A stretch of 64,000 nucleotides of DNA from Planctomycetota bacterium (lineage in GTDB: Bacteria > Planctomycetota > Planctomycetia > Pirellulales > UBA1268). The position numbers and the translations under genes were made by a program. This document shows positions 1-64,000 of the stretch, piece by piece (positions within the stretch are counted from its first letter, which is position 1; each line of letters opens with the position of its first letter). The notes beneath the pieces are model-generated. The model saw nothing but the letters and a program-made list of their open reading frames with translations. It had not been told where the DNA came from and did no database searches. The stretch is taken from the NCBI GenBank assembly GCA_018970605.1, contig JAGWWA010000004.1, positions 2,289 to 66,288 of the forward strand, in the 5' to 3' direction.

Positions 1-912
1 TGGGCCGGCATGCCGGCCGCCGACGGCACGCGCCTCGGGCAGGCCACGAGGCACGGCTACGTGGTGATCGCGCCGGCCTGGAGCGAGCCGCAGCAGACGA
101 GCTACGCCTGCTCGCCGCGCGAGCATCACGCCGTGCTCGCCTCGCTCCGCGAGGCCCTGCGACGATTCTCGATCGACAGCGATCGCGTGTATCTCTCCGG
201 CCATTCCCTCGGCGGCGAGGCCGCCTGGGACGTGGCCCTGTCGCATCCCGATCTCTGGGCGGGCCTCGTGATGGTGGGGCCGACGGCCGGCCGCTACGTG
301 AGCCACTACTGGCCCAACGCCAGGTCGCTGCCGATCTACGTCGTGGCCGGTGAACTCGACCGCGCCGTGGTGCAGCGGGATGCGACGGAACTCGACCGGT
401 ATTTCCTCCGTGGATTCGACGCGACCTACGTGGAATATCGCGGCCGCGGCCACGAGCACTTCTCCGACGAACTCCTGCGGCTGTTCGACTGGATGAGCCG
501 GAAGCGGCGGGATTTCTTCCCGAAGGAATTCGAGGCTGTGACGATGCGGCCCTGGGACCGGTTTTTCTGGTGGGCCGAGATCGAGGGGATGCCGCCGAAG
601 ACGGTCGTGCTGCCCGAGCACTGGCCGCCGACGAACGGCAGCCGCCCCCTGCGACTCGAGGCGAAGGCCGGAACGACCAACACGCTCTCGGTGCGGTGCG
701 GCGCCGACAGGGTCAAGGTGTGGTTGTCGCCCGAACTCATCAATTTCGGCGAACCGGTCAACGTGACAATCGACGGCCGCAAGCCACTCAATGGCCGGAT
801 CGCACCCGACATCCGGGTCATGCTGGAGGACATCCGTCTCCGGGCCGACCGCCAGCATCCGTTCTGGGCGGTCGTCGAATCCGCTCGCGGGCAGCCGAAG
901 CAAATGCCGTAA
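1..912 (+). CDS. alpha/beta-hydrolase (esterase/peptidase-like); 5' end probably off-window
   Basis: The frame is open from nt 1 (track ORF 10..912). It has a nucleophile elbow GHSLGG, followed by acidic and His residues (GRGHEHF) in the order of a Ser-Asp-His hydrolase. About 130 aa of C-terminal extension is unassigned. Confidence 0.75.
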   Translation, partial: WAGMPAADGTRLGQATRHGYVVIAPAWSEPQQTSYACSPREHHAVLASLREALRRFSIDSDRVYLSGHSLGGEAAWDVALSHPDLWAGLVMVGPTAGRYVSHYWPNARSLPIYVVAGELDRAVVQRDATELDRYFLRGFDATYVEYRGRGHEHFSDELLRLFDWMSRKRRDFFPKEFEAVTMRPWDRFFWWAEIEGMPPKTVVLPEHWPPTNGSRPLRLEAKAGTTNTLSVRCGADRVKVWLSPELINFGEPVNVTIDGRKPLNGRIAPDIRVMLEDIRLRADRQHPFWAVVESARGQPKQMP

Positions 913-927
913 GAGCGCACGCGAAGG

Positions 928-957
928 CCCCCATCGCTTACGCGATTGGGCTTCCTG
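928..957 (+). repeat. Family-A 30-nt interspersed repeat (CCCCCATCGCTTACGCGATTGGGCTTCCTG), copy 1
   Basis: Exact 30-mer, seen again at 1131..1160 and 62271..62300, and with one change at 9153..9182. It contains the hairpin ATCGC-TTAC-GCGAT, which reads as a GUAA loop on the minus strand. Confidence 0.9.
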
Positions 958-1130
958 AAGACATCACAGAGGCGAGCGAGGGGCTGCCCGTGCCCGAGAG
1001 CCGGGCTGTGGGAGCAAGCGAAGCCACGATGGCGGAGCGCAGCGGACACGCAGGGAGCCGAGGCCTGGAGGGCCGAGGGGAACGTCCGGCGACGGGCATG
1101 GGCAGACCCGAGCGGCGCACCACCCGAAAG

Positions 1131-1160
1131 CCCCCATCGCTTACGCGATTGGGCTTCCTG
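1131..1160 (+). repeat. Family-A 30-nt interspersed repeat, copy 2
   Basis: Identical 30-mer 203 nt downstream of copy 1, in the gap between the convergent genes ending at 912 and 1188. Confidence 0.9.
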
Positions 1161-1187
1161 CGCGCGAGCCCCAACGCGACGGGGGGC

Positions 1188-3221
1188 TCAGCGGTTCGCG
1201 GGCTCGGCGGGACGGCGGGCGACCTCCTGCTCCTGCTGCGGCGACCGCGGCAGGGCGAGGCCCACGATGTACCAGCCCTGCGACCGCGTCTCCATCGCCA
1301 GGCCGTTGGTGCCGAAGTACCGGCGAACCACGTCGAACTCCGGCAGCGTGCTGCCGTCGATCTTCTGCTCGCGAACGGTGCCCGGCTTGCCGTCACCGAG
1401 CGCGTCGTTGAGCATCTGGCCCAGCAGGCTCTGCGACTTGGGCATGGCGCCCTGGCGGAGCAGTTCGTACGTGGGCCGCACGCCCTCATCCTCGCGGCCG
1501 AAGCCGCGGGCGGCGGTGGCGGCCGAGACGAACTTGCCGAGTTCGGCCTGCACGGCGGCATAGTCGGGCGCGGCGGCGAGCGATGCCGCCGCGTCGTCGG
1601 CGGAGAGCATCCGCTCGAGGATGTCGCGATGCGACGCGATCAGCAGATGGCCCTTGGCGACGGTCACCGTCGAGTGCGGCAGCAGCCGCCCCTCCTTCTC
1701 ACGGAGCCGCTGCCGCCGGCGATGGGCTTCGTCGTTCGTGTCGTGGTCGGCGTGGGCCACGGCGCCGCCGGGCGTCTCGACCTCCAGTTTCGGGATCTCC
1801 ATCGAGTGGTCGATCAGCTCCCAGGCCGCGTGGCCGGCGATGTCGATCTTCCGCATGTCGCTGTCGGCGTCCATGACCTTGGCCACGGTCGCCGCCACCC
1901 GAGCCTCGTCGGCGGCCTCCATCGCGATCACGATCCGCTCGCAGTCGGTGCTGATCGGATCGACCCGGTCGGTGATCACGCTCACCCGCTTCCCGAGGCA
2001 GGCGACGAGGTCGTTCTCGACGTCGATCTGCGGGCCGTCCGGATCCTCCTTCAGCGAGGCGATGACGTCGTCGAACACGCCCTTGTCGCCGACGATGTCA
2101 TCGACGAGCGACTCGGCCGAGCCGAAAGCGGTCTTCACGTCCCACTGCATCGCGGCCCAGCCGGACGCGTCGCGTGGAACCCACGACGCGGGAGCCACAC
2201 CGGCGGCGTTCGGAAACCGCAGCATCCGGGCGGCGAGGTCGAAGCGTTCGGCGGATTCGGGATCGCGGCCCGGCAGCGGCGGCGCGTAGATCAGGCTGTG
2301 ATGCCGCATCGCGTGCGGCCCCTCGCTGAAGACGAGCACGCCACCGGCCCCCTTGATCGCATCGAAGCCCTGCCGGCCGAGGATGGCCACGTAGTCGGGG
2401 CCCTTCCGCTTCTCGCGGGGCGGGTTGGTCTTCTGATACGCCGCGGCGAACTTCAGCGGATCGACGAACCAGCGGATCGGGGCGGCGGTTGCGGGCACCT
2501 GACTGCCGCACTGCTCGACGATCGCCTTGTACGACTCGACGGTGGCGAGGCTGTCCTTGCGGCCCTGGGAGAGCACCGAGAAGGCCTGGCCCACCTGCAC
2601 GGCGTCGTCGCCGACGACGAGCACCTGCGGTGCCACCGCGAAGGCGACCCTCCGCTTTCGGCCGGCCGCATCCGACCGGACGTCGTTCGGATCAGGGGGC
2701 AGTTCGTAGACGGTCAGCTGCGGCGGGGCGCCGGGCACGGTCACCTTCGTCGCCTTCTGCTCGAGGAGCCGGCTGCCGATCCGGTCAACGACGGCCTTGG
2801 CGTCGTCCTCGTGTCCGGTGGTGTCAACGAGCAGCACGGTGGCCAACGTGCCCCCCTCGACCTCGATCGCCGCGGCGGCGAGCTCGCCCCCCGGCACCTT
2901 GCCGAGATCCTCGAGCGTGAGCCCGAGCTTGGCGAGCCGCTGCTTGCCGTTCTTGGAGATCTGCTCGCGGAGATGCTCCACGAAGGTCTTCATCGCGGGA
3001 TCGGCGATCAACTGGCCGTAGGGCGACTTCTTGAAGCGATCCTGCATGCCCCGGAAGTCGGAGATGCTGATCCAGGCGCGGGTGGTGGCGGGGAAGATGG
3101 TCTCGCTGTCGGGAAAGCTCGCCGCGGTCGCCACGATGGCCGCGGCCGACACGTGCAGGGCAACGGCAAGGGCCCGCAGGCGGAACGCACGGCGGCTGAT
3201 GGCGATGAGGGTTCCTGGCAC
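1188..3221 (-). CDS. hypothetical secreted protein (677 aa)
   Basis: Long ORF with a protein-like composition and an N-terminal signal/anchor (RRAFRLRALAVALHVSAAAIVATAAS). The 1071-aa ORF on the opposite strand is Arg/Gly/Pro-rich shadow. I recognise no family motif. Confidence 0.65.
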   Translation of the reverse strand: MPGTLIAISRRAFRLRALAVALHVSAAAIVATAASFPDSETIFPATTRAWISISDFRGMQDRFKKSPYGQLIADPAMKTFVEHLREQISKNGKQRLAKLGLTLEDLGKVPGGELAAAAIEVEGGTLATVLLVDTTGHEDDAKAVVDRIGSRLLEQKATKVTVPGAPPQLTVYELPPDPNDVRSDAAGRKRRVAFAVAPQVLVVGDDAVQVGQAFSVLSQGRKDSLATVESYKAIVEQCGSQVPATAAPIRWFVDPLKFAAAYQKTNPPREKRKGPDYVAILGRQGFDAIKGAGGVLVFSEGPHAMRHHSLIYAPPLPGRDPESAERFDLAARMLRFPNAAGVAPASWVPRDASGWAAMQWDVKTAFGSAESLVDDIVGDKGVFDDVIASLKEDPDGPQIDVENDLVACLGKRVSVITDRVDPISTDCERIVIAMEAADEARVAATVAKVMDADSDMRKIDIAGHAAWELIDHSMEIPKLEVETPGGAVAHADHDTNDEAHRRRQRLREKEGRLLPHSTVTVAKGHLLIASHRDILERMLSADDAAASLAAAPDYAAVQAELGKFVSAATAARGFGREDEGVRPTYELLRQGAMPKSQSLLGQMLNDALGDGKPGTVREQKIDGSTLPEFDVVRRYFGTNGLAMETRSQGWYIVGLALPRSPQQEQEVARRPAEPANR

Positions 3222-3450
3222 GAGACGACTCCTCGATGGGGCTTACGGCATCCGCACGATCGACACGATGCGTTGAATATCGTGCGATGTGCAGGGTTTT
3301 CTCGACTCGATCAACCGGCATGCTCCGCGGAGCCGCACGCGGCTCCAGCGGCCCGCGAAGCTGCGCAGACTGGCGGAGTGTTGCACGCCAGGCCGCGATG
3401 CGGCAACGCCAAACCTGGCGACGTACCGCCCTCCGCGGAGGCTGCGCGAC

Positions 3451-4400
3451 CTAGGCCATTCGGGCAAGGAGGGCGGCTGCAACGGCGTGGGCGGAGGCGA
3501 CGAGGGCGAGCGTGGTGTCTTCGCGCCACCGCCGGGCCGACGCGACCGAGGCCAGGGCCGAGGCCACGGCCGCCATCGCGGCCAGCGCGAGCACCGCCGC
3601 GAGCGGGTCGCGCCATCCCCACGGGCGATCGCGGGCCACGATCGCGGCGACCGCGGCGGGCCAGCCAAGGACCGCGGCATACGCGGCGAGCATCGGCAGT
3701 GCGCCGGCGGGCGTGCCGGGCAGGCGAGGTCGTCCCGGTGCCGCGGCCGAAAGGTCATGCCGCGACCGCTCGTCGCCGCCGATGAGCGTCGCGGCAGGCA
3801 CGGCCAGGAGCGTGAACCACGACGTGGCGACCACCGCGTACCAGGATGAGAACTCCGGCAGGAGGAAGTAGCAGACCGCCATGGCGACGAGGGTGGACGC
3901 CATCGCCGTCGCGTCAGCCCATGAGCGACCGACGAGCGGCATTGAGCCGGGTGCCCGGTGATCGTGGATCGTCGGGGACGCGACGAACGGCCCGCGATCC
4001 CCTGGGAGCCGTTTCACGCCTCCCGCTGCCGCGACGGCGAGCATCGCACCGCCGGCGACGGCGGCGGCGACGCGCGTCCGATCGACGGCATCGCCCCCGA
4101 CGAGCCGTGCACACCCCGCGCATGCCGCGGCGGCGGCCAACGGCCATGCGAGCCGCGCGAGCAGCCGCGGCGAGAGCAGCTCCGCGGTCGGCGGCGCCCG
4201 CAGAAGCGACCCCATCGCGGCGACCCCGAGCAGAACGCCTCCCCCGGCGGCCCACGGCCACGCCGCGGGGGCGAGCGCGACCACCGCGAGCGTGGCGGCT
4301 GCCACGACCCACGACGCGGACCGCCGGGCGTCGATCCGCACGAAGGCGAGCACGACCGAGGGCAGCCGGCGAAACGGGCTCGCCGCCAGCGTCACGGCGT

Positions 4401-4404
<4 letters not shown>
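3451..4404 (-). CDS. Ala-rich polytopic membrane protein, hypothetical
   Basis: Several hydrophobic segments separated by short charged loops. Its GTG start overlaps the argG stop (GTGA), which suggests translational coupling. No recognisable family. Confidence 0.5.
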
Positions 4405-5623
<1,219 letters not shown>

Positions 5624-5627
<4 letters not shown>

Positions 5628-7129
5628 ACCTCGTGGACCAAAGCCATATTGTGTCCGCCCGTCCCAAAACCGGAACCCGCCACCAGCAAAATCCGGTCGC
5701 CACGCTGCAACCGCCCCTCGCGGATGCCCCAGGCGGTGATCCGTTCGAGCAGCACGCCGATGTCGTGGGTGGCCTCCATGGGCAGCGGCGTCACGCCCCA
5801 GTAGAGGGCCATCTGCCGCAGCGAGGCCTGGTTGTCGGAGAGGCCGACGGTGGGCACGGCGCCCCGCCGCTTGGAGCGGGCGATCGCGGTGAGGCCCGAT
5901 CGGCTGGCGACGGCGAAGAGCTTGGCATCGAGTTCGCCTGCAATCCGGCTGGCGCCATCGACCACGGCCTGCGTGATGGGGTGCAGACCATCGACGAGAA
6001 ACTCGGGAGTGGGGAGAAACTCCTGCACCGGCACGCCGGCGGACCCCTTCTCGGCGAGGAACCGGCCCTCCATGTATCGCCAGCGGTCGGCGAGATACTG
6101 CTTCTCCGTCTCACGGGCGATCCGCCGCATCATCTCCACGACCAGCCGCGGGTGCTCGCCGATCGCGGTCTCGCCGGAGAGCATGCAGGCGTCGGCGCCG
6201 TCGAGGATCGCGTTGGCGACGTCCGTCGCCTCGGCCCGCGTCGGCCGCCGCGCGTGCTGCATGCTGTCGAGCATCTGCGTGGCCACGATCACCGGCTTCT
6301 GATACCGCTGGCAGGCGCGGATGATCCGCTTCTGCACCATTGGCACGCTGGCGACGTCGGTCTCCACGCCAAGGTCGCCACGGGCCACCATCACGGCGTC
6401 GGCTGCATCGACGATCGACTCAAGGTTGTCGATCGCCTCCCGCTTCTCGATCTTGGCCACGACGCGGGCCAGCGACCCGCGTGTCCGGAGCAGCTCCTTG
6501 AGCAGCTTCACTTCGACCGCGCTCCGCACGAACGACAGGCTGACGAAATCGACGCCGGCCGACGCCGCCCACTCCGCGTGCTGCCAGTCAGCGGCGCTCA
6601 TCGCGGCGACCGAGAGCTTCACGCCGGGAAGGTTCACGCCCTGGCGGCTGCGGATCGTGCCTCCTTGGACGACGCGGCAGACGGCGTGGGTCGCGTTCTT
6701 CTCCTCGACCACGAGGCTGATCGTGCCGTCTGCGATCATGACCGAGTCGCCAACGCCAAGTTCGTCGATCAGCGGCTCGTAGGTGGCGGTGAACTCCCCG
6801 GGCCCGTGGGCCTCGGTGCCCCGCACGAACCGGATCCGATCCCCCTCGGCCACATCGACGGAGCCGCCGGGCAGCTCACCGAGCCGGATCTTCGGCCCGG
6901 CGAGGTCGGCAAGCACGCCGATCGGTCGGGCAAGCGACTCCGATACGCGGCGAATCCGGTCGAGCGACTCCTGGTGCTCGGGGACCGATCCGTGGGCCAT
7001 GTTGAGCCGGAAGACGTCGACGCCGGCCTCGACGAGGCCGCGGATGGCATCTTCGGCCCGCGACGCGGGGCCGAGCGTGGCGACCACCTTGGTGCGAACA
7101 ATCTCGGGGGCCGGGCGAGGGCTTGGCAT
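5624..7129 (-). CDS. pyk: pyruvate kinase
   Basis: TKVVATLGPAS..GVDVFRLNMAHGS, MVARGDLGVE and the C-terminal regulatory domain. I prefer the second in-frame ATG (MPSPRP..., 7129) to the track start at 7186. The stop overlaps the argG start. Confidence 0.92.
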
Positions 7130-7257
7130 GAGGCTTCCTGGCGGGTGTGGGACGGATGGAGCCCAGAAGGCGCCACAGCGTAACAAAGCGGCTCCAAACG
7201 TGGGGTTGCTCGGGGCTGCCCATGCCCATCGCCCAGCCTCGGTCGAGCCCCTTCCCG

Positions 7258-7881
7258 TCAGCCTACCGGCGGTAGGAGCCGAGCCAGTTCGATGACCACT
7301 CGGGTACCGGCGTCATCGACAATGCCGGCACACGAAACCGCTTCGTCGGGCTCGCCGCTCTCATCCTCGACGTAGCCGCCGCCAGCCGGACGGCTGGCCC
7401 CACTACCGCCAACCGGCTTGCGAAATACCCGCGTCCGCCGGGTGGCCGCATCGATGACCCAGACCTCAGGGATATCATGCCGGGCGTACAGCGGCACTTT
7501 CGTGCCGAGGTCATAGGCGAGGCTTGTGTCCGCAACTTCGATGACGAGCAGCACGTCGGCTGGGCCTGGATGAGACGTGGTGTAGAAGTCGGCCCGGGGC
7601 CGCAGAATCGTGATGTCGGGCTGAGGCTCGCTGACCTCGTCGAGCCGCAACGGGTTTTGGCACCACACGACCGCCGTCGCCCCGAGCCTCTGACTGAAAT
7701 GCGATGCCAGCCGCGCGACGATCGCGGCATGCATGACCCCAATCGGCGACATGTCGATGATCTCCGCATCGATGAGTTCCACCCGATCTGCAGGCCCGAG
7801 AACGCCGGCTTCACTCATCCGATGAAACGCATCCACTGAAATACGATGACGGGACGGGGCGGGAGCGGGAATCGTGGCCAT
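7258..7881 (-). CDS. Uma2-family (DUF820) putative restriction-endonuclease-like protein
   Basis: Typical Uma2 layout: ...ELIDAEIIDMSPIG..H, PDITIL, LLVIEVADTSLAYDLGTKVPLYARHDIPEVWVID (PD-(D/E)xK-like core). Confidence 0.85.
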   Translation of the reverse strand: MATIPAPAPSRHRISVDAFHRMSEAGVLGPADRVELIDAEIIDMSPIGVMHAAIVARLASHFSQRLGATAVVWCQNPLRLDEVSEPQPDITILRPRADFYTTSHPGPADVLLVIEVADTSLAYDLGTKVPLYARHDIPEVWVIDAATRRTRVFRKPVGGSGASRPAGGGYVEDESGEPDEAVSCAGIVDDAGTRVVIELARLLPPVG

Positions 7882-8034
7882 GGCGACGAGAACCTCGACG
7901 AAAATGCTTCAAGAACCTTCTCGGAAGTATACAGAAGGACACTACGCAGTCAACGTGGCCACGGAGCGTTGCCCACAACGGGGGGCATGCGGGCGGCGGG
8001 CATGTCGAGGACCTTCCACGCTACCGCATCGACG

Positions 8035-9003
8035 CTACGTCCGGGCCGTCCAGCCGTACGGCACGTAGCGACTCTCCACCGTGCCGTCGTCGTGGAGATC
8101 GACCACGGCGTAGCCGAAGTCGGTACCACGGTGCTTGCCCTTCCACCAACTGGCCGAGACAGCGCCGTTGCAGAGGTAGCTCACGCCACCGAACTCGATC
8201 CGTTCCACGATGTGGAGGTGGCCGCTGAGGCAGGTCTTGACGTTGGGGTGCTTCGCGAAGAGTTCCTGGAACCGCTGATGATCGACGTGCACCATGCCGC
8301 CCGACACGCTGAAGGCCGGCTTGCCATCGGTGCCCGCTCCACCTGGCTTCGCCGTGGCCAGCGGGTTGACCGAGAGGATCGGGATGTGCGAGACGATCAC
8401 CACCGGCGTGGCCGCGGGCACCGCCTCGAGGTCTCTCTGAAGCCAGTCCCACTGGGCATCGTCGATCTTGCCGATGTACCCGTCCTCGTGCGGAAAGACG
8501 CTGTCGAGGAGGACGACGTGCCAGCCGCCGCGGTTGAAACTCTCGTAGGGAAGGGCCCGGCCGAACTGCTCGCAGGCCCACTTCTTCCCGTAGAGGTGTT
8601 CGTCGCCCATGGTTCCGGCTTTTGACTTTGTCCAACCCCAGACGTCGTGGTTACCCACGACGCTTTTCACCTCGAGGCCGCAGGCGTCGGCCTTCACCTT
8701 CTTCCAGAGGTCCCACTGCGTCTGCGTGCGGTCGCGGCCCGCCTCCATGCAGTCCATGATCGTGTCGCCGCCGGTCACGATCAGGTCGACGGCGGCCTCG
8801 CCGCGCTCAGGCAGCGACTGCACGTGGGCGAAGCAGGCGGCGAGGCCCTTGGCGCTTTCGAGTTCCGGCTGGACGTGGATGTCGGTGAGGTGGGCGATCC
8901 GCAAGGACCGCCGGGCAGACGGGCCAGACTCCGCCCGGGCCAGCGAGGGCAGCGTGGCAGCACCGGCGAGTCCGGCTTTCACAAGCGAGCGACGGGTGAG
9001 CAT
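8035..9003 (-). CDS. Tat-signal metallophosphoesterase (calcineurin-like)
   Basis: Start moved to ATG 9003 (MLTRRSLVKAGLAGAATLPSLARA, a twin-arginine leader). The track ORF continues upstream into the repeat region. Motifs: HLTDIH, TGGD, GNHD, SHIP, GHLH. Confidence 0.85.
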   Translation of the reverse strand: MLTRRSLVKAGLAGAATLPSLARAESGPSARRSLRIAHLTDIHVQPELESAKGLAACFAHVQSLPERGEAAVDLIVTGGDTIMDCMEAGRDRTQTQWDLWKKVKADACGLEVKSVVGNHDVWGWTKSKAGTMGDEHLYGKKWACEQFGRALPYESFNRGGWHVVLLDSVFPHEDGYIGKIDDAQWDWLQRDLEAVPAATPVVIVSHIPILSVNPLATAKPGGAGTDGKPAFSVSGGMVHVDHQRFQELFAKHPNVKTCLSGHLHIVERIEFGGVSYLCNGAVSASWWKGKHRGTDFGYAVVDLHDDGTVESRYVPYGWTART

Positions 9004-9055
9004 CGAAGTGTCTCCTGAAAGTTCGTGACGTGTCAAAAGCGGGGGCTGGCTCAGC

Positions 9056-9129
9056 CAGGAAGCGTAACCGCGTGAGCGGTACGGCTGCCCCTCCGCCCAG
9101 CAAGCGTAACGCCGTAAGGCGTACGGCTG
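9056..9129 (+). repeat. Two family-B repeat units (consensus CAGGAAGCGTAACGCCGTAAGGCGTACGGCTGCCC)
   Basis: Units at 9056..9090 and 9098..9129. The first carries ACCGC-GTGA-GCGGT where the consensus has ACGCC-GTAA-GGCGT: two compensatory pair swaps and a GNRA-to-GNRA loop change. Confidence 0.85.
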
Positions 9130-9152
9130 AAGCACGTCGGACGTCGCCGCTG

Positions 9153-9182
9153 CCCCCATCGCTCACGCGATTGGGCTTCCTG
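9153..9182 (+). repeat. Family-A repeat, copy 3 (one substitution: GCTCAC instead of GCTTAC)
   Basis: 29/30 identity to the 30-mer. The substitution changes the minus-strand loop from GUAA to GUGA. Confidence 0.85.
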
Positions 9183-9203
9183 ACCCGCACGTCGCAACCG
9201 CCT

Positions 9204-9238
9204 CAGGAAGCGTAACGCCGTAAGGCGTACGGCTGCCC
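9204..9238 (+). repeat. Family-B repeat unit
   Basis: CAGGAAGCGTAACGCCGTAAGGCGTACGGCTGCCC, the same unit as at 9098 and in the 62.3-kb array. Confidence 0.85.
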
Positions 9239-9256
9239 GTTTCCACGGCGGGCACG

Positions 9257-9517
9257 TCACCGCGGATGGCACGGCGGACGGCGCTCGTATTCCCCGAGTC
9301 GATCCTCCCAGGCGTCCCAAAAGGCCTGCGTCATGAGCGACACGACGTCCTCGCTCGGAGGGCCTCCCAGCCGGCGGCCCATGACGATGATGATCGCACC
9401 CCGCAGACCGAGTTTGGCAAACCGCGGATCGTGAACGACGAACTCCATCAGTTCGTTGACGGCGTCGATCGTGAACACCGCGTTCGCAGCGAGCGTGCCT
9501 GGTGATGATGTCGTCAT
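9257..9517 (-). CDS. small hypothetical protein (86 aa)
   Basis: Internal ATG at 9517 preceded by GAGGA (MTTSSPGTLAANAVFTIDAVNELMEFVVHDPRF...). Composition is protein-like and I recognise no family. The longer track ORF (to 9634) has an implausible N-terminus. Confidence 0.4.
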   Translation of the reverse strand: MTTSSPGTLAANAVFTIDAVNELMEFVVHDPRFAKLGLRGAIIIVMGRRLGGPPSEDVVSLMTQAFWDAWEDRLGEYERRPPCHPR

Positions 9518-9518
9518 C

Positions 9519-9547
9519 GGTGAATCCTCGTGAAGACTCGTGAAACC
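9519..9547 (+). promoter_or_regulatory. Direct-repeat element (TCGTGA hexamers at 10-nt spacing; minus strand reads TTCACGAGTC-TTCACGAGGA-TTCACC)
   Basis: Seen directly in the 155-nt divergent gap between the small ORF and the propeller-phosphoesterase gene. Related copies are at 9641..9658, 31897..31916 and 58971..58989. The function is inferred only. Confidence 0.25.
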
Positions 9548-9672
9548 TGCCTGCCCCGCCGCCGTCGGAGTTATTTGACCCCGGAACGATGAGGATTTGA
9601 TGTTGTTCCTGGAGCTTGCGCAGCGACCGGCCACGTCGTCCGTGAGAATCTCGTGAGCGACGGCGGCACGAC

Positions 9673-12351
9673 ATGTTTCGGCGGGTACAACGGCGGTCGT
9701 TCGGCCGGCTGACCGGCGTTGGTACGATGCCGCAACGAGGTTCCCGCATGCTTGGCTCCCGACCCATTCTCAGCAGCCTGACGGTCGCGGTGCTGGCCCT
9801 GACCACCGCCCGGGCCATCCACGCCGGGGAGCCCGGTCCCCAAACGCCCGCACCGCAGACCCCCGGACCGCAACCCGACGGATCGGTAATCCTGCCGAAC
9901 CAGTGGTCGCTCCGCCCCGCAGGCCGGCAGGTTGGCGTCGGCGACTTCCCCGCGTCGATCGCCATGCACCCCAACGAGCGGCACGCCGTCGTCCTGCATT
10001 GCGGCCACGGCCCGCACGAACTCGCCGTGCTCGACGTCGTGGAGCGGAAACTGCTCTCGCAGACCCGGCTTGAAGAGTCGTTCCAAGGACTCGCCTTCTC
10101 CCGCGACGGTGACCGGCTCTGGGTGTCGGGAGGCGCCGCCGAGACGCTCCTCCGCTTCCGGTTCGTCGAGGGCACGCTGGTGCCCGACGGCTCCGTGGCC
10201 CTGCGAGACGCGAAACTGCGGGGAATCCCCTGCGGCATCGAGATCGCCGATGCCGACGGCACGGTCTACGTCGCCAACGTCTGGGGACACTCGATCTCCC
10301 GCATCCGCCCGGGGGCCGACGGCGCCGCCCCGCTCGTGGACGAGCTGCTGCTGACCGACACCGCGCCGAAGCCCGGCCCGGCGATCCCCGACTCCCCGGA
10401 ACCGTCGATCACGAAGCGGGCCGACGCACTGCTCGACAAGGCCGTCGCCAACGCCCCGCACCCCTGGACCTGCGTCGCCGACGACCGCCGCGGCCGGCTC
10501 TACGTGTCGCTCTGGGGCCAAGCGGCTGTGGCGGTGATCGACACCACGCAGTGGAGCATCGTGCAGCGCATCGCCGTCGAAGACCATCCCAACGAGATGG
10601 TGATGTCGCCCGACGGCGCGCGGCTGTTCGTGGCCAACGCGAACCGCAACAGCGTGTCGGTGATCGACCTCGACGCCGGCAAGACGACCGAAACGCTCGT
10701 CGCCACGCTCTCGGCCGACGCCCCGCCGGGCAACACCCCCAACTCCCTGGCGATCTCGACGGATGGCTCGCGGCTGTTCGTCTCAAACGCCAACATCAAC
10801 GCCCTGAGCGTCTGGGACGTGGCAGAGCAGGGCAGGGCGCGAAGCCTGGGCTTCATCCCGGTCGGCTGGTATCCGACGGCGGTCCGGCTCTCTGCCGACG
10901 GCGCGCGGCTGCTCGTGGCCAACGGCAAGGGTGTGATCTCCGATTCCAACCGCAACGGACCGCGGCCGGGCTACGACCCCGACGCCCCCACGCCGGACTA
11001 CATCGGGGGCTTGTTTGATGGCACCGTGTCGTTCATCGATCTTCCGGAGGACGAGTTCGAGAAACGAATGCACGCCTGGACGGCCCGCGCGTTCGCCTGC
11101 CGCCCGCCCCAGGCCGACGACGTGTTCACGGCCGAGGAACTGGAAGGCCATCCGATTCCTCTCCAGCCCGGCCAGCCGAGCCCGATCACCCACGTGATCT
11201 ACGTCATCAAGGAAAACCGCACCTACGACCAGGTGTTCGGCGACATGCCGGAGGGACATGGCGATCCCACGCTCTGCCTGTTCCCCGAACGCGTCACGCC
11301 AAACCATCACGCGCTCGCGCGGCAGTTCGTCCTGCTCGACAACTTCTACGTGGAGAGCGAAGTCAGTGCCGATGGCCACGAATGGTCGATGGGGGCCTAC
11401 GCCACCGACTTCGTGGAGCGTCACTGGCCGCTCTCCTACGGCCACAACAAGCGAAAGAAGTTCACCTACCCGAGCGAAGGCAACTTCGAGATCGCCCGCC
11501 CGGCGGGCGGCTACATCTGGGATCGGGCGATCGCGGCCGGGGTCAGCTTCCGCAGCTACGGGGAGTGGGTGGACAACGGCCCGACGCCCGATGCCCCCGG
11601 AAAGCCCAAGGCCAAGGCCCTCGAGGGCCGGATCGACCCGCTGTTTCGCAGCTTCGACCAGGAGTATTCCGACCTCAAGCGGGCCGACCGCTTCATCGCC
11701 GAACTGTCGCGATTCGAGAAGGAGGGCGACATGCCGCGGCTCCAGATCGTCCGGCTGCCCAACGACCACACGAGCGGTGCCAAGCCCGGCTCGCTGACGC
11801 CGACGGCGTTCGTCGCCGAGAATGATCTCGCCCTCGGCCGCTTCGTGGAGGCGGTGAGCCGCTCGAGGTTCTGGCCCACCACGGCAATCTTCGTGGTCGA
11901 AGACGACGCCCAAAATGGCTCCGATCACGTCGATGCCCATCGCACCGTGGCGCTAGTGATCAGCCCCTGGACGCGGCACGGCGTCGTCGACTCGAGCCTC
12001 TATTCGACGAGTTCGATGCTGCGGACGATCGAACTGATTCTCGGCCTCGAGCCCATGTCGCAGTTCGACGCCGCGGCGCTGCCGATGATCCGCTCGTTCG
12101 CGAAGGCGCCGGTGCTCGCGGCCTACGAGTGCCGGCCCGCGACCGTGCCGCTCGACGAGCGCAACGTGGCCGGCGCCTGGGGCGCGAAGCAATCCCTCGC
12201 GATGGACTTCTCGAAGGAGGACGCGACGGACGACCTGCTGCTCAACGAGATCGTCTGGAAGAGCGTCCGCGGGGCCGATTCACCGATGCCCGCGCCCCGC
12301 CGGGCCGCGTTCGTGTTCGCAGCGGACGAGGATGACGAAGAGCAGGATTAG
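9673..12351 (+). CDS. beta-propeller (YncE-like) / AcpA-PLC-type phosphoesterase fusion, secreted
   Basis: Signal peptide (MLGSRPILSSLTVAVLALTTARAIHA, so the true start may be ATG 9748). Repeated propeller blades (YVANVWGHSIS, LFVANANRNSVSVID, LFVSNANINALSVWD). Phosphoesterase core ITHVIYVIKENRTYDQVFGDM, LPNDHTSG, VVEDDAQNGSDHVDAHRT. Polyacidic tail ADEDDEEQD. Confidence 0.85.
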   Translation: MFRRVQRRSFGRLTGVGTMPQRGSRMLGSRPILSSLTVAVLALTTARAIHAGEPGPQTPAPQTPGPQPDGSVILPNQWSLRPAGRQVGVGDFPASIAMHPNERHAVVLHCGHGPHELAVLDVVERKLLSQTRLEESFQGLAFSRDGDRLWVSGGAAETLLRFRFVEGTLVPDGSVALRDAKLRGIPCGIEIADADGTVYVANVWGHSISRIRPGADGAAPLVDELLLTDTAPKPGPAIPDSPEPSITKRADALLDKAVANAPHPWTCVADDRRGRLYVSLWGQAAVAVIDTTQWSIVQRIAVEDHPNEMVMSPDGARLFVANANRNSVSVIDLDAGKTTETLVATLSADAPPGNTPNSLAISTDGSRLFVSNANINALSVWDVAEQGRARSLGFIPVGWYPTAVRLSADGARLLVANGKGVISDSNRNGPRPGYDPDAPTPDYIGGLFDGTVSFIDLPEDEFEKRMHAWTARAFACRPPQADDVFTAEELEGHPIPLQPGQPSPITHVIYVIKENRTYDQVFGDMPEGHGDPTLCLFPERVTPNHHALARQFVLLDNFYVESEVSADGHEWSMGAYATDFVERHWPLSYGHNKRKKFTYPSEGNFEIARPAGGYIWDRAIAAGVSFRSYGEWVDNGPTPDAPGKPKAKALEGRIDPLFRSFDQEYSDLKRADRFIAELSRFEKEGDMPRLQIVRLPNDHTSGAKPGSLTPTAFVAENDLALGRFVEAVSRSRFWPTTAIFVVEDDAQNGSDHVDAHRTVALVISPWTRHGVVDSSLYSTSSMLRTIELILGLEPMSQFDAAALPMIRSFAKAPVLAAYECRPATVPLDERNVAGAWGAKQSLAMDFSKEDATDDLLLNEIVWKSVRGADSPMPAPRRAAFVFAADEDDEEQD

Positions 12352-12380
12352 ATCGTTACCGGCGGTGAGCCTCGTCTCGA

Positions 12381-13682
12381 TCAGGCGACGAGGTCGGCGA
12401 GCGCCGAGCGGAATCGACCGAGAAAGTCGGCGATCACCTGCTCGTCGTGGGCGGCCGACAGATACAGCTTCGTGCCCATCGGATTGAGGAACACGCCGCG
12501 AGCGAACAGCCCGAGCATCAGCCGGCGGCCGAGCCCCGGAGCCGACTGCCAGATCTCGCGGGATGACGTCACCGGGCCGCGGCGAAACACGACTTGTGCC
12601 AGCGGACCGTCGCCGATCACGGTGGCCTCGATGCCCGCATCGGCGATCGCTTCTTCCATGCCGTGGCGGAGGCACACGCCAAGATGATCGAGCCGCCGGT
12701 GGAAACCCGGCACCTCGATCTCATCGAGCACGGCCAGCGCCGCGGCACAGGACACGGGGTTGCCTCCCAGCGTGGAGGCCGTCCAGACATACTCGCCACC
12801 ACCGAGCCGTTCCTCACGAACGATCTCCATGATGTCGCCGCGGCCGCCGTAGGCGCCGAGCGGATGGCCGCCACCGAGCGCCTTGCCGTATGCCACGAGA
12901 TCTGGCACCACGCCGTAGCGTTCCTGCGCGCCGGCCACGGCAAGCCGAAACCCCGTCACCACTTCGTCGAAGATCAGAATCACGCCGTGCTTCGAACAGG
13001 CAGCCCTCACCGCGTCGAGGAACCCTGGCACTGGCGGCAGGCAGCGGTGGAGAGGCTCCACGATCACGGCGGCAAGTTCGTCGGCATGGCGGGCGATCAG
13101 GTCCGACGCCGTCTCCGCGTCGTTGAACGGCGCCACGAAGACAAGGCCCGACTCCGCGTCCGGAATGCCGGCGCCAAGGGGCTCGGGGTGCGGCCAAGGC
13201 CTCATCTCCTTGCCGAAGAGGCTCGTGGTGCCGAGATCGTGCTGCCCGTGGTAGGCCCCCTCGAACTTGAGGATGCCACCGCGGCGGCGGGCGCCGCGGG
13301 CGAGCCGCACGCACTGCAGCGTGGCCTCCGTGCCCGACGCACAGAACCGCACCTGGTCGCAGGCCGGGCTGAGGGCCACGAGTCGCTCCGCGAGTTCGAG
13401 CGACCGCGTGGTGACGTGGGCGAAGTTCGACCCGTGGACAATCTGCCTGACGACCGCGTCCATCACCCGCTCGTGCGCGTGGCCGAGCAGCACCGAGCCC
13501 CAGCCCATCGTGAAGTCGAGGTATTCGCGGCCCGCGAGGTCGCGAATCCGGCACCCCCGCCCACGGTCGATCACGACGGCGAGGTCGTGGGGCACGCCGT
13601 ACTCGCCGTTGGATCCGGCGGGAAACACGCGCCAGCTTCGGTCAGCCACCTCCGCGGCGGTGGGCTCGACGATCGTCGCCAT
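12381..13682 (-). CDS. class-III PLP aminotransferase (glutamate-1-semialdehyde aminomutase-like)
   Basis: Start at ATG 13682 preceded by AAGGAG. ASGTEATLQCVRLAR, ILIFDEVVTGFR..., and the PLP lysine context AYGKALGGGHPLGAYGG resemble HemL-type enzymes. Confidence 0.88.
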   Translation of the reverse strand: MATIVEPTAAEVADRSWRVFPAGSNGEYGVPHDLAVVIDRGRGCRIRDLAGREYLDFTMGWGSVLLGHAHERVMDAVVRQIVHGSNFAHVTTRSLELAERLVALSPACDQVRFCASGTEATLQCVRLARGARRRGGILKFEGAYHGQHDLGTTSLFGKEMRPWPHPEPLGAGIPDAESGLVFVAPFNDAETASDLIARHADELAAVIVEPLHRCLPPVPGFLDAVRAACSKHGVILIFDEVVTGFRLAVAGAQERYGVVPDLVAYGKALGGGHPLGAYGGRGDIMEIVREERLGGGEYVWTASTLGGNPVSCAAALAVLDEIEVPGFHRRLDHLGVCLRHGMEEAIADAGIEATVIGDGPLAQVVFRRGPVTSSREIWQSAPGLGRRLMLGLFARGVFLNPMGTKLYLSAAHDEQVIADFLGRFRSALADLVA

Positions 13683-13716
13683 AGAGACTCCTTCGTGGTG
13701 TGGGGGCAGGCCAGCG

Positions 13717-16416
13717 TCACTCGTCGTCCTCATCATCCTCGTCGTCTCCGCCGCTGGTCGCCCATGCTGGATAGGGAGCCGCCGATCCCTTCATCGCGTG
13801 CCAGAGCACGCGGTTGAGGGCGTCTTCCGGTGCCTTGTCAACCTCGCGGAAGTTCATCGCGGCACTGGCCAGCGCGCCCGCCTTGAGCACGGGATCGAGG
13901 ATCGCCTTCGGATCGGCGTTCATCTGGTCGAGTGGCACGGTGGCCGGACGGGACACGAACGGCGTCGGGTCGGCAAGGTCGGTGAAGCAGTCGGTCATCG
14001 GGGTCGCCGACGCATCGAACTGGTTGAGCGGCGGCATGCCGAGGATCTGCCCAATCGTCCGCAGGATGCTCGTCGTGTTGTAGCGGGTGCTGACCGTCGC
14101 ACCCCGCTTCACGTGGGGGCCGGCGACGTAGACCGTCGTGCGGTAGCCGCTCACGTGATCCCAGCCATCCTGCGGGTCGTCTTCGATCGCGAAGATCGCC
14201 ATCTTCGGCCAGAATCGGCTCTTCGACAGCGCCTCGACGATCCGGCCAAGCGCCAGGTCGTTGTCGGCGACGCAGGCGGCGGGCGTGGGGCAGCGGGGGT
14301 CGGTGCCGCTGGTGTGGTCCTGCGGGAGACAGATGATCACGAGGTTTGGATAGCGTCCCTGCCGCTCGTAGTCGGCGAGTTCGCGAAGGATGAAGTCGGC
14401 CCGAAACTGGTCGGGCACGCTCATGTCCCAGCCCACGCAACCGGACGGGGAGAAGGGGCGGATCGATTCGATCGCCGGTTCGCTGGCGAACCTCACCTCG
14501 CCCGCATCGGGGCCCGCCCGCCAGCCCGCGAAGCAGGCGGCGAAGTCGGGGCGGCCCGGCCGCGTGGCATCCCGCCAGCGGACCCGCGGCATCATGAACT
14601 CGCCGTAGTTGCGGATCGTCTTGCCGTGCTTGATGGCGCTATCCCAGAGGAAGCCAGCCGGCGACCAGGCGATCGCGTCGGTGTCGGCGTCCTCCATGCC
14701 GTCGGGGTAACTCCGTGGAAAGCCCGCGAAGCTCCGCTCCAGGTAGTTCGTGGCGACGGCCGAGGTGCTCCAGTTGTGACCGTCGGCCGAGAGGATGCCG
14801 CAGCAGTAGGCGTTGTCGAGGAGCACGAACTCGCTGGCGAGCGCGTGCTGGTTGGGCGTGATCTCGGCGCCGAAGATGCAGAGTTCGGGCCGGCCGTTGC
14901 CCTGGGGCATGTCGCCGAGCACCTGATCGTACGTGCGGTTTTCCTTGATCACGTAGACCACGTGCTCGATCAGGCTCGGCTCACCGATCCGCTCGGGGAT
15001 CGCCCGTGGCGGCTGGTCAGGCCGCGGAGGGGCGAAGGCGTCGCGGATCGCTCCGGCGCGCATGTTGCGGGCCACGCGTTCCGAGAGCGGCGGTAGGTCG
15101 TCGTCGCCGGGGATCGGCAGGATCGACACCGAGCCGTGATAGTGGTGGGAGTTGAACCCTTCGGAGGCACCGCGGGGCTTTGGTTTCACGGGTAGCCCCT
15201 TGATGTTGGCAACCGCCAGCCGCTGCCGCGCCGAATCAACGACGACGGCTCCCGGATGCCAGCCGACCGGAATCAGTCCGAGCAGCTTCGTGCCCCCTTT
15301 CTCCTCCGGCTCCCAGTCCATCACCGCCACCGCGTTTTGCGCGCCGTTGCAGACATAGAGCCGCTCGCCGTCTGGGGAGAACGCCAGGGCGTTGGGCATT
15401 GCCCCGTAAAGGTCCGCCGGGGTGCGTTTCGTCCAGACCGTGTCCACCACATCGCCGGTCGTGACGTCGAGGATGCTGAGCGTGTCGCCAGCCGAGTTGA
15501 CGCAGACAACGTGGCGGCCATCCGGGGCAACGGCAAGCGCCGACGCATGCAGGCCGACGAGCACCTCGCGCACGGCATCGGTGCCCAAGTCGACGATGTT
15601 CACCGTGCCCTCGCTGGCGATGTGCCGCACGGGATCGACGCGGACTCGCGTCCCTTTGCCGGCCGGTCCCGTCAGGTCGTCAGGCCCGGGGCGGCGGCCT
15701 CCCCAGTTGCTCACGAACGCCCGGTCGCCGACGAGGATGACGTCATACGGCGCGACGCCGACGTCGAAGGTGCGGAGCACGTCGCCGGTGGCCGCGTCGA
15801 TCTCGAACAGCCGGTTCGAGAGGTTGCCGCAGACGTAGAGTCGGCGGCCGTCCGCCGAGACGGCGAGGCCGCTGGGAATCTCGCGGGCCCGCTCGGGGGC
15901 GTTGGCCGAAGGAAGCTGGATCGAATACGAGGGCACGACCGTCGCGTCGCGCACGGCAAACACCTTCACCGAGCCATGCACGTTGCTCATGTAGAGCCGG
16001 CGACCGTCGGGGGCGAAGACGAGGCCCGTGTAGCTCTGGATTGCCTGCCCGTCGGGCTTGAGATTCCGGTCTGAATCGTCGTCGCCGGCCGGCCTGAAGG
16101 CGTCATCCGCAGGAGGCTGCACGCGGCCGAGGACCGCGCCGCTGGCAGGATCGAGCAGGACGATCTCGTTCGTCTTTCCCGAGGTCGCGAGGATGCGGCC
16201 ATCGGGCGACAGGGCGAGCACCTGCGGCCGCAGCCCCGGCAGCTCGACCTGCACGCCCACCGGGGTCACGATCTGGTTGACCGGCAGCACGGTTGTGTCG
16301 CCGTCGGACCGTCCCACGACGGCGGTGATGTCCGGGCCCTCGTCGGCCGCTCGGCCGGAGGCGGAGATCAGCGCCAGCAGCGCGGCGCCAAGGTGCAGGG
16401 GGGCGATCAGCCGCAT
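13717..16416 (-). CDS. beta-propeller / AcpA-PLC-type phosphoesterase fusion, paralog of 9673..12351
   Basis: Start at ATG 16416 (MRLIAPLHLGAALLALISASGRAADE) preceded by GAGGAG. Core IEHVVYVIKENRTYDQVLGDM, LPQDHTSG, IEDDPQDGWDHVSGYRT. Polyacidic tail GGDDEDDEDDE. Confidence 0.85.
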   Translation of the reverse strand: MRLIAPLHLGAALLALISASGRAADEGPDITAVVGRSDGDTTVLPVNQIVTPVGVQVELPGLRPQVLALSPDGRILATSGKTNEIVLLDPASGAVLGRVQPPADDAFRPAGDDDSDRNLKPDGQAIQSYTGLVFAPDGRRLYMSNVHGSVKVFAVRDATVVPSYSIQLPSANAPERAREIPSGLAVSADGRRLYVCGNLSNRLFEIDAATGDVLRTFDVGVAPYDVILVGDRAFVSNWGGRRPGPDDLTGPAGKGTRVRVDPVRHIASEGTVNIVDLGTDAVREVLVGLHASALAVAPDGRHVVCVNSAGDTLSILDVTTGDVVDTVWTKRTPADLYGAMPNALAFSPDGERLYVCNGAQNAVAVMDWEPEEKGGTKLLGLIPVGWHPGAVVVDSARQRLAVANIKGLPVKPKPRGASEGFNSHHYHGSVSILPIPGDDDLPPLSERVARNMRAGAIRDAFAPPRPDQPPRAIPERIGEPSLIEHVVYVIKENRTYDQVLGDMPQGNGRPELCIFGAEITPNQHALASEFVLLDNAYCCGILSADGHNWSTSAVATNYLERSFAGFPRSYPDGMEDADTDAIAWSPAGFLWDSAIKHGKTIRNYGEFMMPRVRWRDATRPGRPDFAACFAGWRAGPDAGEVRFASEPAIESIRPFSPSGCVGWDMSVPDQFRADFILRELADYERQGRYPNLVIICLPQDHTSGTDPRCPTPAACVADNDLALGRIVEALSKSRFWPKMAIFAIEDDPQDGWDHVSGYRTTVYVAGPHVKRGATVSTRYNTTSILRTIGQILGMPPLNQFDASATPMTDCFTDLADPTPFVSRPATVPLDQMNADPKAILDPVLKAGALASAAMNFREVDKAPEDALNRVLWHAMKGSAAPYPAWATSGGDDEDDEDDE

Positions 16417-16417
16417 G

Positions 16418-17128
16418 TCAGTGTGCTCCTCTGACGCGAGTGGCCGAGGGACTTCCCTCGCGGATGTGCACCTGGGCGTTGAAGGCGATGAGCACGCGAT
16501 CCTTGCCTCCGCGGTAGGGGAGGCCGCTGTGAAGCAGATACGAGGGAAACAACACCAGCAGGCCATCTTCGAGCGGCACGTCCATCGTTTCGTTGAGGTA
16601 CTTGTTGCCGTAGTCCCGGTACAAGCCGCCGGTGATCAGCGGCGAGTAGAAGCGGCTGCCGCCGTTCGGGGCTCCAGGGGAATCGCCTCGCCCCGACTCG
16701 CCGATCTGGAGGTAGACGATCCCGCACCAGCTGCAGCCATGGTGATGATGGGCGTCGTGAAAGCCACCGTCGTTGGTGATGTGGTACCAGCTGTCCACGA
16801 ACGTCACTACGAGGTCGTGCGGCGGCACCTCCTGCCCATTGGCCACGCTCGCCGCCATCGCCAGCGACGACTCAATGAAGCGGACGAGTTTCGTGAGTTT
16901 TTCGTGAGGCTCTCGAAAGAGATCGAAACTGCTCTCGTAGAGTCCGCGACCCGACTTGGCGGCCACCGCCACGTTGCTGTCAACGGCGCTGGCCTGCCTC
17001 GATTGAAGCTCACGAAGAAAAGCTATGATGTCGGGGCCTTCGCCGGCGAACTCACGCCAGCGTCGCGTGAAGAGCATCGTCGGCCAAGCCTGAAAGCCTT
17101 GCAGATCAAATCGCTCGGTGTCGGGCAT
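16418..17128 (-). CDS. TIGR02466/PF13759-type putative 2OG-Fe(II) oxygenase-like protein
   Basis: Start at ATG 17128 (MPDTERF...) preceded by GGAGAG. WYHITNDGGFHDAHHHHGCSWCGIVYL and LLVLFPSYLLH...RVLIAFNA match the family pattern as I remember it. The stop lies 1 nt from the next gene's ATG. Confidence 0.72.
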   Translation of the reverse strand: MPDTERFDLQGFQAWPTMLFTRRWREFAGEGPDIIAFLRELQSRQASAVDSNVAVAAKSGRGLYESSFDLFREPHEKLTKLVRFIESSLAMAASVANGQEVPPHDLVVTFVDSWYHITNDGGFHDAHHHHGCSWCGIVYLQIGESGRGDSPGAPNGGSRFYSPLITGGLYRDYGNKYLNETMDVPLEDGLLVLFPSYLLHSGLPYRGGKDRVLIAFNAQVHIREGSPSATRVRGAH

Positions 17129-17159
17129 CGTTCCCTCTCCTCGGCGCACGGTGGTTTCC

Positions 17160-17807
17160 ATGACGACTCCCAGCCTGCCGGCCGACGGCCACGTCGCCCT
17201 CGCCTTCCCCACGCTCATCGGCCGTTTCCAGATCCCGGGCACGGAGGCGATCAACGCGCGGCTCACGGAGGTCGTGCTCGAACGTGAGGCCGCCCAGCCA
17301 AGCCACGACTACGCCAATCAGGGCGGCTGGCATTCCCAAAACGACCTGCTCGACTGGCCAGGGGACGAGATCGCGGCGCTTCGCGGCTGGTTTTCGGAAG
17401 GGCTCGGCCGCATGGTGCAGGCGACCGGGCAACTCCCCGAGGTGCAGGCGCGTGGCACGGCCGCCCCACGGGGCGGGTTCCGGGTGATGGCCTGGGCCAA
17501 TGTCGCCCGCCGCGGCAACTACCACCGCATGCACAATCATCCGAGCAGTTCCTGGTCGGGCTGCTACTACGTGGCGACCGCCTCGGAGGCAGGGTCGCTC
17601 GCGGGGGCGATCGAGTTCTACGACCCGCGGCCCTTCACCGAGATGGTCGATACCCCAGGCGCCCCGTACGGCCAGCGGGTCGTCATCCGTCCGGTGCCGG
17701 GGCTGCTCGTGCTGTTTCCAAGTTGGCTCTACCACTTCGTCCACCCCAGCACGGCCGACACGGCCCGAATCTCGATCGCCTTCAACGCGCAGTGGCGGCC
17801 AGCGTGA
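17160..17807 (+). CDS. TIGR02466/PF13759-type putative 2OG-Fe(II) oxygenase-like protein (paralog, divergent)
   Basis: Start at ATG 17160 (MTTPSLP...). FPTLIG, GGWHSQ, WANVARRGNYHRMHNHPSSSWSGCYYV, IEFYDPRP, LLVLFPSWLYHFVHP...RISIAFNA. Confidence 0.75.
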   Translation: MTTPSLPADGHVALAFPTLIGRFQIPGTEAINARLTEVVLEREAAQPSHDYANQGGWHSQNDLLDWPGDEIAALRGWFSEGLGRMVQATGQLPEVQARGTAAPRGGFRVMAWANVARRGNYHRMHNHPSSSWSGCYYVATASEAGSLAGAIEFYDPRPFTEMVDTPGAPYGQRVVIRPVPGLLVLFPSWLYHFVHPSTADTARISIAFNAQWRPA

Positions 17808-18829
17808 GCGGCGGCGACGTCGAGGCCCTGCGTGCCACCCTCATCTCCTCCCCAGGCCTGTTTCCGCTGGACGTGAGCCCCGCTGGCGATGCCATGCTGT
17901 TCGTCTCTCTCACGGAAGACGACTACCGCGAGGCGAGCTTTCTGGATCGCCGCATCCTGCGGCCCGAGAGCCGCACCGGCGTGGTGCCCTGCGAGCTGAT
18001 GCGGCCGTGGCTGGCGCCGCTGCCGCGGAGTTGCGACTTCATCTTCCACGTGTCGCATGCCGGCTCCACGCTGCTCTCGCGGCTGCTCGGCTGCCACGAG
18101 GGCGTGTTTTCGCTTCGTGAGCCTGCGGCGCTGCGGTCGCTCGCCAGCGCCGCCGACACCACGGCCGACGGATTGCTCGACGACGTGCTGGGGCTCCTCT
18201 CGCGGACGTTCCGGCCCGGGCAGCGACCGGTCGTGAAGGCCACGAGCGTCGTGAACCAGATCGCCGGCCGGCTGATGGGCCAGATGACCAACGCCAGGGC
18301 CCTGCTGATGACGGTGCCGGCCGAGACCTTCCTCGCCGCGGTGCTCGACGGATCGCCCGGCGACATCGCGGCCCACGCCGCCGAGCGGTTGCTGCGGTTG
18401 CAACGGATGGGTGTGGCCACGGGCACCGAGTTGGGGAGTCTTGGCGCCGGCGAAGCGGCGGCGATGAGTTGGCTGTGCGAGAACCTCGCCCTGGCCGAGG
18501 TTGCCCACGACGTACCCAGCCGGGTTCACTGGCTTGACTTCGACCAGTTTCTGGGCGAGCCCGCCTTCCATCTTGCCGCCGCGTTTGCGTTCTTCGGCCT
18601 CGACGCGGACGTGGAGCCAATCCTCGCCGGCGACGTCATGCGGCGCTACGCGAAGCGGCCCGACGTCGCCTACGACGCAGATTTTCGCAGGCGGTTGCTC
18701 ACCGACGCCCGCAGCCGGATGGGCGGCGAGATTCAGGCCGGGCTCGACTGGCTCGCGTCGATCGGCGCGGAGAATCTGCTCGCGGGCACGCCGGCGACCC
18801 TCGTCGCAGCCCCGGTGAACCGTCACTGA
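17804..18829 (+). CDS. hypothetical protein, possibly sulfotransferase-like
   Basis: The GTG start overlaps the upstream stop (GTGA). FIFHVSHAGSTLLSRLLG resembles the PAPS 5'-phosphosulfate-binding loop (xRSGSTLL) of bacterial sulfotransferases. The function assignment is weak. Confidence 0.5.
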   Translation: MSGGDVEALRATLISSPGLFPLDVSPAGDAMLFVSLTEDDYREASFLDRRILRPESRTGVVPCELMRPWLAPLPRSCDFIFHVSHAGSTLLSRLLGCHEGVFSLREPAALRSLASAADTTADGLLDDVLGLLSRTFRPGQRPVVKATSVVNQIAGRLMGQMTNARALLMTVPAETFLAAVLDGSPGDIAAHAAERLLRLQRMGVATGTELGSLGAGEAAAMSWLCENLALAEVAHDVPSRVHWLDFDQFLGEPAFHLAAAFAFFGLDADVEPILAGDVMRRYAKRPDVAYDADFRRRLLTDARSRMGGEIQAGLDWLASIGAENLLAGTPATLVAAPVNRH

Positions 18830-20769
18830 CCCACTCCGACCGCCGCAGGCACTGCGGCCGGCGCGGCAGGCGCGGCCGCCCGCTTTCGGATCGTGACGGT
18901 GTCGAAGAGCCGCCCGTCGAGGTCGAACGACTTCAACTCCAGCGTCCGGCCGTTGACGGCAGCGAACACAAAGTGGTGGGAGCGACGGACGTTGTTTTGA
19001 AACGGGGGCCGGATCGGCCCCGCCTGCTCGAGCCCGCCGCCACCGCCGCCGGCGATCATGTAGATCGTGCCGTCCTGCTCCACCGGGCGGCCCTCGCGGA
19101 TCGGCCAAGTCCGCTCGTAGGAGTGGATGTGGCCGTTCCAGACCACATCGACGCCGTAGCGGTCGAAGAGTTTCGTCAGCGGGCGAATCCGCATGTCGCC
19201 CCAGGTGCTCTTGCCCTTCCAGAGGTTCCCGTAGTCGTCCTCGTCGGAGGAGTACGACGGGTGGTGGTAGGAGACGAACTTCCAGACCACGTCGGACGTG
19301 CCGCTTCGCTCGGCGCTCTCCAGGGCCGCAAGTTCCCGCTCGAGCCACTGATACTGCTCGCTGTCCGGGCCGACGTTCTTGTTGGAGTCGATCGCGAAGA
19401 AGACCGCGTTGCCGTACCGGAACGAATAGTAGTATTCGGGGGCGGGCACGTTCATGTAGCGATAGTAGTGGTCAGCGTTTTGCTCGTGGTTGCCGATCAC
19501 CGGATACATGCACACGCGAGAGAAGAGCGGGCTCATGCTCGCAAAGAACTCGTCCACCCATTGCCGCTTGATCGGCCCCTGATCGACGAGATCGCCGGGA
19601 ATGAGCAGGAAGTTGGGCCGCAGCCGCCAGATCTGCTCGGCAAGGCTGCCGTTGACCGTCGGATTGCCCTGGGTGTCGCCCATCACGGCGAAGGCGAAGG
19701 GGGTCTCCGGCCGCGATGCGGTCTGAAACGAGCCAACGTCACCTTTGAGCCACGTCTCGCCACCCTCCTCCTGGACCAGCACCTGATAATAGTGCCCGGT
19801 CTCGGCGGCGAGCCCATCGAGAGTGGCGGCATGCAGGAGGCGATCGTCGCTCGTGGCGTCGACATCGCGATCGAATCGGGACGTCTCGCCGAATCGAACC
19901 CGCACCTTCGCTGGTCGGCTCACCTCGCACATCACGCGGATGCTCGTGCCGGTGGCGTACTGCAGGTAGGGCTTCACGAGAAACGAGAAATCACGGGCGG
20001 GGTCGGCCTGGGGTGGCAGTGCGACCCAGGCCGCGTGGTGGCCGTACTCGTGCTCCACCCAGGCGGGCTTCGCGGCCACGTCATAGATCACGGCCTGCCC
20101 GAGCCGGCCATGCATCGGAAACGACTCGTTGGAGTCGGCGTAGGCCCCGAGCACGAGCCGGGCGTCCTTCGGATAGAGAATCGGGCCATGCTGCTCGCCG
20201 GTCTCGGCGTCGAGTTTGCCGTTGACCCACAGCTGCATCGTCTCGCCGTCGTAGACGCCGCAGACGTGATACCAGCGGCTCGGCTCGATCGGCGTCGTGC
20301 CGGTGAGGTAGGTCATTCGACCGTTGCCATCGTCGGCCCCGGCGCTCGCGAGCCCGAAGGTCAAGCAGTGGTCGTTGTAGCCCAGCACCCATCCAGTTTC
20401 CGCGTCGCCGTTGTCCTGAAAGGCCGACACGATGCCGCCGAAGGGGAGCGTCTCGTCGAGGCTCACCAGTGCCGAGACCGTGATCGCGTCGGTCGGCAGC
20501 ACGTCCCGCACAGCCGCCCAATCGCCGTCGGCAACGAACATGTCCTGCGGGCCATCGAGGCGGAGGCACCGCAGCCGGCCGGCCGATTCGGCCGAGGCGT
20601 CGCCGTCGTGCCGCAGGTCGGGGCCGATCTGGGCGTCGAGCCGGCCGTCGCGGAGAAAGGCCCGCTCGAAGAGCCAATGGGCCCGTGGGTCCGGGCCCTC
20701 GTGCGACAGGGCGCGGCCGCCCGACATGACCACCGCCACGGCCGCTGCCAGCCAAAATCTTGCAAGCAT
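18823..20769 (-). CDS. LamG-domain / purple-acid-phosphatase-type metallophosphoesterase, secreted
   Basis: Signal peptide MLARFWLAAAVAVVMSGG. LamG-like block (WYHVCGVYDGETMQLWVNGKL...GRLGQAVIYD). PAP motifs GDTQ, GDLVDQG, GNHE, YHHP, GHIHSYER. Confidence 0.85.
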   Translation of the reverse strand: MLARFWLAAAVAVVMSGGRALSHEGPDPRAHWLFERAFLRDGRLDAQIGPDLRHDGDASAESAGRLRCLRLDGPQDMFVADGDWAAVRDVLPTDAITVSALVSLDETLPFGGIVSAFQDNGDAETGWVLGYNDHCLTFGLASAGADDGNGRMTYLTGTTPIEPSRWYHVCGVYDGETMQLWVNGKLDAETGEQHGPILYPKDARLVLGAYADSNESFPMHGRLGQAVIYDVAAKPAWVEHEYGHHAAWVALPPQADPARDFSFLVKPYLQYATGTSIRVMCEVSRPAKVRVRFGETSRFDRDVDATSDDRLLHAATLDGLAAETGHYYQVLVQEEGGETWLKGDVGSFQTASRPETPFAFAVMGDTQGNPTVNGSLAEQIWRLRPNFLLIPGDLVDQGPIKRQWVDEFFASMSPLFSRVCMYPVIGNHEQNADHYYRYMNVPAPEYYYSFRYGNAVFFAIDSNKNVGPDSEQYQWLERELAALESAERSGTSDVVWKFVSYHHPSYSSDEDDYGNLWKGKSTWGDMRIRPLTKLFDRYGVDVVWNGHIHSYERTWPIREGRPVEQDGTIYMIAGGGGGGLEQAGPIRPPFQNNVRRSHHFVFAAVNGRTLELKSFDLDGRLFDTVTIRKRAAAPAAPAAVPAAVGVGQ

Positions 20770-20822
20770 GGTCTGCCTCCTGCCGCGTCGGCCCGAGTGT
20801 TACAAAGAGCCATCTCGACGGG

Positions 20823-21926
20823 TCACTGTGCCTGGTTTTGCTCACCCAGATTCCGGGAGCCGAGTGCGCTATACGCCGCCGCATCGATCGAGTCCTGCAG
20901 GAACCGCACCGACCCGTCACCGTACGCGAACGCAGCGCCGCCGGGATGACGGCTGCCGAAGCTCAGTTCGTAGGCGGCGAAGGCAGCCGAACCCTCCGCT
21001 ACCCTCGTGGCATTCATGGGAACGCCCGTCGACCCCAGGAACTCGGACATGTCACCCTGATTGTTGGTGTCGACGTCATCGCCGCCAAACGCCCAGTGAT
21101 CCTTGCGGCCAGAGTTGGCGGCGTTGTTCTCCTTCACAATCCCCATGTCGGGCATGGTGATGAGGTCGGGCTCAGCCTCGCCGATCATGATCGTGTTCGA
21201 GGTGCCGTCCTTCACGCTCTGAATTTTTGAACCTGTGACGCCGTACGACTGACCGTTGTACTGGATGCGCTGGTGCGGAATACGGTTAACCATGATCCCA
21301 TCGAGATCCGATATCACCTCGGTCGCAGCGCCCCCCCCCCAAGGCATCGACGCCGTCTGCCGCCGCCGATCGACCGTGATCGTGCCCGAGACGCAACCAA
21401 GGTAGTTACTCGTAGCCCGCTGCTGAACCAGCCAGTTGTCGCCCGAGATGTCAGCCGCATTGGGCGGGAACTGCGACGAAGGGCAGCGGAACGTGGGAAT
21501 CGATTGCTCGCACACGTAGATGTTTCGGTAAAACTTGTTGTAGGCGCGGTTTGTAAGTGCCGCCTGACCCGTGATTCCTGGCACGCCAAAGCCCCACTGG
21601 TAGTTTCCGGTGGCGTCTTCCTGGAAGGTGAGGAGTTCGAAGAGGTTGCTCTGCTCCATGAATGGCAGGATTAACGATGACCACGCTGTGCCGACCTCAA
21701 ACTCGGCCGCCATCGGAAACCCCTTACGAGCATCGTGAAACGAGAGCGTCGCCAAGGCGACCGACTTGATGTTGTTTTGGCAACTCATGCGGCGGGCAGA
21801 CTCCCGAGCCGTCTGCACCGCCGGCAACAGCAGCCCGATAAGCGTGGCGATGATGGCGATCACCACCAAAAGTTCGACGAGCGTAAAACCGTGTAGGGGC
21901 CGGGAGCAGGACGTACCTTGCTCCAT
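20823..21926 (-). CDS. DUF1559 / H-X9-DG prepilin-like protein
   Basis: Start at ATG 21926. Prepilin cleavage/methylation motif [26 protein letters not shown], and C-terminal HPGGAAFAYGDGSVRFL (H-x9-DG). The 915-aa track ORF (to 23570) is a read-through of the antisense of the IS. Confidence 0.88.
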   Translation of the reverse strand: MEQGTSCSRPLHGFTLVELLVVIAIIATLIGLLLPAVQTARESARRMSCQNNIKSVALATLSFHDARKGFPMAAEFEVGTAWSSLILPFMEQSNLFELLTFQEDATGNYQWGFGVPGITGQAALTNRAYNKFYRNIYVCEQSIPTFRCPSSQFPPNAADISGDNWLVQQRATSNYLGCVSGTITVDRRRQTASMPWGGGAATEVISDLDGIMVNRIPHQRIQYNGQSYGVTGSKIQSVKDGTSNTIMIGEAEPDLITMPDMGIVKENNAANSGRKDHWAFGGDDVDTNNQGDMSEFLGSTGVPMNATRVAEGSAAFAAYELSFGSRHPGGAAFAYGDGSVRFLQDSIDAAAYSALGSRNLGEQNQAQ

Positions 21927-23340
21927 AGCGTGAAGTTGTGTTCGACCCCTGACACGGAGTTTACGACCATGAGAATGGATGTGATCGGCTTTGTTACTTT
22001 CATCGGCGTCGATCTGCACAAGTGCACCGTGACGCTCAGAGCGGTGCGAGCCGACGGCGAACTGCTCGGGCAGCTCAAGTGCGACACGAAGTGCATCGAA
22101 CGCATCGCGGAGTGGATCAAGAGCCTCCCGGGCCCGAAGTGGCTGGCCGTCGAGGCGTGTCCGTTCGTCGGGTGGTTCATTGACCGCTTCACTCCCTGCG
22201 TCGATCGCCTGGACATCGCCGACGCCACGGAACTTTCCATGAGAAGGGGGAAGCGGCGGAAGAACGACCCCAACGACGCCCTCGACATTGCGCTGCGGCT
22301 GGCCCGCGGCGAATGCCCGCTGGGTTACATCGCCGACCCGCAGGTCATGCAGCTGCGGAAGTTTGGCCGCCACTGGCGGCAGCTGAGCCGCTCCCTTGCC
22401 AAGGCCAAGCAGGGCATGAAGAGCATGCTCAACGCCGCCAACATCCGCGGCCCACAGTTCGACGGTCCTCGGGCCCATCGCTGGTTCCTCACGTTCGGCG
22501 GCATGCTGCAGCCCGCTCAGCGGTTGGCGTTCGGCAACTACCTCGATCAGATCCTGCTCATCGAGAGACAGCGGGAGATTCTCAGACGCGAGATGCTCAC
22601 CGCGGCCAGGTCGCCGCAGTTTGCGGCGACCGAGCAGTTGCTCAAGAGCGTCCCCGGCATCGGTCCAATCTGGGCACTGATCATCGCCTCGGAGATCGGT
22701 CCCTTCGACCGCTTCCCCAACGCCGACGCCCTCGAGTTCTGGGCCGGCATGACCGCCGACCTCAAGGAGTCGGCCGGCCGCACCCAGAGTGGCAACATCA
22801 CCAAGGCGGGCTCGGCCACCCTGCGCTGGGCCCTCTGCCAAGCTGCCGTCACGCTCTGCCAGAGCGACGCCAAGCAAGAGGCGACGAGACAACGATTCAT
22901 CGCCAGGATGCCGCGGGCCAAGGCCAACGTCGTCATGGGCCGCCGACTCCTGCGGACCCTCTACGCGATGGTGCGTGACGGCAAGGCGTACCAGTGCGGC
23001 GAGCGACGAGACCGAACCAAGGCAGCGAACAAGGCGAAGGCCAAACGGAAGGCACGCACCGTTCAACCAACCTGACAACGACATCTCAGCAGACAAGCAA
23101 GGAGACACAGACTGATCATGCGGCGGTAGCTTTTTGGTGCACCCGCACGTCGGGTGAACCACGTCGAGTCGGTGACCGCGATACGGCTTCATACGGCTCG
23201 GCTGACGATCGCCTGCGGGGCTCGCGCCCCGCAGGCTCCACGGCCATGCCGGGAATGTCAGCCGATGACTGCGACAGCGTGAATTCGGCCCGACCGATGC
23301 GGACATGGTTTTATTCGGCCCGGACTTAGCGTGGCGGCAT
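21927..23340 (+). mobile_element. IS110-family insertion sequence (ends not determinable from one copy)
   Basis: It contains a complete DEDD transposase gene with about 42 nt of 5' flank and about 490 nt of non-coding 3' flank. It is inserted on the opposite strand between two minus-strand genes. The boundaries given are approximate. Confidence 0.5.
21969..23075 (+). CDS. IS110-family DEDD transposase/recombinase
   Basis: FIGVDLHK, LAVEACPF, KNDPNDALDIA (DEDD residues) and the C-terminal VPGIGPIWA...GNITKAGSATLRWAL (Transposase_20-type domain). Start taken at ATG 21969 (MRMDVIG). Confidence 0.9.
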   Translation: MRMDVIGFVTFIGVDLHKCTVTLRAVRADGELLGQLKCDTKCIERIAEWIKSLPGPKWLAVEACPFVGWFIDRFTPCVDRLDIADATELSMRRGKRRKNDPNDALDIALRLARGECPLGYIADPQVMQLRKFGRHWRQLSRSLAKAKQGMKSMLNAANIRGPQFDGPRAHRWFLTFGGMLQPAQRLAFGNYLDQILLIERQREILRREMLTAARSPQFAATEQLLKSVPGIGPIWALIIASEIGPFDRFPNADALEFWAGMTADLKESAGRTQSGNITKAGSATLRWALCQAAVTLCQSDAKQEATRQRFIARMPRAKANVVMGRRLLRTLYAMVRDGKAYQCGERRDRTKAANKAKAKRKARTVQPT

Positions 23341-23386
23341 TGCGACCACCACGACCGGTGACCGCGAAGAGATGAATCCAACCGCC

Positions 23387-23409
23387 CCGCCGCCTCTTCG
23401 AGGCGGCGG
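23387..23409 (-). terminator. 9-bp GC stem-loop (CCGCCGCCT-CTTCG-AGGCGGCGG), possible terminator of the giant-protein/lipoprotein transcript
   Basis: A perfect inverted repeat is visible about 160 nt downstream of the lipoprotein stop. Only a weak T-rich trail follows on the minus strand. It could instead belong to the IS flank. Confidence 0.2.
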
Positions 23410-23566
23410 CGGACGGCACGAGCACACCGCACGATCAGCGACAGAAGCGACGGTTGACCGAAGGCCCCTACATAGCTAAAGCCGCGGCGATTCCTGCTGA
23501 AACCATTGGCGACTCGAAACAAAACCGCCGGGCGCGCGTTGGGCATGGCATCGCCTCGCATGTCGT

Positions 23567-24091
23567 TCACTTTCGTACCGCCGACGCCGGAACATCGAAG
23601 TCGAAGACGTTAGCCTCGCCCTTCCGCACGACGGCCCGTTCCGGCGTCGTGCTCGGCGCGTCGTAGGTATCTGGAAACAGATTCCTTACGCCTCCTTCGA
23701 CTTCGCTCGGCTTGATGTCGGGCGCCAGCGCCTCGCCGGCTTTGTTCACCCACGCAACGAGGGTCACCTTGTATTTCCCTGCCCAGATGCCCTGTTCGCC
23801 CTGTGGATGCTGCATGACGTAGTGGCCATCGAGATCGGTGATGCCGAAACCAAAGCCGTGTCGATTCGGGTCGAAGTGCGTGGCGTCGGGAAAGAAGCCC
23901 ACCTTGCACCCGTTGACCGGCTTCCCGCCGAGTCGGACGGTGCCCTGCACCTGATGCATCGGGGGCTTCCCGCAACCGACGATCGCCGCGACGACGACAA
24001 CCAGCAGGCACACGGCACCGATCCGGCGCCGCAGGGCGTCGCCGAACCGGGCCGATGTATCTCGTTGGAGCATGTCCATGGAGGGCGTCAC
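23567..24091 (-). CDS. small lipoprotein with carboxypeptidase-regulatory-like (transthyretin-like) domain
   Basis: Lipobox AAIVGC, then VQGTVRLGGKPVNGCKVGFFP...ITDLDGHYVM...GKYKVTL, typical of the small partner genes of DUF1559 loci. It lies 12 nt downstream of the giant gene. Confidence 0.7.
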   Translation of the reverse strand: MTPSMDMLQRDTSARFGDALRRRIGAVCLLVVVVAAIVGCGKPPMHQVQGTVRLGGKPVNGCKVGFFPDATHFDPNRHGFGFGITDLDGHYVMQHPQGEQGIWAGKYKVTLVAWVNKAGEALAPDIKPSEVEGGVRNLFPDTYDAPSTTPERAVVRKGEANVFDFDVPASAVRK

Positions 24092-24103
24092 GTGTCCTCC
24101 GTG

Positions 24104-27100
24104 TCAGACCAACGAGAAGGCGGACTTCTTGCGTCCCGTACCGACCTGCGACTCCGCCGCAAACGCGGCAAAGGCGGCTTCGACCGGTGTCACCGACGAA
24201 CCAGACGCAGATGCCGGGGCCTCGGTCGCGGGCAGGTAGTTTCCGACGTCATAGAGGCTGGCACCGAGGAGGTCCGCCAAGTCAAGTTGATCGACGACTC
24301 CATCGTGGTTGAAATCACCGCTGATCCAGTCGGCCGGCGTGCCGGCGTCGAGTTGGCCACTGCCCAGGAAGTTGGCGAGATCGCCAATGTCCACGCTGCC
24401 GTCGAGGTTTGAGTCGCCAGGTGCCGCGTAGCCGACGGTGAATGACCCGCCGTTATCCATCCACCCGAGCGTCCGAGCAGGGGTCGACGCCACGACCGTC
24501 GATGTGAAGCCCGCGATGCCATTCCACGAGCCATCGCCCTTGCCGGCGTTGATCGCGGCCAGGATCGACGTCCGATTCAGGCCCGACTGGGCCGTCAGCT
24601 TGCCTGCCCCGAAGTCGAGGAGGCCACCGGTGGCCAGAACGAGCGAGGTGATGTCAACGGTGCCAGTGCCGACGTCGAGCACCACCTTCGCCCCAGCCTG
24701 GACTTCCAGCGCACCGCTGCCAAGGGCCGCCAGGTTCTTCACGACCAGCGTGCCGGCCGTCACGACCGTGCCACCCGAGTGGGTGTTGGAGCCCGTGAGG
24801 ACGAGCATGCCCGTACCCTGCTTCACGATCCGCTCGGCACCCGAGTGGACGGTCGAGTCCGTCTGGGTCTGGCCAGACGGGACATCGACGATCGTGCCGT
24901 CAGCTCCGACGCGGCCCGGCGAGCCGGTGTCGGCGGCATTGTAGACCGCCGACGTCGGGTGGAGAGCCCCGTCGGTGCCCGCCACCGAGGCACGCCAGTT
25001 CGTGCCCACGTCGGTGTCGCCAGTCAGATTCTTGAGGTAATGGCTCGAGCCGGCCACGTACGCCGGCCACACCGTGCCGTCTTCGGCAAAGTTCGCCGTG
25101 TTGCGGGTCGTGCCCGAAGCATCCTTCAGAACGAACATCTCGTTGACCCGGGTGGGCGAGTTGTCGAGATCACCCCACACCAACCCAACGACTCCCGCCG
25201 TCGCTGGCACGTTCCAGGCCGCGCGGAACTCACTCGCTGTGCCAACCCAGTTGTTGTACAGCACGAGCACACCCCCGGCCGGGATCGTGGTTCCTGCAGG
25301 AATCGCGCCCCACTTGATGGTGTCTTCGTCGTCGAAGTACCAGTTGCCGACATCGGCCGTGCTCGACCCGCGGTTGTAGAGTTCGACCCATTCCGTGGCC
25401 GTGTCTCGGCTGCCGGACTGCGACGAGTCGTACATGATCTCCGAGATCACCACCTCGCCCACGTCGTTGTCGGCGATCGACACGCTCGTGGTCCCGGCGA
25501 CGAAGCTTGCCGCCGTGGCCGTGAACGTCACCGGTCGCGTGCCCCGGTAGCGGGCATCGTTCACGATCGTGATCGGGAACGTCACCGACTCCTGGCCGTT
25601 CGGAATCGTCACCGTGGCGGGCACCGTAGCGGCACCCGTGTCGCTGCTGGCAAGCGTCACGACCAGGTCGCCGACCGTGCCGAGGTTCCTCGTGACCGTG
25701 CCCGTCAGCGGGGCATCACCTTCGGTCGCTGCCGCCGCGGCAGTGACCGTCAGCGTCGCGGCGTCGGCCGTGGTGAAGTTCCACGTCGTCGGCGAGCTGA
25801 TGCCGGGGCTCGGCAGGCCGTCCACGGTGCCCTTCACGATGATATTGTCGATCGCCCACCACCAGTCGTTCGTCCCAGTGTTCGTCCAGCGGAAGACCAT
25901 CGTGCCATCGTCGGGGTTCTGCACCGACACCGTGCGGTGCTCGTTGACGTTGGCAGCCGTTGAGCTGCCGAGCGTGTTGCTCGAGTCGAGCGTCAGCAGA
26001 TTGGTCCAGGTCGCCCCGGCGTCGTAGCTCACGTCGAGGAAGCCCTGCATGTTGTCGGGCGTGTAGGGCGTGAACGAACCGCCACTTTCCGGCCGGAAGC
26101 TCGAGTCAAACTCGAGCGTCACCGAACTGGCGGCCACGGTGGCGAGATTGATCGGCGTGGACAGCAGCTTCGCGTTGAAGCTGTTCTTGGGATAGTAGCC
26201 GTAGTCATCCCACTCGTCGGTGTCGGCCACGGCGACCGTGCCCGAACCGAGCGTGAAGTTCGCCCGGCTCTGGCCACCCTCGGTGGTCCAGAAGTTCTTG
26301 TTGGCGAACGTCCATCCCCGCCACTCCGGCGCCCCGCCGAATGGCATGGCCGAGTTGTCGGTGGTCCAGCCGCCCGGCGGCGTGGCGGTGAACTCCTTGC
26401 CGCCCTGCAAGCCCACCGTCTCGTAGACGGCCGGTCCCAGCGGGAGCAGTTCGAAGTCTTGCTTGAGGAGTTGCACGCCGCTGGTGACAAAGGACGACGC
26501 GCTGAGGACGGCGCCGTTGTCGATCAGGATGTAGTAGTCGGTCAGCTTGACCAAATCGCGGACCGGATTGATCGTCAGCGTGGAGCCGCTGATCGACACC
26601 TCCGCGGAGTTGATGTCGATCATCTTCTCCGCCTTGTTGTCGGAGGACCGGACGATGTAGATGAACCCGTTGCCCTTCTTGATGGCCTGGTCGTAGGTGA
26701 CCACGCCGTTGGCCGAGACGGCCACGGCGGTCGCGTTATCGGCTGGCGAGAAGTTCGTCGGCTTGGGGAAGTCGTCGTCGAGCACCGTCACGGTGGCCGA
26801 GACCGAGAAGAAGTCGGTCGCGGTCGCGGTGATCACCGAGGTCTGAGAACCGTCGGAGAGAAGATCATCGACACCCGAAATCGAGAACGTCACCGACGAC
26901 TGGCCGTCGGGGATCGTCACGGTGGCGGGCACCGTGGCTGCCGTGGTATCGCTGCTGGCGAGCGCCACGACGAGCGCGCCCGACGTGCCGGCGGCGACAT
27001 TGCGGGTGACAGTGCCCGTGGCAACGCCGCCGTTCTCGCTGATCGACGCCGGAGTCAACGTGACCGTGAGGGTCGGGGCTTCGGCCGTGGTCACGCTCCA

Positions 27101-29584
27101 CGTTGCGGTGTCGTCGATGCCCGCGTAGGGCACGCCCTCCTTCTCACCACGAACGACGATGTTGTCGATGGCCCACCACCAGTTGTTGTCGCCTTCGAAA
27201 TAGCCGAACTTGAACTTCATCTGGCCCGATGAAGGACTGTTGAGCGGGGCATCGACCGTAGCGCCCTGCACGTACTGACCCGCGGTGTTCGAAGCCGACA
27301 CCGTGATGTGGTTGTTGAGGGCACTGTTGGTGTTAGCGGCGTCGCCGAAGAAGAGCAGCGGCGACCAGGTCGCCCCATCGTCGTACGAGACCTCGACGGT
27401 GCCGTACTGCGGGAGTTCCTTGTTGTAGCTGGAGTCAAACTCGAGGGTCACAGTGCCGGGCGTGATGCCGGAGAGATCGATGGACTTCGTGATGAGGAGA
27501 CTGTTGAACCGACCCGCGGCGTGCGAGACGTCATCCCACTCGTCGGAGTCGGCCACGGCCACGGTGCCGGTGCCGAAGCTGAACCGACTGCGATCCTGAT
27601 CGCCGGCGGTCGTGATCCAAGAGTTCTTGTCGACGAACGTCCAGCCCTGGAAGTCGGACTGGCTGGCCGGCATCTGCGAGTTGTCCACCGTGAAGCCCGC
27701 CGGGAGCTCACGGGTAAAGTCGGTGCCGTCACCGCGCGGCTCGGTGACAAACGGGCCGAGGGGGAGACGATCGAACGTCTCGGTGAGCAGAACCGCGTTG
27801 CTGGTGAGCGTGCTGCTCGTGTCGAGGAAGGCACCGTCGTCGATCAGCAACGAGTAGCCGGTGAGGCCCTTGAGGTTGATCGGCGGGTCGATCGTGACGG
27901 TCGAGCCCGAGACGACGACGGCCGACGACTTGACATCGAGCGTGGCGCCGATCCAACCGGTGGCCGTCTCGACGATGTGGATGTTGCCGCTGCCCTTCTT
28001 CACCGTCGTGCCGAAGGTGAGGCTGAAGTTCGCCTTGTAGCCGACGCCGGTGGCGTTATCGGCCGGAGTGAGCGTGAGGACCTTCGGGCCCTCATCGTCG
28101 ACCACGTTGATCGAGGCCGTGCTCTGGGCGTAGACCACCGACGTGGCAGTGATCGTCACCTTTTGCGTCCGGTCGCTGAGGTTGTCGTCGACGGCCGTGA
28201 TGGGAAAGGTGACCGACGACTGGCCGTTCGGAATCAGCACCGTGGCCGGGACCGTAGCCTCGGTGGTGTCGCTGCTCGAGAGCGTGACCAGCACGTCGCC
28301 GACCGGCAGGTTGTTGCGAGAGACGGTCGCCGTGGCGGTGCCGCCGTTCTCGCTCATTGAACCGGGGTTGATTGCGAGGGTCAGCTTGGGCGACTCGGGC
28401 GTGGTGAAGTTCCAGAACGTGGCGTCGGAGAGGCCTGCATATTCGCCACCGACGATGTTCCCGGTGATCTTCATGTTGTCGACGCCCCACCACCAGTCGT
28501 TCGTGCCTTCCGTGTAGAAGCGGAACACGAGCGAGCCGCTGTTGGGGTTGACCACGGCACCGAAGGTGGCGCCGCCCTTGCCGTCGCCGCTCACGCCGGT
28601 CGAGGTGCCCGAGACGAGCCGCTCATTGATGCTCTTGTTGACGAAACTCGCGCTGCCGGCGGTGTTCGTGGTGTTGAACTCGTTGAGGGTCAAGAGAGTG
28701 GACCACGTGGTCCCGCCGTCGTAGCTCACATCGAGTTTGCCGGTCTGGGCCTCACCGGGGCCTTCAGGGCGGAAGCTCGAATCGAACTCGAGCTTCACCG
28801 AACCAGCCGCCACGCCCGTCAGATCAACGGGCTTGGTGGTGACATAGCTCTTGAACGCCCCGCCGTTGGGGGCGTCGTCGAACTCGTCGGTGTCGGCAAC
28901 CATGATGCCGCCCGAGGCAAGCGTGAACTGATCGCGGTTCTGGCCTTCGGGTGCACCGGCCTGTTTGATCCAGGAGTTCTTGTCGGCGGCCACCCAGCCC
29001 TTCCACTCCTCCTTGCCGCCGGTCGGCATCTCGCTGTTGTCAACGGTGAAACCGAGCGCTATGTTCGGGCTCCAGTCGGTGCCGTCGCCGCCTCCGTCGG
29101 TCACGAACGGCTGCAGGGGCGTGAAGTCGAAGTTCTGCTGGAGGAGCGTGGCACCGGTGGTTGGGGTCGACGAGGTGTCAATGAACGCGCCCTTGTCGAT
29201 GTACACCGAGTAGGTGTTGTCGAGTTCGAGGTCGGTCGGGAGGTCGACCGTCACCTGATTGCCGCTGACCGACACGTTCGCCGACCGCACATCCACTGCC
29301 ACGCCCGTCGTGCCCGTGCCCTGCCGGACGACGTAGATGTTGCCCTGGCCCTTGATCACGTTCTCGTTGAACGTGAACACCAGATCGCTGTTGAGCGGGA
29401 CGTTCGTCGAGCCGTCGAGCGGGGCAATGCCCGTCACCGAGAGCGCGAGCATGTTGCGGTTCTCAAACCGCTCCAGGCTGGAAAGCCCACCGAGCCGCCG
29501 GGGATGGCGGGCCTGGCGTGACTGAAACAGGCTCTTGAGGGCGGTCGCGAACGAGGCAGCGGTCGGGCGGCGGCGTAACGACAT
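24104..29584 (-). CDS. giant multi-domain surface protein (1826 aa): 3x [Ig-like + WWW-motif beta-sandwich + Calx-beta-like], lamin-tail domain, PATR beta-strand repeats, dockerin-like repeats
   Basis: Start at ATG 29584 (MSLRRRP...RRLGGLSSLERFENRNMLA). Three supermodules of about 437 aa ending NDWWWGVDNM / NNWWWAIDNI / NDWWWAIDNI. LTD motif VVISEIMYD...EWVELYN. PATR repeat GTGMLVLTGSNTHSGGTVVTAGTLVV. GDSNLDGSVDIGDL / GDFNHDGVVDQLDL. Confidence 0.85.
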   Translation of the reverse strand: MSLRRRPTAASFATALKSLFQSRQARHPRRLGGLSSLERFENRNMLALSVTGIAPLDGSTNVPLNSDLVFTFNENVIKGQGNIYVVRQGTGTTGVAVDVRSANVSVSGNQVTVDLPTDLELDNTYSVYIDKGAFIDTSSTPTTGATLLQQNFDFTPLQPFVTDGGGDGTDWSPNIALGFTVDNSEMPTGGKEEWKGWVAADKNSWIKQAGAPEGQNRDQFTLASGGIMVADTDEFDDAPNGGAFKSYVTTKPVDLTGVAAGSVKLEFDSSFRPEGPGEAQTGKLDVSYDGGTTWSTLLTLNEFNTTNTAGSASFVNKSINERLVSGTSTGVSGDGKGGATFGAVVNPNSGSLVFRFYTEGTNDWWWGVDNMKITGNIVGGEYAGLSDATFWNFTTPESPKLTLAINPGSMSENGGTATATVSRNNLPVGDVLVTLSSSDTTEATVPATVLIPNGQSSVTFPITAVDDNLSDRTQKVTITATSVVYAQSTASINVVDDEGPKVLTLTPADNATGVGYKANFSLTFGTTVKKGSGNIHIVETATGWIGATLDVKSSAVVVSGSTVTIDPPINLKGLTGYSLLIDDGAFLDTSSTLTSNAVLLTETFDRLPLGPFVTEPRGDGTDFTRELPAGFTVDNSQMPASQSDFQGWTFVDKNSWITTAGDQDRSRFSFGTGTVAVADSDEWDDVSHAAGRFNSLLITKSIDLSGITPGTVTLEFDSSYNKELPQYGTVEVSYDDGATWSPLLFFGDAANTNSALNNHITVSASNTAGQYVQGATVDAPLNSPSSGQMKFKFGYFEGDNNWWWAIDNIVVRGEKEGVPYAGIDDTATWSVTTAEAPTLTVTLTPASISENGGVATGTVTRNVAAGTSGALVVALASSDTTAATVPATVTIPDGQSSVTFSISGVDDLLSDGSQTSVITATATDFFSVSATVTVLDDDFPKPTNFSPADNATAVAVSANGVVTYDQAIKKGNGFIYIVRSSDNKAEKMIDINSAEVSISGSTLTINPVRDLVKLTDYYILIDNGAVLSASSFVTSGVQLLKQDFELLPLGPAVYETVGLQGGKEFTATPPGGWTTDNSAMPFGGAPEWRGWTFANKNFWTTEGGQSRANFTLGSGTVAVADTDEWDDYGYYPKNSFNAKLLSTPINLATVAASSVTLEFDSSFRPESGGSFTPYTPDNMQGFLDVSYDAGATWTNLLTLDSSNTLGSSTAANVNEHRTVSVQNPDDGTMVFRWTNTGTNDWWWAIDNIIVKGTVDGLPSPGISSPTTWNFTTADAATLTVTAAAAATEGDAPLTGTVTRNLGTVGDLVVTLASSDTGAATVPATVTIPNGQESVTFPITIVNDARYRGTRPVTFTATAASFVAGTTSVSIADNDVGEVVISEIMYDSSQSGSRDTATEWVELYNRGSSTADVGNWYFDDEDTIKWGAIPAGTTIPAGGVLVLYNNWVGTASEFRAAWNVPATAGVVGLVWGDLDNSPTRVNEMFVLKDASGTTRNTANFAEDGTVWPAYVAGSSHYLKNLTGDTDVGTNWRASVAGTDGALHPTSAVYNAADTGSPGRVGADGTIVDVPSGQTQTDSTVHSGAERIVKQGTGMLVLTGSNTHSGGTVVTAGTLVVKNLAALGSGALEVQAGAKVVLDVGTGTVDITSLVLATGGLLDFGAGKLTAQSGLNRTSILAAINAGKGDGSWNGIAGFTSTVVASTPARTLGWMDNGGSFTVGYAAPGDSNLDGSVDIGDLANFLGSGQLDAGTPADWISGDFNHDGVVDQLDLADLLGASLYDVGNYLPATEAPASASGSSVTPVEAAFAAFAAESQVGTGRKKSAFSLV
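25465..29443 (-). repeat. Three tandem coding repeats of about 1.31-1.36 kb inside the giant gene
   Basis: Module starts are near 29443, 28083 and 26765. The WWW landmarks near 28485, 27175 and 25860 give a period of about 1310 nt. Confidence 0.75.
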
Positions 29585-29761
29585 GAGAGACTCCCGGTTT
29601 CGCGTAGGGCGTTGGGTGAACGAAGACGAACAGGCGACGTTATGAACTTCTTCGATGAGGACATCACCAGAGTTCCGTGAGTTTTCGATGAAAATCTCGT
29701 AGCGGTCTGACAAGGGACATCGCCCGTTCGAGCTACCGAAGGGCTTTTTCGAGGGATCTGT

Positions 29762-31816
29762 TCAGCGGCTCTCCTCGCGGCCGCCGGCCTCATCGCCTGG
29801 CTCTTCGTAGGCCCCGGCACCGATCGGCACGTCGATATCGACGTAGCCGATCATCATCTCCTCCCAGGTCTGCTCGCCCCAGCGGACGGCGACCTTGGGA
29901 TCAGGATTGGCGGGATTCTCCGCGGAGTTGTCGAATGTGGCGTCACACCCCAGCAGGGATCCCCGCGGCAGAATCCGCGGTTCGGCGAGGACGTAGTAGC
30001 TCTGCCAGCCGAAGTCGAACGCGGGCACGTCGAGGAGCACCTCGACAGGCGAGTGACCGTCGGGCGAGGCGAGCACGTAGCGAAACGAAGAGCCCCTGAG
30101 ATGCATGTGCGGCATGAACGACAGCAGTCGCACGTCGTCACGGAAGCGGCGCTCGGAGTGCACAGGGTGAGCGGAAGCGCCCGGCGGTATGACGAAGCCG
30201 AGGTTGGCGATCCCGATCGTCAGGGCCTCGCGCGAGGGAGGCTGCTTGGCCACGATGAGCCCAACCTTCGAACGGTCGGTGGTGGGCTTTCCGTTTGGCG
30301 TGTAGTGGATTTGGAAGACCAGTTCACTGCCCGCCTCGATCTTCTTGGCGGTGCCCTGTGGAAGCACGCTTGGCATGTCACCCGGCGCGTAGCCGCAGAG
30401 GTGGCCCCGCCCAGCGGCGATCGTCCGCCTGCGGTCGCCCCCGGGCGGTACGACGTACACGATGATGTGGTGGACCACTCCCGCGTCCCCCGGCCGCGCC
30501 TCGGCCGCCTGCACCCAGACGTCAGCGGTGAGGTTCGTCGGCACCGTGACGTGGACGTAGGGCATGGTGCCCTGCGCTGGAATCAGGGTCGCTTCCGGGA
30601 GCTCGAACACGAGGTCGGGAGTGCCGATCGTCCACCCCTCCGGCCACGCCTTTGCCGCTGGTCCATCGGCCGGGTTTCCTTTAGGGCATCGCTGCTCGAC
30701 CCACGCGAGCAGCGTGGCACGTTCGCGGGCGGTGAGGTGACGGTCGTTGGCGAACGTGCCGTGCCGCGGATCCGCGTGCCAGGGGGGCATGCGCCGCTGC
30801 TCGACCACCTCCGCCAGCATCGCCGCGTGCCGAAAGGCATCGTCGAAGGTGACGAGACCAAAGCCCCCCGCCTGCCCGGGGCGATGGCAGCCCTGGCACC
30901 GCTCCTGGACGATCCGGGCGACGTCACGGTGGTAGGTGACAACCCCGACCTCAGGGGATGGTTCATGCTCATCGAGCCAGCCGGCAATGTCGGCCCGCGC
31001 CGGCCGCACGCGATCGAGGCTGGCGAGCTTCGACGATGCCGGCTCGGCCTTCGTGATCAGGCAACCTGCCACCGGCGTGGCCTTCACCGCCACCGTGTCG
31101 CCGCGAAGGACGGCCTCGATGGCGTCGCGGAGCGGCGTTGCCTGGGGCACCTCACGGGAGAAGTCGTAGCCGTACTGATCATCGATCGCTCCGCGATAGC
31201 GGATCGCGGCCTCGGCGTCGAGGAGGATCGCTTCATTCGACCGCTCGACCATCAGGGTGTCGGCTTGCACGCTGCCGCCATCGAAGAGGATCGGGAACAT
31301 GGGCTTCCGTTCCGCGACCCACGCGGCGAGCGACTCGCGCGTCTCACCGGCGCCGGAGGCGATTCCGAAGAATCTCACCCCTCGAGGGCCGTACTCGGCG
31401 GCCAACTCGTCGAGACGGCGGAGATACTTGTCGCCCAGCGGGCAGCCAGGAGAGACGAAGACGAGCACCGCTCCACACACCGGCTGGGACCCGTGTGGTC
31501 CGCCGATGTCGCCGCCGTTCCTTCGCAGGCCGTAAAGCCAGGCTTCGTGGCCGCTCTGGACATCCACGAGGCGGAAGTCGCCGGCGCGGCGACCGACGAG
31601 GCGATCGAGGGGCAGACTGGCCGATTCGTCCGCGGCCACGGCCGCCCCGGTGGCGACGCCGCCCACCAGCGCCACCAGCGCCGCGCACGGACAGAACCGG
31701 CGGACCAGCGATCGCTCGGGCCTCAGCGTATGGGGCTTCCGGGTGACCGATAGCAGATGTTTCACGAGCACGACGGCACTCCGGTTTCGGTAAAACCGCC
31801 GCATGATACGTGCCAT
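29762..31816 (-). CDS. redoxin (TlpA/AhpC-like) + c-type haem motif + Cu-monooxygenase-C-terminal-like domain protein
   Basis: Signal/anchor, then thioredoxin-fold block VLVFVSPGCPLGDKYLRRLDELAAEY. CQGCH haem-binding motif followed by PPWHADP. C-terminal HHIIVY...FMPHMHLRGSSF...WEEMMIGY resembles the copper type II ascorbate-dependent monooxygenase fold common in planctomycete proteins. Confidence 0.78.
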   Translation of the reverse strand: MARIMRRFYRNRSAVVLVKHLLSVTRKPHTLRPERSLVRRFCPCAALVALVGGVATGAAVAADESASLPLDRLVGRRAGDFRLVDVQSGHEAWLYGLRRNGGDIGGPHGSQPVCGAVLVFVSPGCPLGDKYLRRLDELAAEYGPRGVRFFGIASGAGETRESLAAWVAERKPMFPILFDGGSVQADTLMVERSNEAILLDAEAAIRYRGAIDDQYGYDFSREVPQATPLRDAIEAVLRGDTVAVKATPVAGCLITKAEPASSKLASLDRVRPARADIAGWLDEHEPSPEVGVVTYHRDVARIVQERCQGCHRPGQAGGFGLVTFDDAFRHAAMLAEVVEQRRMPPWHADPRHGTFANDRHLTARERATLLAWVEQRCPKGNPADGPAAKAWPEGWTIGTPDLVFELPEATLIPAQGTMPYVHVTVPTNLTADVWVQAAEARPGDAGVVHHIIVYVVPPGGDRRRTIAAGRGHLCGYAPGDMPSVLPQGTAKKIEAGSELVFQIHYTPNGKPTTDRSKVGLIVAKQPPSREALTIGIANLGFVIPPGASAHPVHSERRFRDDVRLLSFMPHMHLRGSSFRYVLASPDGHSPVEVLLDVPAFDFGWQSYYVLAEPRILPRGSLLGCDATFDNSAENPANPDPKVAVRWGEQTWEEMMIGYVDIDVPIGAGAYEEPGDEAGGREESR

Positions 31817-31896
31817 TCCGGACTCGGGCTATGCCCGCGACATGTGGCGCTGCGGCACGGCGTCACGGCACCTCGGCAAGTCCGGTTTCGGGAGAG

Positions 31897-31916
31897 TGTG
31901 AGAATCACGTGTGCCT
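31897..31916 (+). promoter_or_regulatory. GTGTGAGAATCACGTGTGCC element upstream of the PI-PLC-like gene
   Basis: Lies about 80 nt upstream of ATG 31995. It closely resembles 9639..9658 (GTGAGAATCTCGTGAGCG) and 58972..58989 (GTGAGGATCGTGTGCGG). The function is inferred only. Confidence 0.2.
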
Positions 31917-31994
31917 GCTTGCGGCTTGCGGACCTCGCGGTCTCATACGTCGCATGCTGCGGGTACGATCCGAACGCTTGCAGGAGAGAGGCCC

Positions 31995-32915
31995 ATGGTC
32001 GTCCGCTGGCTGCTGGTGCTTGTGATGGCTTTCGCGTGCGGGGCGACCGCACTCGGCGGCGACGACGTCTACGCCGACACGGGCCGCGATGCACTGGTCT
32101 CTCGGGTGAACTTCGCCGAACCGGAGCGGCCCTCCGCGCCAGGGGATGCCCCGCGTTTCCACGCGGCAGAGCCCGCTAACGCTCGGCCGGTGCCGCCTCA
32201 CGCCGGCCACGCCCACAACGACTACTGGCATGACCGACCGCTCCTCGACGCCCTCGAGCGAGGGTTTTGCAGCGTGGAGGCCGACGTGTTCCTGCGCGAC
32301 GGCGACCTGCTCGTCGGTCACGCCGTGGGCGAACTCCGGCCAGACCGCACGCTGGCCGCGGTCTATCTCGATCCGATCCGCGAACGCCTCGAGGCGAGCG
32401 GCTGCGTCGCGCACGAGGGTAGGCCCTTCTCGCTGCTCGTTGACATCAAGGCCGATGGGGCAGGGGCCTACAGGGTTCTCGCCGAGCAACTGAGGCCCCT
32501 GCGACGGTTTCTCGTCGGCGACGAGTCTCGCGCGGCGACGCTCCGCGTCATCGTCAGTGGCGACCGGCCCATCGACGCGATGGCAGCCGATGCAGAGCGG
32601 CTGGCCGGCGTCGACGGTCGGCTCGAGGACCTCGACCGTGACGACCGCCCGGCAACGCTGATGCCGCTCGTCAGCGACCGGTGGGGCACGCGGTTCACCT
32701 GGTACGGCGCCGGCCCCATGCCGGACGCTGAGCGGGCGGAACTCCGGCGGATCGTGAACCGGGCGCATGCCCGCGGTCAGGCCGTTCGCTTCTGGGCCAC
32801 GCCCGACAACGCGTCGTTCTGGGAGGAACTCTCCGCCGCGGGCGTCGATCTGATCAGCTGCGACGACCTTGACGCGTTCGTCGGCTTCGCGGCCAGCGCA
32901 GGGGAGCGGCCGTAG
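31995..32915 (+). CDS. Ca-dependent PI-PLC / glycerophosphodiesterase-like phosphodiesterase, secreted
   Basis: Start at ATG 31995 preceded by AGGAGAGAGG. Signal MVVRWLLVLVMAFACGATALG. HAHNDYWHDRPLLDALERGFCSVEADVFLRDGDLLVGH matches the PI-PLC-C1-type N-terminal motif (HNDY...EaD). Confidence 0.7.
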   Translation: MVVRWLLVLVMAFACGATALGGDDVYADTGRDALVSRVNFAEPERPSAPGDAPRFHAAEPANARPVPPHAGHAHNDYWHDRPLLDALERGFCSVEADVFLRDGDLLVGHAVGELRPDRTLAAVYLDPIRERLEASGCVAHEGRPFSLLVDIKADGAGAYRVLAEQLRPLRRFLVGDESRAATLRVIVSGDRPIDAMAADAERLAGVDGRLEDLDRDDRPATLMPLVSDRWGTRFTWYGAGPMPDAERAELRRIVNRAHARGQAVRFWATPDNASFWEELSAAGVDLISCDDLDAFVGFAASAGERP

Positions 32916-32937
32916 CCGCTGCCGCAGCCGACGGGGC

Positions 32938-33924
32938 TCATGGCTTCCCGAGCCGCGAGTCGAACCAAGTGGCGCACCGCATGATGTGCCAGGGCATCGT
33001 CAGCCAGCCGTGGCCGGCTCCCTCGACCACGGTGAGCGTCACGTCGCAGCCGAGGGTCTTCGCCCGGTCGCAAAAGCGGATGGACTGGTCGAGCGGAACG
33101 AGCGTGTCGCGATCGCCGTGGTGGATCAGAATCGGCGGAAGTTCGGACGTCACGTGAAAAATCGGGGAGAGTTCGCGGGACGTTTCCCGCCAGCGGGCCA
33201 TGTCGATCGGCTCCTGATCGAAAGCCTTGCGGAAGGAAGGGGGCGGGCCCCCGTCCCCCGGGTCCTCGGTCGATCCGGTCAGGTTGGTGAGGTCGGTGAC
33301 GGGGCAGAAGACGGCTGCCGCCTGCACCGCGCTCGAAACGTCCGCCAAGGGGTCGGCGGAGCCCGTCTCGCCGGGGCCGCCACGGGTGGCGAGCATGAGC
33401 GCGAGATGGCCGCCGGAACTGCCACCGGTGACGCCGATCCGGTCGGGATCGACACGAAACTCGGCGGCATGAGCGCGGACGTATCGCACCCCGCGGGAAA
33501 TGTCGGCGACGATCTCGTCCACGGTGGCGCGGGGCTGCGGCACATGAGCGACGGCGAACAACGTGTATCCGTGGCGCAGGAGGGGCGCCAGGAGCCAAGC
33601 GCGAAATGAGTTTGGGCTCGACTTCCATCCGCCGCTCACCAGGAACACGATGCCCAGCCCGTTGGGGGAGGGTGGCGTGACGACGTCGAGGGTGAGCGGC
33701 TCTCCCCGACGCTCGCCGTAGACGATGCCCCGCTGCCAGTCGCACGGGGGGTGGGCGTAGACCCAGGCGGCCGCCACGAGGCCCCCGGCAAGCAGGGCTG
33801 CCGCAAGGCAGATAACCAGCCCGGCCATCAGCCAGCGACGGAGCAGCGAGCGCCGTTGGGAACGCACCGGACTCGTGCATGCCCCGGTACCACACTCAAC
33901 GCCGTGGCTCGCGATGTCGACCAT
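32938..33924 (-). CDS. alpha/beta-hydrolase (esterase/lipase-like) with N-terminal membrane anchor
   Basis: Start at ATG 33924 preceded by GGAGAGGAGG. Anchor LMAGLVICLAAALLAGGLVAAAW. Nucleophile elbow GGSSGGHLAL, then HHGDRDTLVP and GAGHGW. Confidence 0.8.
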   Translation of the reverse strand: MVDIASHGVECGTGACTSPVRSQRRSLLRRWLMAGLVICLAAALLAGGLVAAAWVYAHPPCDWQRGIVYGERRGEPLTLDVVTPPSPNGLGIVFLVSGGWKSSPNSFRAWLLAPLLRHGYTLFAVAHVPQPRATVDEIVADISRGVRYVRAHAAEFRVDPDRIGVTGGSSGGHLALMLATRGGPGETGSADPLADVSSAVQAAAVFCPVTDLTNLTGSTEDPGDGGPPPSFRKAFDQEPIDMARWRETSRELSPIFHVTSELPPILIHHGDRDTLVPLDQSIRFCDRAKTLGCDVTLTVVEGAGHGWLTMPWHIMRCATWFDSRLGKP

Positions 33925-33991
33925 CTCCCCGCCTCCTCTCCCCGCCTCCCTGCTCGCTCGATGCCGGCGATTGCTGCAGTCGCACGACGAC

Positions 33992-36298
33992 TCAGGTCTT
34001 TCGCCACATGCCCTCGAGTACCCGCAGAACGTCGATGGCACCGAGCCGCGGATCGAGTGCCGTGGTGGCGATGCCCGCCACCACGCGGGTGTGCTGGTGG
34101 TCGGTTGCATCGGCAACGGCCCACTCATCGCCGCGGCGACAGGTCACGTAGACGGAGAACGTTCGATGGCCGGTGCCGGGCCGCTCCCCCACCACGTGCA
34201 ACACCGCCCGCGGGCCGGAGAGCCCGCCGAACAGCCGCTCGCCAATCCGATAGCCGACGCGGACGCGGCCGGAGGTCACGAGCATCGCCCGCGGAGCGAG
34301 GCGGCGGCCAGCCGCGGCGACGCTGTCGTGCATCGCCGCCAGGAATGGGTCGAGTTGCGCAAGATCCATGATCGCCAGCGGATTGAGGCCGTCTGACACC
34401 ACCACCTGCACGTCGCAGCCCCCACGCTGCGCATCCCGCTCAGCATCGACGGCGGCCACCGACGCCTCCGCGAGCCGCTCGCCGGTGGTGGGATGGAGGA
34501 TGTAGTCTCGGCGGTCGGCCGACTCAGTGAACAGGGGGAGCGAACCCGCCTGCGACCGCCGGAAGGCATCGTCGAACTCCGCCCAGATGCTCTGCTTGGC
34601 GTCGGCGTAGATGCGGCGGATCGTGGTGTCGAGCGCCGGCTCCAGATCCTCCGGCCGACGACCGTGTCCCTCCGCGAGGAACACGCCCCGCTGCCGCACC
34701 TCCTTCATCTCGCGGCGGCCCTCCGCCCGGATGTCGTCATCGGTTCGGCGGTCGCCGACGGCCCGCTGATACTGCAGGTGCACCCAGCCGGGGTCACCAA
34801 AACGCGGTCCGGGGGCCCCCCCGGTGTCGAGGACCCCGAGCCGCTGGAAGAATCGCTCCATCCGCTCCTCGCCGCGGCAGCCAAACTGGCGGCGGAGCCG
34901 CACGTGGTCCTGAAAACCCGTGGTCAGGTAGCCGAGCATCGGATCGACCTTGGTGGGGAGGGCCATCAGGTACGCCGGCCGCGCGGGCAGCACCCGTTCC
35001 AGACACCAGTCGAGGTCGTCGAGCGAGACATCCATGTGGAGCGTGCCACAAACATCGAGGCCGATGCACAGTCCGTGCAGCTTGCCCATCACGAGATCCT
35101 CGAGGCAGCAGCGGACGAGTTGCTCTCGCGTGCGGAAGACCTCGGGCCCGATGAACCCCGCCACGTCGTTGACATGCACCCAGGGCTCGGCCCCACGGGC
35201 CCGCGCCACCCGGTGGGCCAACAGCCGCGCGAAGCCGTATTTCCGAGACTCATGCACCACCATGTCGACGCCCTGGGCGTGCCCATTGGTGAAGTCGGCT
35301 CCCTGCCCGGTCTCGAAATAAAGACCCCACGGCCCGCGGCGGGCATCGGCATGGCGAAGCATCTTGTCGAGCGTCAGGTCGAACGTGGCGTTGGCCGCGT
35401 CGCTACCCGCGATGCTCTGAAACCAGACGCCGGTCGTGCCGGGAGCGGCGGCGTCAACCTCGGCCTGGATGTCGATGTGCGAGAGCACGCAGTGGGGCAT
35501 TGTATCGGCAAGCCCAAAGGCCTCGAGCACGCCGCGCAGGGTGTCGGACACCGCCTTCACGCTCTCCGGCTCGCTCGACACCGGATTGGTTCCGAGCACC
35601 ACGTCGCCCACCCCGTAGGCCCAGCCATCAAAGACCTGCCAGCGAATGTCCAAGGGATTGTCGGTTGGGGAGTTGGGCTGAAGACGTGCGGCGAGGCATC
35701 CGCGGCTGCCGATCCGCGTGCCGGGGAGCGGATTGAAGATCGTGTCGCCCACGCGGACGAGTTGCTCGTCGTCCATCATCCGCACGACGCAGGCAATCAC
35801 GTCGCTGGAAAGACCGGGCATGATCGCCTTGATGTCGGCCTCGGGCCGAGTGAGCAGGAAGGCGGCGAGTTCACCGACCGTCCATTCCGCCGTCCGCTCC
35901 CGAGCCGCCGGGTCGAGATCGGCCGCAAGCGCGGCGGACAGCCCGTCGGAGAAAGGGGGGTGCGAGTCGATGTCCCGCAGCCGCGTCCGCCCGAGCAGTT
36001 CGCGGGCCGCCTGCCGCGCCGCCTCGTTCGGGGCGGCGACGCCGATCAGTTCGTCGCCCTCCTTGAACGCGTTTGCATGGCCCAGGAGCTGCGTGAAGAG
36101 CCGCTGATCCCATCCCCCCGAGAGCCGCGCGACGTGACCGATCAGGTCGTCGAGGGCCGCGACCTCGGCCATGGAGGAACGGATCGAGGCGGCGGCAACT
36201 CCGGAGAGAAACATGCGTCGACTTATGCCATCCATGACGGGTTGAGGAGTCCGTGGGGTGCGATGCGGCGTGTCGCTGAGGGGCGGTCTGGGAACCAT
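33992..36298 (-). CDS. eutBC: fused ethanolamine ammonia-lyase large+small subunit (EutB-EutC) with twin-arginine-like leader
   Basis: EutB pattern (GDELIGVAA, VLGTNPVSSEP, YFETGQGADFTNGH, NDVAGFIGPEVF), continuing in frame into the EutC pattern (VVVSDGLNPLA, HVVGERPGTG). Start chosen at ATG 36298 (GGAGAAG 5 nt upstream). Alternatives are 36235 and 36172. The leader contains SRRMFLSGVAAASIRSSMA. Confidence 0.85.
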   Translation of the reverse strand: MVPRPPLSDTPHRTPRTPQPVMDGISRRMFLSGVAAASIRSSMAEVAALDDLIGHVARLSGGWDQRLFTQLLGHANAFKEGDELIGVAAPNEAARQAARELLGRTRLRDIDSHPPFSDGLSAALAADLDPAARERTAEWTVGELAAFLLTRPEADIKAIMPGLSSDVIACVVRMMDDEQLVRVGDTIFNPLPGTRIGSRGCLAARLQPNSPTDNPLDIRWQVFDGWAYGVGDVVLGTNPVSSEPESVKAVSDTLRGVLEAFGLADTMPHCVLSHIDIQAEVDAAAPGTTGVWFQSIAGSDAANATFDLTLDKMLRHADARRGPWGLYFETGQGADFTNGHAQGVDMVVHESRKYGFARLLAHRVARARGAEPWVHVNDVAGFIGPEVFRTREQLVRCCLEDLVMGKLHGLCIGLDVCGTLHMDVSLDDLDWCLERVLPARPAYLMALPTKVDPMLGYLTTGFQDHVRLRRQFGCRGEERMERFFQRLGVLDTGGAPGPRFGDPGWVHLQYQRAVGDRRTDDDIRAEGRREMKEVRQRGVFLAEGHGRRPEDLEPALDTTIRRIYADAKQSIWAEFDDAFRRSQAGSLPLFTESADRRDYILHPTTGERLAEASVAAVDAERDAQRGGCDVQVVVSDGLNPLAIMDLAQLDPFLAAMHDSVAAAGRRLAPRAMLVTSGRVRVGYRIGERLFGGLSGPRAVLHVVGERPGTGHRTFSVYVTCRRGDEWAVADATDHQHTRVVAGIATTALDPRLGAIDVLRVLEGMWRKT

Positions 36299-36350
36299 GG
36301 TACTTCTCCGAGAGCGGTGTTCGGTAGTCGTTGGGTCATGAGCGATCTTC

Positions 36351-38540
36351 TCAGTCGTCAGCGAGGAACCCGTGGTACCTCCCCATGTGCCAGGGGAGGA
36401 GGAAGACCGTGCCACTGGCGAGTTCGCGACCGTCGCCTCCTTGGTCGAAGCACCACGGGTCGACATTCCAGTGGGCGAAGTTCCGCTCGTCGACGGGGAG
36501 CACCTTCCCGTCGACACCGTGGCCGCGCGGCACGTGGTCGGGGCGACCTGGATCGATCGACTGGGCCGCCGCCAGCCGCACGAGATCGAGCCGGTGGGCG
36601 TTGGTATGACGCCACTGGCAACGGTCGAGGGGGAGGAGCACCAGGGCATCGATCGAGTCATCGAGCCAGTCGGCCCCGCCCAGCGCATCCGGGGCCGACG
36701 GATCGAAGGGGCCGTCCGCCCCCGCCTCCCGCGCAGCCGCCGCGAAGGCGAAGTGAAAGAAGGGATTCCGCTCCGGACGCTCGAGGAGCCAGCAACGGTG
36801 GAAGGCGCCGAGGTAGGCCCGCCGCAGGCCGGGATCGGACGTGTAGCGAACGAGATGGTAGAGATTCATGAACGCCATCTCGTCGTCCGACTGGTTGCCG
36901 GAACCAATGCCGAGCTGAAACTTCAATGAGAGGGCATTGGCGTCGTAGGCATGGTCGCGACGGAGGGCCTCCGCGGCCGCCTCGTAGCGATCATCGCCGG
37001 TGACGTGTGCGGCGATCGCGAGGTAGGCGAGGATGCTCATTGAGTTGAGCCCGCGTTCCACCTCCCAACGCCGGTCGTGATTGAGCGCGGCGGGAGAATA
37101 CTCACCCCACCGAGTGACGCGGCCGTCGTGGTCGACGAGGCGGAAGCCATGGCCGACGAGGTGATCGGTGAGCCTGGCCACGGCCGTGCACACCGCACGC
37201 TTTTCCTCGCCCGACTCGGCGACGTGATCGTGATACAGGGCGAAGAAGAAGTAGTGGCCGTCGAGTTCGTCGGAACTCGTGTCGGCCTTCCACCACCAGC
37301 GGCCGTCGGCCGACTTCGGCCAGCGGGGCTCAAGCATCTTCCAGTGTGGGTCAGTCTCACGTGACTGACCGTCGCGGGCCTCTTGGCCGATGTTCGGGTC
37401 GGGCCCGTCGCCGGGGAGGACGGTCCGAGCCGGAAAGCCGAGGGACGGAGCGTGCTCGCCCCCCTGCGTCACATCCTGGAGGAACGTCAGCGCCCGCAAG
37501 ACCCGGTCGGCCCGGCGTTTCGCATCAGCCGAGCGGTCGTGGGCGTAGGCGAAGCACTGCGCCGCGCCATACATCGCCGTCCACAGCCCGTCGTTGTCGC
37601 TGTCGATGCGGCGCGCCGTCGAGGTGTCGCCCGGAACGGTGAGATCGGCCGTGGCCACGAATCCGTGCTCGGTGCGGGAGATCGACTCGTCGATGATCGC
37701 TTCGTAGTGCCTTGACTTGTCGGCGAGCGTCATTGGCCGTGCCGTGATCCAGCCAACGCCGCCGTCGGTGGCGACGACGACATCGCCGTTGGCCGCGACG
37801 GCAAGGTCGTGGACGACATCGCCAGGCAGCCAGCCGGGGCCCTGCCGGTAGCGAAAGCGGGTGCCCGACCACTCAACCGCACCGATCTTCGACCCGAACC
37901 ACACCGTGCCGTCGGGGGCCGACGCCACGACAGAGAAATCGGCCACCGGCAGCCCTTCGGCGCCGGTGAAAAACTCCCAGTCGTCTCCGTCGCGCCGCGC
38001 GACGCCCGCCGGCGTGGCAACCACGAGCCGACCGTTCGTGTCGTAGGCCACTCCGCGAGTGTCGCCCACCCCCCACACCAGTCCCCGCTCGTCAAGGGGC
38101 GCAAGACGCTGCCATGATCCACCCGCGACCCGCTCGAACAATCCTTCCGAAGTGGCCGCCGCTACAGTGCCGTCGCTGCATCGGGCGAGCTGGCGGACAT
38201 CCGCTCCCGGTGCGAGCAGGGGCACCCGCTCACCGCCGTCGCGGGGGGGAGCCGCGACGGAAGCCGACGCAAACCGGCCGGAGACCAGACGGAACGTTGT
38301 CGTGCCGTCGCCGACGTGAACGTCGCCGTCGTTTCCGATCCATGTTCGCCGGGGGAGGAAACCGGGCGGAAGTCCGGGGGGCAGGTTTCGATGCTCGGGC
38401 ACAAGTTGCACGAACCGGCCGACGCGACGCGGTGCCGCCGTTTCGACGCCACCCGCATTGGTGGGCACGGCCACCACGACCATTGTCAGCAATCGTGCGA
38501 GCCACGTGGCTGACACCTTTTTTCGATGGAGTCGGTTCAT
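36351..38540 (-). CDS. hypothetical secreted/anchored protein: beta-propeller-like N-half, helical (possibly alpha/alpha-toroid) C-half
   Basis: The ATG 38540 overlaps the MFS stop (ATGA). N-terminal anchor ATWLARLLTMVVVAVP. Repeated GxVxxAT/DG..W blades, and a Trp/His-rich C-half (RWWWKADTSSDELDGHYFFFALYHD). I recognise no family. Confidence 0.65.
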   Translation of the reverse strand: MNRLHRKKVSATWLARLLTMVVVAVPTNAGGVETAAPRRVGRFVQLVPEHRNLPPGLPPGFLPRRTWIGNDGDVHVGDGTTTFRLVSGRFASASVAAPPRDGGERVPLLAPGADVRQLARCSDGTVAAATSEGLFERVAGGSWQRLAPLDERGLVWGVGDTRGVAYDTNGRLVVATPAGVARRDGDDWEFFTGAEGLPVADFSVVASAPDGTVWFGSKIGAVEWSGTRFRYRQGPGWLPGDVVHDLAVAANGDVVVATDGGVGWITARPMTLADKSRHYEAIIDESISRTEHGFVATADLTVPGDTSTARRIDSDNDGLWTAMYGAAQCFAYAHDRSADAKRRADRVLRALTFLQDVTQGGEHAPSLGFPARTVLPGDGPDPNIGQEARDGQSRETDPHWKMLEPRWPKSADGRWWWKADTSSDELDGHYFFFALYHDHVAESGEEKRAVCTAVARLTDHLVGHGFRLVDHDGRVTRWGEYSPAALNHDRRWEVERGLNSMSILAYLAIAAHVTGDDRYEAAAEALRRDHAYDANALSLKFQLGIGSGNQSDDEMAFMNLYHLVRYTSDPGLRRAYLGAFHRCWLLERPERNPFFHFAFAAAAREAGADGPFDPSAPDALGGADWLDDSIDALVLLPLDRCQWRHTNAHRLDLVRLAAAQSIDPGRPDHVPRGHGVDGKVLPVDERNFAHWNVDPWCFDQGGDGRELASGTVFLLPWHMGRYHGFLADD

Positions 38541-39859
38541 GGGCGACGCGCCTGCGGCGGCAGTCGGTTCCAGAGCGGCGCGACGGCCGCTCCGGCGAAC
38601 ACGAGCCCGACGGCGAGCACGAGGAAGATCGTGTTCCAGGGCGTCTGGCCGTCGGCAGTTGTCGAGGCCACGAGGCCCGGGAGTGTGCCGCCGATGACGC
38701 CACCGAGCGAGCCGCAGCCATTGATCATGCCGGCCGCCGTCGCGGCGCCCCGTCGCGTGCCGAAGTCGATTGCCGCCGCGCCGCTGGCGAGCGAGTCGGG
38801 GATGTAGACGAGCAGGCCGATCACGAACAGCATCGCCCCCACCGCCCACCGCGTCGGCGGCATCCAGGGCAGGGCGGCCAGCGCGACGCCGGCCGCCACG
38901 AGCGTGACCGCCATCACGGGAAACCGCCGCGTGCCGAACAGCCGGTCACTCGCCCAGCCACCTGCGATGATCCCCACGGGGCCGGCCAAGTCGAAGAGCC
39001 CGCCAAGGATGCCGCTCTCGGCGACTCCCGTGCCAAGCCGCTCGCTCAGATACACGGGCGACCAGAACATGAGCAGATAGCGGAGCGGCTTGACGAGGAG
39101 ATAGACGAACGAGATCACCAGCACCGTCGGCGACGTCACGACGTCCAGAATCGTCCGCCACGCCCCCTCCGGCTCGTCGGCGACCCGCTCACCCTCGACG
39201 ATCACCGACTCGGCTTCGCCCGCTGCCTGCTCCGGCGATGGGAGCCCCACGTCCTCCGGCCTGTCGGCCTGCAGAATCGCAAACGCCACGCAGATGGCCG
39301 CGAGGATGCCCGCCGGCACGAAGAAGGCCATCCGCCAGCCACCGTGCTCCGCGGCCAGGCCCGCCACGACGCCCGCGATCATCCCGCCGAGCGCGAAGTT
39401 CGTGCACCACAGCCCCATCACTCGGCCCCGCACCCACCTCGGAAAAAACTCCCCCATGTTCTTCGTGAGCGGCGCCCAGCCACTCGACTGGAACACACCC
39501 TGGAGCGCAAAGAGCACACCGAGCCACGCGGCCGTCGCGGCGGAGCCCATGGCGACGGCCACCGCCACGCTCCCCGCCATACCCGCAAGGACGACCCGGC
39601 GAGTTCCAACCCGGTCGCCAAGCACGCCCCAGAGAAACTGCCCAGCCGCGTAGGCGATGAGATACCCGCCATCGACGGCGGCGAGCGTCTCCGTCGAGAG
39701 CCCCCACACCTCGGGCTTCTTGAGTTCGATCTTCGCCACCGACAAGCTTTTTCGCGTCAGGTAGAAGCCGGCGTAGGCAAGCCACGTGATCGCGAAAATG
39801 CGAATTTGCCAGGCCTTCAGCGAGGTCGTCCGGCCGCGGCGCAGCACCTCGCTCGTCAT
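38537..39859 (-). CDS. MFS transporter, organophosphate:Pi antiporter (GlpT/UhpC) type
   Basis: The ATG 39859 overlaps the ADH stop (ATGA). WQIRIFAITWLAYAGFYLTRKSLSVAK, GDRVGTRR, QGVFQSSGWAPLTKNMGEFFP are typical OPA-family motifs. About 12 TM segments. Confidence 0.87.
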   Translation of the reverse strand: MTSEVLRRGRTTSLKAWQIRIFAITWLAYAGFYLTRKSLSVAKIELKKPEVWGLSTETLAAVDGGYLIAYAAGQFLWGVLGDRVGTRRVVLAGMAGSVAVAVAMGSAATAAWLGVLFALQGVFQSSGWAPLTKNMGEFFPRWVRGRVMGLWCTNFALGGMIAGVVAGLAAEHGGWRMAFFVPAGILAAICVAFAILQADRPEDVGLPSPEQAAGEAESVIVEGERVADEPEGAWRTILDVVTSPTVLVISFVYLLVKPLRYLLMFWSPVYLSERLGTGVAESGILGGLFDLAGPVGIIAGGWASDRLFGTRRFPVMAVTLVAAGVALAALPWMPPTRWAVGAMLFVIGLLVYIPDSLASGAAAIDFGTRRGAATAAGMINGCGSLGGVIGGTLPGLVASTTADGQTPWNTIFLVLAVGLVFAGAAVAPLWNRLPPQARRP

Positions 39860-40971
39860 GGCGTCACGACTACGCGGACGGCGGTGCCGGCGGCCGCCAT
39901 GACCAGCGCCTCGTCGATCGCATCGAGCGGCATCACAGGACCGACGAGTGAGGCAAGGCCGGCGCCCGCCGGCGAAGCGAGATGGCTGACGGCCGCAGCA
40001 AGATCTTCGGGCCGGTAGTTGTGGACGCCACGGATCGTCGCCTGCCGACGAACAATCCGCTCGGGATCGCAGGCCGCGCTTCCGACCGGCGCCACCGTGC
40101 CCGCGAGCACGCACGTGCCACCGGTGGCGATCAGTCGCATCGCGGCCTCGACCGTCGCGACCGAGCCCCCCGCGTCAACCACCACATCGGCGCCGTCGGC
40201 CACAAGCATGCCCGTCACGAGATGCTCGAGCCCGGCCTCGTTGCCCGACCAGGGCACTGTGTTCGCCTGCGGCGCGGCCGCGGCCAGAAGGTCGAGTCGC
40301 TCCGGCCTGGAATCGACGACAGTCACCGAGGCCGCACCGCGTGCCGTTGCCAGACTCGCAACCGATAGGCCAAGCATTCCCGCGCCGAGCACGACCACGG
40401 ACCGACCGTGGAGATCTCCGGCGACCCGAAGCGCAGCCGCCGCGGTCGCCACGGCGCAGCTCGCGGGCGCAGCCGCGACGGCCGTGAGTCCAGCCGGCAG
40501 CCGCACGATCGCCGTGCCGGGCCGCAGCACCACATGACTGGCAAAGCCGCCCGCCAGGGAATGCTCGTCGTTCGCCGCATGGCCATACTTGAAGAGCTGC
40601 CGGCACTTCTGCGGCAGGCCTCCGCGGCAGCGGTCGCACTCGCCGCATGAGGCACACACGCTCCAGGTGATCTGCTGGCCGGCCGTGATGGTCTCCCCGA
40701 CGACGTCCACGACGTCGGGTCCGGCCCCGACCGCAACGACGGTGCCCGTGATCTCGTGGCCGAGGATTGCCGGCAGCGGGTGCGGCCGTCGGCCATGGGC
40801 CGTATGCAGATCGCTGCCGCAGACCGCGCAGGCGTCAATGCGCACGAGCACTTCCCGTTCGCCGAGCGGCGGCACCGGCACATCGCGCAGTTCCAGCGAA
40901 CCACCGGGCCGCGTCAGCAGGGCGACACGCGCCGTCGCCACCGCTCGTTCAGCCGTCTCAAGCATCCGCAT
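39856..40971 (-). CDS. Zn-dependent alcohol dehydrogenase (MDR), phosphonate-catabolism-associated type
   Basis: Start at ATG 40971 (MRMLETAE). CAVCGSDLH, GHEITG, structural-zinc Cys cluster CASCGECDRCRGG, Rossmann VVVLGAGMLG. The context matches the ADH family that co-occurs with phnX (TIGR03366-like). Confidence 0.83.
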   Translation of the reverse strand: MRMLETAERAVATARVALLTRPGGSLELRDVPVPPLGEREVLVRIDACAVCGSDLHTAHGRRPHPLPAILGHEITGTVVAVGAGPDVVDVVGETITAGQQITWSVCASCGECDRCRGGLPQKCRQLFKYGHAANDEHSLAGGFASHVVLRPGTAIVRLPAGLTAVAAAPASCAVATAAAALRVAGDLHGRSVVVLGAGMLGLSVASLATARGAASVTVVDSRPERLDLLAAAAPQANTVPWSGNEAGLEHLVTGMLVADGADVVVDAGGSVATVEAAMRLIATGGTCVLAGTVAPVGSAACDPERIVRRQATIRGVHNYRPEDLAAAVSHLASPAGAGLASLVGPVMPLDAIDEALVMAAAGTAVRVVVTP

Positions 40972-41012
40972 GGTCTCCCTGCCGCAATCGTCCGTCGTGC
41001 GAGCGATCACCA

Positions 41013-41038
41013 CGCACCGACGGCATTATGTCGGTGCG
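41013..41038. promoter_or_regulatory. Perfect 9-bp inverted repeat CGCACCGAC-N8-GTCGGTGCG in the divergent promoter region
   Basis: Seen directly. It lies between the ADH-MFS operon start (40971) and the PhnZ-like/phnX operon start (41140). The operator role is an inference. Confidence 0.3.
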
Positions 41039-41139
41039 CCGATTGCTTCCAGCGACGCTCATGGAAAACTGACATTCCGCCCCTGGGCGGCTCGCTACAC
41101 TCGCCGACTCACGGCCGGCCAACTCTCGGAAGCTGAAGC

Positions 41140-41721
41140 ATGACCACGAACACGGACGATCCGGTGGCGGCGATTATGAGGCTGTTCGCGGAGAAGGGCG
41201 ACTCAGAATACGGCGGCGAGTCGGTGAACCAGCGGGAGCACGCCCTCCAGGCGGCAACCTGCGCGCTTCGCGACGGCGCCGACGACCCGCTCGTCGTGGC
41301 CGCACTACTCCACGACCTCGGCCACATGCTCCACGACCTGCCCGACGACGCTCCGGAGGAGGGCATCGACGACGCCCACGAAGTGACCGCCGCCCGGAAA
41401 CTCGCTCCGTGGTTCGACACCGACGTCACGGAGCCCGTTCGGCTCCATGTCGATGCCAAGCGGTATCTCACCGGCACGGAGCCGGCGTACATGGAGCAAC
41501 TGAGCCCGCCGAGCGTCACGAGCCTGATGCTGCAGGGCGGCCCGATGGACGCCGCGGCCCAGGAGGAGTTTCGCCGCAATCCCCACTGGGAGGCGGCGGT
41601 ACGACTCCGACGCTGGGACGACGAAGCGAAAGTGGAGGGGGCGGAGACGCCGACCGTTGACGAGTTCATCCCGCTCATCCGCGGCGTCGTCCGGCCGGAG
41701 TTTCGCGGGGCCTCCACCTGA
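41140..41721 (+). CDS. HD-domain protein of the phosphonate-degradation-associated (PhnZ-like) type
   Basis: GESVNQREHALQAATCA...VVAALLHDLGHML (H...HD) and later DAKRYL / RRWDDEAK match the HD family linked to phosphonate operons (TIGR03276-like). Confidence 0.72.
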   Translation: MTTNTDDPVAAIMRLFAEKGDSEYGGESVNQREHALQAATCALRDGADDPLVVAALLHDLGHMLHDLPDDAPEEGIDDAHEVTAARKLAPWFDTDVTEPVRLHVDAKRYLTGTEPAYMEQLSPPSVTSLMLQGGPMDAAAQEEFRRNPHWEAAVRLRRWDDEAKVEGAETPTVDEFIPLIRGVVRPEFRGAST

Positions 41722-41724
41722 GCC

Positions 41725-42513
41725 ATGACGACGCCCATCCGCCTCGTCGTCGCCGATCTCGCGGGCACCACGATCGACTTTGGCTCGTGTGCCCCGGCCG
41801 GTGTATTCGTCGATCTCTTGGCCCGCCATGGCGTGGCGATCACCGCCGCGGAGGCCCGCGGCCCGATGGGCACGGCCAAGCGGGACCACATCGCGGCCCT
41901 CGCGGCTCTGCCTCGGGTGGCAGCCGCCTGGGCGACGGCCCACGGGCGGCCCTTCACTGAGGCGGATCTCGACGAACTCTACGCTGAGTTCATTCCGCTC
42001 CAACTTGCCTCGCTTCCCGCGTTCGACGCCCTGATCCCGGGCACGCTCGAGGCGGTCGCGGTGTTGCGGCAGGCGGGCCTCGCCGTCGCCGTCACGACCG
42101 GATACGACGCTGCCATGACGGCGGTGGTGCTGGAGGGCTGCCGGCGGCAGGGCTTTCTTCCGGACGCGGCCGTCTGCGCCACCGAGGTCGCGGCGGGACG
42201 TCCAGCGCCCTGGATGATCTTCCGAGCGATGGAGAAGACTGGGATCTGGCCGCCGTCAGCGGTCGTCGCCGTGGGCGACACGCTGGCCGACGTCGAGGCC
42301 GCCCGGAATGCCGGGGTCTGGGCGGTCGGAGTCACCGCGACCGGCAACATGCTCGGGCTCTCGCGGGCGGAACACGACGCGCTCGAGCCCGGCCGCCGGG
42401 CCGACCTGCTCATCGCGGCCGCGGAGCGAATGCTTGCCGCCGGTGCGCATGCGACGATCTCCGGCATTGGCGATCTGACTGCACTGCTGCCGCGCCTCGG
42501 GGACGTGCCGTGA
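41725..42513 (+). CDS. phnX: phosphonoacetaldehyde hydrolase (phosphonatase)
   Basis: HAD motif I with the PhnX signature VVADLAGTTIDFGSCAP, GPMGTAKRDHI (catalytic Lys region), TTGY, VGDTLADVEAARNAGVWAVGV. Confidence 0.9.
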   Translation: MTTPIRLVVADLAGTTIDFGSCAPAGVFVDLLARHGVAITAAEARGPMGTAKRDHIAALAALPRVAAAWATAHGRPFTEADLDELYAEFIPLQLASLPAFDALIPGTLEAVAVLRQAGLAVAVTTGYDAAMTAVVLEGCRRQGFLPDAAVCATEVAAGRPAPWMIFRAMEKTGIWPPSAVVAVGDTLADVEAARNAGVWAVGVTATGNMLGLSRAEHDALEPGRRADLLIAAAERMLAAGAHATISGIGDLTALLPRLGDVP

Positions 42514-43655
42514 CGCATGCCACCGACGTGATCGTAGTGGGCGGCGGGATCATGGGCCTCGCCTTCGCGTGGGAGGCGGCCCGGCACGGCCGCCGCGTCA
42601 CCGTCCTCGAACGGAGCGACGCCGCCCGTGGGGCAAGCATCCGCAACTTCGGCATGGTCTGGCCGGTGGGGCAACTGGCCGGGGAGCGGCATACCGCCGC
42701 CATGCGAAGTCGGGCCCGCTGGCTCGAACTCCGCGACGCCGGCGCAATCTGGGCCGCTGAGTGCGGCAGCGTGCACGTCGTCTTCGAAGAGGACGAGGCT
42801 CGCGTGCTGGAAGAGTTCACCGAGCGGGCCCCCGGGCTCGGCGTCGCCTGCGACCTGCTCACCGGCGCCGAAGCAGCGCGACGATTTCCCGCGATCCCTG
42901 CCGACGCCCGGGCGGTGCTCTGGAGTCCCTCCGAACTCGCCGTTGATCCGCCCAGGGCGATCGCCGCCGTCGCGGCCCATCTCGTCGCTGCCCACGGCGT
43001 GGACATCCGCTTCTCGACCACGGTCGTCGGCATCGACATGCCCACGGTCACCACGTCGTGCGGGCAACGGTTCGCGGCGCCACTGGTGATCGTCTGCGGC
43101 GGCGCCGACTTTGAGACGCTGTTTCCCGACGTCTGGGCCGCCTCGGGCACCCGCCGCTGCAAGCTGCAGATGCTCCGCACCCGCCCGCAACCGGACGGCT
43201 GGCGGCTCGGCCCTCACGTGGCCGGCGGGCTGACACTCGCTCACTACGCCGGCTTTGAGATCTGCCCGTCTCTCCTGCACCTCAAGCGGCGACTGGCGGA
43301 GTCGCTGCCGGCCCACACGGCCGCCGGCATCCACGTGATGGCCTCGCAGAACGAGGCGGGCGAGGTGATCCTTGGCGACTCGCACGACTACGACGCGCCG
43401 CTGGATCCGTTTGACTCCGAGGCGATCGACGACCTGATTCTCGCCTATGCCCGCCGCATCCTCCGCCTCCCCGACTGGTCGATCGCCGCCCGCTGGCATG
43501 GCGTCTATGCCAAGTGCCCCGATCCGGTGCACTTCACGGCCGAGCCGCAGCGCAACTGCTTCGTGATGGGGTCGCCAGGGGGTGCCGGCATGACCCTCGC
43601 CTTCGGCCTCGCCGAGCAGTGGTGGGCCGCGCGCCACGCAGTCGGGCGCCGCTGA
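42510..43655 (+). CDS. FAD-dependent oxidoreductase, TIGR03364 (phosphonate-cluster) type
   Basis: Overlaps the phnX stop (GTGA). Dinucleotide fold DVIVVGGGIMGLAFAWEAARHGRRVTVLER. DAO-family length and pattern. The position after phnX is typical of this family. Confidence 0.83.
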   Translation: MTHATDVIVVGGGIMGLAFAWEAARHGRRVTVLERSDAARGASIRNFGMVWPVGQLAGERHTAAMRSRARWLELRDAGAIWAAECGSVHVVFEEDEARVLEEFTERAPGLGVACDLLTGAEAARRFPAIPADARAVLWSPSELAVDPPRAIAAVAAHLVAAHGVDIRFSTTVVGIDMPTVTTSCGQRFAAPLVIVCGGADFETLFPDVWAASGTRRCKLQMLRTRPQPDGWRLGPHVAGGLTLAHYAGFEICPSLLHLKRRLAESLPAHTAAGIHVMASQNEAGEVILGDSHDYDAPLDPFDSEAIDDLILAYARRILRLPDWSIAARWHGVYAKCPDPVHFTAEPQRNCFVMGSPGGAGMTLAFGLAEQWWAARHAVGRR

Positions 43656-43676
43656 GGCGGCGATCAGTCGCGGACG

Positions 43677-44531
43677 TCACTGCCCGACATCGCCGGCCGA
43701 TGCCGTCACCAGCGACACGAACACCTCCGGATCGACACTCTCCTCGATCGACCGCACGGAAGCGTCGCCAATGACGAACATGCACATCCCGGGATGGAAC
43801 GAGTAGATCTCGTTGTTGTTGTGCAGGTTCATCATCTGGCCGCCACGCTGCTCGTGGATGGCAAAGTAACTGTCTTTATCGGCCCACCGAGCGCCGCTCA
43901 CGGCGGTGCTGCCATCCGGCTTGCTACCCACATACCCCAGCGGCCGCCCCGCATCCTCGTAGAGAAGAATCGTCTTGGAGAGTCCGTCACTGACCGCCGA
44001 ACGCTTCCGGGCCTGCGGCCAGAGCATGCCCGTCCAGTTGGCGCGGGTCGTGAGTTGCTTGGCCGAAACCAGCGCGGAGTAGGCGGACGCATTGACCTGA
44101 TGACATGCGGCGTAGTCCGAGACCGGGTCAGTCCGTGCGGGCGCCGATGGGCAGACCGTGGTCGTGAGCGGCGAGGCCAGCAGCGCCTTGTTCTTGCCGA
44201 CATTCCAATCCTTGGTCCAGTCGACCTGATCGCCGATCTGCCCCTGCTCCATGTAGGAGAGGATGAAGGTGTAGAAACTGTGCCGAGCCGGAAGGGTGGC
44301 CGATCCGGCAGGCTCGGTCCATCCGGGCGGGATCTTCCGCTGGCCCGACTCATAGGCGTGCACCGCGAGGCCCGTCTGCTTGAGATTGTTGGAGCACGAC
44401 GTCCTCCGGGCCGACTCGCGTGCCGACTGCACCGCCGGCAGCAGCAGGCCGATGAGCGTGGCGATGATCGCGATCACCACCAAGAGTTCTACAAGCGTGA
44501 ACCCGCCGCATGGCCGATCGTGCCGCTTCAT
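43677..44531 (-). CDS. DUF1559 prepilin-like protein (H-x9-DA variant)
   Basis: Start at ATG 44531 ([43 protein letters not shown]). C-terminal [17 protein letters not shown]. Confidence 0.85.
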
Positions 44532-44554
44532 GTCCGCTCCGTTGATGGACTCCT

Positions 44555-47500
44555 TCACGAAAGCCCGCCCCGGGTCCCGTGACCATCGCGAACGGGTAGC
44601 CAGATTCGCCGTGCCCGGCACCAGGCCAGCACGGCTCCAGCAACGGCGAGCATCGCGGTTGCGGACGGCTCGGGCACCGCTGCCACGGCCGCTGCCTGAG
44701 GAGCGGGATTGAAGAGCCCCGCGTCGAACAGGCCGGTGGAGAGGAAGTCGGCGGCGTCGAGGATGTCCACAACGCCGTCGTAGCCAAAATCGCCCTCGTT
44801 CCAGTTGGCGGGCGTGCCGCTGTCAAACTTTCCGCCAGCCAGGAAGTTGGCCGCGTCGAGGATGTCGACGGTCCAGTCGAGGTTCGTGTCGCCCGGGGCG
44901 GAGAAGGCAACGCTCATCGCTCCGTCGCCGTTGTCGAGCCAGCCCAAGGTCCGCGGAATCGACTGGCCGAGAGCCGTAACGGCGGCGGACGACGTGATCC
45001 CGTGCGTGCCGTTCCACGAGCCGTCGCCGCGGCCGGCGACCAGGTCGGCCAAGAGGTCGGCCTGCCTGATGCCGCCGACGGCGATCGCAAAGCCGCCGGC
45101 GCCAAGGTCGAGCAGGCCCGCGGCCTCGTCGACGGCGAGGCTGGCAAGTGAGTGCATGGTCGCCGCCGAGGAGGAAAGAATCAGCGAGCCTCCGGCACCC
45201 ACCGAGACCGCCGGCGATCCCGCAATCGTCCCCGCACCACGAACCTCGACCCGTGCCACGCCGGTCGAGGAATCGACGGCGAGCGTGCCAGCCCGCAGCG
45301 TGCCCCCGTCCACCGTCACCTTCGGGGATCGCATCGTCACGCCGCCGGCGACGTCGAGCATGCCAGCCGACCGCACGACGACCTCGCTCGTCCCGAGAGC
45401 AGCGGCGTGCGATACTCGCAGCGTGCCGCCAGACACCGTGGTCGCGTTGGTCAGGCCGGTCGACTGCCGCAGGTCGAGCGTGCCGCTGCCCGACTTGATC
45501 ACGGCGCCGCCGCCTTCGACGGTGCCGGTGACGGCCACCAGCGTCCCGGCATCGACGACGTCGACCGTGAGGCTGGGATTGCCGATGTAGGCATACCGGC
45601 CGAAAGTGCCGGTGCCGATGCCCGATACGCGGAGCGTTACCGCGTTGCCCGCATCGCCGATCGTGAACGCGCCGTTGCCGCTCGCCGGCAGCGCCGACAC
45701 ATCGAAGTCGATGGTGCCGTTCTCGAGGTTCACCGGCAGGTCAGCCTGAAGCACCACACCCGGGCCGAACGTGACGGTGCCCGAGGTGGTCTTCTGGAGA
45801 AACTGGCTCGTCGCGAGCCGAATGAGCTGGCCTCCGCTCCCAGCGCCGGTGAAGGCCGTCTCGACCCGGCCGGACCGGAGATCCATCCGGTCGAGGTTCG
45901 TGTTGACGCCGGTCCGGGTGCCCGACATCCGCAGCGTGCCGCCGTCGAGGATCAGGCCGCCCCAGTTCTCACCCTGCTGCAGGTCGAACAAGCCGCCGGC
46001 GTTGATCGTGACGTTCGTGCTCTGCGGGAAGTCGGCGTTGCCGGGGGCTCCAAACGTGAACCGGCCGCCGTCGTTGATCACGATCGACGTCGCATTGAGG
46101 TCGCCCCCCTGACCGCGATCCTCGAGGGCGAGTTCGCCGCCGTTGACCATCACCGTGCCCGTGAAGCCGGTGCTGCTGGCGAGGATCGTGAACAACCCGG
46201 GCCCCGCCTTGACGACCGTGCCGGCTCCCGACAGCGTGCCCGAATAGGTGAGGGCGTCGCCACGATTGAAGGTGGCCGTGGCCCCGGCCGCGACCGCGAC
46301 GTTGCCGGCCAGGCCGCCGGCCGTGCCGCCGTCGCCGATCCGGAGCTCGCCGGCGTCGACGCTCGCCCCGCCGGCAAGGCTCCCCGTGACGGTCACGAGG
46401 CCTCCCGAGACGGTCACGCGACCGGTCGCGACGCCGTTGGCGACGTCGAAGGTCGCCCCCGAAGCCACCGACACCGGCCCGGCAAAACTGCCCGAGGCGA
46501 GGCCGGTGCCGATCCGCAGCGTGCCCGCGGAGATCGTCGTGGCCTGCGTGCCGGTCTTGGCGACGGCCAGCGTCACGCGGCCGGTGCCGGTCTTCGTGAT
46601 CCCACCCGAAGCGATCGCACCCGAACCCGTGATCGTGTACTCGGCTGCCGAGTTGTTGAACGTGATCTCGGCCGGCGTCACGAACTCGTCGACGGTCACG
46701 GCCGTGCCGATGGCGGTGTCGTCGAACGCGATCCGGTCACCGACCACGAAGTTGGTCGCCTGCGACGTCGACGTATCGATCCAGTTGATGGCACCGCCGA
46801 CGTCGACCGCCGAGCCGGTGTCCCAGACGGTCGAGGCATTGCCCCGCCACCGGAGCTGACCGGTGCCGAGCACGTCGAGGTCGAGACGCGTGTTGGCCGT
46901 GTCGTGAACGAGCGTCGCGAGCACCCGCGGCGGCAGCGTGCCGAGCGTGAACGAGGAGGGCACGGCGGCCCCGTCGTACTCGAGCAGCGTGAACCGGCCG
47001 ACGCCCAGCGACTGGGACGACGCCAGCGACACGGCCACGGAACCCGAGAGCGTCAGCCCGCCCGGCGTGGTGACGCTCATCAGGGGCACCGCCGGGATGC
47101 CGGGCTCGGCGAGCGTGAAGCCGAGCTTCGAGCCGACCCCGAGCGAGAGGGACGGCAGCGAGAGGGTGGTCGTGGCGGCCTGGTTGACCACCGCGAACGC
47201 CGCACCGGCGGCGACCGACCCACCCGCCACGCCGGCGTAGGGTGTCGAGCCGAGGGTGCCCGAGAGGACGGTGAACGGGCCCTCCATCGCGTTGCCGCCG
47301 GTGAACAGGAGCGTGCCCGCCCCCGCCTTCGCGATCGGACCACCGCCGGCCACAGCACCGCTGATCGAGAGGACTGCGGCAGGATTCGTGACGTCGACGG
47401 TGCCGCCCCCCGCGGCCAGCGTTACGGATCCCGAACGGAGGGCCGATCCGCCGTCGTAGACCAAGGTGCCCGCGGTCGAGGCGCCGCCGAGCGTGAGCGG

Positions 47501-50500
47501 GCCGCTGCCGACGTTCGCGGCAGCGACGATCCGCAGCGTGCCATCCTCGACGGTCAGCCCGCCGGTCGAGGTGATCGAGGCCGACCCGTCGACCGTCACG
47601 ACGCCCGCGGTCGACTTCACGATCGCCGCCGCGCCGCCGACCACGAAGCCCTGTGTGCCGCTGCCGGTGAGCCGGCCGGAGGTCCAGATCTGCACCGTCG
47701 GCGTTCCACTCGACGTGATGCTCCCCTGTTGCACGTCGATCTCGCCGCCCAGCAGGTGGACGCCGCCGAGATCCTCCCCCTCCTGCCAGACCACGCGGCC
47801 GCCCGCATTGGCCGTGATGAAGGTCGTCGTCGGCAGGTCCGGGTTACCGATCTGGTTGTTGCCGAACTGGAACGTGCCGCCGTTGTTGACCACGATCGCG
47901 GTCGGAGCGAGGTCGCCGCCTGCACCCGGATCCTCTATCCGCACCTCGCCGGCGTTGATGGTCACCGAGCCGGTGAAGCCGTTGTTCGAGGCGGTGAACG
48001 TCGTCCGACCGCTGCCCGACTGCACGATCGCGCCCGAGCCGGAGATCGAGCCGCCGAAGACCAGCCCATCGGCCTGGTCGAAGCGGATCGTGCCGGCCGG
48101 GTTGACGACGAGCCCGCCGGTCAGAGCCGGTGCGGGACCGCCGGCACCGATGGAGAGCACGCCTCCGCTGACCGTGGCGATGGAGGCGAGGCTGCCCGAG
48201 GCGATCGTCGCCGACCCGCCGGTGACGGTGATCCCGCCGGCGATCGAGCCGTTGCGGAGCGTGAAGCCCCCGGAACCGCTCACCGCGAGCGGAGCCGCGA
48301 TGGTCACGGCGGTCGAGCCGTCGCCGGCCTGGAGCGTGCCCCCGGCCACGGTCATCGCGCCGCTCGAGGAGTTGGACACGAGCAGCGCGAGCGATCCGGC
48401 GCCCTGCTTCCGCAGGACCCCACCGCCGGTGATCGCCCCCGTGCCGCCGAACGAATAGGCGACCGCCGCGTTGTCCACGAGGATCGAGCCCGGGGCCACG
48501 TCGCCGGCGAGGGCCACGCTGCCGACGACCGACGAGTCGTCGAAGATCACCTGGTCGCCGGTCACGAAGTTCGTCCCGAGCGAACTCGACGCCAGTTCCC
48601 AATTGCGGGTGCCGCCGACATCCGCTGCAGTGCCGGCGTCCCATGTGGTCGACAGGTCGCCGACCCACCGCACCGAGTCGACGCCCGTGATGTCGAGGTC
48701 GATCGACGTGTTCGTCGTGTCGTACACCAGCGTGCCGGCCAGCCGGGCCGGCAGGGCGGCGAGCGAGAAGCCGCTCGAGATCGGCGCACCCTCGTAGTTG
48801 ACGAGCGTGAACCGGCCCGCCTGGAGCGCGCCTGTCGTCTGCACCGCAATCGTGTGGGCGCCGCCGGAGGTCACGAGCCCGTCGGCCGTCGTCACGCTGA
48901 GCAGCGGCACGACCGGATTTCCGGCCGACGCCAGATCGAACCGCAGGCCGGAGGCGCCTGCACCGAGCGTGAGCGTGGGCAGCGTGAGCGTGGTCTCGGA
49001 GCCGGTATTGACGACCGCAAACGACGCGCCGTTGGCGACCGTCACCGCCGGCGCCGCAAACGGACTGAGGCCCAGCGTACCCGACGAAACCGTGATCGGC
49101 CCGGAGAAGGCGTGCCCGCCGATCAGGTCGACGCGGCCGGGCCCCACGTTCCGCAGCGCGCCCGAGCCCGACAGGGCACCGGCCACCGTCAGCCGGCCGG
49201 CCCGGTTGAACTCGAGGATCGCCCCGCCGTCCACCGCGATGGGGCCCGCGATGCCCCCCGCGGTGCCGCCGGCACCGATCCGCAGCGTGCCGGCCGTGAT
49301 CGCGGTGCCGCCGGTGAAGTCGTTGTCAGTCGCGAGCGTCGCCGTGCCCGTGCCCGACTTCACGAGGCTGCCGCCGCCGGTGATGCGGCCCGCCCCAGTG
49401 AACGACTGGCTGCGGCTGCCCACGTCGAGCGTCACCCGCTGCGGTGACACGGCTTCGGCGATCGTGACCGCAATCGGGCCGGACCCGGCCGCCGAATCGT
49501 TGAACACGACACGGTCGGTGTCGATGAAGTTCGTGGCCGAGCCGCCGGTCTGGAGGAGCCAGTTCTGCGTGCCGCCGCTGCCCACCGCCGACCCGCGATC
49601 CCAGGTCGACGATGCGTTGCCCTTCCAGACGAGCGAGTCGAGCGTGTACGTGACGCGGAGATCGGGCCGCCGGTTGGCGTCGGACGCGGTCGGGCCGCCG
49701 AACACCCACCCATCGGTGGTCGCCGCCCGCAGCAGGAGGCCATTGTTCGCGGCGCCGGCCTTCCAGTCGTTCACGGTGGAGGTGATGTCGAACCAGCCCT
49801 GGGCGTTCTTGCCGAGCGCCACCGCGCTGCCCGAGGTGACGGCCACGTAATCGATGCCCGACACCGGGCCGCTCGAGCCGGTGCCATACGCCGAGTAGGT
49901 CGTCGTGCCACCCCACGACGAGAGCATGCGGTAAGCGTAGTAGGGTCCGCCCGACTCATCGTTGGAGGCGTTGCCTGTCGTGGGCACGAACCACGACTTG
50001 AGCACCGCGGCCCGCAGCGGCACCTGACCGGCACCGGACCCGAAGATGCCATCGTACTTCACGATCGCGAGGAGGTCAGGGCTGCCCGCGTCGCCCGGCG
50101 GGTTGCCGCCGGTCGGGCCGTCGAGCGTGATCGTCGTGCCGGCCGTCACGTCGAGCGTGGCGTTCGTGAGGCCGTGGAGCGTGATCCCCGAGAATCCGGC
50201 GTAGCCCGCGACACCAGGCTTGATCGAGGTGGTGATCGTGGGCGTGGTGGTGTAGGTGACCGACAGCTTCGGGCGGTAGGCGACGGTCGCATCGGCCGAG
50301 CCGAACACCTGCCAGGCGTCGGTCGTGTGGGCCTGCACCACCATGCCGTTGTTGGCGAGCGTGCCGTCGGCCCACTGCTGCACGAGCGGCGCGACAAAGG
50401 CGGAGTAGAAGGTGTTCTGCGCCGGGGCGCGGTAGCCGGCGAGCGGGAGGGTGGCAAGGCCGTTGGCGTAGGTCGGGCCGTTGGTCATGATCGTGCCGTT

Positions 50501-53500
50501 GCCGGTGCCGAGATCGTTCAGCGTGGCCGCCGCCGAGAACGGCACCTTCATGCCGCCGATCACGAAGGTGCCGGCCGACTGCGAGTTGCTGTTGCCCGTG
50601 GTGCGGAGCGTGAGTTGGGCGTCGAGAATCGTGGCGCCCGCCGGGATCAACCCGGCGGTGGACCCGAAGATGGACTCGTACTTCAGGAAGAACTGCCGCT
50701 CCGTGCCGTCGCCGCTCGACACCCCGTCGATACCGACGGTGGTCACGGTGCTGGTGGCGGAGGCATTGCCGATCGAGGCCTCGGTGATTCCCGCGTAGGT
50801 GGTCGAGGTGCCGGTGAGGGTGGCACCCTGCTGGAAGGTGACGGTCGTCTGAGCCTCGGCCGTGCTCCCCGCGAGCAGCGCCGCCAGCGCGGCCGCCGCG
50901 GCGGCCCGGCGGAGGCGTCGCCCCGCCCAGGCTGCCACGGCGGCGATGGCAAGGATCGCGGTGATGCCGGGCTCCGGCACGATCACGAACTGGCTGTTGT
51001 GGTTGACGACGGCCCAGGTGCTGTTCGCCGACGGATCCCGGCCGTAGGCGCCCACGTAGGCCGAGAGGTCGCCGCCATACTGCGTCTGGAAGTCGGTAAA
51101 GCTGCCGAGGTAGCCCTGCTGCGCCGGGATCGCGTTGTTTCCCGTGTTGCCCAGGGTGGCGTTCACCCAGTTCGCCGCCGTACCCGACGACGCGTTCCAG
51201 CCGAGGGCGAGCGTCGCCGCGGTGCCGGCGTCGAGCCCCGAGGCGTAGGTCATCGACAGCACGAACGGCGTGGTGCCGGTGGCCGAAGTGAGTTCGAGGA
51301 CATCCGAGAACAGGCCGGACTGGGTCGGCAGCCAGGTCATCGAGACCGTGCCGCCCCCTGCCGCGACCGAGCCGGAAAGAATCGATGCCGACGTAGCCGC
51401 GGAGGCCGACCGGAAGCCGGCGAGGCTGCTGCCGGCAGCCAGCGGCAGGCTTCCACCCGACGCCACCGACACGCTGCCGCCCGGTTCGGTCGTCACCGCG
51501 AAGCCGCCGAGGTCGAGCGTGGTGGCGACCGTCAGGAAGCCGCCGTTGCCAACGAGCACGTTGCCGGTGCCGAGCGCCCGCGGCACGCCGGCCGTGAGCG
51601 AGCCCGACGCGATCGTCGTGCCGCCGGTGAAGTTGCCCGATCCGCTCAGGAGGAGCGTGCCGAGCCCGGTCTTCACGAGCGAGCCCGTGCCCGTGAGGCC
51701 GGTGGGCAGCGTGAGCACGGCCGCCGCGTCGGTCACGGCGATCCCGCCGACGCCGCCGAGCGTGAACGCGCCCGACCGCGAGGCCGTCGCACCGTCGTAG
51801 CGATACGTGCCGGAGGTGCCGTCCGCTCCGAGCGTCACACTGCCGGAGCCGAGGTTCAGGGCCGAGGCGAACCGCATGGTGCCCTCGCGGATCGCGATCC
51901 CGCCGGTGGTGGTGATCGATGCCGACCCGGTGACGAGCACCTCGCCGGCCGTCGTCTTGACGATCGGCCCCGTCCCGCCGATGGCGTACGTCGCCCCCGT
52001 GAGCGTGCCGCTCGTCCAGCCGCTCGTGGCGGTGGTCCCGGAGAAGTTCATGCCCCCCTGCTGCAGGTCGACGAGGGCTCCCTGGAGGTGCATTCCGCCG
52101 AAGTCCTCCGGCTCCTGCCAGACCACGAGTCCGCCGGTGTTGGCCGTGATGTAGGTCGTGTTCGGCAGGTCCGGATTGCCCAGCGTGGCATTGCCGAACT
52201 GGAACGTGCCGCCGTCGTTGACCACGATCGCCGTGGCCCCGAAGTCGCCGCCGAGCCCCTGGTCGTCGATCCGCACCTCGCCGCCGTCGATCGTCAGCGC
52301 ACCGATGAACGAGTTGCTACTGGCGGTGAAGGTGACGCGGCCGGCACCAGACTTCGCGATCGCCCCGCTGCCCGAGAGCACGCCGCCGTACGTGATCGTG
52401 CCGGTGTTGACGAACGCCAGCGTCCCGCCGTCAGCCACCGAGACGTTGCCGGCGAGTCCACCGTCGCCGATGCCCAGCCGACCCGCGGTGATCGTGGCGC
52501 CGGATTCGAACGTGCCGGCACCGAACGAGGCCGTGCCACCGCTCACGGTGACGAGGCCCGCAACCGTGCCGGACGTGAACGTGGCCGTCCCGGCCGAGAC
52601 CCCGAGCGTGCCGGCGAGCCGCGAGTTGCGGACGTCGAGCAGGCCGCCCGCCACGCTCACGTTGCCGGCCACGTTTACGGCCGTCGAGGCATCCCCGAGC
52701 TGCAGCGTGCCAGCCGACACCAAGGTGCCGCCAGAGGAAGAGTTGGAGACGAGCAGCGTCATCCGGCCGGTGCCGCTCTTCGTGAACACGCCCGAGCCGC
52801 CGATCGACCCCGGGCCGCCGAGCGTGTAGTCGAGCGTCGCGTTGCTCGCCGCGATCGCACCGGGCGCGACGACACCCACGATCGACACCGTGCCACTGGA
52901 GGCGGAGTCGTCGAAGCCGACCTGGTCGCCCGTGTAGAAGTTGGTGACCGTGGTGCCCGTCGAGGCAAGCACCCAGTCGAAGGCGCCGCCCACGTCCACC
53001 GCCGCGCCGGTGTCCCACGTGGTCGAGCTGCCCCCCTTCCACCGCAGCGTGTCGACGCCCGTGATGTCGAGGTCGATGGTCGTGGCCGTCGTGTCGTAGA
53101 CGAGGGTTCCGGTCAGCCGCTGGGGCAGGGGGGCGAGCGTGAAACCGGACGAGATCCCGGCGCCGGCGTAGTCGACAAGCGTGAATCGCCCGACTCCGAG
53201 CGCGCCAGTCGACGCGAGCGAGATCGTCTGGCCGCCTCCGCCGAGCGTCAGGCCGTCGGCCTGCGTCACCGAGAGCAGCGGCACGGCGGGATTCGACGCG
53301 GCCGCCAGCTCGAAGCCGAGTGTCGAGCCGGCCGCTCCAAGGGCGAGCGTGGGCGTCGTGAAGGTCGTGGCCGTCGCGCCGCTGGAGGCGGCGAAGGTGG
53401 CGCCGTTCGCCACGGTCACACCTCCGACGCCGCTGCTGCCCGAGCCGAGCACGAGCGTGCCGGCAGCAACCGACACCGGGCCCGCGAAGGCGATCGGCGC

Positions 53501-55297
53501 CGAGAGAGCCACGCGGCCCGCCCCGGCCTTCACGATCGCCCCGCTGCCGGTCACCGCGCCGGTCATGGTAACGCTGCCCGTTCGGTTGAAGGCCAGCGTG
53601 GCCCCGGAGGCGACGGCGATGCGGCCGGCGAGCGATCCGGTCGCGCCGCCGTCACCGAGCTGCAGCGTGCCCGCCGACACCGTCGTGCCGCCCGTGAAGT
53701 CGTTGTCGGTGGCGAGCACGGCGAGGCCCGTGCCGGTCTTCTCGAGCAGGCCCGCGCCCGTGATCCGGCCGGAGCCGGTGAACGTGTACCCCCGCGAGGC
53801 CACGTCGATCGTCGTCCGCTGCGGAGCAACGGCGGCGGCGATCACCACGGCCACGGACCCTTCGCCGGTGGCGTTGGCGTTGAACACCACGCGGTCGGTG
53901 TCGATGAAGTTGGTGGCCGTGCCGGCCGTCTGCAACTGCCAGTTCGGCGTGCCGCCGACGCCGACCGCCGAGCCCTTGTTCCACGTCGTCGAGGAAGCCC
54001 CGGTCCAGACGAGCGAATCGATCACATACGCCGTGCGGAGATCCGGCCGGCGGCCCGCGTCCGAGTTGCCGCCGCCGCCGACCACCCAGCCGTCGGTGGT
54101 GGCCGCCTTGACCAGCAGACCGTTGTTGGCCGCGCCTCCCTGCCACGCCGCCACGGCCGACGTGACGTCGATCCACGCCTGCGCATTCTGCGACATGGCG
54201 TTCGCGGTGCCCGTCGCCGCCGCGACGTAGTCGGTGCCCGCGACCGGGCCGCTCGACCCGGTGCCGAAGCTCGCGTACGTCGTCGTGCCTCCCCACGCTG
54301 TCAGCATCCGGTGCACGCTGTAGGGACCCGCCGACTGGTCGTTGGAGCCGTTGCCGGTGGTGAGCACGAGCCAGCTCTTCGCGATGCTCGCCCGCACCGG
54401 CACCTGATCGGCCGCCGACCCCACTACGCCGTCGAACTTCAGGAACCCGAGCAGATCGGGGCTGCCGGCGTCGCCCGGGGGCGTGCCGCCGGTGGGCCCG
54501 TCGAGTGCGATCGTGGAGGCTGCGGTCGCATCGGTGGTCAGACCGGAGACGCCGTTCATCGTCACGGCCGTCAGCCCCTGGTAGCCTCCCACACCCTGCT
54601 TGAGCGACGCAGTCGTCGTCGGCTGGGCGGTGTAGGTGACGGCCAGCTGAGGCCGATTCGCGACGGTCGCGTTGGCGATTCCGCCCAGGACCCACGCATC
54701 GGTGGTCTGCGCCTGGACGACGAATCCGTTGTTGGCAAGGGTGCCATCAGCCCACTGCTGCACGAGCCCGGGGCCGAGCGGGATGGCGTAGGCGGTGTTC
54801 AACGCCGGCGCCCGCAGCGAGCCATAGCCAATCGTCGCATTCCCGTTGGCGTAAGTCGGGCCGTTGGTTCCGGGCGCACCCGTGCCGGTGCCGAACTGCG
54901 TGATCGACGTGCCGGACGTGTACGACGTTCGCATCCCGGAGAACAGGAAGTAGCCGCCGCTGTTGTCGTTGGTCGCACTGCCCGTCGTCACGCGGAGCGA
55001 GGCTTCGAGGATGGTGGCCCCGGCGGGAATCTGCCCCGCGCCGCCCCCGAAGATCGAGCCGAAGGTCAGGAAGTACTGCGACTCCGTGTTGTCGCCGGCG
55101 TTCGAGCCATCCACGTTGGCCGTGACCCGCGACGACGTGCCGCCCGTCATGTTGATCTGGCGATCGACGGCGCCGGAGTAGCCGGCGGTCCCCTGCTGGA
55201 AAGTGACCGTGGACGTCGTCACGGCCTGCGCCAGGGCGACGGCAGGCAGGCAGGCGAGGACACCGAACAGGGCTGAAGTGCGTCGGAACCCGATCAT
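44555..55297 (-). CDS. giant surface protein ORF (3580 aa): two tandem paralogous units, each signal peptide + 2 DNRLRE/CBM96-like domains + long PATR beta-strand repeat arrays + PEP-CTERM
   Basis: Start at ATG 55297 ([25 protein letters not shown]). The track start at 55603 would overlap the lipoprotein gene. There is an internal [25 protein letters not shown], and the C-terminus has dockerin-like repeats plus [24 protein letters not shown]. Confidence 0.8.
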
Positions 55298-55376
55298 GGT
55301 GACACCTGGGGGGGAACGTGTGCGATGCGAAACGAGGCGGGCGGACAGCAGGATCGACGGGCAGCCACGGGGCTCG

Positions 55377-55895
55377 TCACCCAGGCGGCTTGGCGGCACG
55401 CGTGGTGAGATCGAACGGGGCAATGCTGGACGACATCCGGCCGACGGAGGCCTTGAGCGGCGACGTCTCCGGGTTCGCGAACCGGCCACCGAGGCGGTCC
55501 ACCTCGGTCGCGTTGGCCGCGGCGGCAGCCTCGGGATCGTCCGACGTGCTCGTCGCCTTCTCGGGGCCTCCGGCGAACCACTCCGCCGTGACGACGTACT
55601 CACCCACCGGCGCGCCGTCGGCCATCTCGTAGGTGCCGATCACGAACGAACCGTCGGATCCGGTGCGGGCCGTTGGACGAAGTTTCTCGAGCCTCGTGTC
55701 ACCGGCGTTGATCGGATGAAGCACCACCTGCACGCCCGCCACCGGCTTCCCGTCGACCCGGACGGTTCCCTGGGCCGGCACCGTGGCGAGCCGATCCGAG
55801 CCGCAGCCGACGACGGCAACCACGGCGACGCATGCCACCACCGCGACGACGAACGAGGCAGCACCTGGCGGAACGTGCAGGACTGGGCTGGACAC
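55377..55895 (-). CDS. small lipoprotein with carboxypeptidase-regulatory-like domain (paralog of 23567..24091)
   Basis: Lipobox VAVVGC, then AQGTVRVDGKPVAGVQVVLHP...TGSDGSFVIGT...GEYVVTA. Confidence 0.7.
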   Translation of the reverse strand: MSSPVLHVPPGAASFVVAVVACVAVVAVVGCGSDRLATVPAQGTVRVDGKPVAGVQVVLHPINAGDTRLEKLRPTARTGSDGSFVIGTYEMADGAPVGEYVVTAEWFAGGPEKATSTSDDPEAAAAANATEVDRLGGRFANPETSPLKASVGRMSSSIAPFDLTTRAAKPPG

Positions 55896-55976
55896 GGGTA
55901 ACCTTCCGAGGCGAGCGTCGCGGCCTACCGGGGCGGCGACGTACCGAGGTTGTCACCGACGACGGTGAGCGGCGTG

Positions 55977-58274
55977 TCAGGCGACCGTGAGAGTTCGGCG
56001 AGAAATCGATGAGCGTTGCGTGAGCGAGCGGGTTTGCACGGGCCCCACGTCGACCATCGCGAACGCGGCAAACGCAGCGGCGAGCGAGCCGGAGGTCGCC
56101 ACGGGCCGGGGAGCTGCCGCAGCGGACGCTGCTCGCCAGACGACGACCAGCCGAGGCCGGTCTCCGGGTGCGAGGGCTTCACTGCTGGAAAACCCCCAGG
56201 GATCGGTCGACCCGCCGCGGATCGCCCAGCCGTAATTGGGAGCGCCGCCAGCCCATGCCCGCACGCTCGTCGTGACGTCGAACGACGCGACCCCCGGCGC
56301 CACCGAGCCGATCACCCGATCCGTGCCCACCTCGGCCTCGATGCCGTCGAGCTGCACGCCATTGCCGCCGTAGGCCGACGCCCACGTGGCTGCCGCCGAG
56401 AACGGCTTCCGCAGCCGCACGAGGCTCGCGCCCCCGCCGGCGGCGTCGGGCACCGCGGCGGGCGTGGTGAGCACGACCCGGGCGGATTCGATCGCGGCCC
56501 CGGCAGGAATCAGGCCGGCTCCGCTCCCGAAGAGGCCATCGAACCGCAGCAGGCCCACCTGCTGACGTCCTGTCACCGCCCCGGCCCAGATGATCGCCGA
56601 CGCGTCGAAGCCTCCGGTCGGCCGCTGCTGCGAGAGCAGGGTGTCGGCTGCCCCCGAGTAACCGGCCACGCCCTGCTGGAAGGTCGCCGTCGCGGCCGTG
56701 GCCCGCACCCACTCGACCTCGAGCCGGGGGCGGTCGTCGATCGCCGCGGCCTCGGACGAGGCAAACGCCCAGCCGTCGGTGCCGGCGTTCCAGGGAACGA
56801 AGGCCCAGCCGCGATTCGCCTCCCCGTCGGCCCAGGCCTGCACGTCGGCCGTCACGTCGATCGTGAAGCCGGAGGCGGCCGGAACCAGCGGGGCGCGAAA
56901 CGCGGTGCCTGCCTGCGCAGTGGACGCCACCGCAGCCTCGCGGCCGTCGGCCTGCACGCCCCCCGCCAGGGAGTTCCACGTTGCCGAGGCCGACCATGCC
57001 GCAAGCATCCTGTGAAGCCGGCCGCCGGCGCCGGGATTCGTGGATGCGACGACCAGCCTGGCCGACGTCACCCGCGCTCCAGCGGGAATCTGGCCGGCCG
57101 CGGTCCCCACGATGCCGTCGAACCGCAGCAGCACCTGGCTGGCATTGGCCTGGGCGGCATCGGCGGCATCGACGAGCAGCGAGGTCGCCGACGCGAAGGC
57201 GGTCGTCGGCTGCTCCTGCCGGAGCTGCGTGTCCACGCCGCCCGCATAGATCGCTCCGCCGCTCACACGGCCCTGCTGAAACGCGCTCGTACCGGCCGCC
57301 TCCGGAACCTGCGGCCCGAACCGCCCCGCGAAGTCGACCGTGAACGAGAAGGTGCTGTTGGCGTCGATCTCCTCGATGCCGGTGAGCACGTTGATTGTCC
57401 GCACGTCGATCCGTCCGGCCGACGTGTCGAACCTGAGCACGTTCATCCATCCATCGCCGCCGTTGCTGCGGCTCTGGTAGTCGGCCACCATCTCGTGCAC
57501 CGGCTGGCCCAGCACGTTGAGCGATGTCTGGTGATGCTCCCCCGAGAAGTGGCCGTTCATCACGAGGATGATCTGCGGGTTGGGCCGGATCAGCTTCTGA
57601 AAGACCTGCTCGCCCGTGTTGCTCGGGTCGCCGGGAAAGCCGGCATCGCCGTTGAGCGTGGCCATCCGCGCCCGTGTCGTCGGATTGAGGTAGGAATGGG
57701 TGGAGATGATCGTGGGCAGGCCGGGGTAGCGGGCGACCATCTGCTGTGCCCAGGCGAGGTCGCTGTCGAGCGGCTCGAACTGGAAGGTCAGGTGGAGAAA
57801 CCGGTAACCTCCGGCGGTGAACGTCTGGGCATACGCGCCGAGCCGTCCCGACTCCTCGAGATACCAGCTGCGGCCGCGGTACCGGGCCGCGGAGAAGTAC
57901 TGCTCGTACAGGGATGCCCCGTTGGGCTTCGTGTACATCGTGCGATAGTCGTGATTCCCGATGGTGGCGGAATAGGGCACGATTCCGTCGGGGCTCGCGG
58001 CGAGGTTGCCGTCGAGGATGTCCATCGCCGCGTCGGCGTTCACCCACTGAGAAGCGGAGGCGCCGACGTTGACGATGTCGCCGAGCTGGCTGACGAAGGC
58101 GATGTTCTCGGCGGCCTTGTTGGCCACGACCCAGCGGGTTTGGGCCTTGAACGTGTCGGGGTAGGTCTGCGAATAGAACTGCGTGTCGGGGAGAACGGCG
58201 ACGGTAAAGGGCGCCGCTGCGGGAACCAGCCGTCCTTCCAGCCGCTCGAGTCGGAGCACAAGCGGATCACTCAT
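55977..58274 (-). CDS. metallophosphoesterase fused to three DNRLRE/CBM96-like domains
   Basis: The ATG 58274 overlaps the upstream stop (ATGA). An in-frame GTG about 63 nt upstream is an alternative start. LRLERLEGRLVP N-motif. AVLPDTQFY, QLGDIVN, GNHDY, NGHFSGEH. Three blocks ending ...DRPRLEVEW / ...DRPRLVVVW. Confidence 0.8.
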   Translation of the reverse strand: MSDPLVLRLERLEGRLVPAAAPFTVAVLPDTQFYSQTYPDTFKAQTRWVVANKAAENIAFVSQLGDIVNVGASASQWVNADAAMDILDGNLAASPDGIVPYSATIGNHDYRTMYTKPNGASLYEQYFSAARYRGRSWYLEESGRLGAYAQTFTAGGYRFLHLTFQFEPLDSDLAWAQQMVARYPGLPTIISTHSYLNPTTRARMATLNGDAGFPGDPSNTGEQVFQKLIRPNPQIILVMNGHFSGEHHQTSLNVLGQPVHEMVADYQSRSNGGDGWMNVLRFDTSAGRIDVRTINVLTGIEEIDANSTFSFTVDFAGRFGPQVPEAAGTSAFQQGRVSGGAIYAGGVDTQLRQEQPTTAFASATSLLVDAADAAQANASQVLLRFDGIVGTAAGQIPAGARVTSARLVVASTNPGAGGRLHRMLAAWSASATWNSLAGGVQADGREAAVASTAQAGTAFRAPLVPAASGFTIDVTADVQAWADGEANRGWAFVPWNAGTDGWAFASSEAAAIDDRPRLEVEWVRATAATATFQQGVAGYSGAADTLLSQQRPTGGFDASAIIWAGAVTGRQQVGLLRFDGLFGSGAGLIPAGAAIESARVVLTTPAAVPDAAGGGASLVRLRKPFSAAATWASAYGGNGVQLDGIEAEVGTDRVIGSVAPGVASFDVTTSVRAWAGGAPNYGWAIRGGSTDPWGFSSSEALAPGDRPRLVVVWRAASAAAAPRPVATSGSLAAAFAAFAMVDVGPVQTRSLTQRSSISRRTLTVA

Positions 58275-58924
58275 GGCGCCGCTCCGACGGTCCAGGCCCG
58301 CACGACCCGCCCGCGGGCCAGCCGGCGAACGCACGCGGCCGTCGCGGCGGCCACCCGCTCCAGCATGCAGGCGGCGGCGTCGACACCCATGAGGTGCTCG
58401 GGATCGACCCGGCGCGTGATCACGCCGGCCGCGATTTCCCCGCGGATCCGCTCGCGGACATCCGCGACCTCGGCGTGCGAATCCCGGATGGCATCGGATG
58501 CCTCCGCATCCCACTCGCCGACGGCGTCGGCGGCCAACGACACCACGACGCCGACGCACGCCGCGAGGCGGTCGAACGAGGGCGCCGCGTGCGCCGCGGC
58601 CTCCCGATCGAGCGTCTGCAGGAGGGCATCCAGGCCGCACGTGGCCACGGCCGCCACCTGCAGGTCGGCGCAGCAGCCGAGCACCGTGGTGGCGAACTGC
58701 AGATCGGTGGCCACGGGCCGGTACCGGGCGAGGAACTCGATCGCGTCGGCTTGGAGATCACGGGCGACCGCCGCGATGTCATCGTGAATGACGCCACGTC
58801 GTGCCGATCCTGCCGCGACAGAGGCCGCCGGCACGGCGATCGTTGCCACGAGCGCCCCTTCCAGCAGCGTCGCCAGGGTGGCGACCCGCTCGCGGAGCCG
58901 CTCGCGTTGTCGGTCGATGTGCAT
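58271..58924 (-). CDS. divergent PhoU-domain protein
   Basis: Start at ATG 58924. There are two helical repeats: VIHDDIAAVARDLQADAIEFLARYRPVATDLQFATTVLGCCADLQ resembles the PhoU core (..KRQPvAsDLR..i.k...dLERIGD). The second repeat ends in MLERVAAATAAC. The acidic metal-binding residues of ERIGD are not conserved. Confidence 0.55.
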   Translation of the reverse strand: MHIDRQRERLRERVATLATLLEGALVATIAVPAASVAAGSARRGVIHDDIAAVARDLQADAIEFLARYRPVATDLQFATTVLGCCADLQVAAVATCGLDALLQTLDREAAAHAAPSFDRLAACVGVVVSLAADAVGEWDAEASDAIRDSHAEVADVRERIRGEIAAGVITRRVDPEHLMGVDAAACMLERVAAATAACVRRLARGRVVRAWTVGAAP

Positions 58925-58970
58925 GGCTGTGGCCCTGGTCCCTCCGAAGGCCCGGCAGGCTAGCGGCGAA

Positions 58971-58989
58971 TCGTGAGGATCGTGTGCGG
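58971..58989 (+). promoter_or_regulatory. TCGTGAGGATCGTGTGCGG direct-repeat element between the PhoU-like gene and the SDR gene
   Basis: Two TCGTG(A/T) hexamers 9 nt apart, in the 88-nt divergent gap. Similar to the elements at 9519..9658 and 31897..31916. Confidence 0.2.
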
Positions 58990-59012
58990 AATGGCCGGGT
59001 ACACTGCCACCC

Positions 59013-59855
59013 ATGCACGCATGGCATGGGCGACGGGTGATCGTGGCGGGCGGCACGGCCGGGTTCGGCCTCGTGCTCGCGCGGCATCTCGCCCGGGCGG
59101 GAGCCCGGATCCTGCTCGTAGGCCGGTCGTCCGACGGTGTCCGCCGGGCATTCGAGGCCTGCGAGCGGGCCGGCGAGTCGACCGCCGCCATGCACGGGAT
59201 CGCCGCCGATCTCGGCAGGGCGGGGGAGGGCAACCGCGTCGCCGGCGAGGCGCTGCGGCTGCTGGGCGGCATCGACGATCTGGTCTGCTGCGTGGGCCGC
59301 TCGGGCCGGGCGCGGATGCTCGACACGCCCGATGACGAGCTCCGCGACTACCTCGCAGCCAACCTGTTCAGCAGCACGGAGCTCGTCCGGGCCGCGGCCG
59401 ACGACGTGGCCACCGCACGGGGGCATGTGGTGTTCATCGGCAGCCTCGCCGGCAAGCTCGTCACGCCGTTCATGGGCCCCTATGCGGTCGCGAAGTCGGC
59501 GCTCGCCGCCTACGCCGACACCGTGCGGCTCGAGCTCGAGCCCCGCGGGGCGCACGTGCTGCTCGTGTCGCCCGGCCCGATCCGCCGCGCCGCCGACGAC
59601 CCAGCCGCCGACCGGGCCCTCGACCGCTATGCCGAAGACGCCCGCCGCGCCGGCCTTCCCGATGGAGCCCGGGCACCGGGCGGCACCGCGAGCCTTGCGC
59701 AGCTCGATCCCGACCGGCTCGCAGCCGCCGTGCTCGACGCCTGCCGCCGGCGCACCGCCGAACTCACCGTGCCGCGGAAGGCGGCCCTGCTCGCGGGCTT
59801 CATCGAGTGGTTTCCGAACGCCGGCCGCCGGCTGCTCGCCCGGTTCGTCCGCTGA
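59013..59855 (+). CDS. short-chain dehydrogenase/reductase (SDR)
   Basis: [22 protein letters not shown] (TGxxxGxG) and the catalytic YAVAKSAL (YxxxK), with an upstream Ser (IGSLAG). Confidence 0.85.
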
Positions 59856-59935
59856 CACGTCTGGCCCCGCGACACTGCCGGACAATACCGCTATACCTAA
59901 CGCCCGGATCGTCATTCACCCAGGAGAGCACGTCG

Positions 59936-61249
<1,314 letters not shown>

Positions 61250-61274
61250 GCATCCCCGGCCTTGCGGACTCGCG

Positions 61275-62252
61275 ATGGTGATCCGCCACGCACTCATGGT
61301 TCTCGCGACGCTCGCCACGGCGGCCCACGCGGCCCCGCTCGTCATCGCCCACCGCGGAGCAAGCGGGTACCTGCCGGAACACACGCTCGAGGCGAAGGCG
61401 CTGGCCCATGCGCAGGCCGCCGATTTCATCGAGCAGGACGTGGTGCTCACCAAGGACGACGTCCCCGTCGTGCTCCACGACATCCATCTCGACGGGGTCT
61501 GCGACGTCGCCGACCGGTTCCCGGACCGCCGACGCAGCGACGGCCGCTTCTACGTCCTCGACTTCACGCTGGACGAACTCCGCACGCTCCGGGTGTGCGA
61601 GCGGCGCGACCCGCAGACGGGACGCCAGGTCTACCCCGGCAGGTTTCCGGCCGGCACGGGCATCTTCCGGATCGCCACGCTGGCGGAGGAGCTCGAGTTT
61701 CTCGCAGGCCTCGATCGATCCACCGGCCGACGCACGGGTGTCTACCCCGAGATCAAGCAGCCGGCATGGCACCGTCGCGAAGGCCACGACATCAGCCCGC
61801 TCGTGCTGGACGTGCTGCGAACGCACGGGTTCGCCGCGAAGGCCGACCCATGTTTTCTGCAGTGCTTCGACGCCGACGAGGTGCAGCGGCTGCGCGGCGA
61901 ACTCGGCTGGCAGGGCAGGCTCGTGCTGCTCGTGGGCGAGGCTCCCGACGACGCGGCCGATCCGCTGCTGGCCGACGGCGTCCTCGCCAACCTCGCGGCA
62001 ACCGTGGACGGGATCGGTCCACCGCTCAGCCGCGTGGTGGGCCCCGACGGCCGGCCGACGGGGCTGGTGGCCGCCGCTCACCGAGCGGGGCTCGTGGTCC
62101 ATGCCTACACGTTCCGCCGCGACAAACTGCCGGCCTTCGCCGCCGACACCGACACGGCGCTGAGGATGCTGTTCGTCGACGCCGGCATCGACGGGCTGTT
62201 CAGCGATTTCCCCGACCTCTGCGTCACCTGGCTGCACGCCGCCCGCCCGTAG
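61275..62252 (+). CDS. glpQ: periplasmic glycerophosphodiester phosphodiesterase
   Basis: Signal MVIRHALMVLATLATAAHAAP. VIAHRGASGYLPEHTLEAK, IEQDVVLTKDDVPVVLHD, YPEIK, HAYTFR. Confidence 0.9.
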   Translation: MVIRHALMVLATLATAAHAAPLVIAHRGASGYLPEHTLEAKALAHAQAADFIEQDVVLTKDDVPVVLHDIHLDGVCDVADRFPDRRRSDGRFYVLDFTLDELRTLRVCERRDPQTGRQVYPGRFPAGTGIFRIATLAEELEFLAGLDRSTGRRTGVYPEIKQPAWHRREGHDISPLVLDVLRTHGFAAKADPCFLQCFDADEVQRLRGELGWQGRLVLLVGEAPDDAADPLLADGVLANLAATVDGIGPPLSRVVGPDGRPTGLVAAAHRAGLVVHAYTFRRDKLPAFAADTDTALRMLFVDAGIDGLFSDFPDLCVTWLHAARP

Positions 62253-62270
62253 CGCCGGCCTCGCACTCGG

Positions 62271-62300
62271 CCCCCATCGCTTACGCGATTGGGCTTCCTG
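62271..62300 (+). repeat. Family-A 30-nt repeat, copy 4
   Basis: Exact 30-mer. It abuts the family-B array head-to-head through the palindrome TTCCTG-AC-CAGGAA (62295..62308). Confidence 0.9.
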
Positions 62301-62302
62301 AC

Positions 62303-62530
62303 CAGGAAACCTCACGCCGTAAGCCGTACGGCCACCCCTCCCAGCAAGCGTAACGCCGTAAGGCGTACGGCCACCCCTCCCAGAAAGCGTAACGCCGTAA
62401 GGCGTATGGCCACTCGCCCAGGACACCTCACGCCGTAAGGCGTACGGCCACCCGCCCAGGACACCTCACGCCGGGACGCGTACGGCCACCCGCCCAGGAC
62501 ACCTCACGCCGTAAGGCGTACGGCTGCCCC
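62303..62530 (+). repeat. Tandem array of six 38-39-nt family-B units (no unique spacers)
   Basis: Units start at 62303, 62342, 62381, 62419, 62457 and 62495. Each unit is CAG(G/C/A)A..-ACGCC-GNRA-GGCGT-ACGGCC(A/T)CCC.... Unit 5 has a GGGA loop in place of GTAA. Confidence 0.9.
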
Positions 62531-62559
62531 TCGCTGGCCTCGAACTCGGGCCCGATCCC

Positions 62560-64000
62560 TCACGCCGGCCCGGTGACGGGCGCGGCGGCCTTCTCGATCG
62601 CCGCGCGGAGCCGCTGCTGCCGTTCGGCGTCGGTCACCTTGCCGCCGTCGGCGGTCGTGACGTGAAACGCATCCACGACCTGATCGAGGTAGGTGCCGAT
62701 CTTCGCCGCCTGCACGGAGAGCCCCGCATCGTAGATCGCCTTGGCCACGCCGTAGAGCAGCCCCGGAGCGTCGTGGGCGAATACCTCCACGATCGTGGCC
62801 CGCTGGGAACTCTGGTTGTCGAAGGTCACGCGGACCGGTTGCGCGGCCAGCTTCACCTGCGGCGCGAACGGGTTCCACCGCGGCGCGAACTCCGGCGGGC
62901 GGTCGCCGAGAATGGCGGCGCGGACGGCCGCCGCGATGTCGGCGAGCCGCTCGGCGGGCGGCTCGCCGGCGAAGTCATGATCCACGACGGTGAAGTGGTC
63001 GAGCACGTGGCCGGCGGCGAACGTGTGGATGTCGGCGGCGAGGATCTCGAGCCGCTGGCTCGTGAGGCTGCCCGTGACGCGATGAAAGATCCCGGACGCC
63101 GCCGCCTCACGGGTGCCGACCGACACCGCCACCGTCGACGTCTCGGGCTGCCAGCGGGCGGTCGCAAACGCCCCGGTCGCCGGCAGCCGGACCAGCCGCC
63201 CGAGTTCCTCGACGATCCGCTCCGGCGTGGTCGCCGCCAGGTAGGAGTCGGGCAGTTCGTGGGCGAGCCGCACCGCGGGGTCGGCGTCGCCGCGGTCGTC
63301 GAGCAGGGCGGCGAGCCCCCGACGCGTGCGGTCGGCCGCGACGCTCGGCCCTTCGCCGTCGAGGATTCCGAGCGTCTTGTAAAAGAGGGCCGCGAGCAGG
63401 TCCGACTTCCACTTCGTCCACGTGCCCGGACCGACCGCCGAGACGTCGGCCGCGGTGAGCAGCGCGAGCATCCGCAGCACCTCCGGCGACCCGACGTCGC
63501 TGGCGAAGCCCGCCACGAGCGTGTCGTCGCCGATGTCGCGGCGAAACGCGAGGTGCGCCATCGCGAGGTGCTTGAGCACGAGGAACTCCACGATCTCGAC
63601 CTCGTCGGCAGGCAGCCCGAGCCGGCAGCCGACGTCGCGGGCGATTCGCGCCCCGAGCACGCTGTGGTCCTCCACGAAGCCCTTGCCGATGTCGTGCAGC
63701 AGCAGGGCCAGCAGCAGCGGACGCTTTCGCCCCAGGGCCCTCCATTCGGTGCCGAGCCAGTCGTCCGCGGTGGCCAGCGCCGCCACCTGCTCGATGGCCA
63801 GCAGGCAGTGCTCGTCCACCGTGTACTTGTGAAAGCTGTTGAACTGCAGCAGGTTGCGGGCGTGTGCGAACTGTGGAATCAGGATCTCGAGCACGCCCAC
63901 GTCATGGAGCCAGCGGAGCGCCGCGGCGACCTTCGCCGGATGGGCGAAGAGGCCGAGAAAGGCTTCGTTGGCCGGACGATCCGCCTCGCGGGGCAGTTCC
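62560..64000 (-). CDS. glnD: [protein-PII] uridylyltransferase/uridylyl-removing enzyme, C-terminal part (continues off-window)
   Basis: HD domain FNSFHKYTVDEHCL...LLALLLHDIGKG, followed by two ACT-like segments (VAVSVGTREAASGIFHRVTG, TIVEVFAHDAPGLLYGVAKAIYD). The frame stays open to nt 64000. Confidence 0.88.
   Translation of the reverse strand, partial: ELPREADRPANEAFLGLFAHPAKVAAALRWLHDVGVLEILIPQFAHARNLLQFNSFHKYTVDEHCLLAIEQVAALATADDWLGTEWRALGRKRPLLLALLLHDIGKGFVEDHSVLGARIARDVGCRLGLPADEVEIVEFLVLKHLAMAHLAFRRDIGDDTLVAGFASDVGSPEVLRMLALLTAADVSAVGPGTWTKWKSDLLAALFYKTLGILDGEGPSVAADRTRRGLAALLDDRGDADPAVRLAHELPDSYLAATTPERIVEELGRLVRLPATGAFATARWQPETSTVAVSVGTREAAASGIFHRVTGSLTSQRLEILAADIHTFAAGHVLDHFTVVDHDFAGEPPAERLADIAAAVRAAILGDRPPEFAPRWNPFAPQVKLAAQPVRVTFDNQSSQRATIVEVFAHDAPGLLYGVAKAIYDAGLSVQAAKIGTYLDQVVDAFHVTTADGGKVTDAERQQRLRAAIEKAAAPVTGPA

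Follow-up and report, generated by a model that had tools for sequence, protein, structure and literature searches.

The closest described systems to the repeats considered here are the REPs and BIMEs of Escherichia coli and the hairpins that accompany class 3 TnpA_Y1 proteins. In E. coli, the y and z REPs differ by complementary changes in their stems, are always mutually inverted and are joined by head-to-head as well as tail-to-tail linkers, and the BIME-2 mosaics are amplified in tandem, with copy numbers that differ between strains (PMC3333891). The enzyme TnpA_REP needs the 5' tag together with an irregularity in the stem (PMC3333891). Two REP super-families have been described, with the tags GT[AG]G and CGTC (PMC3733652). 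Class 3 TnpA_Y1 proteins occur in Planctomycetes, Acidobacteria and Legionella, and “atypical” hairpins, which have a CnGA foot and GTNA loops, flank their genes (PMC6006769), examples of hosts being Planctopirus limnophila, Solibacter usitatus and Legionella pneumophila (Quentin et al. 2018, PMC6006769). The hairpin of Planctopirus limnophila reads CACGAG-CCG-GAA-GC-GTGA-GC-GA-CGG (PMC6006769 Table S1).

Here we describe short hairpin units from a planctomycete, which, as we think with a probability of about 0.75, are repetitive extragenic palindromes in BIME-like mosaics and thus a REP-type repeat family of Pirellulales. Searches for descriptions of planctomycete REPs and for the unit sequences indicate that this family is undescribed in the searchable literature. 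The REP/BIME architecture, comprising two types with complementary stems, obligate inversion, fixed linkers and tandem amplification, would now extend to Planctomycetota, which offers an independent system for asking why there are two unit types and which enzyme reads the foot, the bulge and the loop. To us, the most interesting features are that the inverted two-class rule recurs independently and that the units may be connected with class 3 Y1 enzymes.

Units in the window and anatomy of the hairpin

The window, i.e. the whole stretch of 64,000 nucleotides that was analysed, holds 13 units of one 34-nt family in three intergenic clusters (Table 1). A covariance model (CM) was built on a unit with its stated structure and then run over the window, where it found exactly these 13 units with 38-53 bits, the next match reaching only 15 bits. 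A pattern of box and loop has 16 matches in the window where 3.6 would be expected, and 0 of 100 shuffles reached 16.

Table 1. Repeat units and flanking genes of the three clusters, in window coordinates
Feature	Position	Strand	CM score (bits)	Remarks
Unit, class A, loop GTAA	924..957	-	48.2	about 12 nt past the stop of a plus-strand hydrolase gene
Unit, class A, loop GTAA	1127..1160	-	47.2	direct repeat of unit 924, across a 146-nt element
Metallophosphoesterase gene	8035..9003	-		Pfam PF00149, E 6e-13; downstream flank of the 9056-9237 cluster; 52 nt between its start codon and the closest unit
Unit, class B' (GT-A-ACCGC / GCGGT-AC), loop GTGA	9056..9089	+	52.2	
Unit, class B (GT-A-ACGCC / GGCGT-AC), loop GTAA	9098..9131	+	44.8	box variant CAGCAAGC
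Unit, class A (CC-A-ATCGC / GCGAT-GG), loop GTGA	9149..9182	-	48.5	opposite in orientation to its B neighbours
Unit, class B, loop GTAA	9204..9237	+	52.7	
Conserved small ORF, 87 aa	9257..9518	-		upstream flank of the 9056-9237 cluster; stop codon 19 nt from the nearest unit
Unit, class A	62267..62300	-	46.9	head-to-head with the following B array, the 34-nt units being 2 nt apart
Tandem array of six B-type units	62303..62528	+	38.5-51.8	found by repeat search; between convergent genes

The cluster at 9056-9237 occupies a 253-nt spacer with a minus-strand gene on each side. Its units follow each other in the order B', B, inverted A, B and read CAGGAAGC-GTA-ACCGC-GTGA-GCGGT-ACGG (9056, plus strand), CAGCAAGC-GTA-ACGCC-GTAA-GGCGT-ACGG (9098, plus strand), CAGGAAGC-CCA-ATCGC-GTGA-GCGAT-GGGG (9149-9182, minus strand) and CAGGAAGC-GTA-ACGCC-GTAA-GGCGT-ACGG (9204, plus strand). 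All four are genuine copies of a widespread intergenic palindromic family in Pirellulales. A first-pass annotation had already described this sequence and a B, B, inverted A, B layout at 9056-9238, in the spacer between the small ORF and the metallophosphoesterase gene, and both were found as described. It had also claimed that families A and B are one hairpin element in opposite orientations, which is upheld. The 87-aa ORF is without a Pfam match and is called as a gene of 84-86 aa on the syntenic orthologous contigs L285, L287 and L288.

The cluster at 924-1160 consists of two A units, and the one at 62267-62528 lies between a GDPD gene (plus strand) and an HD/ACT gene (minus strand). The units of its B-type array start at 62303, 62342, 62381, 62419, 62457 and 62495, with a period of 38-39 nt, and include CAGGACAC/CTC variants as well as a degenerate GGGA unit. 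Of the three window clusters, two have convergent and one has co-directional neighbouring genes, and these genes (hydrolase, metallophosphoesterase, GDPD, HD/ACT) have no common theme.

Each unit has the form of an asymmetric, imperfect hairpin of 34 nt. The unpaired 5' sequence CAGGAAG(C) is the foot, and the box CAGGAAGC takes up positions 1-8. A lower stem of 3 bp (positions 8-10 with 26-28) is separated by a bulged A at position 11 from an upper stem of 5 bp (positions 12-16 with 21-25), and the latter carries a C-G-closed GTRA loop, C(GTRA)G, at positions 17-20. The hairpin had initially been described as box, 5-bp stem and tetraloop; these parts stand, whereas the additional lower stem, set off by the bulged A, had been missed. 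The lower stem covaries along with the upper one, family A having CC/GG there and family B GT/AC, and the hairpin tails are GGGGGC or ACGGCTGCCC. Folding energies of -13 to -20 kcal/mol are predicted for the RNA form and of -8 to -9 kcal/mol for the DNA form.

Among the matches listed, the exact CAGGAAGC box occurs in 158 of 228 units and is their most conserved unpaired segment. Foot variants in the census units are CGGGAAGC and CTGGAAGC, and the recurrent box variants CAGAAAGC and CAGCAAGC lack the GGA in units that are otherwise intact. For the loops, units were picked by box and stems only, and among the matches listed GTAA was found 106 times, GTGA 81 times, GTCA 9 times, GCAA 3 times, and GGAA and GGGA once each, besides a few odd ones. 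The second loop position is a near-invariant T (196/214), and the third is the variable one, with A, G or C. About 90% of the loops (192/214) are compatible with GNRA, but the 9 GTCA copies violate the R rule, and the assertion that all loops remain GNRA does not hold in this wider census. The true loop consensus is GT[A/G/C]A with a fixed T. It is closed by a C-G pair in 68 of 70 distinct units. Unit 62457, which had been cited as an example of preserved structure, does possess the GGGA loop, but its closing pair is broken (C·C), and it is a degenerate copy.

Stem classes, covariation and arrangement

One scan of a species-representative genome collection, with a pattern in which box, two A's, loop and two invariant pairs were fixed, found at least 103 stretches. 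About 75 of those listed belong to MAGs of Planctomycetota, mostly Pirellulales (EUL_327, EUL_329, samp_4323, ME2002, ELA513, ZE-3NOV15-plancto6 and some labelled Planctomicrobium and Kuenenia), and each of the remaining listed stretches is a lone chance match within a coding sequence. The covariance model gave at least 208 matches in the first 100 of the at least 103 loci, and the strong ones come from about 10 Planctomycetota genomes. A neutral choice of units, by a box match of at least 7/8 and a G-N-R-A loop only, was applied to 571 kb of Planctomycetota DNA and to control DNA; all 8 pairs were of the Watson-Crick type in 173 of 221 matches from the former, versus 1 of 46 from the control. 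In the relatives, there is also a separate repeat family with a GT[AG]G foot, which is distinct from the CAGGAAGC-footed units. Positions 1-1042 of the window are 94% identical to a contig of EUL_327.

Five stem classes were distinguished, and among the matches listed class A (CC-A-ATCGC/GCGAT-GG) has 97 copies, class B' (GT-A-ACCGC/GCGGT-AC) 45, class B (GT-A-ACGCC/GGCGT-AC) 16, class A' (CC-A-ACGGC/GCCGT-GG) 7 and class B'' (GT-A-ACGGC/GCCGT-AC) 4. They form two groups, “CC” (A, A') and “GT” (B, B', B''). Recombinants of lower and upper stems were found as well, for example CC with ACCGC, CC with ACGGC and GT with ACGGC, all of them fully paired. The stem classes differ by compensatory changes, as had been claimed from the window alone. 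A wider census with a covariation test had been proposed as a check, and the compensation is statistically supported on 70 distinct units, which were left after 23 evident non-family matches had been taken out by eye. In this set, 95% of the cells are paired versus 78% in shuffles, both-sided changes occur at 5 of the 8 pairs (109 cells), and the covariation score is 0.466 versus 0.178, a value that 0 of 500 shuffles equalled and that compares with at most 0.20 in slid controls. Because few classes have been amplified, the independent compensatory events behind this score are few, roughly five to six.

The arrangement of the units follows strict rules, as could be seen from pairs of neighbours at most 150 nt apart. 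None of 40 direct pairs combines a CC with a GT unit, and none of 58 inverted pairs is homotypic, each of them joining a CC-class and a GT-class unit. The two groups are always found on opposite strands of a cluster, so that each strand presents one group as foot plus hairpin and the other as its complement. Head-to-head neighbours most often have a gap of 3 nt (15/31), with the boxes usually separated by ATG, and tail-to-tail neighbours a gap of 11 nt (16/27). One contig (L090) carries an alternating array with a period of 82 nt, in which the ATG linker alternates with a conserved 23-nt tail linker, and homotypic direct arrays with a period of 38-41 nt are found in the window (62303-62528) and on two further contigs (L086 and L097). 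Many units occur as inverted doublets at short distance, and 34 of 102 clusters are pairs. This resembles the REPINs of Pseudomonas, reportedly described by Bertels and Rainey in 2011, which are likewise closely spaced inverted doublets, and the head-to-head mode of 3 nt fits in with it. Unlike in REPINs, however, the halves of the Pirellulales doublets always belong to different stem classes and differ at about 10 of 28 positions. Since the halves are heterotypic, such a doublet is unable to form the long and almost perfect hairpin by which a REPIN is defined, and the units are not REPINs in the strict sense.

Based on crude, GC3-based gene calls, 63 of 67 classifiable clusters are intergenic, with, over all loci, convergent genes around 20 clusters, co-directional genes around 35 and divergent genes around 8, against a background of 56/176/55. 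By the same calls, 43 of 95 clusters start at most 60 nt from a stop codon, and in co-directional spacers the units are found 39:20 in favour of the gene (sense) strand.

Known systems, history of the cluster and search for an enzyme

A comparison with REPs and BIMEs had been suggested by the first-pass annotation, and indeed the arrangement matches that of the E. coli BIMEs (PMC3333891). In both, imperfect palindromes of 30-40 nt possess an unpaired conserved 5' tag and an irregular stem, two types with complementary stem changes are obligately inverted to each other in the manner of y and z, tandem amplification (with the 82-nt period in the Pirellulales units) is accompanied by copy numbers that vary between relatives, and the elements are extragenic and mostly located 3' of genes. 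Several defining traits of REPs and BIMEs are found here as well, namely a short palindrome that is dispersed outside genes in high copy number and assembled into inverted mosaics with defined linkers. In contrast to E. coli, the Pirellulales tag is CAGGAAGC where E. coli has GTAG, a single bulged A takes the place of a 2-nt mismatch, the units keep a conserved GTRA tetraloop, homotypic direct arrays with a 38-41-nt period occur in addition, and the sampled Pirellulales DNA is without a RAYT gene. Neither the GT[AG]G nor the CGTC tag is present in the units, of which the foot is CAGGAAG(C).

The units also resemble the hairpins of class 3. When the Planctopirus hairpin is set beside the unit CAGGAAG-CCC-A-ATCGC-GTGA-GCGAT-GGG, foot, lower stem and loop are shared. 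More generally, both kinds of hairpin occur in the same host phylum, and both have an unpaired foot of 5-7 nt that starts with C-N-G, a lower stem of 3-4 bp that begins with C, an A- or G-rich interruption, a C-G-closed upper stem and a GTNA loop with the same GTAA/GTGA/GTCA variation, besides high copy numbers and tandem arrays. They differ in the foot, which is CAGGAAG in Pirellulales and not CnGA(G); it has C-N-G plus an extra G/A, and only the minor variant CAGAAAGC reads CAGA. Pirellulales units further have one bulged A versus a GA/GA or GAA/GA internal loop, an upper stem of 5 bp versus 2 bp, and in the sampled DNA no class 3 gene adjoining any unit. The units are tied to class 3 only by the likeness of the DNA substrate. 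It is conceivable, though in our view clearly the lesser chance, that the CAGGAAGC-footed units with GTRA loops represent a third REP super-family, which would be homologous to the class 3 HUH-Y1 hairpins and kept by a class 3-like or new single-strand DNA enzyme. If this were true, the inverted two-class rule would be a general requirement of REPs and BIMEs that has arisen or been kept independently of E. coli, and no enterobacterial peculiarity.

The history of the 9056-9237 site was studied by following the orthologues of the metallophosphoesterase to their contigs and comparing the sites with the window cluster. At 95% identity and with the same synteny, contig L287 has the same cluster plus one extra B unit, which is due to a 32-nt indel inside unit 9098 that results in two tandem units. 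Contig L285 (86% identity, same synteny) has two B' units, an A unit with the loop GTAA instead of GTGA, and a degenerate B unit, and the site of unit 9204 is occupied there by B' units instead. Contig L288 (81%, same synteny) has decayed units only, with 30.9, 22.5 and 27.7 bits, and a perfect unit of 51 bits at another place. No units were found at the sites of L289 (77%) and L290 (73%), both with different synteny. Of the window units, the class A unit at 9149-9182 is kept at this site in L287 and L285; in L288, it has decayed. From this comparison, the cluster is old and vertically inherited. Its turnover consists of gain or loss (by indel) or class replacement of whole units, and of decay in situ in one lineage. 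As orthologous copies turn over and decay, the constraint on the hairpin appears to be a property of the proliferating family and not of each locus. Such a constraint is predicted by a copying mechanism that requires the hairpin, and not by a locus-specific RNA function. Precise insertion polymorphisms with empty sites were not recovered in the comparisons of L098 with L041 and of L103 with L031, where the sequences between the genes had diverged too far or synteny did not hold, and because of this the mobility of the units is something that we only infer. The orthologue of the metallophosphoesterase on an EUL_327-like contig has only 73% identity, so that the window stems from a related member of Pirellulales and not from the EUL_327 MAG itself.

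A cognate enzyme was searched for with a motif regular expression, a relaxed HUH...Y....Q scan near units, phmmer with E. coli RayT as the query, and an HMM made from 79 class 3 proteins. No Y1/RAYT gene of any class was found in the window or in 571 kb around units in relatives, corresponding to a few percent of each genome, and hence also no flanking RAYT (TnpA_REP) gene of the kind that makes up a REPtron. The class 3 proteins were obtained by back-translating class 3 motifs into a DNA pattern, which gave 93 metagenomic loci with 79 intact genes. CnGA-GCC...GTNA hairpins are present at these 93 loci, and CAGGAAGC-footed units are present at none of them (0/93). With the HMM of the 79 proteins, no class 3 homologue (NHVH ... 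YV[VI]xEQ) was detected in the window or in the sampled Pirellulales loci. A class 3 protein search revealed a large family with 1920 relatives, and the best 120 of these 1920 were all Gemmataceae-like. Hairpins of the S. usitatus type were found at 71 loci in IMG/VR, where no Y1 gene was present. An all-vs-all blastp of ORFs recurring near units was discarded, as its output consisted mainly of spurious translations of repeats.

The level at which the hairpin is constrained

A conserved hairpin could in principle be selected in RNA, and it has to be weighed whether the units are transcribed and act as GNRA-capped RNA stem-loops that stabilize upstream mRNAs, mark 3' ends or serve as processing or protein-binding sites. 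The strong covariation (0.466 versus 0.178 in shuffles), the roughly 90% of found loops that are GNRA-compatible and the stable predicted RNA folds (-13 to -20 kcal/mol) would agree with this, as would the many clusters that begin 2-60 nt past stop codons and the known effect of REPs on mRNA stability in other bacteria (PMC6006769). The 39:20 lean towards the sense strand in co-directional spacers also points in this direction and makes some RNA-level selection possible. However, clusters with both classes show half of their units as complements with UYAC loops, and a sense transcript of the 9056-9237 cluster would have UYAC loops in three of its four units. Mismatches on the loop strand are 10 G·T versus 10 A·C, and since these are equal, neither strand is favoured. 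Both strands also fold about equally well, and for the CAGGACAC/CTC variants of the array at 62419-62528 it is the opposite strand that folds better (-19.8 vs -11.5 kcal/mol). A fixed T at loop position 2 together with A, G or C at position 3 is the reverse of a GNRA constraint, in which position 2 is free, the orthologous copies in L288 (22-31 bits) decay without covarying, and the hairpin is not followed by a terminator-like U tract. A match to an Rfam family is lacking as well: comparison with Rfam models, which had also been suggested, gave no match at the gathering threshold in the window or in unit-rich loci. The sole signal was RF01687 (Acido-Lenti-1), at 13.5-13.8 bits versus a gathering score of 37, with an E-value of about 1 and 23 of 46 model positions unmatched. 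Like the units, Acido-Lenti-1 has a short hairpin, with a U-N-A-C loop that lies on the other strand from the GTNA loop, and its threshold was reached neither by unit-rich loci nor by class 3-type hairpin arrays. On balance, we regard RNA stem-loops as an unlikely basis of the conservation, and the 9056-9238 repeats are probably not a dedicated RNA gene. The first-pass annotation had argued for selection on the hairpin and against simple drift. This stands as far as the covariation is concerned, whereas a specificity for RNA and GNRA loops is not supported, given the two orientations, the equal mismatches, the fixed loop T and the decay in L288. It had named plain REP DNA, or a lack of covariation, as what would speak against its view; the former is close to the evidence, and the latter was not seen, the covariation being supported.

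Two further explanations place the constraint elsewhere or dispense with it. The CAGGAAGC box appears to resemble the GGA-containing CsrA consensus, and the units might be arrays of binding sites for a host protein, either a CsrA-like RNA binder on the GGA or else a DNA binder such as a nucleoid protein or gyrase, with the hairpin only displaying the box. Such arrays would multiply the sites, and the box is indeed the most conserved unpaired segment (158/228 exact), but the GGA is gone in the recurrent variants CAGAAAGC and CAGCAAGC of otherwise intact units, which leaves a CsrA site unsupported. Moreover, hundreds of dispersed copies in both orientations beside unrelated genes are unlike a sponge RNA gene, and a candidate binding protein was not found, and we thus think that this is very improbable. 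Plain tandem or segmental duplication, by which the compensation would be an accident of few founder sequences without structural constraint, has in its favour that about five stem classes cover most copies, that the independent compensatory events number roughly five to six and that arrays do grow by duplication. Every class and every lower/upper recombinant is nevertheless still fully paired, all 8 pairs are intact in 173 of 221 neutrally chosen copies versus 1 of 46 controls, and the copies are scattered over many unrelated loci and genomes. Plain duplication is contradicted already by the pairing, class and covariation data, and we consider it the least probable of all.

For the preferred reading as REP-type palindromes, the constraint on the hairpin would be imposed at the copying or maintenance of the units. 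An HUH-Y1 (RAYT-like) enzyme may recognise the unit as a hairpin of single-stranded DNA with a 5' foot and an irregular stem. This enzyme might belong to class 3, in which the hairpins have foot, lower stem and GTNA loop in common with the units. Slippage or unequal exchange could lengthen and shorten the arrays. Effects on mRNA, such as protection of 3' ends or intercistronic processing, would be secondary to transcription and not the cause of the structure conservation.

Some other assignments were considered and rejected. An intrinsic terminator is not supported, as 0 terminator-like sites with a U tract after the hairpin are found in 8900-9600. Domain V of a group II intron, with its AGC triad, GNRA loop and bulge, does not agree with a bulge on the 5' strand, a lower helix that is too short, and arrays that are tandem and inverted. 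An alternative B hairpin, GCCGTA/TACGGC, is supported by class B alone and not by B' or A. For genome analysis, the units are of practical relevance in two respects. Owing to the family-level covariation, they can be mistaken for structured RNA genes, and short-read assemblies of Pirellulales are broken by them, with contig ends often located inside units.

A multi-copy element between direct A units

Two directly repeated A units, that is, CC-group copies of the 34-nt hairpin unit, enclose an element of about 146 nt (Table), which is conserved at 80-92% in the related Planctomycetota genomes EUL_327, EUL_329 and ELA513. It is predicted to fold into a multibranch core closed by a stem of about 20 bp; compensatory changes affect 13 of the 44 predicted pairs. 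As RNA, the plus strand folds with -79.6 kcal/mol (z -4.5), whereas the minus strand reaches only -62.8 kcal/mol (z -1.1). No match to it was found in Rfam, and the element is a candidate for either a structured RNA or a MITE.

Table. Coordinates and loci of the features discussed
Feature	Position	Strand	Remark
Multi-copy element, ~146 nt	975-1120	+	between two direct A units
GT[AG]G-footed REP family	L038, L058, L110, L027 and other EUL_327/EUL_329 loci
Two very large genes	24104-29761 and 44555-55639 (-)		long internal repeats
Inverted repeat, 181 nt	11169-11349 and 14806-14986		77% identity

Further hairpin families and variant units

A second REP family with the canonical GT[AG]G foot is present in the relatives EUL_327 and EUL_329, where it takes the form GTGGCCGCAGGTT...AACCTGCGG or GTAGCACAGGTT...AACCTGTG; the window holds no copy of it. 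In these relatives, the GT[AG]G-footed REPs often share their repeat islands with A/B units and with the 146-nt element.

Class 3 HUH-Y1 genes, the TnpA_Y1 genes whose flanking "atypical" hairpins the 34-nt unit resembles, are surrounded by arrays of the hairpin GAGCCGGAAGCGTNAGCGACGG in the metagenome contigs L220 (13 copies), L226, L231 and L247. At a cutoff of E<=1e-5 the class 3 proteins have 1920 relatives, of which the nearest (the best 120 of 1920) are annotated as Gemmataceae. A Solibacter-type hairpin, GAGCCGCGACYGTNAGGGAGCG, occurs in 71 IMG/VR contigs filed as viral (L120-L190), in some of them as 5-copy tandem arrays with a period of 67-69 nt, and a Y1 protein is encoded in none of the 71.

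Within the window, the sub-array 62419-62528 consists of three units in which the box is CAGGACAC and GTA is replaced by CTC. These have lost one lower-stem pair on the plus strand and gained G·U pairs on the minus strand, which folds with -19.8 kcal/mol versus -11.5 kcal/mol for the plus strand; read in the (-) orientation, this sub-array is therefore the more structured.

Repetitive genes and assembly breaks

The two very large genes look like giant repetitive proteins of surface or adhesin type, the first with internal repeats of 1.3-kb period (25510-28333), the second with duplicated blocks of about 4.4 kb (47718-54767). The 181-nt inverted repeat falls within the large opposed genes 9673-12351 (+) and 13717-16635 (-), and its presence in both suggests that these are paralogous, of lactonase/phosphoesterase type.

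Short-read assemblies break off within A/B-type repeats (at 9084 of the window, in contigs L014 and L015, and at many MAG contig ends). Both Logan contigs with the metallophosphoesterase gene terminate inside unit 9056-9089, and among the matches listed many MAG-locus units lie less than 50 nt from a contig end.

Follow-up and report, generated by a model that had tools for sequence, protein, structure and literature searches.

Two oxygenase genes and a divergent sulfotransferase-fold gene form a trio co-inherited with genes for exported proteins across Planctomycetota

The locus described here raises the question of which of its genes belong together and what they may act on. Two oxygenase-like genes (OxyA and OxyB) adjoin genes for a sulfotransferase-like protein (ST), an exported phosphoesterase (PPE) and an aminotransferase (AT), all within a 64-kb stretch of planctomycete DNA, the whole of which is called the window. 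The original prediction treated these five genes as one set. Its genes, coordinates and junctions were borne out by reading of the sequence and by independent gene calls, in which the five ORFs, re-called on four public contigs with the same proteins, had identical lengths (AT 433, PPE 899, OxyA 236, OxyB 215 and ST 341 aa).

Gene models and family assignments

OxyA is the first gene of a minus-strand operon that continues with PPE and AT. Its TGA stop codon (16420-16418) is followed after 1 nt by the ATG of PPE at 16416, with AGGAG upstream, and between the PPE stop at 13717 and the ATG of AT at 13682 there are 34 nt, which include GAAGGAG. On the other side, a spacer of 31 nt (17129..17159) separates the divergent start codons of OxyA and OxyB; in Pirellulaceae relatives this spacer measures 35-476 bp and carries phased direct repeats. 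The OxyB stop overlaps the ST start in the sequence GTGA (17804-17807), through which OxyB is predicted to be translationally coupled to ST.

OxyB (17160..17807, plus strand) is a TIGR02466/PF13759 Fe(II)/2-oxoglutarate oxygenase that exceeds both curated cut-offs (TIGR02466, 88.1 bits against 62.5; PF13759, 84.2 bits). OxyA (16418..17128, minus strand) is Fe(II)/2-oxoglutarate-oxygenase-like, has no signal peptide and passes the Pfam cut-off for PF13759 with 58.6 bits, but stays below that of TIGR02466 with 43.7 bits. Most of the family calls made originally were confirmed by HMM comparison; one caveat concerns OxyA, which is only loosely of the TIGR02466 type. The OxyA motifs GFHDAHxHxGCSWCGIxY, FPSxLxHS and RxxIAFN show conservation of 95% or more among 23 orthologues, and YHRMHNHP, WLYHFVHP and RxSIAFNA of OxyB are invariant or nearly so. 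Both proteins retain the His cluster, the distal His and, in the RxS-type motif, the Arg. The AF2 model of OxyB (pLDDT 86) superposes best on 3BVC (TM 0.65-0.68) and 2RG4 in Foldseek searches, followed by prolyl-4-hydroxylases such as P. putida PPHD, which acts on EF-Tu, and human PHD2 (E ~1e-7, TM 0.54-0.63); the nucleoside-modifying oxygenase PolD also ranks among the top matches. The prolyl-4-hydroxylases share just 12-17% sequence identity with OxyB and have an HxD motif, whereas PF13759 proteins have an H-x-x-H-x-H cluster. As the original prediction stated, the searchable literature describes no substrate for PF13759/TIGR02466, and members of the family in the PDB are labeled "uncharacterized"; membership therefore assigns no function to OxyA or OxyB. 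Nor is a fixed pairing of PF13759 and sulfotransferase-fold genes described in the searchable literature.

ST (17804..18829, plus strand, GTG start) had been called sulfotransferase-like, an assignment upheld by fold and profile comparison but not by Pfam, in which it has no match above threshold (PF13469, 16.6 bits against 27). The Foldseek PDB matches of its AF2 model (pLDDT 90.6) are headed by the CurM sulfotransferase (4GBM, 3.9e-07), followed by TPST1/2 and 3-OST, with only sulfotransferases and no kinases among the top 50 listed. In addition to this fold, ST shares with Sulfotransfer_3/TPST-like enzymes, which include bacterial TPR-sulfotransferases, a GS(T)TL phosphosulfate-binding loop, a Glu that is invariant where the catalytic base would lie and a Lys/Ser pair further on; in the profile alignment, its GSTL loop and E106 fall on the invariant loop and Glu of Sulfotransfer_3 enzymes and CurM ST. 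The invariant residues are H82, H85, G87-S88-T89-L90, R105-E106-P107, K145 and S148. ST differs from the known enzymes in having an invariant His at the position of the catalytic Arg/Lys in the loop, and in an extra N-terminal segment of ~75 residues with an invariant ASFLDxR motif. Comparison with TPR-Sulfotransfer_3 neighbors by hhalign gave E = 1.9e-4 at a probability of just 47%. Given this value, the His substitution and the sub-threshold Pfam score, the sulfate donor (PAPS use included), and even the type of reaction, are putative. No gene for PAPS synthesis was seen in the 64-kb window. The family comprises 907 representative clusters at E <= 1e-30 and is covered by no Pfam model; 15 of 25 members have a weak PF13469 match.

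PPE (13717..16416, minus strand) combines an N-terminal signal-peptide-like sequence, MRLIAPLHLGAALLALISASGRAADEG, a 7-bladed YVTN/YncE-type propeller (with YVTN/lactonase matches) and an AcpA/PLC-family phosphoesterase domain (PF04185, 42 bits against a cut-off of 23) in which an ENRTYD motif can be read. A paralogue of 892 aa, PPE2 (9673..12351, plus strand), likewise joins a propeller to a phosphoesterase domain (PF04185, 57.9 bits, model positions 101-355). The C-terminal domains of both match PF04185 and, weakly, AcpA (2d1g), from which PPE differs by the propeller fusion. Against the PC-PLC equivalog, PPE gave no match at all and PPE2 scored 28 bits (cut-off 580). Divergent from PPE2 lies a gene for a 374-aa metallophosphoesterase (8035..9159, minus strand; Metallophos, 49.5 bits), which stays adjacent to PPE2 at two other loci (L087 and L100). 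AT (12381..13682, minus strand) is a HemL-like class-III aminotransferase (PF00202, 212 bits) that falls under every HemL cut-off (TIGR00713, 303 against 527) and scores 286 bits to GntE.

Drawing the boundary around five genes was too narrow, as this omits a convergent gene that overlaps the ST stop by 7 nt, as well as other conserved partners. The convergent gene (18823..20769, minus strand) encodes LamG-MPE, an exported 648-aa protein with a LamG domain and a purple-acid-phosphatase-like metallophosphoesterase domain (Laminin_G_3, 63.8 bits; Metallophos, 59.7 bits). The PDB sequences closest to it come from plant purple acid phosphatases, which lack the fused LamG domain, and from diphosphonucleotide phosphatase 3zk4; neither LamG-MPE nor PPE reaches an NCBIfam equivalog cut-off. 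Further along the minus strand are a DUF1559/H-X9-DG prepilin-type protein of ~367 aa (20823..21926; PF07596, 147.6 bits, with N_methyl and TIGR04294), the 5' end of which is uncertain because of an adjoining IS; its lipoprotein-like partner of ~170 aa, s174 (23570..24091; conserved cluster 11), which has a GCGKPPM lipobox-like motif and no Pfam match; and a giant exported protein, Big1869 (24107..29713), with Big_5, lamin-tail (LTD), PATR and reelin-like domains. The window holds a second set of giant-protein, DUF1559 and metallophosphoesterase genes, which has no trio beside it.

A trio conserved with exported partners

Conservation was counted over the 31 loci that a search with the ST profile recovered from planctomycetes. 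PF13759 genes adjoin ST in 26 of them, nearly always with OxyA on the minus strand and OxyB and ST on the plus strand, and throughout these trio loci OxyB and ST are adjacent and point in the same direction. The unit of conservation is thus shown to be a trio in divergent arrangement, with OxyA facing away from OxyB-ST; its products are a pair of cytoplasmic Fe(II)/2-oxoglutarate oxygenases and a divergent enzyme of the sulfotransferase fold. The five-gene neighborhood, in contrast, is not this unit: only 9 of the 26 loci have a PPE-type gene within 10 kb of the trio, and AT is absent from 24. Its two occurrences beside the trio are L005, the close relative of the window, and L006; metagenome contigs that are 89-98% identical also have it. 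Orthologues of AT at 70% identity stand divergent from a GlpT-family MFS (organophosphate) transporter and not beside the trio. AT is a lineage-specific accessory outside the conserved core, seen beside the trio in the clade of the window alone.

The most constant partners had been missed in the original prediction. Orthologues of LamG-MPE (865-1,500 bits) occur in 16 of the 26 trio loci, a DUF1559 gene in 18, and orthologues of Big1869 (~1,700-2,200 aa) in 14, directly 3' of OxyA in most Pirellulaceae. In 20 of 26, a secreted phosphoesterase is encoded no more than 10 kb from the trio; it is LamG purple-acid-phosphatase-like, of the propeller-AcpA/PLC type or a member of the alkaline-phosphatase superfamily. 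Also among the exported partners are the DUF1559 pseudopilin, together with its lipoprotein of ~170 aa, and the Big_5/LTD surface protein of ~1,900 aa. The set persists through at least five gene orders and orientations in Pirellulaceae, Gemmataceae and the clade of the window, at ST identities of 41-55%. At one locus (L036) the ~170-aa lipoprotein, DUF1559, an Oxy5 (PF13759) gene, a cupin, ST, a second Oxy5 and LamG-MPE follow one another on a single strand; in the cultured Aureliella helgolandensis, a leftward run of a giant-protein gene (Big1783), the lipoprotein and DUF1559 accompanies a rightward OxyB-ST pair. The trio is thus shown to be co-inherited across Planctomycetota with genes for exported proteins despite reshuffled order.

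Other neighborhoods of ST are more varied. Some Pirellulales and Phycisphaerae have ST without PF13759 genes, a PAPS-reductase-domain gene flanks ST in Phycisphaerales, and Gemmataceae have a ureidoglycolate-lyase-like cupin between Oxy5 and ST. Outside the phylum, ST lies beside or divergent from a PF13640 prolyl-hydroxylase-type oxygenase gene in 25 proteobacterial loci. One contig encodes both as a single 622-aa protein, which, coming from this one assembled contig, could be a frameshift artefact. These proteobacterial clusters also contain TPR fusions of sulfotransferases and of Asp/Asn beta-hydroxylases, a retropepsin-like protease and small secreted proteins encoded in tandem, and no phosphonate genes accompany the pairing. 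In Rhizomicrobium-type genomes ST stands alone, adjoining nusG-rplKA-rpoB.

The phosphorus island and a repeated motif

The set in the window lies within a phosphorus-acquisition island: besides a phosphonate-catabolism cluster and an organophosphate transporter, about six other phosphoesterases are encoded here. The gene products include PhnX, which scores 304 bits (cut-off 220), a Phn-HD oxygenase, an HpnZ-like dehydrogenase, a GlpT-family MFS transporter, a pair of GDPD-type enzymes, three additional metallophosphoesterases and the ethanolamine ammonia-lyase EutBC. Genes for PhnX, Phn-HD or DUF5690 stand beside the trio at five other loci (L006, L008, L013, L015 and L035). The phosphate-stress context that had been proposed is plausible, since the window is full of phosphorus-acquisition genes and the trio's partners are secreted phosphoesterases.

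Tandem GTGAR direct repeats with 10-11-bp spacing, a candidate response-regulator site, occupy the spacer between the metallophosphoesterase gene and PPE2 (9520..9657, plus strand), with copies GTGAATCCTCGTGAAGACTCGTGAA at 9520-9544 and GTGAGAATCTCGTGAG at 9642-9657. The pattern GTGAR-N5/6-GTGAR occurs four times in the 64-kb window against ~0.84 expected, and three of the four are in this spacer. The fourth, GTGAR-N6-GTGAR (16893..16908, plus strand), is internal to OxyA and precedes the OxyB start by 267 bp; it is matched at the same position in both L005 and L006, and several Pirellulaceae have similar repeats in the spacer between OxyA and OxyB. The internal copy falls on the codons that specify EPHEKLT in OxyA and, because these codons are conserved, it may be non-regulatory. 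From the motif itself, shared regulation of PPE2 and OxyB is possible.

Candidate roles of the trio

The original prediction proposed head-group recycling or a phosphorus-free amino- or sulfo-lipid during phosphate stress. In such a scheme the PLC-like enzyme would remove head groups, and AT and the sulfotransferase would build the replacement lipid. SQDG is a well-established case of sulfate taking the place of phosphate in lipids under phosphorus stress, the window does have a phosphorus-scavenging context, PF04185 contains phospholipase C, and the GDPD and ethanolamine ammonia-lyase genes fit general head-group catabolism. However, no acyltransferase, glycosyltransferase, SqdB-, OlsB- or BtaA-like gene is found among the annotatable conserved partners, and PPE is exported and propeller-fused, unlike the cytoplasmic PlcP of lipid remodeling, which leaves the lipid idea without specific support. 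With the PC-PLC scores, the scarcity of AT and the resemblance of the ST and OxyB folds to protein- or small-molecule-modifying enzymes also against it, we regard it as very unlikely. Alternatively, the trio could catabolize an imported organophosphorus compound: the PF13759 oxygenases would hydroxylate an (amino)alkylphosphonate, as PhnY* or TmpA do, for cleavage by an HD-domain oxygenase (PhnZ or TmpB in those systems), and ST would handle an intermediate that bears a phosphate or nucleotide and would not transfer sulfate. Consistent with this, L006 has a Phn-HD gene (TIGR03276) between AT and PPE, the L013 trio adjoins Phn-HD, PhnX and a DUF5690 transporter, such transporters abut ST in L008 and L015, AT orthologues are paired with the GlpT-family transporter, the Phn-HD gene of the window, 22 kb away, has no adjacent PhnY*-type partner, and the Arg-to-His change in the ST loop permits a non-canonical ligand. 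But only about 5 of 26 loci have an HD, PhnX or DUF5690 gene close to the trio, an HD gene is no constant neighbor, and PF13759 is unrelated to the PhyH/TauD family of known phosphonate hydroxylases, with no such Pfam match in the trio. Together with the kinase-free list of ST matches and the proteobacterial pairing, these points make the organophosphorus role unlikely.

In a further alternative, the trio would make or modify a small metabolite or a polymer that carries sulfate, a protein would not be its substrate, and the exported neighbors would only be co-regulated. Examples would be addition of a phosphorus-free anionic group, or sulfation of a hydroxyl as a leaving group, as by CurM ST, which acts on a small acyl-ACP intermediate. 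The rank of CurM ST as best structural match of ST, PolD among the OxyB matches, the PAPS-reductase-domain gene and the cupin agree with such a substrate, but no carrier protein, synthase or product exporter is conserved with the trio, and a protein or peptide is what the proteobacterial clusters suggest; we hold it to be rather unlikely. It is also conceivable that the trio has no functional link to the phosphoesterase and surface genes and lies beside them by chance or shared gene-order ancestry. ST has quite different neighborhoods elsewhere, the second surface-gene set does without a trio, and DUF1559 genes are very numerous in planctomycete genomes, which makes their adjacency less surprising. 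Inherited synteny alone would not, however, predict a set kept through so many rearrangements, including the co-directional L036 array, and we consider a chance association improbable.

The reading we favor, tentatively and at somewhat less than an even chance, joins the trio to a switch-on under phosphate limitation, hydroxylation followed by sulfation in the cytoplasm, and AT as an add-on. ST without PF13759 genes or alone elsewhere, and the second surface-gene set without a trio, count against it. We know of no precedent for Sec passage of sulfated or hydroxylated proteins, which also weighs against an export-bound substrate, and of no modified residue in bacterial AcpA/PLC or purple acid phosphatases. 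There are instructive parallels. AtsB/anSME modifies an exported hydrolase, a sulfatase, in the cytoplasm before secretion; as with the trio, the modifiers are encoded beside exported hydrolases of the alkaline-phosphatase or related superfamilies, although enzyme families and chemistry differ. The plant sulfated peptides PSY and RGF/GLV are matured by TPST and a prolyl-4-hydroxylase, and Xanthomonas has RaxST-RaxX. By analogy only, tyrosylprotein-sulfotransferase-like and prolyl-hydroxylase-like enzymes meet there on one secreted peptide, and the protease and small secreted proteins of the proteobacterial ST clusters recall such systems; RaxST-RaxX differs in having no homology-level link to ST, and the planctomycete loci yielded no candidate for a precursor peptide.

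In the favored reading, the neighborhood suggests that the whole set would be switched on when phosphate is limiting, and AT would not belong with the trio but would be a clade-specific addition tied to the import of amino-organophosphorus compounds. OxyA and OxyB would hydroxylate one shared substrate, and ST would then move sulfate, presumably from PAPS, onto a hydroxyl of that substrate. The TPR-fused paralogues, protease and small secreted proteins of Proteobacteria favor a protein or peptide; this might be bound for export, might even be one of the exported proteins encoded alongside, and might be modified in the cytoplasm before its secretion, as sulfatases are.

Gene models and family assignments

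The five genes of the original prediction were all borne out, together with the junctions between them. The aminotransferase gene AT (12381-13682), the propeller phosphoesterase gene PPE (13717-16416) and the oxygenase-like gene OxyA (16418-17128), all on the minus strand, and the plus-strand genes OxyB (17160-17807), also oxygenase-like, and ST (17804-18829), for a divergent sulfotransferase-fold protein, were present as open reading frames in a six-frame listing and translation. Their lengths are 433, 899, 236, 215 and 341 aa, respectively, and independent gene calls on four public contigs that encode an identical OxyB protein gave the same lengths, order and orientation. OxyB and ST overlap by GTGA (17804-17807, plus strand). 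On the minus strand, OxyA and PPE meet at TGA-c-ATG with AGGAG ahead of it, and a 34-nt gap with GAAGGAG separates PPE from AT; the divergent start codons of OxyA and OxyB lie 31 nt apart. The G+C content of the window (64-72%) was recorded along with its DUF1559/H-X9-DG prepilin-type genes, a gene type typical of Planctomycetota. The closest match among genomes is a freshwater MAG, 'Planctomycetota bacterium' (91% identity for ST, about 92% at the DNA level). An Rfam scan of the entire window gave no match at gathering thresholds, and a search for sigma-70 promoters and terminators across 9-21 kb returned 0 promoters and a chance-level number of terminators.

Both oxygenases had been described as TIGR02466-like, which held for OxyB. 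This protein scored 84.2 bits against Pfam PF13759 and 88.1 bits against NCBIfam TIGR02466 (2OG-FeII_Oxy_5), above the respective cut-offs of 27 and 62.5 bits. OxyA passed the Pfam cut-off only (58.6 bits), with 43.7 bits for TIGR02466. The two matched only PF13759, apart from a weak PF13640 match. An AF2 model of OxyB (pLDDT 86) has the double-stranded beta-helix fold of the solved PF13759 structures. The two uncharacterized structures 3bvc (E = 3.9e-11) and 2rg4 (E = 3.9e-10) were its top Foldseek matches, followed by prolyl-4-hydroxylases (bacterial and HIF) and PolD, which modifies nucleosides. The orthologue sets of OxyA and OxyB each contain an invariant H-x-x-H-x-H cluster, a distal His and, about 11 residues further on, an Arg (RxS in OxyB, RxL in OxyA). 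In both, the usual HxD/E is replaced by His. Literature searches found no functional study of TIGR02466, PF13759, 2OG-FeII_Oxy_5 or DUF5690, nor one on planctomycete phosphate limitation.

ST had no Pfam or NCBIfam match of its own; PF13469 (Sulfotransfer_3) scored 16.6 bits against a gathering threshold of 27, and weak PF13469 matches were seen in 15 of 25 family members (best E = 2.6e-07). Neither the single ST sequence nor a profile of it found a significant match in PDB sequence searches, and the relationship was visible only by fold search and profile-profile comparison. An AlphaFold model built with 25 homologues (pLDDT 90.6, pTM 0.91) was compared with the PDB using Foldseek. All 50 matches listed were sulfotransferases, counting retinol dehydratase as a member of the fold, with CurM ST at the top (E = 3.9e-07) and TPST1/2 also leading (TM 0.44-0.56). 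In hhalign, ST aligned with canonical TPR-Sulfotransfer_3 proteins over 185 columns (E = 1.9e-4, probability 47%), its invariant GSTL loop, His98 and Glu106 falling on their invariant loop, His and Glu. The alignment with CurM ST has the same register and places E106 on the Glu of the PPE motif, the catalytic base in TPST2 and CurM ST. E106, about 20 residues past the loop as expected of a catalytic-base Glu, is invariant in the family, as is the phosphosulfate loop G87-S88-T89-L90. The canonical 5'-phosphosulfate-binding loop (xRSGS/TTL) carries an invariant catalytic Arg/Lys, whereas ST has an invariant His, H85, at that position. ST has a sulfotransferase fold with loop and Glu intact and one clear departure, the His substitution. 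A full HMMER search of 1.84 billion representatives gave 3,118 clusters at E ≤ 0.001, of which 907 reached E ≤ 1e-30; among the 150 matches listed, nearly all have a single domain and a length of 320-360 aa.

AT belongs to the class-III aminotransferases (PF00202, 212 bits), on the HemL-like branch. A housekeeping HemL was considered and rejected, since its scores fall far below the equivalog cut-offs (TIGR00713, 303.4 vs 527.3; NF000818, 323.2 vs 398). The second-best named family, GntE, was likewise under its cut-off. PPE begins with what resembles a signal peptide and combines a 7-bladed propeller of the YVTN/YncE type with a PF04185 (AcpA/PLC family) domain at its C-terminus. The latter scored 42.3 bits (cut-off 23) with only model positions 254-355 aligned, and the ENRTYD N-terminal motif is visible. 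Its paralogue PPE2 (9673-12351, plus strand) scored 57.9 bits over positions 101-355. Both lie outside the phosphocholine-specific phospholipase C equivalog TIGR03396, with no match for PPE and 28.2 bits against 580 for PPE2.

Conservation of the oxygenase-ST trio

A scan with an ST profile, one genome per species, found at least 571 relatives, and the best 80 loci were analyzed with ±10-kb flanks by ORF calling, phmmer with the window proteins and all-against-all clustering. Of 31 planctomycete loci, 26 have PF13759 genes adjoining ST, and the arrangement is almost invariably OxyA(-)|OxyB(+)ST(+). These loci come from Pirellula, other Pirellulaceae, Gemmataceae and the clade of the window, with ST identities of 41-55%. 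Conservation of the five-gene neighborhood, a check suggested in the original prediction, did not hold up: PPE-type genes occur in 9 of the 26 trio loci, and AT stands beside the trio only in L005, a close relative of the window, and L006. In a metagenome scan with AT, contigs of 89-98% identity retained PPE-AT(-PPE2-MPE), MPE being the metallophosphoesterase gene at 8035-9159 (minus strand). AT orthologues at 70% identity were divergent from a GlpT/PgtP-family MFS transporter gene, homologous to one at 38537-40114 in the window, and had no oxygenase or ST gene nearby. AT is therefore phosphorus-linked without being a partner of the trio.

The most constant neighbors of the trio all encode exported proteins. 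LamG-MPE (18823-20769, minus strand), a LamG and metallophosphoesterase protein whose closest relatives of solved structure are purple acid phosphatases from plants, is found in 16 of the 26 loci (865-1,500 bits). Others are a DUF1559 pseudopilin-like protein, a lipoprotein of about 170 aa, and a giant of about 1,900 aa with Big_5, lamin-tail and PATR domains, often followed by a PEP-CTERM protein. The slot between ST and LamG-MPE holds PPE or a secreted alkaline-phosphatase-superfamily enzyme, or is empty. At least five gene orders hold the same set. In Limnoglobus (L036) seven co-directional genes encode the lipoprotein, DUF1559, a PF13759-type protein (Oxy5), a cupin, ST, another Oxy5 and LamG-MPE, and in the cultured Aureliella helgolandensis, near 4.26 Mb in CP036298, the DUF1559, lipoprotein and Big_5/LTD giant genes are followed by OxyB-ST. 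The trio is the conserved unit, co-inherited with genes for exported phosphoesterases and surface proteins.

The cupin adjoining ST in Gemmataceae is ureidoglycolate-lyase-like; its gene lies between Oxy5 and ST in L036 (9330-9980) and just downstream of ST in L032 (10975-11739). In the window, an IS110-family transposase gene (PF02371/PF01548; 21918-23072, plus strand) separates the small lipoprotein gene from the DUF1559 gene, inside a break in colinearity (21887-24399) with the closest relative, L005, which lacks about 1.6 kb here. The DUF1559 frame has a prepilin segment and no obvious start codon nearby, which points to possible damage to its 5' end or promoter by the insertion.

Outside this setting, ST keeps other company. 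In Steroidobacteraceae and Caulobacteraceae, ST is divergent from a PF13640 oxygenase of the PiuC/prolyl-hydroxylase type. These clusters also hold a third PF13759 subfamily, two to three TPR-fused canonical Sulfotransfer_3 proteins, TPR-fused Asp/Asn beta-hydroxylases, a retropepsin-like protease, a TonB-dependent receptor and tandem small secreted Cys-containing proteins, and look like an undescribed multi-enzyme hydroxylation/sulfation system. Large examples are L034, L039, L051, L058 and L080, among other loci of these families. ST is fused to a PF13640 prolyl-hydroxylase-type domain in a 622-aa protein (P0258; L115, 1802-3670) from a single assembled contig, possibly a frameshift artefact; in L067 and L069 they are encoded by separate genes side by side. 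In Phycisphaerales (L046, 1298-4966; L025), PAPS-reductase-domain and FAD/NAD(P)-binding proteins flank ST in place of the PF13759 oxygenases. Rhizomicrobium-type genomes are uninformative, with ST alone beside nusG-rplKA-rpoB; the reading that ST belongs there with polysaccharide genes and a NusG-like antiterminator was rejected, as these neighbors are housekeeping genes. Just downstream of proteobacterial ST clusters lies an MbnB/TglH/ChrH (DUF692) and DUF2063 pair with a small upstream ORF (L037, 6386-8370; equivalents in L044, L051 and L058). RiPP-type systems are arranged in this way, and we treated the pair as a separate neighboring system. Across the phyla, the constant element is ST with one or more prolyl-hydroxylase-like oxygenases, usually near envelope or secreted-protein genes, and this coupling is seen in two phyla.

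A phosphorus-acquisition island

The window is a phosphorus-acquisition island. Besides PPE, PPE2 and LamG-MPE, it encodes metallophosphoesterases at 8035-9159 and 55980-58640, a GDPD (61275-62249), a GDPD_2-like protein (31911-32912) and a phosphonate-catabolism cluster (38537-43655), which comprises the GlpT/PgtP-family transporter as its first member, an HpnZ-like alcohol dehydrogenase (TIGR03366), a Phn-HD oxygenase (TIGR03276, 213.6 bits vs a cut-off of 214.6), the phosphonatase PhnX (304 bits) and a DAO-type FAD oxidoreductase. The oxidoreductase occupies the usual place of PhnW. Ethanolamine ammonia-lyase is encoded at 33995-36688 (minus strand) by a single 898-aa ORF that joins its large subunit, EutB, to its small one, EutC, behind an N-terminal extension of about 190 residues. 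In L006, L008, L013, L015 and L035, too, the trio locus is directly adjoined by genes for Phn-HD, PhnX or a DUF5690 transporter. The phosphate-stress setting envisaged in the original prediction is thus well supported by context.

The 64-kb window contains four exact GTGAR-N5/6-GTGAR tandem repeats, where about 0.84 would be expected. The spacer ahead of PPE2 has three of them, and the other is inside OxyA, 267 bp upstream of OxyB, where it overlaps conserved codons for EPHEKLT. The same or related 11-bp-phased repeats were found in the OxyA|OxyB spacer of Pirellulaceae (L010, L017, L020, L022, L033 and L038), and occasionally upstream of the giant gene (Big1900), the lipoprotein gene or LamG-MPE. 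Direct repeats with such phasing are characteristic of OmpR/PhoB-family regulators. We regard the repeats as candidate shared regulatory sites and as a lead only, one copy lying over codons. Together with the phosphorus-gene neighborhood, they are indirect pointers to a putative Pho (phosphate-starvation) regulon under PhoB/PhoP control. They replaced a cruder motif, two copies of GWGAAnnTTnC, that had been derived from the spacers where it scored best and was weakly enriched elsewhere. The MPE-PPE2 spacer (9160-9672, 513 bp) contains a triple GTGAA 10-bp direct repeat, and a possible minus-strand ORF of about 86 aa (MTTSSPGTLAANAVF...) starts right beside it.

Candidate function of the trio

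The trio belongs to known enzyme superfamilies. Not previously described are the family to which ST belongs, the His-type loop at its active site, and the constancy with which it is paired with PF13759 oxygenases in a locus for phosphorus scavenging. OxyA and OxyB may hydroxylate, and ST then O-sulfate, one common substrate, and the three genes would be expressed together with the phosphorus-scavenging genes. More tentatively, the substrate could be a protein or peptide destined for export, as suggested by the nearest relatives of the folds and, in the proteobacterial versions, by the TPR-fused paralogues, the protease and the small secreted proteins. AtsB/anSME provide a precedent, modifying exported sulfatases in the cytoplasm. 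The trio might then constitute an unrecognized bacterial protein or peptide modification, to which we assign a low probability, in which prolyl-hydroxylase-like oxygenases and a His-type TPST-like enzyme act in the cytoplasm before secretion. Their targets would be the co-encoded phosphate-scavenging or surface proteins in Planctomycetota, and in Proteobacteria small secreted proteins taken up or sensed via TonB-dependent receptors. Production of a small sulfated metabolite instead is unlikely, if still worth entertaining.

Oxidative catabolism of an imported organophosphonate would suit the phosphonate genes beside several trio loci. OxyA and OxyB do not conform to the PhnY*/PhnZ type, a PhyH/TauD-family hydroxylase beside an HD-domain oxygenase, and the Phn-HD gene of the window lies 22 kb from the trio, beside PhnX; we consider this role quite improbable. 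The lipid chemistry originally proposed, head-group recycling or a P-free amino- or sulfo-lipid, would fit phosphate stress, but no lipid-synthesis gene was found among the annotatable conserved partners of the trio, and we judge it very unlikely. Mere co-location of the trio and its neighbors also has to be weighed. A second set of DUF1559, giant (3,682 aa) and Metallophos-CBM96 phosphoesterase genes (43680-58640, minus strand) has no oxygenase or ST genes, so the exported-protein arrangement is repeated in this genome independently of the trio. The retention of the gene set through rearrangement, however, favors functional linkage over inherited synteny, and we find simple co-location rather doubtful.

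The PF13759/TIGR02466 oxygenases are widespread, common in marine cyanobacteria and carried by cyanophages, and have two solved structures and no known substrate. They are now tied to a fixed partner, an ST family that has no Pfam model and spans Planctomycetota and Alpha- and Gammaproteobacteria, and to a physiological setting of secreted phosphoesterases in a phosphorus-acquisition island. Their function can be tested in cultured Aureliella helgolandensis. If the protein-modification reading is true, it would give the TIGR02466 family its first function. A protein substrate would mean a new prokaryotic hydroxylation/sulfation modification, and a metabolite would mean a previously unseen pathway of phosphate stress in a phylum with a little-understood phosphorus physiology.

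What the first reader, a model, noticed from the sequence alone, without database searches (positions are those of the whole stretch)
21927..23566. IS110-family element with a long 3' non-coding flank: candidate bridge/seek RNA
The DEDD transposase gene (21969..23075, + strand) starts only 42 nt from the divergent DUF1559 ATG. About 490 nt of non-coding DNA follows its stop. In IS110/IS1111 elements a structured ncRNA encoded in the non-coding end specifies target and donor recognition, and in the IS1111 subgroup it lies downstream of the recombinase, which would fit this layout. The flank contains a perfect 10-bp stem (GCCTGCGGGG-CTCGCG-CCCCGCAGGC, 23211..23236) and a tandem ATACGGCT ATACGGCT with 10-nt spacing (23181..23198). 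TACGGCT is also the conserved 3' arm of the family-B repeats in this window. Some IS110-family members are known to target REP-like repeats.
Basis: partly seen in the sequence, partly recalled or inferred. Interest (0 to 1): 0.6.

Follow-up and report, generated by a model that had tools for sequence, protein, structure and literature searches.

The report
RNA-guided IS read through by host
This is an RNA-guided insertion sequence that has landed exactly at the leader-peptide cleavage site of a planctomycete pilin-like (DUF1559) gene, and its whole family is kept in frame and free of stop codons on the host gene's strand, which suggests the host protein is still made and the element's translation is trimmed off with the leader.

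Summary
The transposase at 21969-23075 is IS110-family, and the about 405 nt after its stop belong to the element and encode a conserved, covarying RNA with four guide-like segments.

The details need correcting:
- The inserted DNA is 21888-23480 (1593 bp), not 21927-23566.
- The "DUF1559 ATG" at 21926 lies inside the element's left end.
- The real 5' end of that gene (start codon and leader) is displaced to 23481-23561.
- The target is not the family-B repeat. It is the DNA encoding Gly|Phe-Thr-Leu of the prepilin cleavage motif, seen in 64 of 68 distinct left junctions.

The larger finding is new. 54 of 59 distinct complete copies have a length divisible by 3. 52 have no stop codon anywhere in the antisense frame that continues the interrupted host gene. 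Their "non-coding" regions have 25 different lengths, all multiples of 3. About 102 stop-creating substitutions are expected there and none is observed.

I infer that the host gene is translated through the element and that prepilin peptidase cuts at the regenerated Gly|Phe. This is not shown. This particular copy has a mutated right terminus and may be immobile.

The parts
21888..23480 (+). Inserted DNA of the element: 1593 bp = 531 codons. The AA core is present at both junctions (21886-21887 and 23479-23480), so the crossover point within it is undetermined.
   Evidence: Flanks differ between copies beyond these points. Removing 21888-23480 restores the host ORF. An empty syntenic site exists in L142.
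21879..21887 (.). Left target half plus core, GAGCGTA-AA. On the minus strand this reads TTT ACG CTC = Phe-Thr-Leu of the prepilin motif.
   Evidence: 64 of 68 distinct left junctions carry NGTRAA (= Phe-Thr codons on the other strand) followed by DNA encoding L(V/I)ELLVV. The exceptions are L016, L062 and two tandem junctions.
23481..23483 (.). Right target half, GCC = the Gly(-1) codon on the minus strand. Beyond it the flanks are variable leader codons.
   Evidence: Right flanks begin N-(C/G)-C and then diverge.
21892..21901 (.). Left subterminal inverted repeat, TGTAGGGGCC.
   Evidence: Complementary to 23463-23472. It covaries with its partner in relatives: TGTATGGGTT/AACCCATACA and TGCAGGGG/CCCCTGCA.
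23463..23472 (.). Right subterminal inverted repeat, GGCCCCTACA.
21903..21924 (+). Left-end hairpin, GGAGCAGG-ACGTA-CCTTGCTCC. The sequence varies between copies but the pairing is kept.
   Evidence: Compensatory changes across copies.
21943..21959 (+). Internal inverted copy of the left terminus (CGACCCCTGACACGG), overlapping the GGAG ribosome-binding site 9 nt before the transposase ATG.
   Evidence: Conserved, and predicted by alifold to pair with CCGTGTAGGGG at the left end. A role in translational control is inferred.
21969..23075 (+). Transposase, 368 aa. [quoted passage not shown]
   Evidence: (IS621 8WT6, E = 9.7e-10, with E-S aligned). It contains no TTA/CTA/TCA codons.
23159..23302 (+). 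Target-binding domain of the ncRNA. Outer stem: 23159-23178 with 23286-23302. An internal loop carries two guides. Inner stem: 23195-23206 with 23259-23272. Distal hairpins follow.
   Evidence: alifold on 16 and on 80 sequences, plus pair counts.
23182..23190 (+). Guide U1 (right-target-guide-like), TACGGCTTC. Its 3' part GGCTTC is complementary to the top strand G-AA-GCC (core plus Gly codon).
   Evidence: It is the most variable segment of the RNA. Its reverse complement matches R-AA-N-S-C of the junctions. Its last base covaries with position -3 of the right end in 56 of 67 copies.
23211..23236 (+). It is the distal hairpin of the target-binding domain.
   Evidence: Kept as a hairpin but with unrelated sequence and length in distant relatives.
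23275..23283 (+). Guide U2 (left-target-guide-like), CAGCGTGAA. It has the same sense as left target plus core, so it would pair with the bottom strand. Its reverse complement reads TTC ACG CTG = Phe-Thr-Leu.
   Evidence: The guide matches its own left flank better than permuted flanks: 6.71 against 6.45 of 10, with 3 of 10,000 permutations as high. L007, L005, L006 and L016 show matched changes.
23303..23312 (+). Guide U3 (right-donor-guide-like), ACATGGTTTT. It is complementary to the left junction AAAACCGTGT with one G-U pair.
23368..23376 (+). Guide U4 (left-donor-guide-like), AGAGATGAA. It is identical to the family's right terminus plus core.
23382..23416 (+). Third conserved GC-rich hairpin, with no U tract.
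   Evidence: Six of 7 pairs in its main helix show compensatory changes. No terminator-like site was found.
23454..23459 (+). TTGACC. The preceding G plus TTGAC (GTTGAC) is invariant, ending 22 nt from the right end. It is a candidate -35 box of a promoter formed when the ends are joined.
   Evidence: Invariant in alignment A1. The function is inferred from the junction promoters described in PMC11187229.
23471..23480 (+). Right terminus CATAGCTAAA. It differs at 3 of the last 8 nt from the family consensus CAGAGATGAA and from this copy's own guide U4.
   Evidence: The nearest relatives are about 95% identical overall.
23481..23561 (-). Displaced 5' end of the DUF1559 gene: start codon and leader, MRGDAMPNARPAVLFRVANGFSRNRRG.
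   Evidence: the ortholog P0005 starts MRGNAM...; DNA alignment with the empty site.
20823..21887 (-). Mature part of the DUF1559 gene, [13 protein letters not shown]... to its stop codon.
   Evidence: Pfam N_methyl plus PF07596. Orthologs are 85-88% identical.
20823..23570 (-). Continuous ORF with no stop codon: leader, then 531 element-encoded codons, then the mature DUF1559 protein. 915 aa from GTG 23570, or 912 aa from ATG 23561.

Best explanation
**What it is.** A 1593-bp IS110-family insertion sequence with IS1111-type architecture. It has an 81-nt left end, 10-11-bp subterminal inverted repeats, a DEDD transposase and a 405-nt right end.

**The RNA.** The right end encodes a bridge/seek RNA on the transposase strand. 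One internal loop carries two guides for the target, U1 and U2. A second domain carries two guides for the element's joined ends, U3 and U4. By homology with IS621 and ISEc11, the transposase-RNA complex would recombine the circularised element (...GAGATG-AA-ACCGTG...) with the target.

**The target.** It is 5'-(C)AG(C)GT(R)-AA-N(C/G)C-3'. Its other strand reads GGN TTY ACN CTN, that is Gly|Phe-Thr-Leu, the prepilin-peptidase cleavage and methylation motif of DUF1559 and other pilin-like genes. Insertion makes no duplication. Orientation is fixed, with the transposase antisense to the host gene.

**Shown from sequence**
- The element's ends.
- The empty site.
- The RNA structure with covariation.
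- The guide matches.
- In the main clade, the element is always a multiple of 3 long and free of stop codons in the antisense frame that continues the host gene.
- The left end supplies ...RPLHG, so Gly(-1)|Phe(+1)-Thr-Leu is rebuilt.

**Inferred**
- The host gene is still translated from its own start, through the element, into the mature part.
- The element-encoded 531 residues behave as an extended cytoplasmic leader that prepilin peptidase removes at the rebuilt Gly|Phe.
- The insertion therefore costs the host little.

**This copy.** Its right terminus no longer matches its donor guide, so it is probably poorly mobile or immobile.
For: **Family**
- NF033542 scores 173.7 bits and PF02371 scores 73.3 bits.
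- IS621 and ISCro4 transposases are the only PDB matches.

**Ends and target**
- 18 genome loci and about 99 metagenome copies share ...GTAA|AACCGTGTAGGGGCC...CCCCTACAGAGATGAA| with unrelated flanks.
- Deleting 21888-23480 restores MRGDAMPNARP...NRRG|FTLVELL.
- Orthologs have intact leaders.
- The empty syntenic site L142 reads CGT CAT GGT TTC ACG CTC.

**RNA**
- Large parts of the right end are near-identical across elements that are 82-94% identical overall at the DNA level.
- 96.1% of cells are paired against 28-45% in slid controls.
- The covariation score is 0.278 against 0.03-0.065.
- G-U outnumbers A-C by 224 to 56, which favours the + strand.
- The window sequence folds with a z-score of -4.95.

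**Guides**
- Four units share the pattern GACCGCGA-guide-ATTCGGCC.
- U2 covaries with its own left flank: 3 of 10,000 permutations reach the observed match.
- U4 equals the right terminus. U3 is complementary to the left terminus.
- The order and strandedness fit IS621's left and right guides in the reversed order reported for IS1111.

**Open frame**
- 54 of 59 copies have a length that is 0 mod 3. 52 of 59 have 0 stops in the host-phase frame, against 6-19 and 15-33 in the other two antisense frames.
- 25 distinct right-end lengths (372-717 nt) and 3 left-end lengths are all multiples of 3.
- About 102 stop-creating substitutions are expected in the right end and 0 stops are observed. The other two frames carry 258 and 203 stops.
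- The transposase genes have 0 TTA/CTA/TCA in 16,559 codons, against 98 expected.
- ATG-started ORFs spanning whole elements are confirmed independently by the ORF listing.
- Transposase-less derivatives of 663 and 390 nt keep the property.
- Host mature parts are mostly full length.
- Public gene calls of 920 and 927 aa with N_methyl plus DUF1559 domains contain the antisense peptide.
Against: - There are no expression data of any kind. Neither the RNA nor read-through translation nor cleavage is shown.
- In a single sequence the guide matches are not significant once wobble pairs are allowed: 10-16% of shuffles do as well. The case rests on register, conservation and family-level covariation.
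- U1 matches only about 6 nt of the junction. A subgroup with U2 = CCGTGTGAA pairs with the target over only 7 nt, two of them wobbles.
- Subgroup membership by transposase phylogeny was not tested. The nearest plasmid-borne relatives are below 30% identical, and the protein (368 aa) is longer than typical IS1111 transposases (330-350 aa).
- Whether a prepilin peptidase can process a leader of about 550 residues is unknown.
- Avoidance of transcriptional polarity would explain the open frame equally well.
- Occupied sites shared between samples are at least 99% identical, so long-term retention of occupied, intact host genes could not be tested.
- A sister clade (L069, L101, L111, L132) targets the same motif without the open frame.
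Confidence: 0.85

Rival explanations
1. The open antisense frame exists only to avoid polarity. Ribosomes that keep translating through the element protect the host transcript from Rho-dependent termination, so downstream genes stay expressed. The fusion protein itself is not processed into a working DUF1559 protein.
For: This also explains stop avoidance and the length rule. DUF1559 genes sit in tight same-strand arrays: in L142 the 174-aa gene, the DUF1559 gene and the next gene are 5-50 nt apart.
Against: It does not explain why the element sits exactly at the Gly|Phe bond. It does not explain why its left end always supplies a Gly codon and a basic ...RRPLHG tail resembling natural leaders. 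It does not explain why host mature parts stay intact.
Confidence: 0.2
2. The stop-free antisense frame is a by-product of high G+C content and shared ancestry (a 'shadow ORF'), not of selection.
For: For one copy, the transposase part alone would be stop-free with probability of about 0.23 at host codon usage. Copies are related by descent.
Against: 25 distinct right-end lengths are all multiples of 3. 0 stops are observed against about 102 expected from 3224 substitutions, while the two other frames of the same DNA carry 258 and 203 stops. 0 of 16,559 transposase codons are TTA/CTA/TCA against 98 expected. Internally deleted derivatives remain in frame.
Confidence: 0.02
3. The conserved right end acts as DNA (repeated transposase-binding sites) or as an mRNA 3' stability or termination element, not as a guide RNA.
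For: It contains repeated motifs: GGTGACCGCGA three times and ATTCGGCCCG two to three times. Rfam has no matching family. No transcript is known.
Against: Helices are kept by compensatory changes with a G-U over A-C bias of 224 to 56, which is typical of RNA on the + strand. The segments between the motifs match target and donor half-sites with the strandedness of IS621 guides and covary with the flanks. There is no terminator-like U tract.
Confidence: 0.07
4. The element targets the family-B REP-like repeats of this genome, and the DUF1559 location is incidental.
For: Family-B units read AAGCGTAACGCCGTA. This is 2 mismatches from the composite ideal target CAGCGTRAAGCCGTA of this copy's guides. 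Four units are among the best 5 matches in the window.
Against: One mismatch falls in the AA core shared by donor and target. None of about 99 copies is in such a repeat, whereas 64 of 68 distinct left junctions encode Phe-Thr-Leu. The distal TAC of guide U1 shows no match to real right flanks.
Confidence: 0.03

Closest known systems
IS1111-group elements with seekRNA / bridge RNA (ISEc11, ISPa11, ISKpn4; PMC11187229, PMC11208160)
   Same: DEDD transposase. Short left end and long right end that encodes the guide RNA downstream of the transposase. Subterminal inverted repeats within the 7-17 bp range. The segment pairing the top strand lies 5' of the one pairing the bottom strand. Site- and orientation-specific insertion without duplication. 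Donor-binding nucleotides are not in a simple internal loop.
   Different: The transposase is below 30% identical to plasmid-borne family members, is 368 aa long, and has S-A-G instead of S-G after the catalytic serine. The target is a protein-coding motif rather than REP, attC or transposon ends. The whole element is an in-frame, stop-free insert in the host ORF.
IS621 bridge RNA (IS110 group; PMC11208160, PMC11208158)
   Same: Four guides: left and right target guides, left and right donor guides. The left guides pair the bottom strand and the right guides pair the top strand, and all include the core. There is a long left-target guide (about 9 nt) and a short right-target guide (4-6 nt). 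A 2-nt core is shared by donor and target.
   Different: The RNA lies 3' of the gene. The order of guides within each domain is reversed. The core is AA rather than CT. The inverted repeats are long.
Piv invertase of Moraxella (a relative of IS110/IS1111 transposases; mentioned in PMC11187229; target details from my own knowledge)
   Same: A DEDD recombinase of the same superfamily acting inside type IV pilin genes, near the conserved N-terminal coding region.
   Different: Piv inverts a resident segment to switch pilin variants. It is not a mobile element, and no guide RNA is described for it.
Rickettsia palindromic elements (own knowledge: Ogata et al. 2000, Science)
   Same: Mobile DNA found inserted in frame in protein-coding genes and translated with the host protein.
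   Different: These are about 100-150-bp non-autonomous repeats that stay in the mature protein. Here a full 1.6-1.9-kb transposase-bearing element is open on its antisense strand and sits where a host protease can remove its product.
Inteins, group I/II introns and IStrons (own knowledge)
   Same: Selfish elements that limit harm to the host by being removed after transcription or translation.
   Different: They splice themselves out. Here removal would rely on a host signal-type peptidase, and this is inferred, not shown.

Membership tests
IS110 family (DEDD transposases) | Transposase with an N-terminal DEDD/RuvC-like domain and the C-terminal PF02371 domain | tested here: met
   NF033542 scores 173.7 bits (cut-off 140) over residues 11-339. 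PF02371 scores 73.3 bits. PF01548 scores 27.9 bits, just below its cut-off of 29. FIGVDLHK is conserved.
IS110 family (DEDD transposases) | Conserved G--P----SG motif containing the catalytic serine | tested here: inconclusive
   The family motif is G(L/M)T(A/P/S)D..(K/E)SAG. The serine is present and aligns with IS621 E-S, but it is followed by Ala-Gly, and Pro is often Ala.
IS110 family (DEDD transposases) | Sequence-specific, orientation-specific insertion without target duplication | tested here: met
   The same junctions occur in 64 of 68 distinct left flanks. Comparison with the empty site shows only the shared AA core.
IS110 family (DEDD transposases) | Non-coding-end RNA with loops complementary to the target and to the joined ends | tested here: met
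   Covariation-supported structure. Four guide segments in one register. Guide-flank covariation. Transcription was not testable.
IS1111 subgroup | Subterminal inverted repeats of 7-17 bp | tested here: met
   TGTAGGGGCC at 21892-21901 pairs with GGCCCCTACA at 23463-23472. This is 11 bp in most relatives, with compensatory variants.
IS1111 subgroup | Long non-coding region downstream of the transposase, holding the guide RNA | tested here: met
   The left end is 81 nt and the right end is 405 nt (372-717 nt in relatives).
IS1111 subgroup | The top-strand-pairing segment lies 5' of the bottom-strand-pairing segment in the RNA | tested here: met
   U1 (pairs the top strand) at 23182-23190 precedes U2 (pairs the bottom strand) at 23275-23283. 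The criterion is taken from PMC11187229.
IS1111 subgroup | Transposase clusters phylogenetically with IS1111 relatives (330-350 aa) | not tested
   No ISfinder reference set was available. The plasmid tblastn hits are all below 30% identical. The protein is 368 aa (361-375 aa in the clade).
IS1111 subgroup | Circular intermediate with a promoter formed by the joined ends | not testable with these tools
   GTTGAC is invariant, ending 22 nt from the right end. RE|LE junctions are seen in contigs L065, L103, L052 and L030. These may be tandem copies or circles.
Rfam RNA families | Match to a curated covariance model | tested here: not met
   No match at E <= 10 in 20000-25500.

The most novel reading that the evidence does not exclude
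A clade of RNA-guided insertion sequences has evolved to be harmless at the protein level. It programs its guide to the DNA encoding the prepilin cleavage site. It inserts antisense. It keeps its whole length, including its transposase gene and its guide-RNA gene, in frame and stop-free on the host strand. It rebuilds Gly(-1)|Phe(+1). The host protein would then be synthesised with a 130-635-residue extra leader that the host's own prepilin peptidase removes. This would be a third way, beside introns and inteins, for selfish DNA to sit inside a gene without destroying it. It would also place three overlapping constraints on one stretch of DNA: transposase codons, RNA structure and an open antisense frame.
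Probability: 0.55. Interest if true: 0.9.

Novelty: new variant of a known kind. Interest (0 to 1): 0.8.

Why it matters
**Bridge and seek RNAs.**
- This adds a deep-branching, environmentally widespread planctomycete clade with a clearly readable four-guide RNA.
- It shows a natural target that is a coding motif of a multi-copy gene family.
- Guide variation falls at synonymous codon positions.
- A G in the guide tolerates both Phe codons (TTT and TTC).

**Mobile elements.**
- The in-frame, stop-free rule is kept through dozens of length changes, even in transposase-less derivatives.
- It is direct sequence evidence that selection acts on what the host ribosome reads across an insertion sequence.
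- If leader-peptide removal is confirmed, it is a new strategy for a low-cost insertion.
- It would also give a natural design for placing large cargo in a gene without losing the gene product.

**Annotation.**
- Thousands of planctomycete DUF1559 genes may be mis-started inside such elements. The NCBI protein for this locus starts at an ATG in the element's left end.

Tried and rejected
- **Rfam scan of 20000-25500 at E <= 10:** nothing found.
- **Exact-protein look-up:** it returned only three short contigs identical to the window, so it gave no second copy.
- **Repeat search in the window:** no second copy.
- **Single-sequence test of guide matches with wobble allowed:** runs of 8-9 nt are reached by 10-16% of shuffles, and the right-target match by 97%. 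It is not significant on its own.
- **Family-B repeats as target:** 2 mismatches including one in the core, and no insertion seen there. Rejected.
- **The in-frame ATG at 21926 as a designed start codon:** only 25 of 65 copies have an in-frame ATG in the left end. Rejected as a general feature.
  - An earlier version of that script was off by one base and is superseded.
- **Hydropathy of the element-encoded peptide:** maxima of 1.3-2.4, the same as a control frame. Uninformative.
- **Occupied orthologous sites as a test of long-term retention:** the pairs are at least 99% identical or share only one flank, so there is no power.
- **Subgroup assignment through named relatives on plasmids:** all hits are below 30% identical.
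- **Other AGSGTRAANCC sites in the window (47112, 48258, 53136):** these are internal GFTL strings in large repeat proteins, not pilin-like N-termini. Only 44494-44504 is a true empty target.
- **Literature searches** for IS110 with DUF1559, Planctomycetes, prepilin, or in-frame read-through: nothing relevant in the held library.
Full report
**1. What is at the coordinates**

The ORF at 21969-23075 (+) encodes a 368-aa IS110-family transposase.
- NCBIfam NF033542 scores 173.7 bits against a cut-off of 140.
- Pfam PF02371 scores 73.3 bits. PF01548 scores 27.9 bits, just under its cut-off.
- The only solved relatives are the IS621 and ISCro4 transposases. The E-S of the catalytic motif aligns.
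- Rfam has no family for this region.
- The window holds no second copy.

**2. Ends of the element**

Sources of related copies:
- A scan of species-representative genomes gave 18 loci from Pirellulales and Planctomycetia MAGs, with transposases 64-96% identical.
- A metagenome scan with a conserved 18-mer of the 3' flank gave 120 loci, about 99 of them true copies.

What the copies share:
- All share ...GTAA|AACCGTGTAGGGGCC on the left and ...GGCCCCTACAGAGATGAA| on the right.
- Beyond these points the flanks are unrelated.
- In the window the inserted DNA is 21888-23480 (1593 bp). An AA dinucleotide is present at both junctions, like the core of bridge recombination.
- The 405 nt after the stop codon therefore belong to the element.
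- The subterminal inverted repeats are TGTAGGGGCC and GGCCCCTACA. They covary in relatives, for example TGTATGGGTT with AACCCATACA.

**3. What it is inserted into**

- To the left of every copy, the diverged DNA encodes (G)FTL(V/I)ELLVVIAII on the opposite strand.
- Removing 21888-23480 restores MRGDAMPNARPAVLFRVANGFSRNRRG|FTLVELLVV....
- Orthologs 85-88% identical have uninterrupted leaders. One of them begins MRGNAM.
- A syntenic empty site, L142 (174-aa gene followed by the DUF1559 gene), reads CGT CAT GGT TTC ACG CTC across the junction.

Consequences:
- The real start and leader lie at 23481-23561.
- The target is 5'-(C)AG(C)GT(R)-AA-N(C/G)C-3'. This is the Gly|Phe-Thr-Leu coding sequence of the prepilin cleavage and methylation motif.
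- The only other such N-terminus in the window (44494-44504, AGCGTGAACCC) is unoccupied.

**4. The 3' flank is an RNA gene with four guides**

Conservation and structure:
- Large parts of the flank are near-identical across elements that are 82-94% identical overall at the DNA level.
- RNAalifold on 16 and then on 80 sequences gives three parts:
  - an outer stem, an internal loop, an inner stem and distal hairpins;
  - a second domain;
  - a third hairpin.
- On the 80-sequence alignment:

| Measure | Structure | Slid controls |
|---|---|---|
| Cells paired | 96.1% | 28-45% |
| Compensatory cells | 363 | 34-62 |
| Covariation score | 0.278 | 0.03-0.065 |

- None of 500 shuffles reaches any of these values.
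- G-U pairs outnumber A-C by 224 to 56. This places the RNA on the transposase strand.
- The window sequence folds at -134.9 kcal/mol, z = -4.95.

The guides:
- The flank contains four units of the form GA(C/T)CGCG(A) - 9-10 nt - ATTCGGCC.
- The variable segments are:

| Unit | Window position | Sequence | What it matches |
|---|---|---|---|
| U1 | 23182-23190 | TACGGCTTC | Reverse complement matches R-AA-N-S-C, the core plus the Gly codon |
| U2 | 23275-23283 | CAGCGTGAA | Same sense as left target plus core; reverse complement is TTC ACG CTG = Phe-Thr-Leu |
| U3 | 23303-23312 | ACATGGTTTT | Complementary to the left junction AAAACCGTGT |
| U4 | 23368-23376 | AGAGATGAA | Identical to the family's right terminus plus core |

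- This is the IS621 scheme. The left guides pair the bottom strand, the right guides pair the top strand, and all include the core. There is a 9-nt left-target guide and a short right-target guide (PMC11208160).
- The order is reversed relative to IS621, as reported for IS1111-type seekRNAs (PMC11187229).
- U1 and U2 lie on the two sides of the first internal loop.

Covariation with the flanks:
- U2 matches its own left flank better than permuted flanks: 6.71 against 6.45 of 10, with 3 of 10,000 permutations as high.
- Matched changes are seen in L007 (CAACGT), L005 (CCAGGGT) and the retargeted L016 (CGGTAT).
- Guide variation falls at third codon positions of Thr and Leu.
- The guide's G opposite the Phe third position can pair with either TTT or TTC.
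- U1's last base covaries with position -3 of the right end in 56 of 67 copies.

Caveats:
- In one sequence alone, with wobble allowed, these matches are not significant.
- U1 matches little beyond N(C/G)C.

- The 10-bp hairpin is the variable distal hairpin of the target-binding domain.
- The tandem ATACGGCT is U1 plus a diverged copy of ATTCGGCC.

**5. The family-B idea**

- Family-B units (AAGCGTAACGCCGTA) lie 2 mismatches from the composite ideal target. One mismatch is in the core.
- No copy is inserted in such a repeat.
- I treat the resemblance as unsupported.

**6. The unexpected property**

In the window:
- The minus-strand ORF 20823-23570 (915 aa) runs from the displaced leader through the entire element into the mature DUF1559 part.

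Across 59 distinct complete copies:
- 54 have a length divisible by 3.
- 52 have no stop codon over the whole element (663-1905 nt) in the antisense frame in phase with the host gene.
- The other two antisense frames carry 6-19 and 15-33 stops.

Main clade, 45 parsed copies:
- Left ends are 75, 78 or 81 nt long.
- The "non-coding" right ends have 25 different lengths from 372 to 717 nt. Every one is a multiple of 3.
- Along a minimum spanning tree the right ends differ by 3224 substitutions. About 102 of them would create a host-phase stop if placed at random. None exists in any copy, against 258 and 203 stops in the other two frames.
- The host-phase frame is codon-aligned with the transposase, so antisense stops correspond to TTA, CTA and TCA codons.
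- The 45 transposase genes have 0 of these in 16,559 codons. 98 are expected at the frequency seen in the adjacent host genes.

Independent confirmation and other support:
- ATG-started ORFs span whole elements in L017 (806 aa), L005 (858 aa) and the 663-nt transposase-less derivative in L097 (502 aa).
- A 390-nt derivative (L135) behaves the same way.
- The left end read outward always ends ...(R)RPLHG, then the host Phe-Thr-Leu. This rebuilds Gly(-1)|Phe(+1) behind a basic tail like natural leaders.
- Host mature parts next to copies are mostly full length, at 257-376 codons. A native ATG lies 4-30 codons upstream of the junction.
- Public gene calls of 920 and 927 aa carry the antisense peptide plus N_methyl and DUF1559 domains.

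Informative exceptions:
- A sister clade with TGTATGGG repeats and the retargeted L016 and L062 lack the property.
- L019 has stops and sits in a truncated host gene.

**7. Mechanism**

Shown:
- The element, its ends and its target.
- The structured RNA with its guides.
- Purifying selection that keeps the element in frame and open on the host strand.

Inferred from homology with IS621 and ISEc11:
- RNA-guided recombination occurs between the joined ends and the target.
- Transcription may start from a junction promoter. GTTGAC is invariant, ending 22 nt from the right end.

Inferred from the position, and from established knowledge that prepilin peptidase needs Gly(-1) and cuts at the cytoplasmic face while the leader stays in the cytoplasm:
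- The host gene is translated through the element.
- The element-encoded peptide is removed with the leader.

A weaker alternative is that the open frame only prevents polarity.

Tandem copies:
- Because the left junction regenerates GTA-AA-ACC, it remains a target. This explains contigs in which a right end abuts another left end (L065, L103, L052, L030).
- Such arrays stay in frame.

**8. This copy**

- Its right terminus reads CATAGCTAAA. That is 3 changes in the last 8 nt relative to CAGAGATGAA, which the other copies keep almost unchanged, and relative to its own U4.
- Its nearest relatives differ by about 5% overall.
- It is probably poorly mobile or immobile.
- The transposase ORF and the open antisense frame are intact.

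**9. Comparison and novelty**

- By architecture this is an IS1111-type member of the IS110 family: inverted repeats, a downstream RNA and the reversed guide order.
- Phylogenetic placement was not tested. Relatives on plasmids are below 30% identical.
- Targeting a coding motif of a large paralogous family is, within the library searched, undescribed. So is the in-frame, stop-free design.
- From my own knowledge, the closest analogies are Rickettsia palindromic elements (translated in-frame repeats) and inteins, introns and IStrons (removal after expression).
- Piv, a relative of these transposases, also acts inside type IV pilin genes.

Noticed in passing
L081 6694-7358 (minus orientation), L097 7802-8466, L135, L039: Internally deleted, transposase-less derivatives of 663 nt and 390 nt keep both ends and part or all of the guide RNA. 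The 663-nt form is found at two different sites in two metagenomes at 99.6% identity. These derivatives are still in frame and stop-free. L039 is a partial deletion that lacks U1 and U2.
   Followed up: partly
L065 (two copies), L103, L052, L030, L037, L038, L130, L111: A right end is directly followed by another left end, either ACCGTGTAGGGG or the variant ACCATGTAGGGG. These are tandem insertions or assembled circle junctions. This fits the left junction regenerating a target.
   Followed up: partly
window 21889-21959 and alignment of 70 left ends: CCGTGTAGGGG at the left end can pair with CCCCT(N)ACACGG, which overlaps the GGAG ribosome-binding site of the transposase. The two arms covary in the low-GC clade. 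This may be fold-back control of translation on read-in transcripts.
   Followed up: partly
L016, L062, L069, L101, L111, L132: L069, L101, L111 and L132 form a sister clade with TGTATGGG inverted repeats. L016 shares that repeat variant but, like L062, sits in a non-pilin site. None of the six keeps the open-frame property: all carry host-phase stops, and only L132 has a length divisible by 3. They serve as a natural control. L016's guide CGGTATGAA matches its own flank CGGTATAAA.
   Followed up: partly
window 21926 / protein P0001: The public annotation of this DUF1559 gene (367 aa, MEQGTSCSRPLHGFTL...) starts at an ATG inside the element's left end. The same mis-start is likely for many occupied genes.
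   Followed up: yes
window 44494-44504 (gene N-terminus at 44504, minus strand): A paralogous DUF1559 gene, [10 protein letters not shown]|[13 protein letters not shown], carries an unoccupied site AGCGTGAACCC. This matches guide U2 in 8 of 9 positions.
   Followed up: partly
window 9046-9238 and 62293-62529; also 927, 1130, 9152, 62270: The family-B units are 38-39-nt tandem repeats with a 5-bp stem and a GTAA loop (ACGCC-GTAA-GGCGT). They are flanked by a second repeat, GCCCCCATCGCTTACGCGATTGGGCTTCCTG. Their nature was not examined.
   Followed up: no
window 46500-57200 and 24104-29713: A large internally repetitive region has 4.3-kb duplicated blocks at 69-76% identity. A 1869-aa protein has three 1.3-kb repeats.
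   Followed up: no
transposases of the clade (window residues about 253-263): The catalytic-serine motif reads G(L/M)T(A/P/S)D..(K/E)SAG. This is Ser-Ala-Gly instead of the Ser-Gly described for IS110 and IS1111.
   Followed up: partly
L031 vs L070: Two copies 95.8% identical share about 300 nt of left flank but have unrelated right flanks. This suggests recombination between copies or paralogous genes.
   Followed up: no

Follow-up and report, generated by a model that had tools for sequence, protein, structure and literature searches.

We analysed a gene on the minus strand of the window, the whole 64,000-nucleotide stretch of DNA presented here, and found that its product is likely an ethanolamine ammonia-lyase, adenosylcobalamin-dependent and in one chain, that is synthesised with a Tat signal peptide and resides in the periplasm, free of a microcompartment. 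Ethanolamine ammonia-lyase is the hallmark of the Eut microcompartment and a classic case of an adenosylcobalamin radical enzyme, and all characterised examples are, to our knowledge, cytoplasmic. Because the leader conserved on the fusion is an export signal for folded proteins, the enzyme probably works outside the cytoplasm. The evidence comes from the domain architecture and predicted fold of the protein, the layout of its N-terminus, the recurrence of that layout across a large family, and the surroundings of the gene.

Both ethanolamine ammonia-lyase domains lie in one open reading frame

The complete open reading frame, from first ATG to stop, spans 33992..36298 on the minus strand and encodes 768 aa plus a stop codon, one residue fewer than the 769 aa originally counted. 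Large and small subunits had been proposed to share one polypeptide, and this is the case: both Pfam domains occur in the single frame instead of in two separately encoded subunits. EutB (PF06751) covers residues 69-494 (E = 3e-127, 425 bits against a cut-off of 25), and EutC (PF05985) covers residues 560-766 (E = 1e-27, 97.3 bits against a cut-off of 25.8). The large-subunit domain, including its N-terminal helix, lies at 34817..36166 and the small-subunit domain at 34001..34621, both on the minus strand. Between the two Pfam domains lies a linker (34622..34816, minus strand), helical in the structural model, that takes the place of EutB's free C-terminus and of the N-terminal region of EutC, where enteric EutC has its microcompartment-targeting peptide. 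The NCBIfam EutB subfamily model scored slightly under its cut-off (547.2 versus 554), and the EutC equivalog reached 76.5 against a cut-off of 230, which marks the EutC domain as divergent. Homologue searches returned the same single-chain architecture in more than 230 proteins.

An AlphaFold2 model of the fusion had a pLDDT of 86.8, with residues 1-30 forming a detached, low-confidence helix. Foldseek matched the EutB part to 3abo_A (TM 0.87) and the EutC part to 3abo_B and 7xrm_B (TM 0.71-0.75), such that the predicted fold matches E. coli ethanolamine ammonia-lyase. Residues R205, Q207, N238, E329 and D415 align with R160, Q162, N193, E287 and D362 of E. coli EutB, which we take from E. 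coli structural work to be the substrate-binding residues. Their equivalents were invariant in an alignment of 37 diverse homologues (A2). Judging from these alignments, the substrate-binding residues of the fusion are intact.

An exported enzyme could conceivably act on another small vicinal amino alcohol, such as 2-amino-1-propanol or an amine derived from head groups or phosphonates, and we regard this as quite improbable. Such a substrate would be compatible with the clade being just ~32% identical to E. coli EutB, with an NCBIfam EutB score just under its cut-off and an EutC score far under, and with the phosphonate catabolism cluster that adjoins the gene in the window. However, all five ethanolamine-binding residues are invariant, and the phosphonate neighbours are not kept even in a relative with 87% identity.

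The N-terminus has the layout of a twin-arginine leader

The fusion begins with MDGISRRMFLSGVAAASIRSSMA|E, and the leader as first quoted, MVPRPPLSDTPHRTPRTPQPVMDGISRRMFLSGVAAASIRSSMA|EVAALDDLIGHVARL, is an exact match to the translated frame. By its sequence, this N-terminus has the n-, h- and c-parts of a Tat leader. The twin-arginine motif S-R-R-M-F-L-S occupies 36203..36223 on the minus strand (RR at 36215..36220) and corresponds to residues 26-32, or to residues 5-11 if counted from M22. A hydrophobic stretch and an SMA site had been noted after the arginine pair, and both were recovered when we read the sequence as an h-region of 11 uncharged, moderately hydrophobic residues (MFLSGVAAASI, 36182..36214, minus strand) followed by RSSMA|E. 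The c-region, R-S-S-M-A (36167..36181, minus strand), combines a basic residue with a small-x-small site. We infer that signal peptidase would cut after A44 (36167|36166). Neither a Cys nor a lipobox of the form [LVI][ASTG][GAS]C is present in the window leader.

Translation of the window in six frames gives 128,000 residues, among which the pattern [ST]RRxF[LIVM] occurred only twice, once at this position; its chance of falling in a given 50-residue N-terminus is ~1 in 1000 or lower. The single match of the window leader to a Tat model was to formate_TAT and was not significant (E = 0.13). Given an h-region of just 11 residues and no significant Tat-HMM match, the window protein's own leader is a weak instance of its type.

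Residue 18 of E. coli EutB aligns with residue 69 of the fusion, and the N-terminal extension consequently measures ~51 aa from the ATG at 36298 or ~30 aa from the ATG at 36235, shorter than the 60 aa or so initially estimated. The second of these start codons, the ATG of M22 (36233..36235, minus strand), agrees with the orthologues, most of which carry the RR 2-6 residues past their start. Seven nt upstream of the first ATG is a GGAG (36306..36309, minus strand) that, as read from the sequence, may be a ribosome-binding site. Upstream of this ATG, the sequence shares 98.9% identity with a 99% relative, L004. The Pro-rich stretch of 21 codons between the two ATGs (36236..36298, minus strand) is 84% identical to L004, with 3 amino-acid changes in 21 codons, versus 98% for the rest of the gene, and it is missing in more distant orthologues. 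The stretch is either an unconstrained n-region extension or 5' UTR.

The enzyme might instead keep an uncleaved Tat-type leader or signal anchor and stay attached to the inner membrane on its periplasmic side, which we consider unlikely. The short h-region of the window protein would suit this arrangement, its SMA site is a by-eye reading, the Myxococcota versions are clearly membrane-tethered by lipid, and the ethanolamine ammonia-lyase of Acinetobacter baumannii sits at the membrane (PMC9426561). Yet close orthologues keep AAA, ASA or ARA after the basic residue, as cleaved Tat leaders do, and 11 uncharged residues are too short for a stable membrane helix. We favour a cleaved leader for the window protein.

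The original prediction had also offered the amphipathic segment EVAALDDLIGHVARL as a helix that targets the enzyme to a microcompartment or other internal compartment. Enteric EutC is indeed encapsulated via an N-terminal helix (PMC9426561), but here EutC begins in the middle of the chain. In E. coli EutB, the place of the segment is taken by the first ~17 residues, before the local alignment begins. Across the family, the segment is conserved along with the domain, following the pattern (E/D)DL..YV.R, and it is modelled inside the fold with pLDDT above 90. It is better described as the start of the EutB fold. Neither the window frames scanned nor the 84 related loci clustered yielded a shell gene, and the protein has neither the linker-separated N-terminal peptide nor the nearby shell genes of Eut microcompartment cargo. 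Compartment targeting is accordingly very improbable.

The leader is conserved across the family

If the window leader is weak on its own, its relatives make a stronger case. An RR followed by an uncharged stretch of at least 12 residues was present in 98 of the 120 homologues listed in a first search, and an RR with an uncharged stretch in 98 of the 117 listed in a second. Reading raw DNA, we recovered an in-frame leader in 71 of 79 species-level genome loci. Among 115 orthologue N-termini, 36 matched Pfam TAT_signal (PF10518), 48 matched TIGR01409, and 25 matched formate_TAT. The two arginines and the phenylalanine were at least 90% conserved in alignment A2, with the surrounding leader residues varying freely, and the motif consensus over 120 homologues was [LM][DSN]RRxF[LFIV]. 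Most relatives down to ~55% identity keep the RR, the next F and the hydrophobic stretch, which upholds the initial reading of SRRMFLSG as a Tat consensus.

The leader also varies in ways that are informative about its role. RR together with a lipobox occurs in copies from Myxococcus, Pyxidicoccus, Archangium, Anaeromyxobacter and Haliangium (e.g., HRRTVLAAMLGGAAASLLGC). The lipobox was found in 14 Myxococcus and Pyxidicoccus proteins, as well as in loci L012, L022, L024, L035, L036, L040, L046, L054 and L061. As judged from these sequences, a lipobox cysteine in the Myxococcota copies would make sense only for an exported protein. One Riflebacteria copy has a Sec-type leader in place of the Tat leader. 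Leaderless fusions exist as well, namely second paralogues in Archangium and Vitiosangium, some Syntrophales proteins, and the fusions of Sphingomonadaceae, where the motif looks decayed. The neighbours of the second Archangium paralogue were, by eye, Nudix-like, acyltransferase, epimerase and alpha/beta hydrolase genes, with no eut genes among them. At least one seemingly leaderless homologue, that of Gimesia fumaroli, is a gene-call artefact, with a GTG-started leader (VQWNRRDFVQ...) upstream of the annotated start. In L022 and L036, the leader was likewise found upstream on following the reading frame.

These observations bear on whether the protein is cytoplasmic after all, with the RR segment being a vestigial or chaperone-binding remnant, or being left untranslated ahead of a true start downstream. 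We consider this unlikely. It is true that leaderless fusions occur within the same clade, that the window leader falls below Tat HMM thresholds, and that an exported adenosylcobalamin enzyme is without precedent in the literature searched. Against this, the full n-h-c layout, beyond RR alone, is conserved in frame across five lineages (Planctomycetota, Myxococcota, Syntrophales, Verrucomicrobiota and Gammaproteobacteria), and the lipobox and Sec-type variants are sensible solely for exported proteins. A start at the equivalent of M43 (36172) had been named as the observation that would count against a leader; orthologues do not start there, and most have no Met at that position.

Export is the reading we prefer. 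The fused clade is represented in several hundred species or more, drawn from Planctomycetota, Myxococcota, Syntrophales, Verrucomicrobiota and some Proteobacteria. Extending export from the window protein to this whole clade, such that these enzymes would be Tat-exported with cofactor pre-bound and active in the periplasm, strikes us as an evenly balanced proposition.

The fused gene is solitary

We scanned the window with Pfam and NCBIfam across the clearly coding open reading frames of 1-16.6, 18.8-23, 24-55.6 and 59.8-64 kb. No eutA, eutT, eutH, eutE or shell genes were found in the frames scanned, in agreement with the original prediction that eutA, eutT and shell genes are not nearby. 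A tblastn search with PduA against the whole window gave a best match of E = 0.87. Tat genes do not occur within the window, and no riboswitch turned up either there or in six related loci.

Among the neighbours of the fused gene are an esterase whose N-terminus has a membrane or signal segment, a GDPD-like protein, PLC-type phosphoesterases, an MFS transporter of the organophosphate family, and a phosphonatase cluster. Only the 87% relative, L006, shares the genes downstream, which are those for the esterase, the GDPD-like protein and AhpC/cytochrome c, and it lacks an equivalent of the 832-aa gene upstream. Of the families that the clustering of 84 related loci showed to be shared, none consisted of MFS or phosphonate genes. 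Hence, any functional link to the phosphonate cluster or the MFS transporter is a local suggestion only.

In every lineage examined, the fused gene was solitary. Clustering frames of at least 90 aa from the 84 loci revealed no conserved partner gene. Families that did recur nearby were DUF1501 (13 loci), PSCyt/PSD1 (8 loci), and a family in 11 loci that we read as sulfatases from one member's sequence. All three are hugely expanded in Planctomycetota and were taken as chance neighbours. We considered an operon in the Syntrophales and Pyxidicoccus neighbourhoods and rejected it, as the gene stands alone there amid housekeeping genes.

A proposed model for ethanolamine cleavage in the periplasm

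In the mechanism we propose, the fusion would fold in the cytoplasm, with the cofactor probably bound between the fused EutB and EutC domains, and would be carried across the inner membrane by Tat in one piece. Fusing the subunits would let a single signal peptide carry the entire cofactor-binding unit. The window protein would be released by signal peptidase I after SMA, and the Myxococcota forms would instead be lipid-anchored via the lipobox cysteine. Ethanolamine, possibly from phospholipid head groups freed by periplasmic esterases and phosphodiesterases, would then be converted to ammonia and acetaldehyde in the periplasm. This toxic, volatile aldehyde would arise outside the cytoplasm, without a microcompartment, ethanolamine permease or EutA reactivase. 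The source of the substrate and the fate of the acetaldehyde are guesses, since no partner gene is conserved next to the fusion. Two considerations count against export: the canonical enzyme assembles into a large alpha6-beta6 complex, and we know of no ATP for reactivation and no adenosylcobalamin supply in the periplasm.

If true, no adenosylcobalamin radical enzyme would have been known outside the cytoplasm before this one. It would imply that Tat carries an adenosylcobalamin holoenzyme, or that cofactor loading happens outside the cytoplasm, and that the enzyme runs without ATP-dependent reactivation. Bacteria would then cope with acetaldehyde toxicity in a second and simpler way, namely to make the aldehyde outside the cytoplasm, with the periplasm (or the membrane surface for lipoprotein forms) replacing the Eut microcompartment in its containment. 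It would also prompt a rethink of the ways in which environmental Planctomycetota, predatory myxobacteria and syntrophs obtain nitrogen from the lipids of membranes. Carriers of the fusion include cultured and partly tractable genera (Myxococcus, Pyxidicoccus, Archangium, Gimesia and Tautonia), which makes the idea directly testable.

Comparison with known systems

A literature search found no paper linking ethanolamine ammonia-lyase to Tat export, and no adenosylcobalamin eliminase or mutase was reported outside the cytoplasm in the literature searched. Export of an adenosylcobalamin enzyme had originally been called unprecedented, which stands in that literature with the qualification that corrinoid reductive dehalogenases are Tat substrates. 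Like other Tat-exported cofactor enzymes, which carry an S/T-R-R-x-F-L-type leader and bind a complex cofactor and fold before export, these dehalogenases show by precedent that a corrinoid can cross via Tat. Their chemistry differs, being cob(I)alamin and Fe-S redox chemistry with no adenosyl radical.

EutB and EutC of E. coli and Salmonella (PDB 3ABO) have the same two folds and the same substrate-binding residues, and presumably share the adenosylcobalamin radical chemistry. In contrast to that pair, the protein described here is one polypeptide, diverges in sequence to the extent given above, carries a Tat leader on its EutB end, lacks an EutC encapsulation peptide, and is encoded without an eut operon, EutA, EutT or shell genes nearby. 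Pelobacter carbinolicus has already been reported to possess EutBC fusions (Pcar_0491 and Pcar_0467), in a paper that does not mention a signal peptide. Those genes lie in a large cluster with cobalamin biosynthesis, binding-protein and membrane-protein genes, and their products were absent among the best 120 matches of our second homologue search. The A. baumannii enzyme supports growth without a metabolosome, EutA or EutE, which makes a stand-alone enzyme plausible (PMC9426561). It serves chiefly to supply nitrogen and is located at the cell membrane (PMC9426561). Unlike the fusion, it consists of two separate subunits, has not been reported to carry a signal peptide, and is co-transcribed with eutH and an aldehyde dehydrogenase gene.

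The fused lyase

The ethanolamine ammonia-lyase (EAL) gene lies on the minus strand, from ATG 36298 to a stop codon at 33992..33994. EutB and EutC are encoded as a single polypeptide, as originally predicted, although the product is 768 aa rather than 769 aa long. Pfam places the EutB domain at residues 69-494 (E 3e-127) and the EutC domain at residues 560-766 (E 1e-27). NCBIfam scores agree with this identity and mark the lyase as divergent: the EutB subfamily model gives 547 bits (cut-off 554) and the EutC equivalog 76.5 (cut-off 230). An AlphaFold2 model of the fusion (mean pLDDT 86.8, pTM 0.85) superposes on E. coli EutB (3abo_A) with a TM of 0.87 and agrees with the EutC structures 3abo_B and 7xrm_B at 0.71-0.75, whereas diol and glycerol dehydratases matched more weakly. 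Residues R160, Q162, N193, E287 and D362 of E. coli EutB, which bind the substrate (structural work of Shibata and Toraya), map to R205, Q207, N238, E329 and D415, and all five are invariant across 37 homologues of 59-87% identity. The fused enzyme thus looks functional, with an intact active site.

Extent and conservation of the leader

The lyase ORF opens with MVPRPPLSDTPHRTPRTPQPV-MDGISRRMFLSGVAAASIRSSMA-EVAALDDLIGHVARL, exactly as first quoted. The original prediction read this region as an extension of about 60 aa carrying a twin-arginine (Tat) leader, with an amphipathic compartment-targeting helix as the alternative. Alignment pairs residue 18 of E. coli EutB with lyase residue 69, so residue 1 would fall near lyase residue 52; residue 16 of Listeria EutB pairs with residue 66. 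The amphipathic EVAALDDLIGHVARL segment follows a family-wide pattern, (E/D)DL..YV.R..G.WD, and is modelled by AlphaFold2 as a helix with pLDDT >90 inside the EutB fold, while the 30 residues ahead of it form a detached helix of low confidence. Conservation and model both indicate that EVAALDDLIGHVARL begins the EutB domain, which led us to reject the compartment-targeting helix. The extra sequence is then the leader alone, about 23 residues counted from M22 (ATG 36235) or 44 from the first ATG.

Across the six reading frames of the window (128,000 residues), the motif [ST]RRxF[LIVM] occurs just twice, one occurrence being the lyase leader. Taken by itself, this leader is a weak instance of a Tat signal: its hydrophobic h-region spans 11 residues, and its sole match to a Tat model is formate_TAT at E 0.13. 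Relatives at 84-87% share the layout (MSRRMFLAGVATAAASPTRAAA and MSRRLFLAGVATAAVSPSRASA).

Support for a Tat leader comes from the family as a whole. A first homologue search returned more than 5000 matches, the best 120 of which were nearly all EutB-EutC fusions of 720-790 aa. Among these 120, 98 have an RR pair with a run of 12 or more uncharged residues starting no more than six residues after it; the pair usually lies 2-6 residues past the called start, and the leader consensus is [LM][DSN]-R-R-x-F-[LFIV]. A second search with a Smithella copy as query recovered the leader in 98 of 117 homologues, and raw DNA, read independently of gene calls, contained an in-frame RR leader at 71 of 79 species-level genome loci. 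Curated Tat models matched many of 115 orthologue N-termini (PF10518, 36; TIGR01409, 48; formate_TAT, 25). Inside the leader, conservation of at least 90% in the full-length alignment is limited to R, R and F amid variable surroundings, the signature expected of a targeting signal. These comparisons argue for a leader conserved far beyond chance and support the predicted Tat reading, from which we infer export.

For at least one homologue, the apparent lack of a leader results from a misplaced gene start. The deposited start in Gimesia fumaroli (L002, CP037452; MMGAPFALTL...) falls within the signal peptide, and an in-frame GTG about 75 nt 5' of position 10001 yields the leader VQWNRRDFVQAMMGAPFALTLSLTQT (VQWNRRDFVQAMMGAPFALTLSL), which matches MQWNRRDFVQAMLGGPFALTLSL of locus L016. 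In at least this genome, public annotation hides the leader. At two other loci (L022 and L036), a leader likewise comes to light when the reading frame is traced upstream.

Choice of start codon

The sequence GGAG lies seven bases 5' of ATG 36298. Compared with Planctomycetota bacterium ZE-3NOV15-plancto6 (L004, a 99% relative), identity is 98.9% in the DNA 5' of this ATG and 98.0% in the mature coding sequence. The intervening 63 bases between ATGs (36236..36298) are 84% identical, with 3 amino-acid changes in 21 codons, forming a local divergence hot spot between near-identical contigs whose flanks agree at 98-99%. More distant orthologues have no counterpart of this stretch, and most start just ahead of the RR. 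M22 marks where the conserved leader begins; with translation from 36298, the additional residues are an unconstrained n-region extension. A Tat-type leader results from either start. A start at M43 (ATG 36172), the case weighed against a leader in the original prediction, is untenable because orthologues mostly lack Met there.

Lipobox, Sec-type and leaderless forms

The RR leaders of Myxococcota end in a lipobox cysteine, as in Archangium (MRRRTFMKSVMLGGSALALASC), Myxococcus vastator (HRRAVLTAMVGGAAVSVLGC), Pyxidicoccus isolates (HRRTVLAAMLGGAAASLLGC), Anaeromyxobacter (LAAGC) and Haliangium (VLGC). Because a protein that stays in the cytoplasm has no use for a lipobox, the motif counts as an independent sign of export. 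A Candidatus Riflebacteria MAG (L059) has a Sec-type leader, MRMENSRFSGTLVLPVLALGLLLQPGFSQ, upstream of position 10001 in place of the Tat type; if real, it would imply that the protein is exported unfolded and acquires its cofactor outside the cytoplasm. Fusions lacking a leader also occur: Archangium and Vitiosangium have one as a second paralogue, several Syntrophales proteins are of this kind, and Sphingomonadaceae copies have a motif that looks decayed. Their presence alongside leader-bearing relatives suggests that the export signal is a switchable feature of the fusion clade.

The second paralogue in Archangium and Vitiosangium (MAESLTHPLEE...; L053, L057, L068, L079) sits in a conserved block that, by eye, holds genes of the Nudix, acyltransferase, epimerase and alpha/beta-hydrolase types. 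Both this form and the lipoprotein form, which is predicted to be exported, occur together in at least one Archangium MAG, SMAG_U3264 (L046, L079).

Genomic neighbourhood

Consistent with the earlier observation that eutA, eutT and shell genes are missing nearby, none of these, nor eutH or eutE, was found among the clearly coding ORFs scanned in the window; the best PduA tblastn match had an E of 0.87, and no Rfam riboswitch was found in the window. Immediately 5' of the lyase on the same strand is an 832-aa ORF (36351..38849) with an N-terminus that is Sec-like by eye (MNRLHRKKVSATWLARLLTMVVVAV) and zero Pfam or NCBIfam matches; among the loci fetched, only the window and L004 share it. Further 5' on the minus strand are an organophosphate-family MFS transporter (38537..40114) and an HpnZ-type phosphonate-associated alcohol dehydrogenase (39856..41013; TIGR03366, 313 bits), and divergent on the plus strand are a PhnZ-like HD oxygenase (41140..41721), the phosphonoacetaldehyde hydrolase PhnX (phosphonatase; 41725..42513, 304 bits) and a DAO-type flavoprotein (42510..43655). 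The interval 38537..43655 is a phosphonate catabolism cluster, and acetaldehyde is also a product of PhnX.

Downstream (31911..33924) are an esterase/lipase (BD-FAE/Abhydrolase_3), whose N-terminus SQRRSLLRRWLMAGLVICLAAALLAGG has RR pairs and a long hydrophobic (membrane or signal) segment, and a GDPD-like protein (weak GDPD_2). Both are syntenic with the lyase in an 87% relative (L006) and in no other relative. Phosphoesterases are unusually plentiful in the window (8035..20769 and 61275..62252): two large beta-propeller proteins with PLC-type Phosphoesterase domains (PF04185; 9673..12351, plus; 13717..16566, minus) flank a class-III aminotransferase, and two metallophosphoesterases and a canonical GDPD lie within these intervals. 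Together these genes point to an island for scavenging phosphorus and head groups. The lyase neighbourhood has the look of such a scavenging region, where ethanolamine would arise as a by-product. The window also encodes an IS110-family transposase (21918..23075, plus) and two giant surface-type proteins on the minus strand, of 1869 aa (24104..29713; Big_5, LTD and PATR domains) and 3682 aa (44555..55603; PATR repeats, a G8 domain and a PEP-CTERM end).

The association of scavenging genes with the lyase is local only. ORF clustering over 84 loci yielded no conserved partner gene, and the lyase gene is stand-alone in all lineages examined, lying among unrelated genes in Gimesia, a Pirellulaceae MAG, Syntrophales and Pyxidicoccus.

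Proposed mechanism and comparison with known systems

We consider it fairly probable that this is a fused EAL exported by Tat and active in the periplasm. The fusion, in which the EutB-EutC interface lies within one chain, would fold in the cytoplasm, probably with adenosylcobalamin bound at that interface. Tat would then export the folded protein, with cleavage after SMA, or lipidation instead in the Myxococcota forms. Ethanolamine would be deaminated in the periplasm, with ammonia taken up and acetaldehyde formed outside the cytoplasm. Subunit fusion is plausible as an export adaptation because a single leader then suffices for the entire cofactor-binding unit. The finding bears on B12 enzymes, microcompartments and Tat, and is directly testable since carriers are in culture.

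Export of an adenosylcobalamin enzyme was originally called unprecedented. Full-text literature searching found no report of an exported EAL or exported adenosylcobalamin enzyme, and we know of no precedent for an extracytoplasmic radical enzyme that uses adenosylcobalamin, but passage of a corrinoid by Tat does have precedent because corrinoid reductive dehalogenases are Tat substrates. A stand-alone EAL is credible given that the membrane-located enzyme of Acinetobacter baumannii sustains growth in the absence of a metabolosome, EutA and EutE (PMC9426561). Pelobacter carbinolicus grows on ethanolamine without eutA and has an EutBC fusion described as "unusual", in a report that leaves a signal peptide on its fused proteins unmentioned (PMC3543383). 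Hence, the fusion itself was already known, and we regard the lyase as a known enzyme in a new form.
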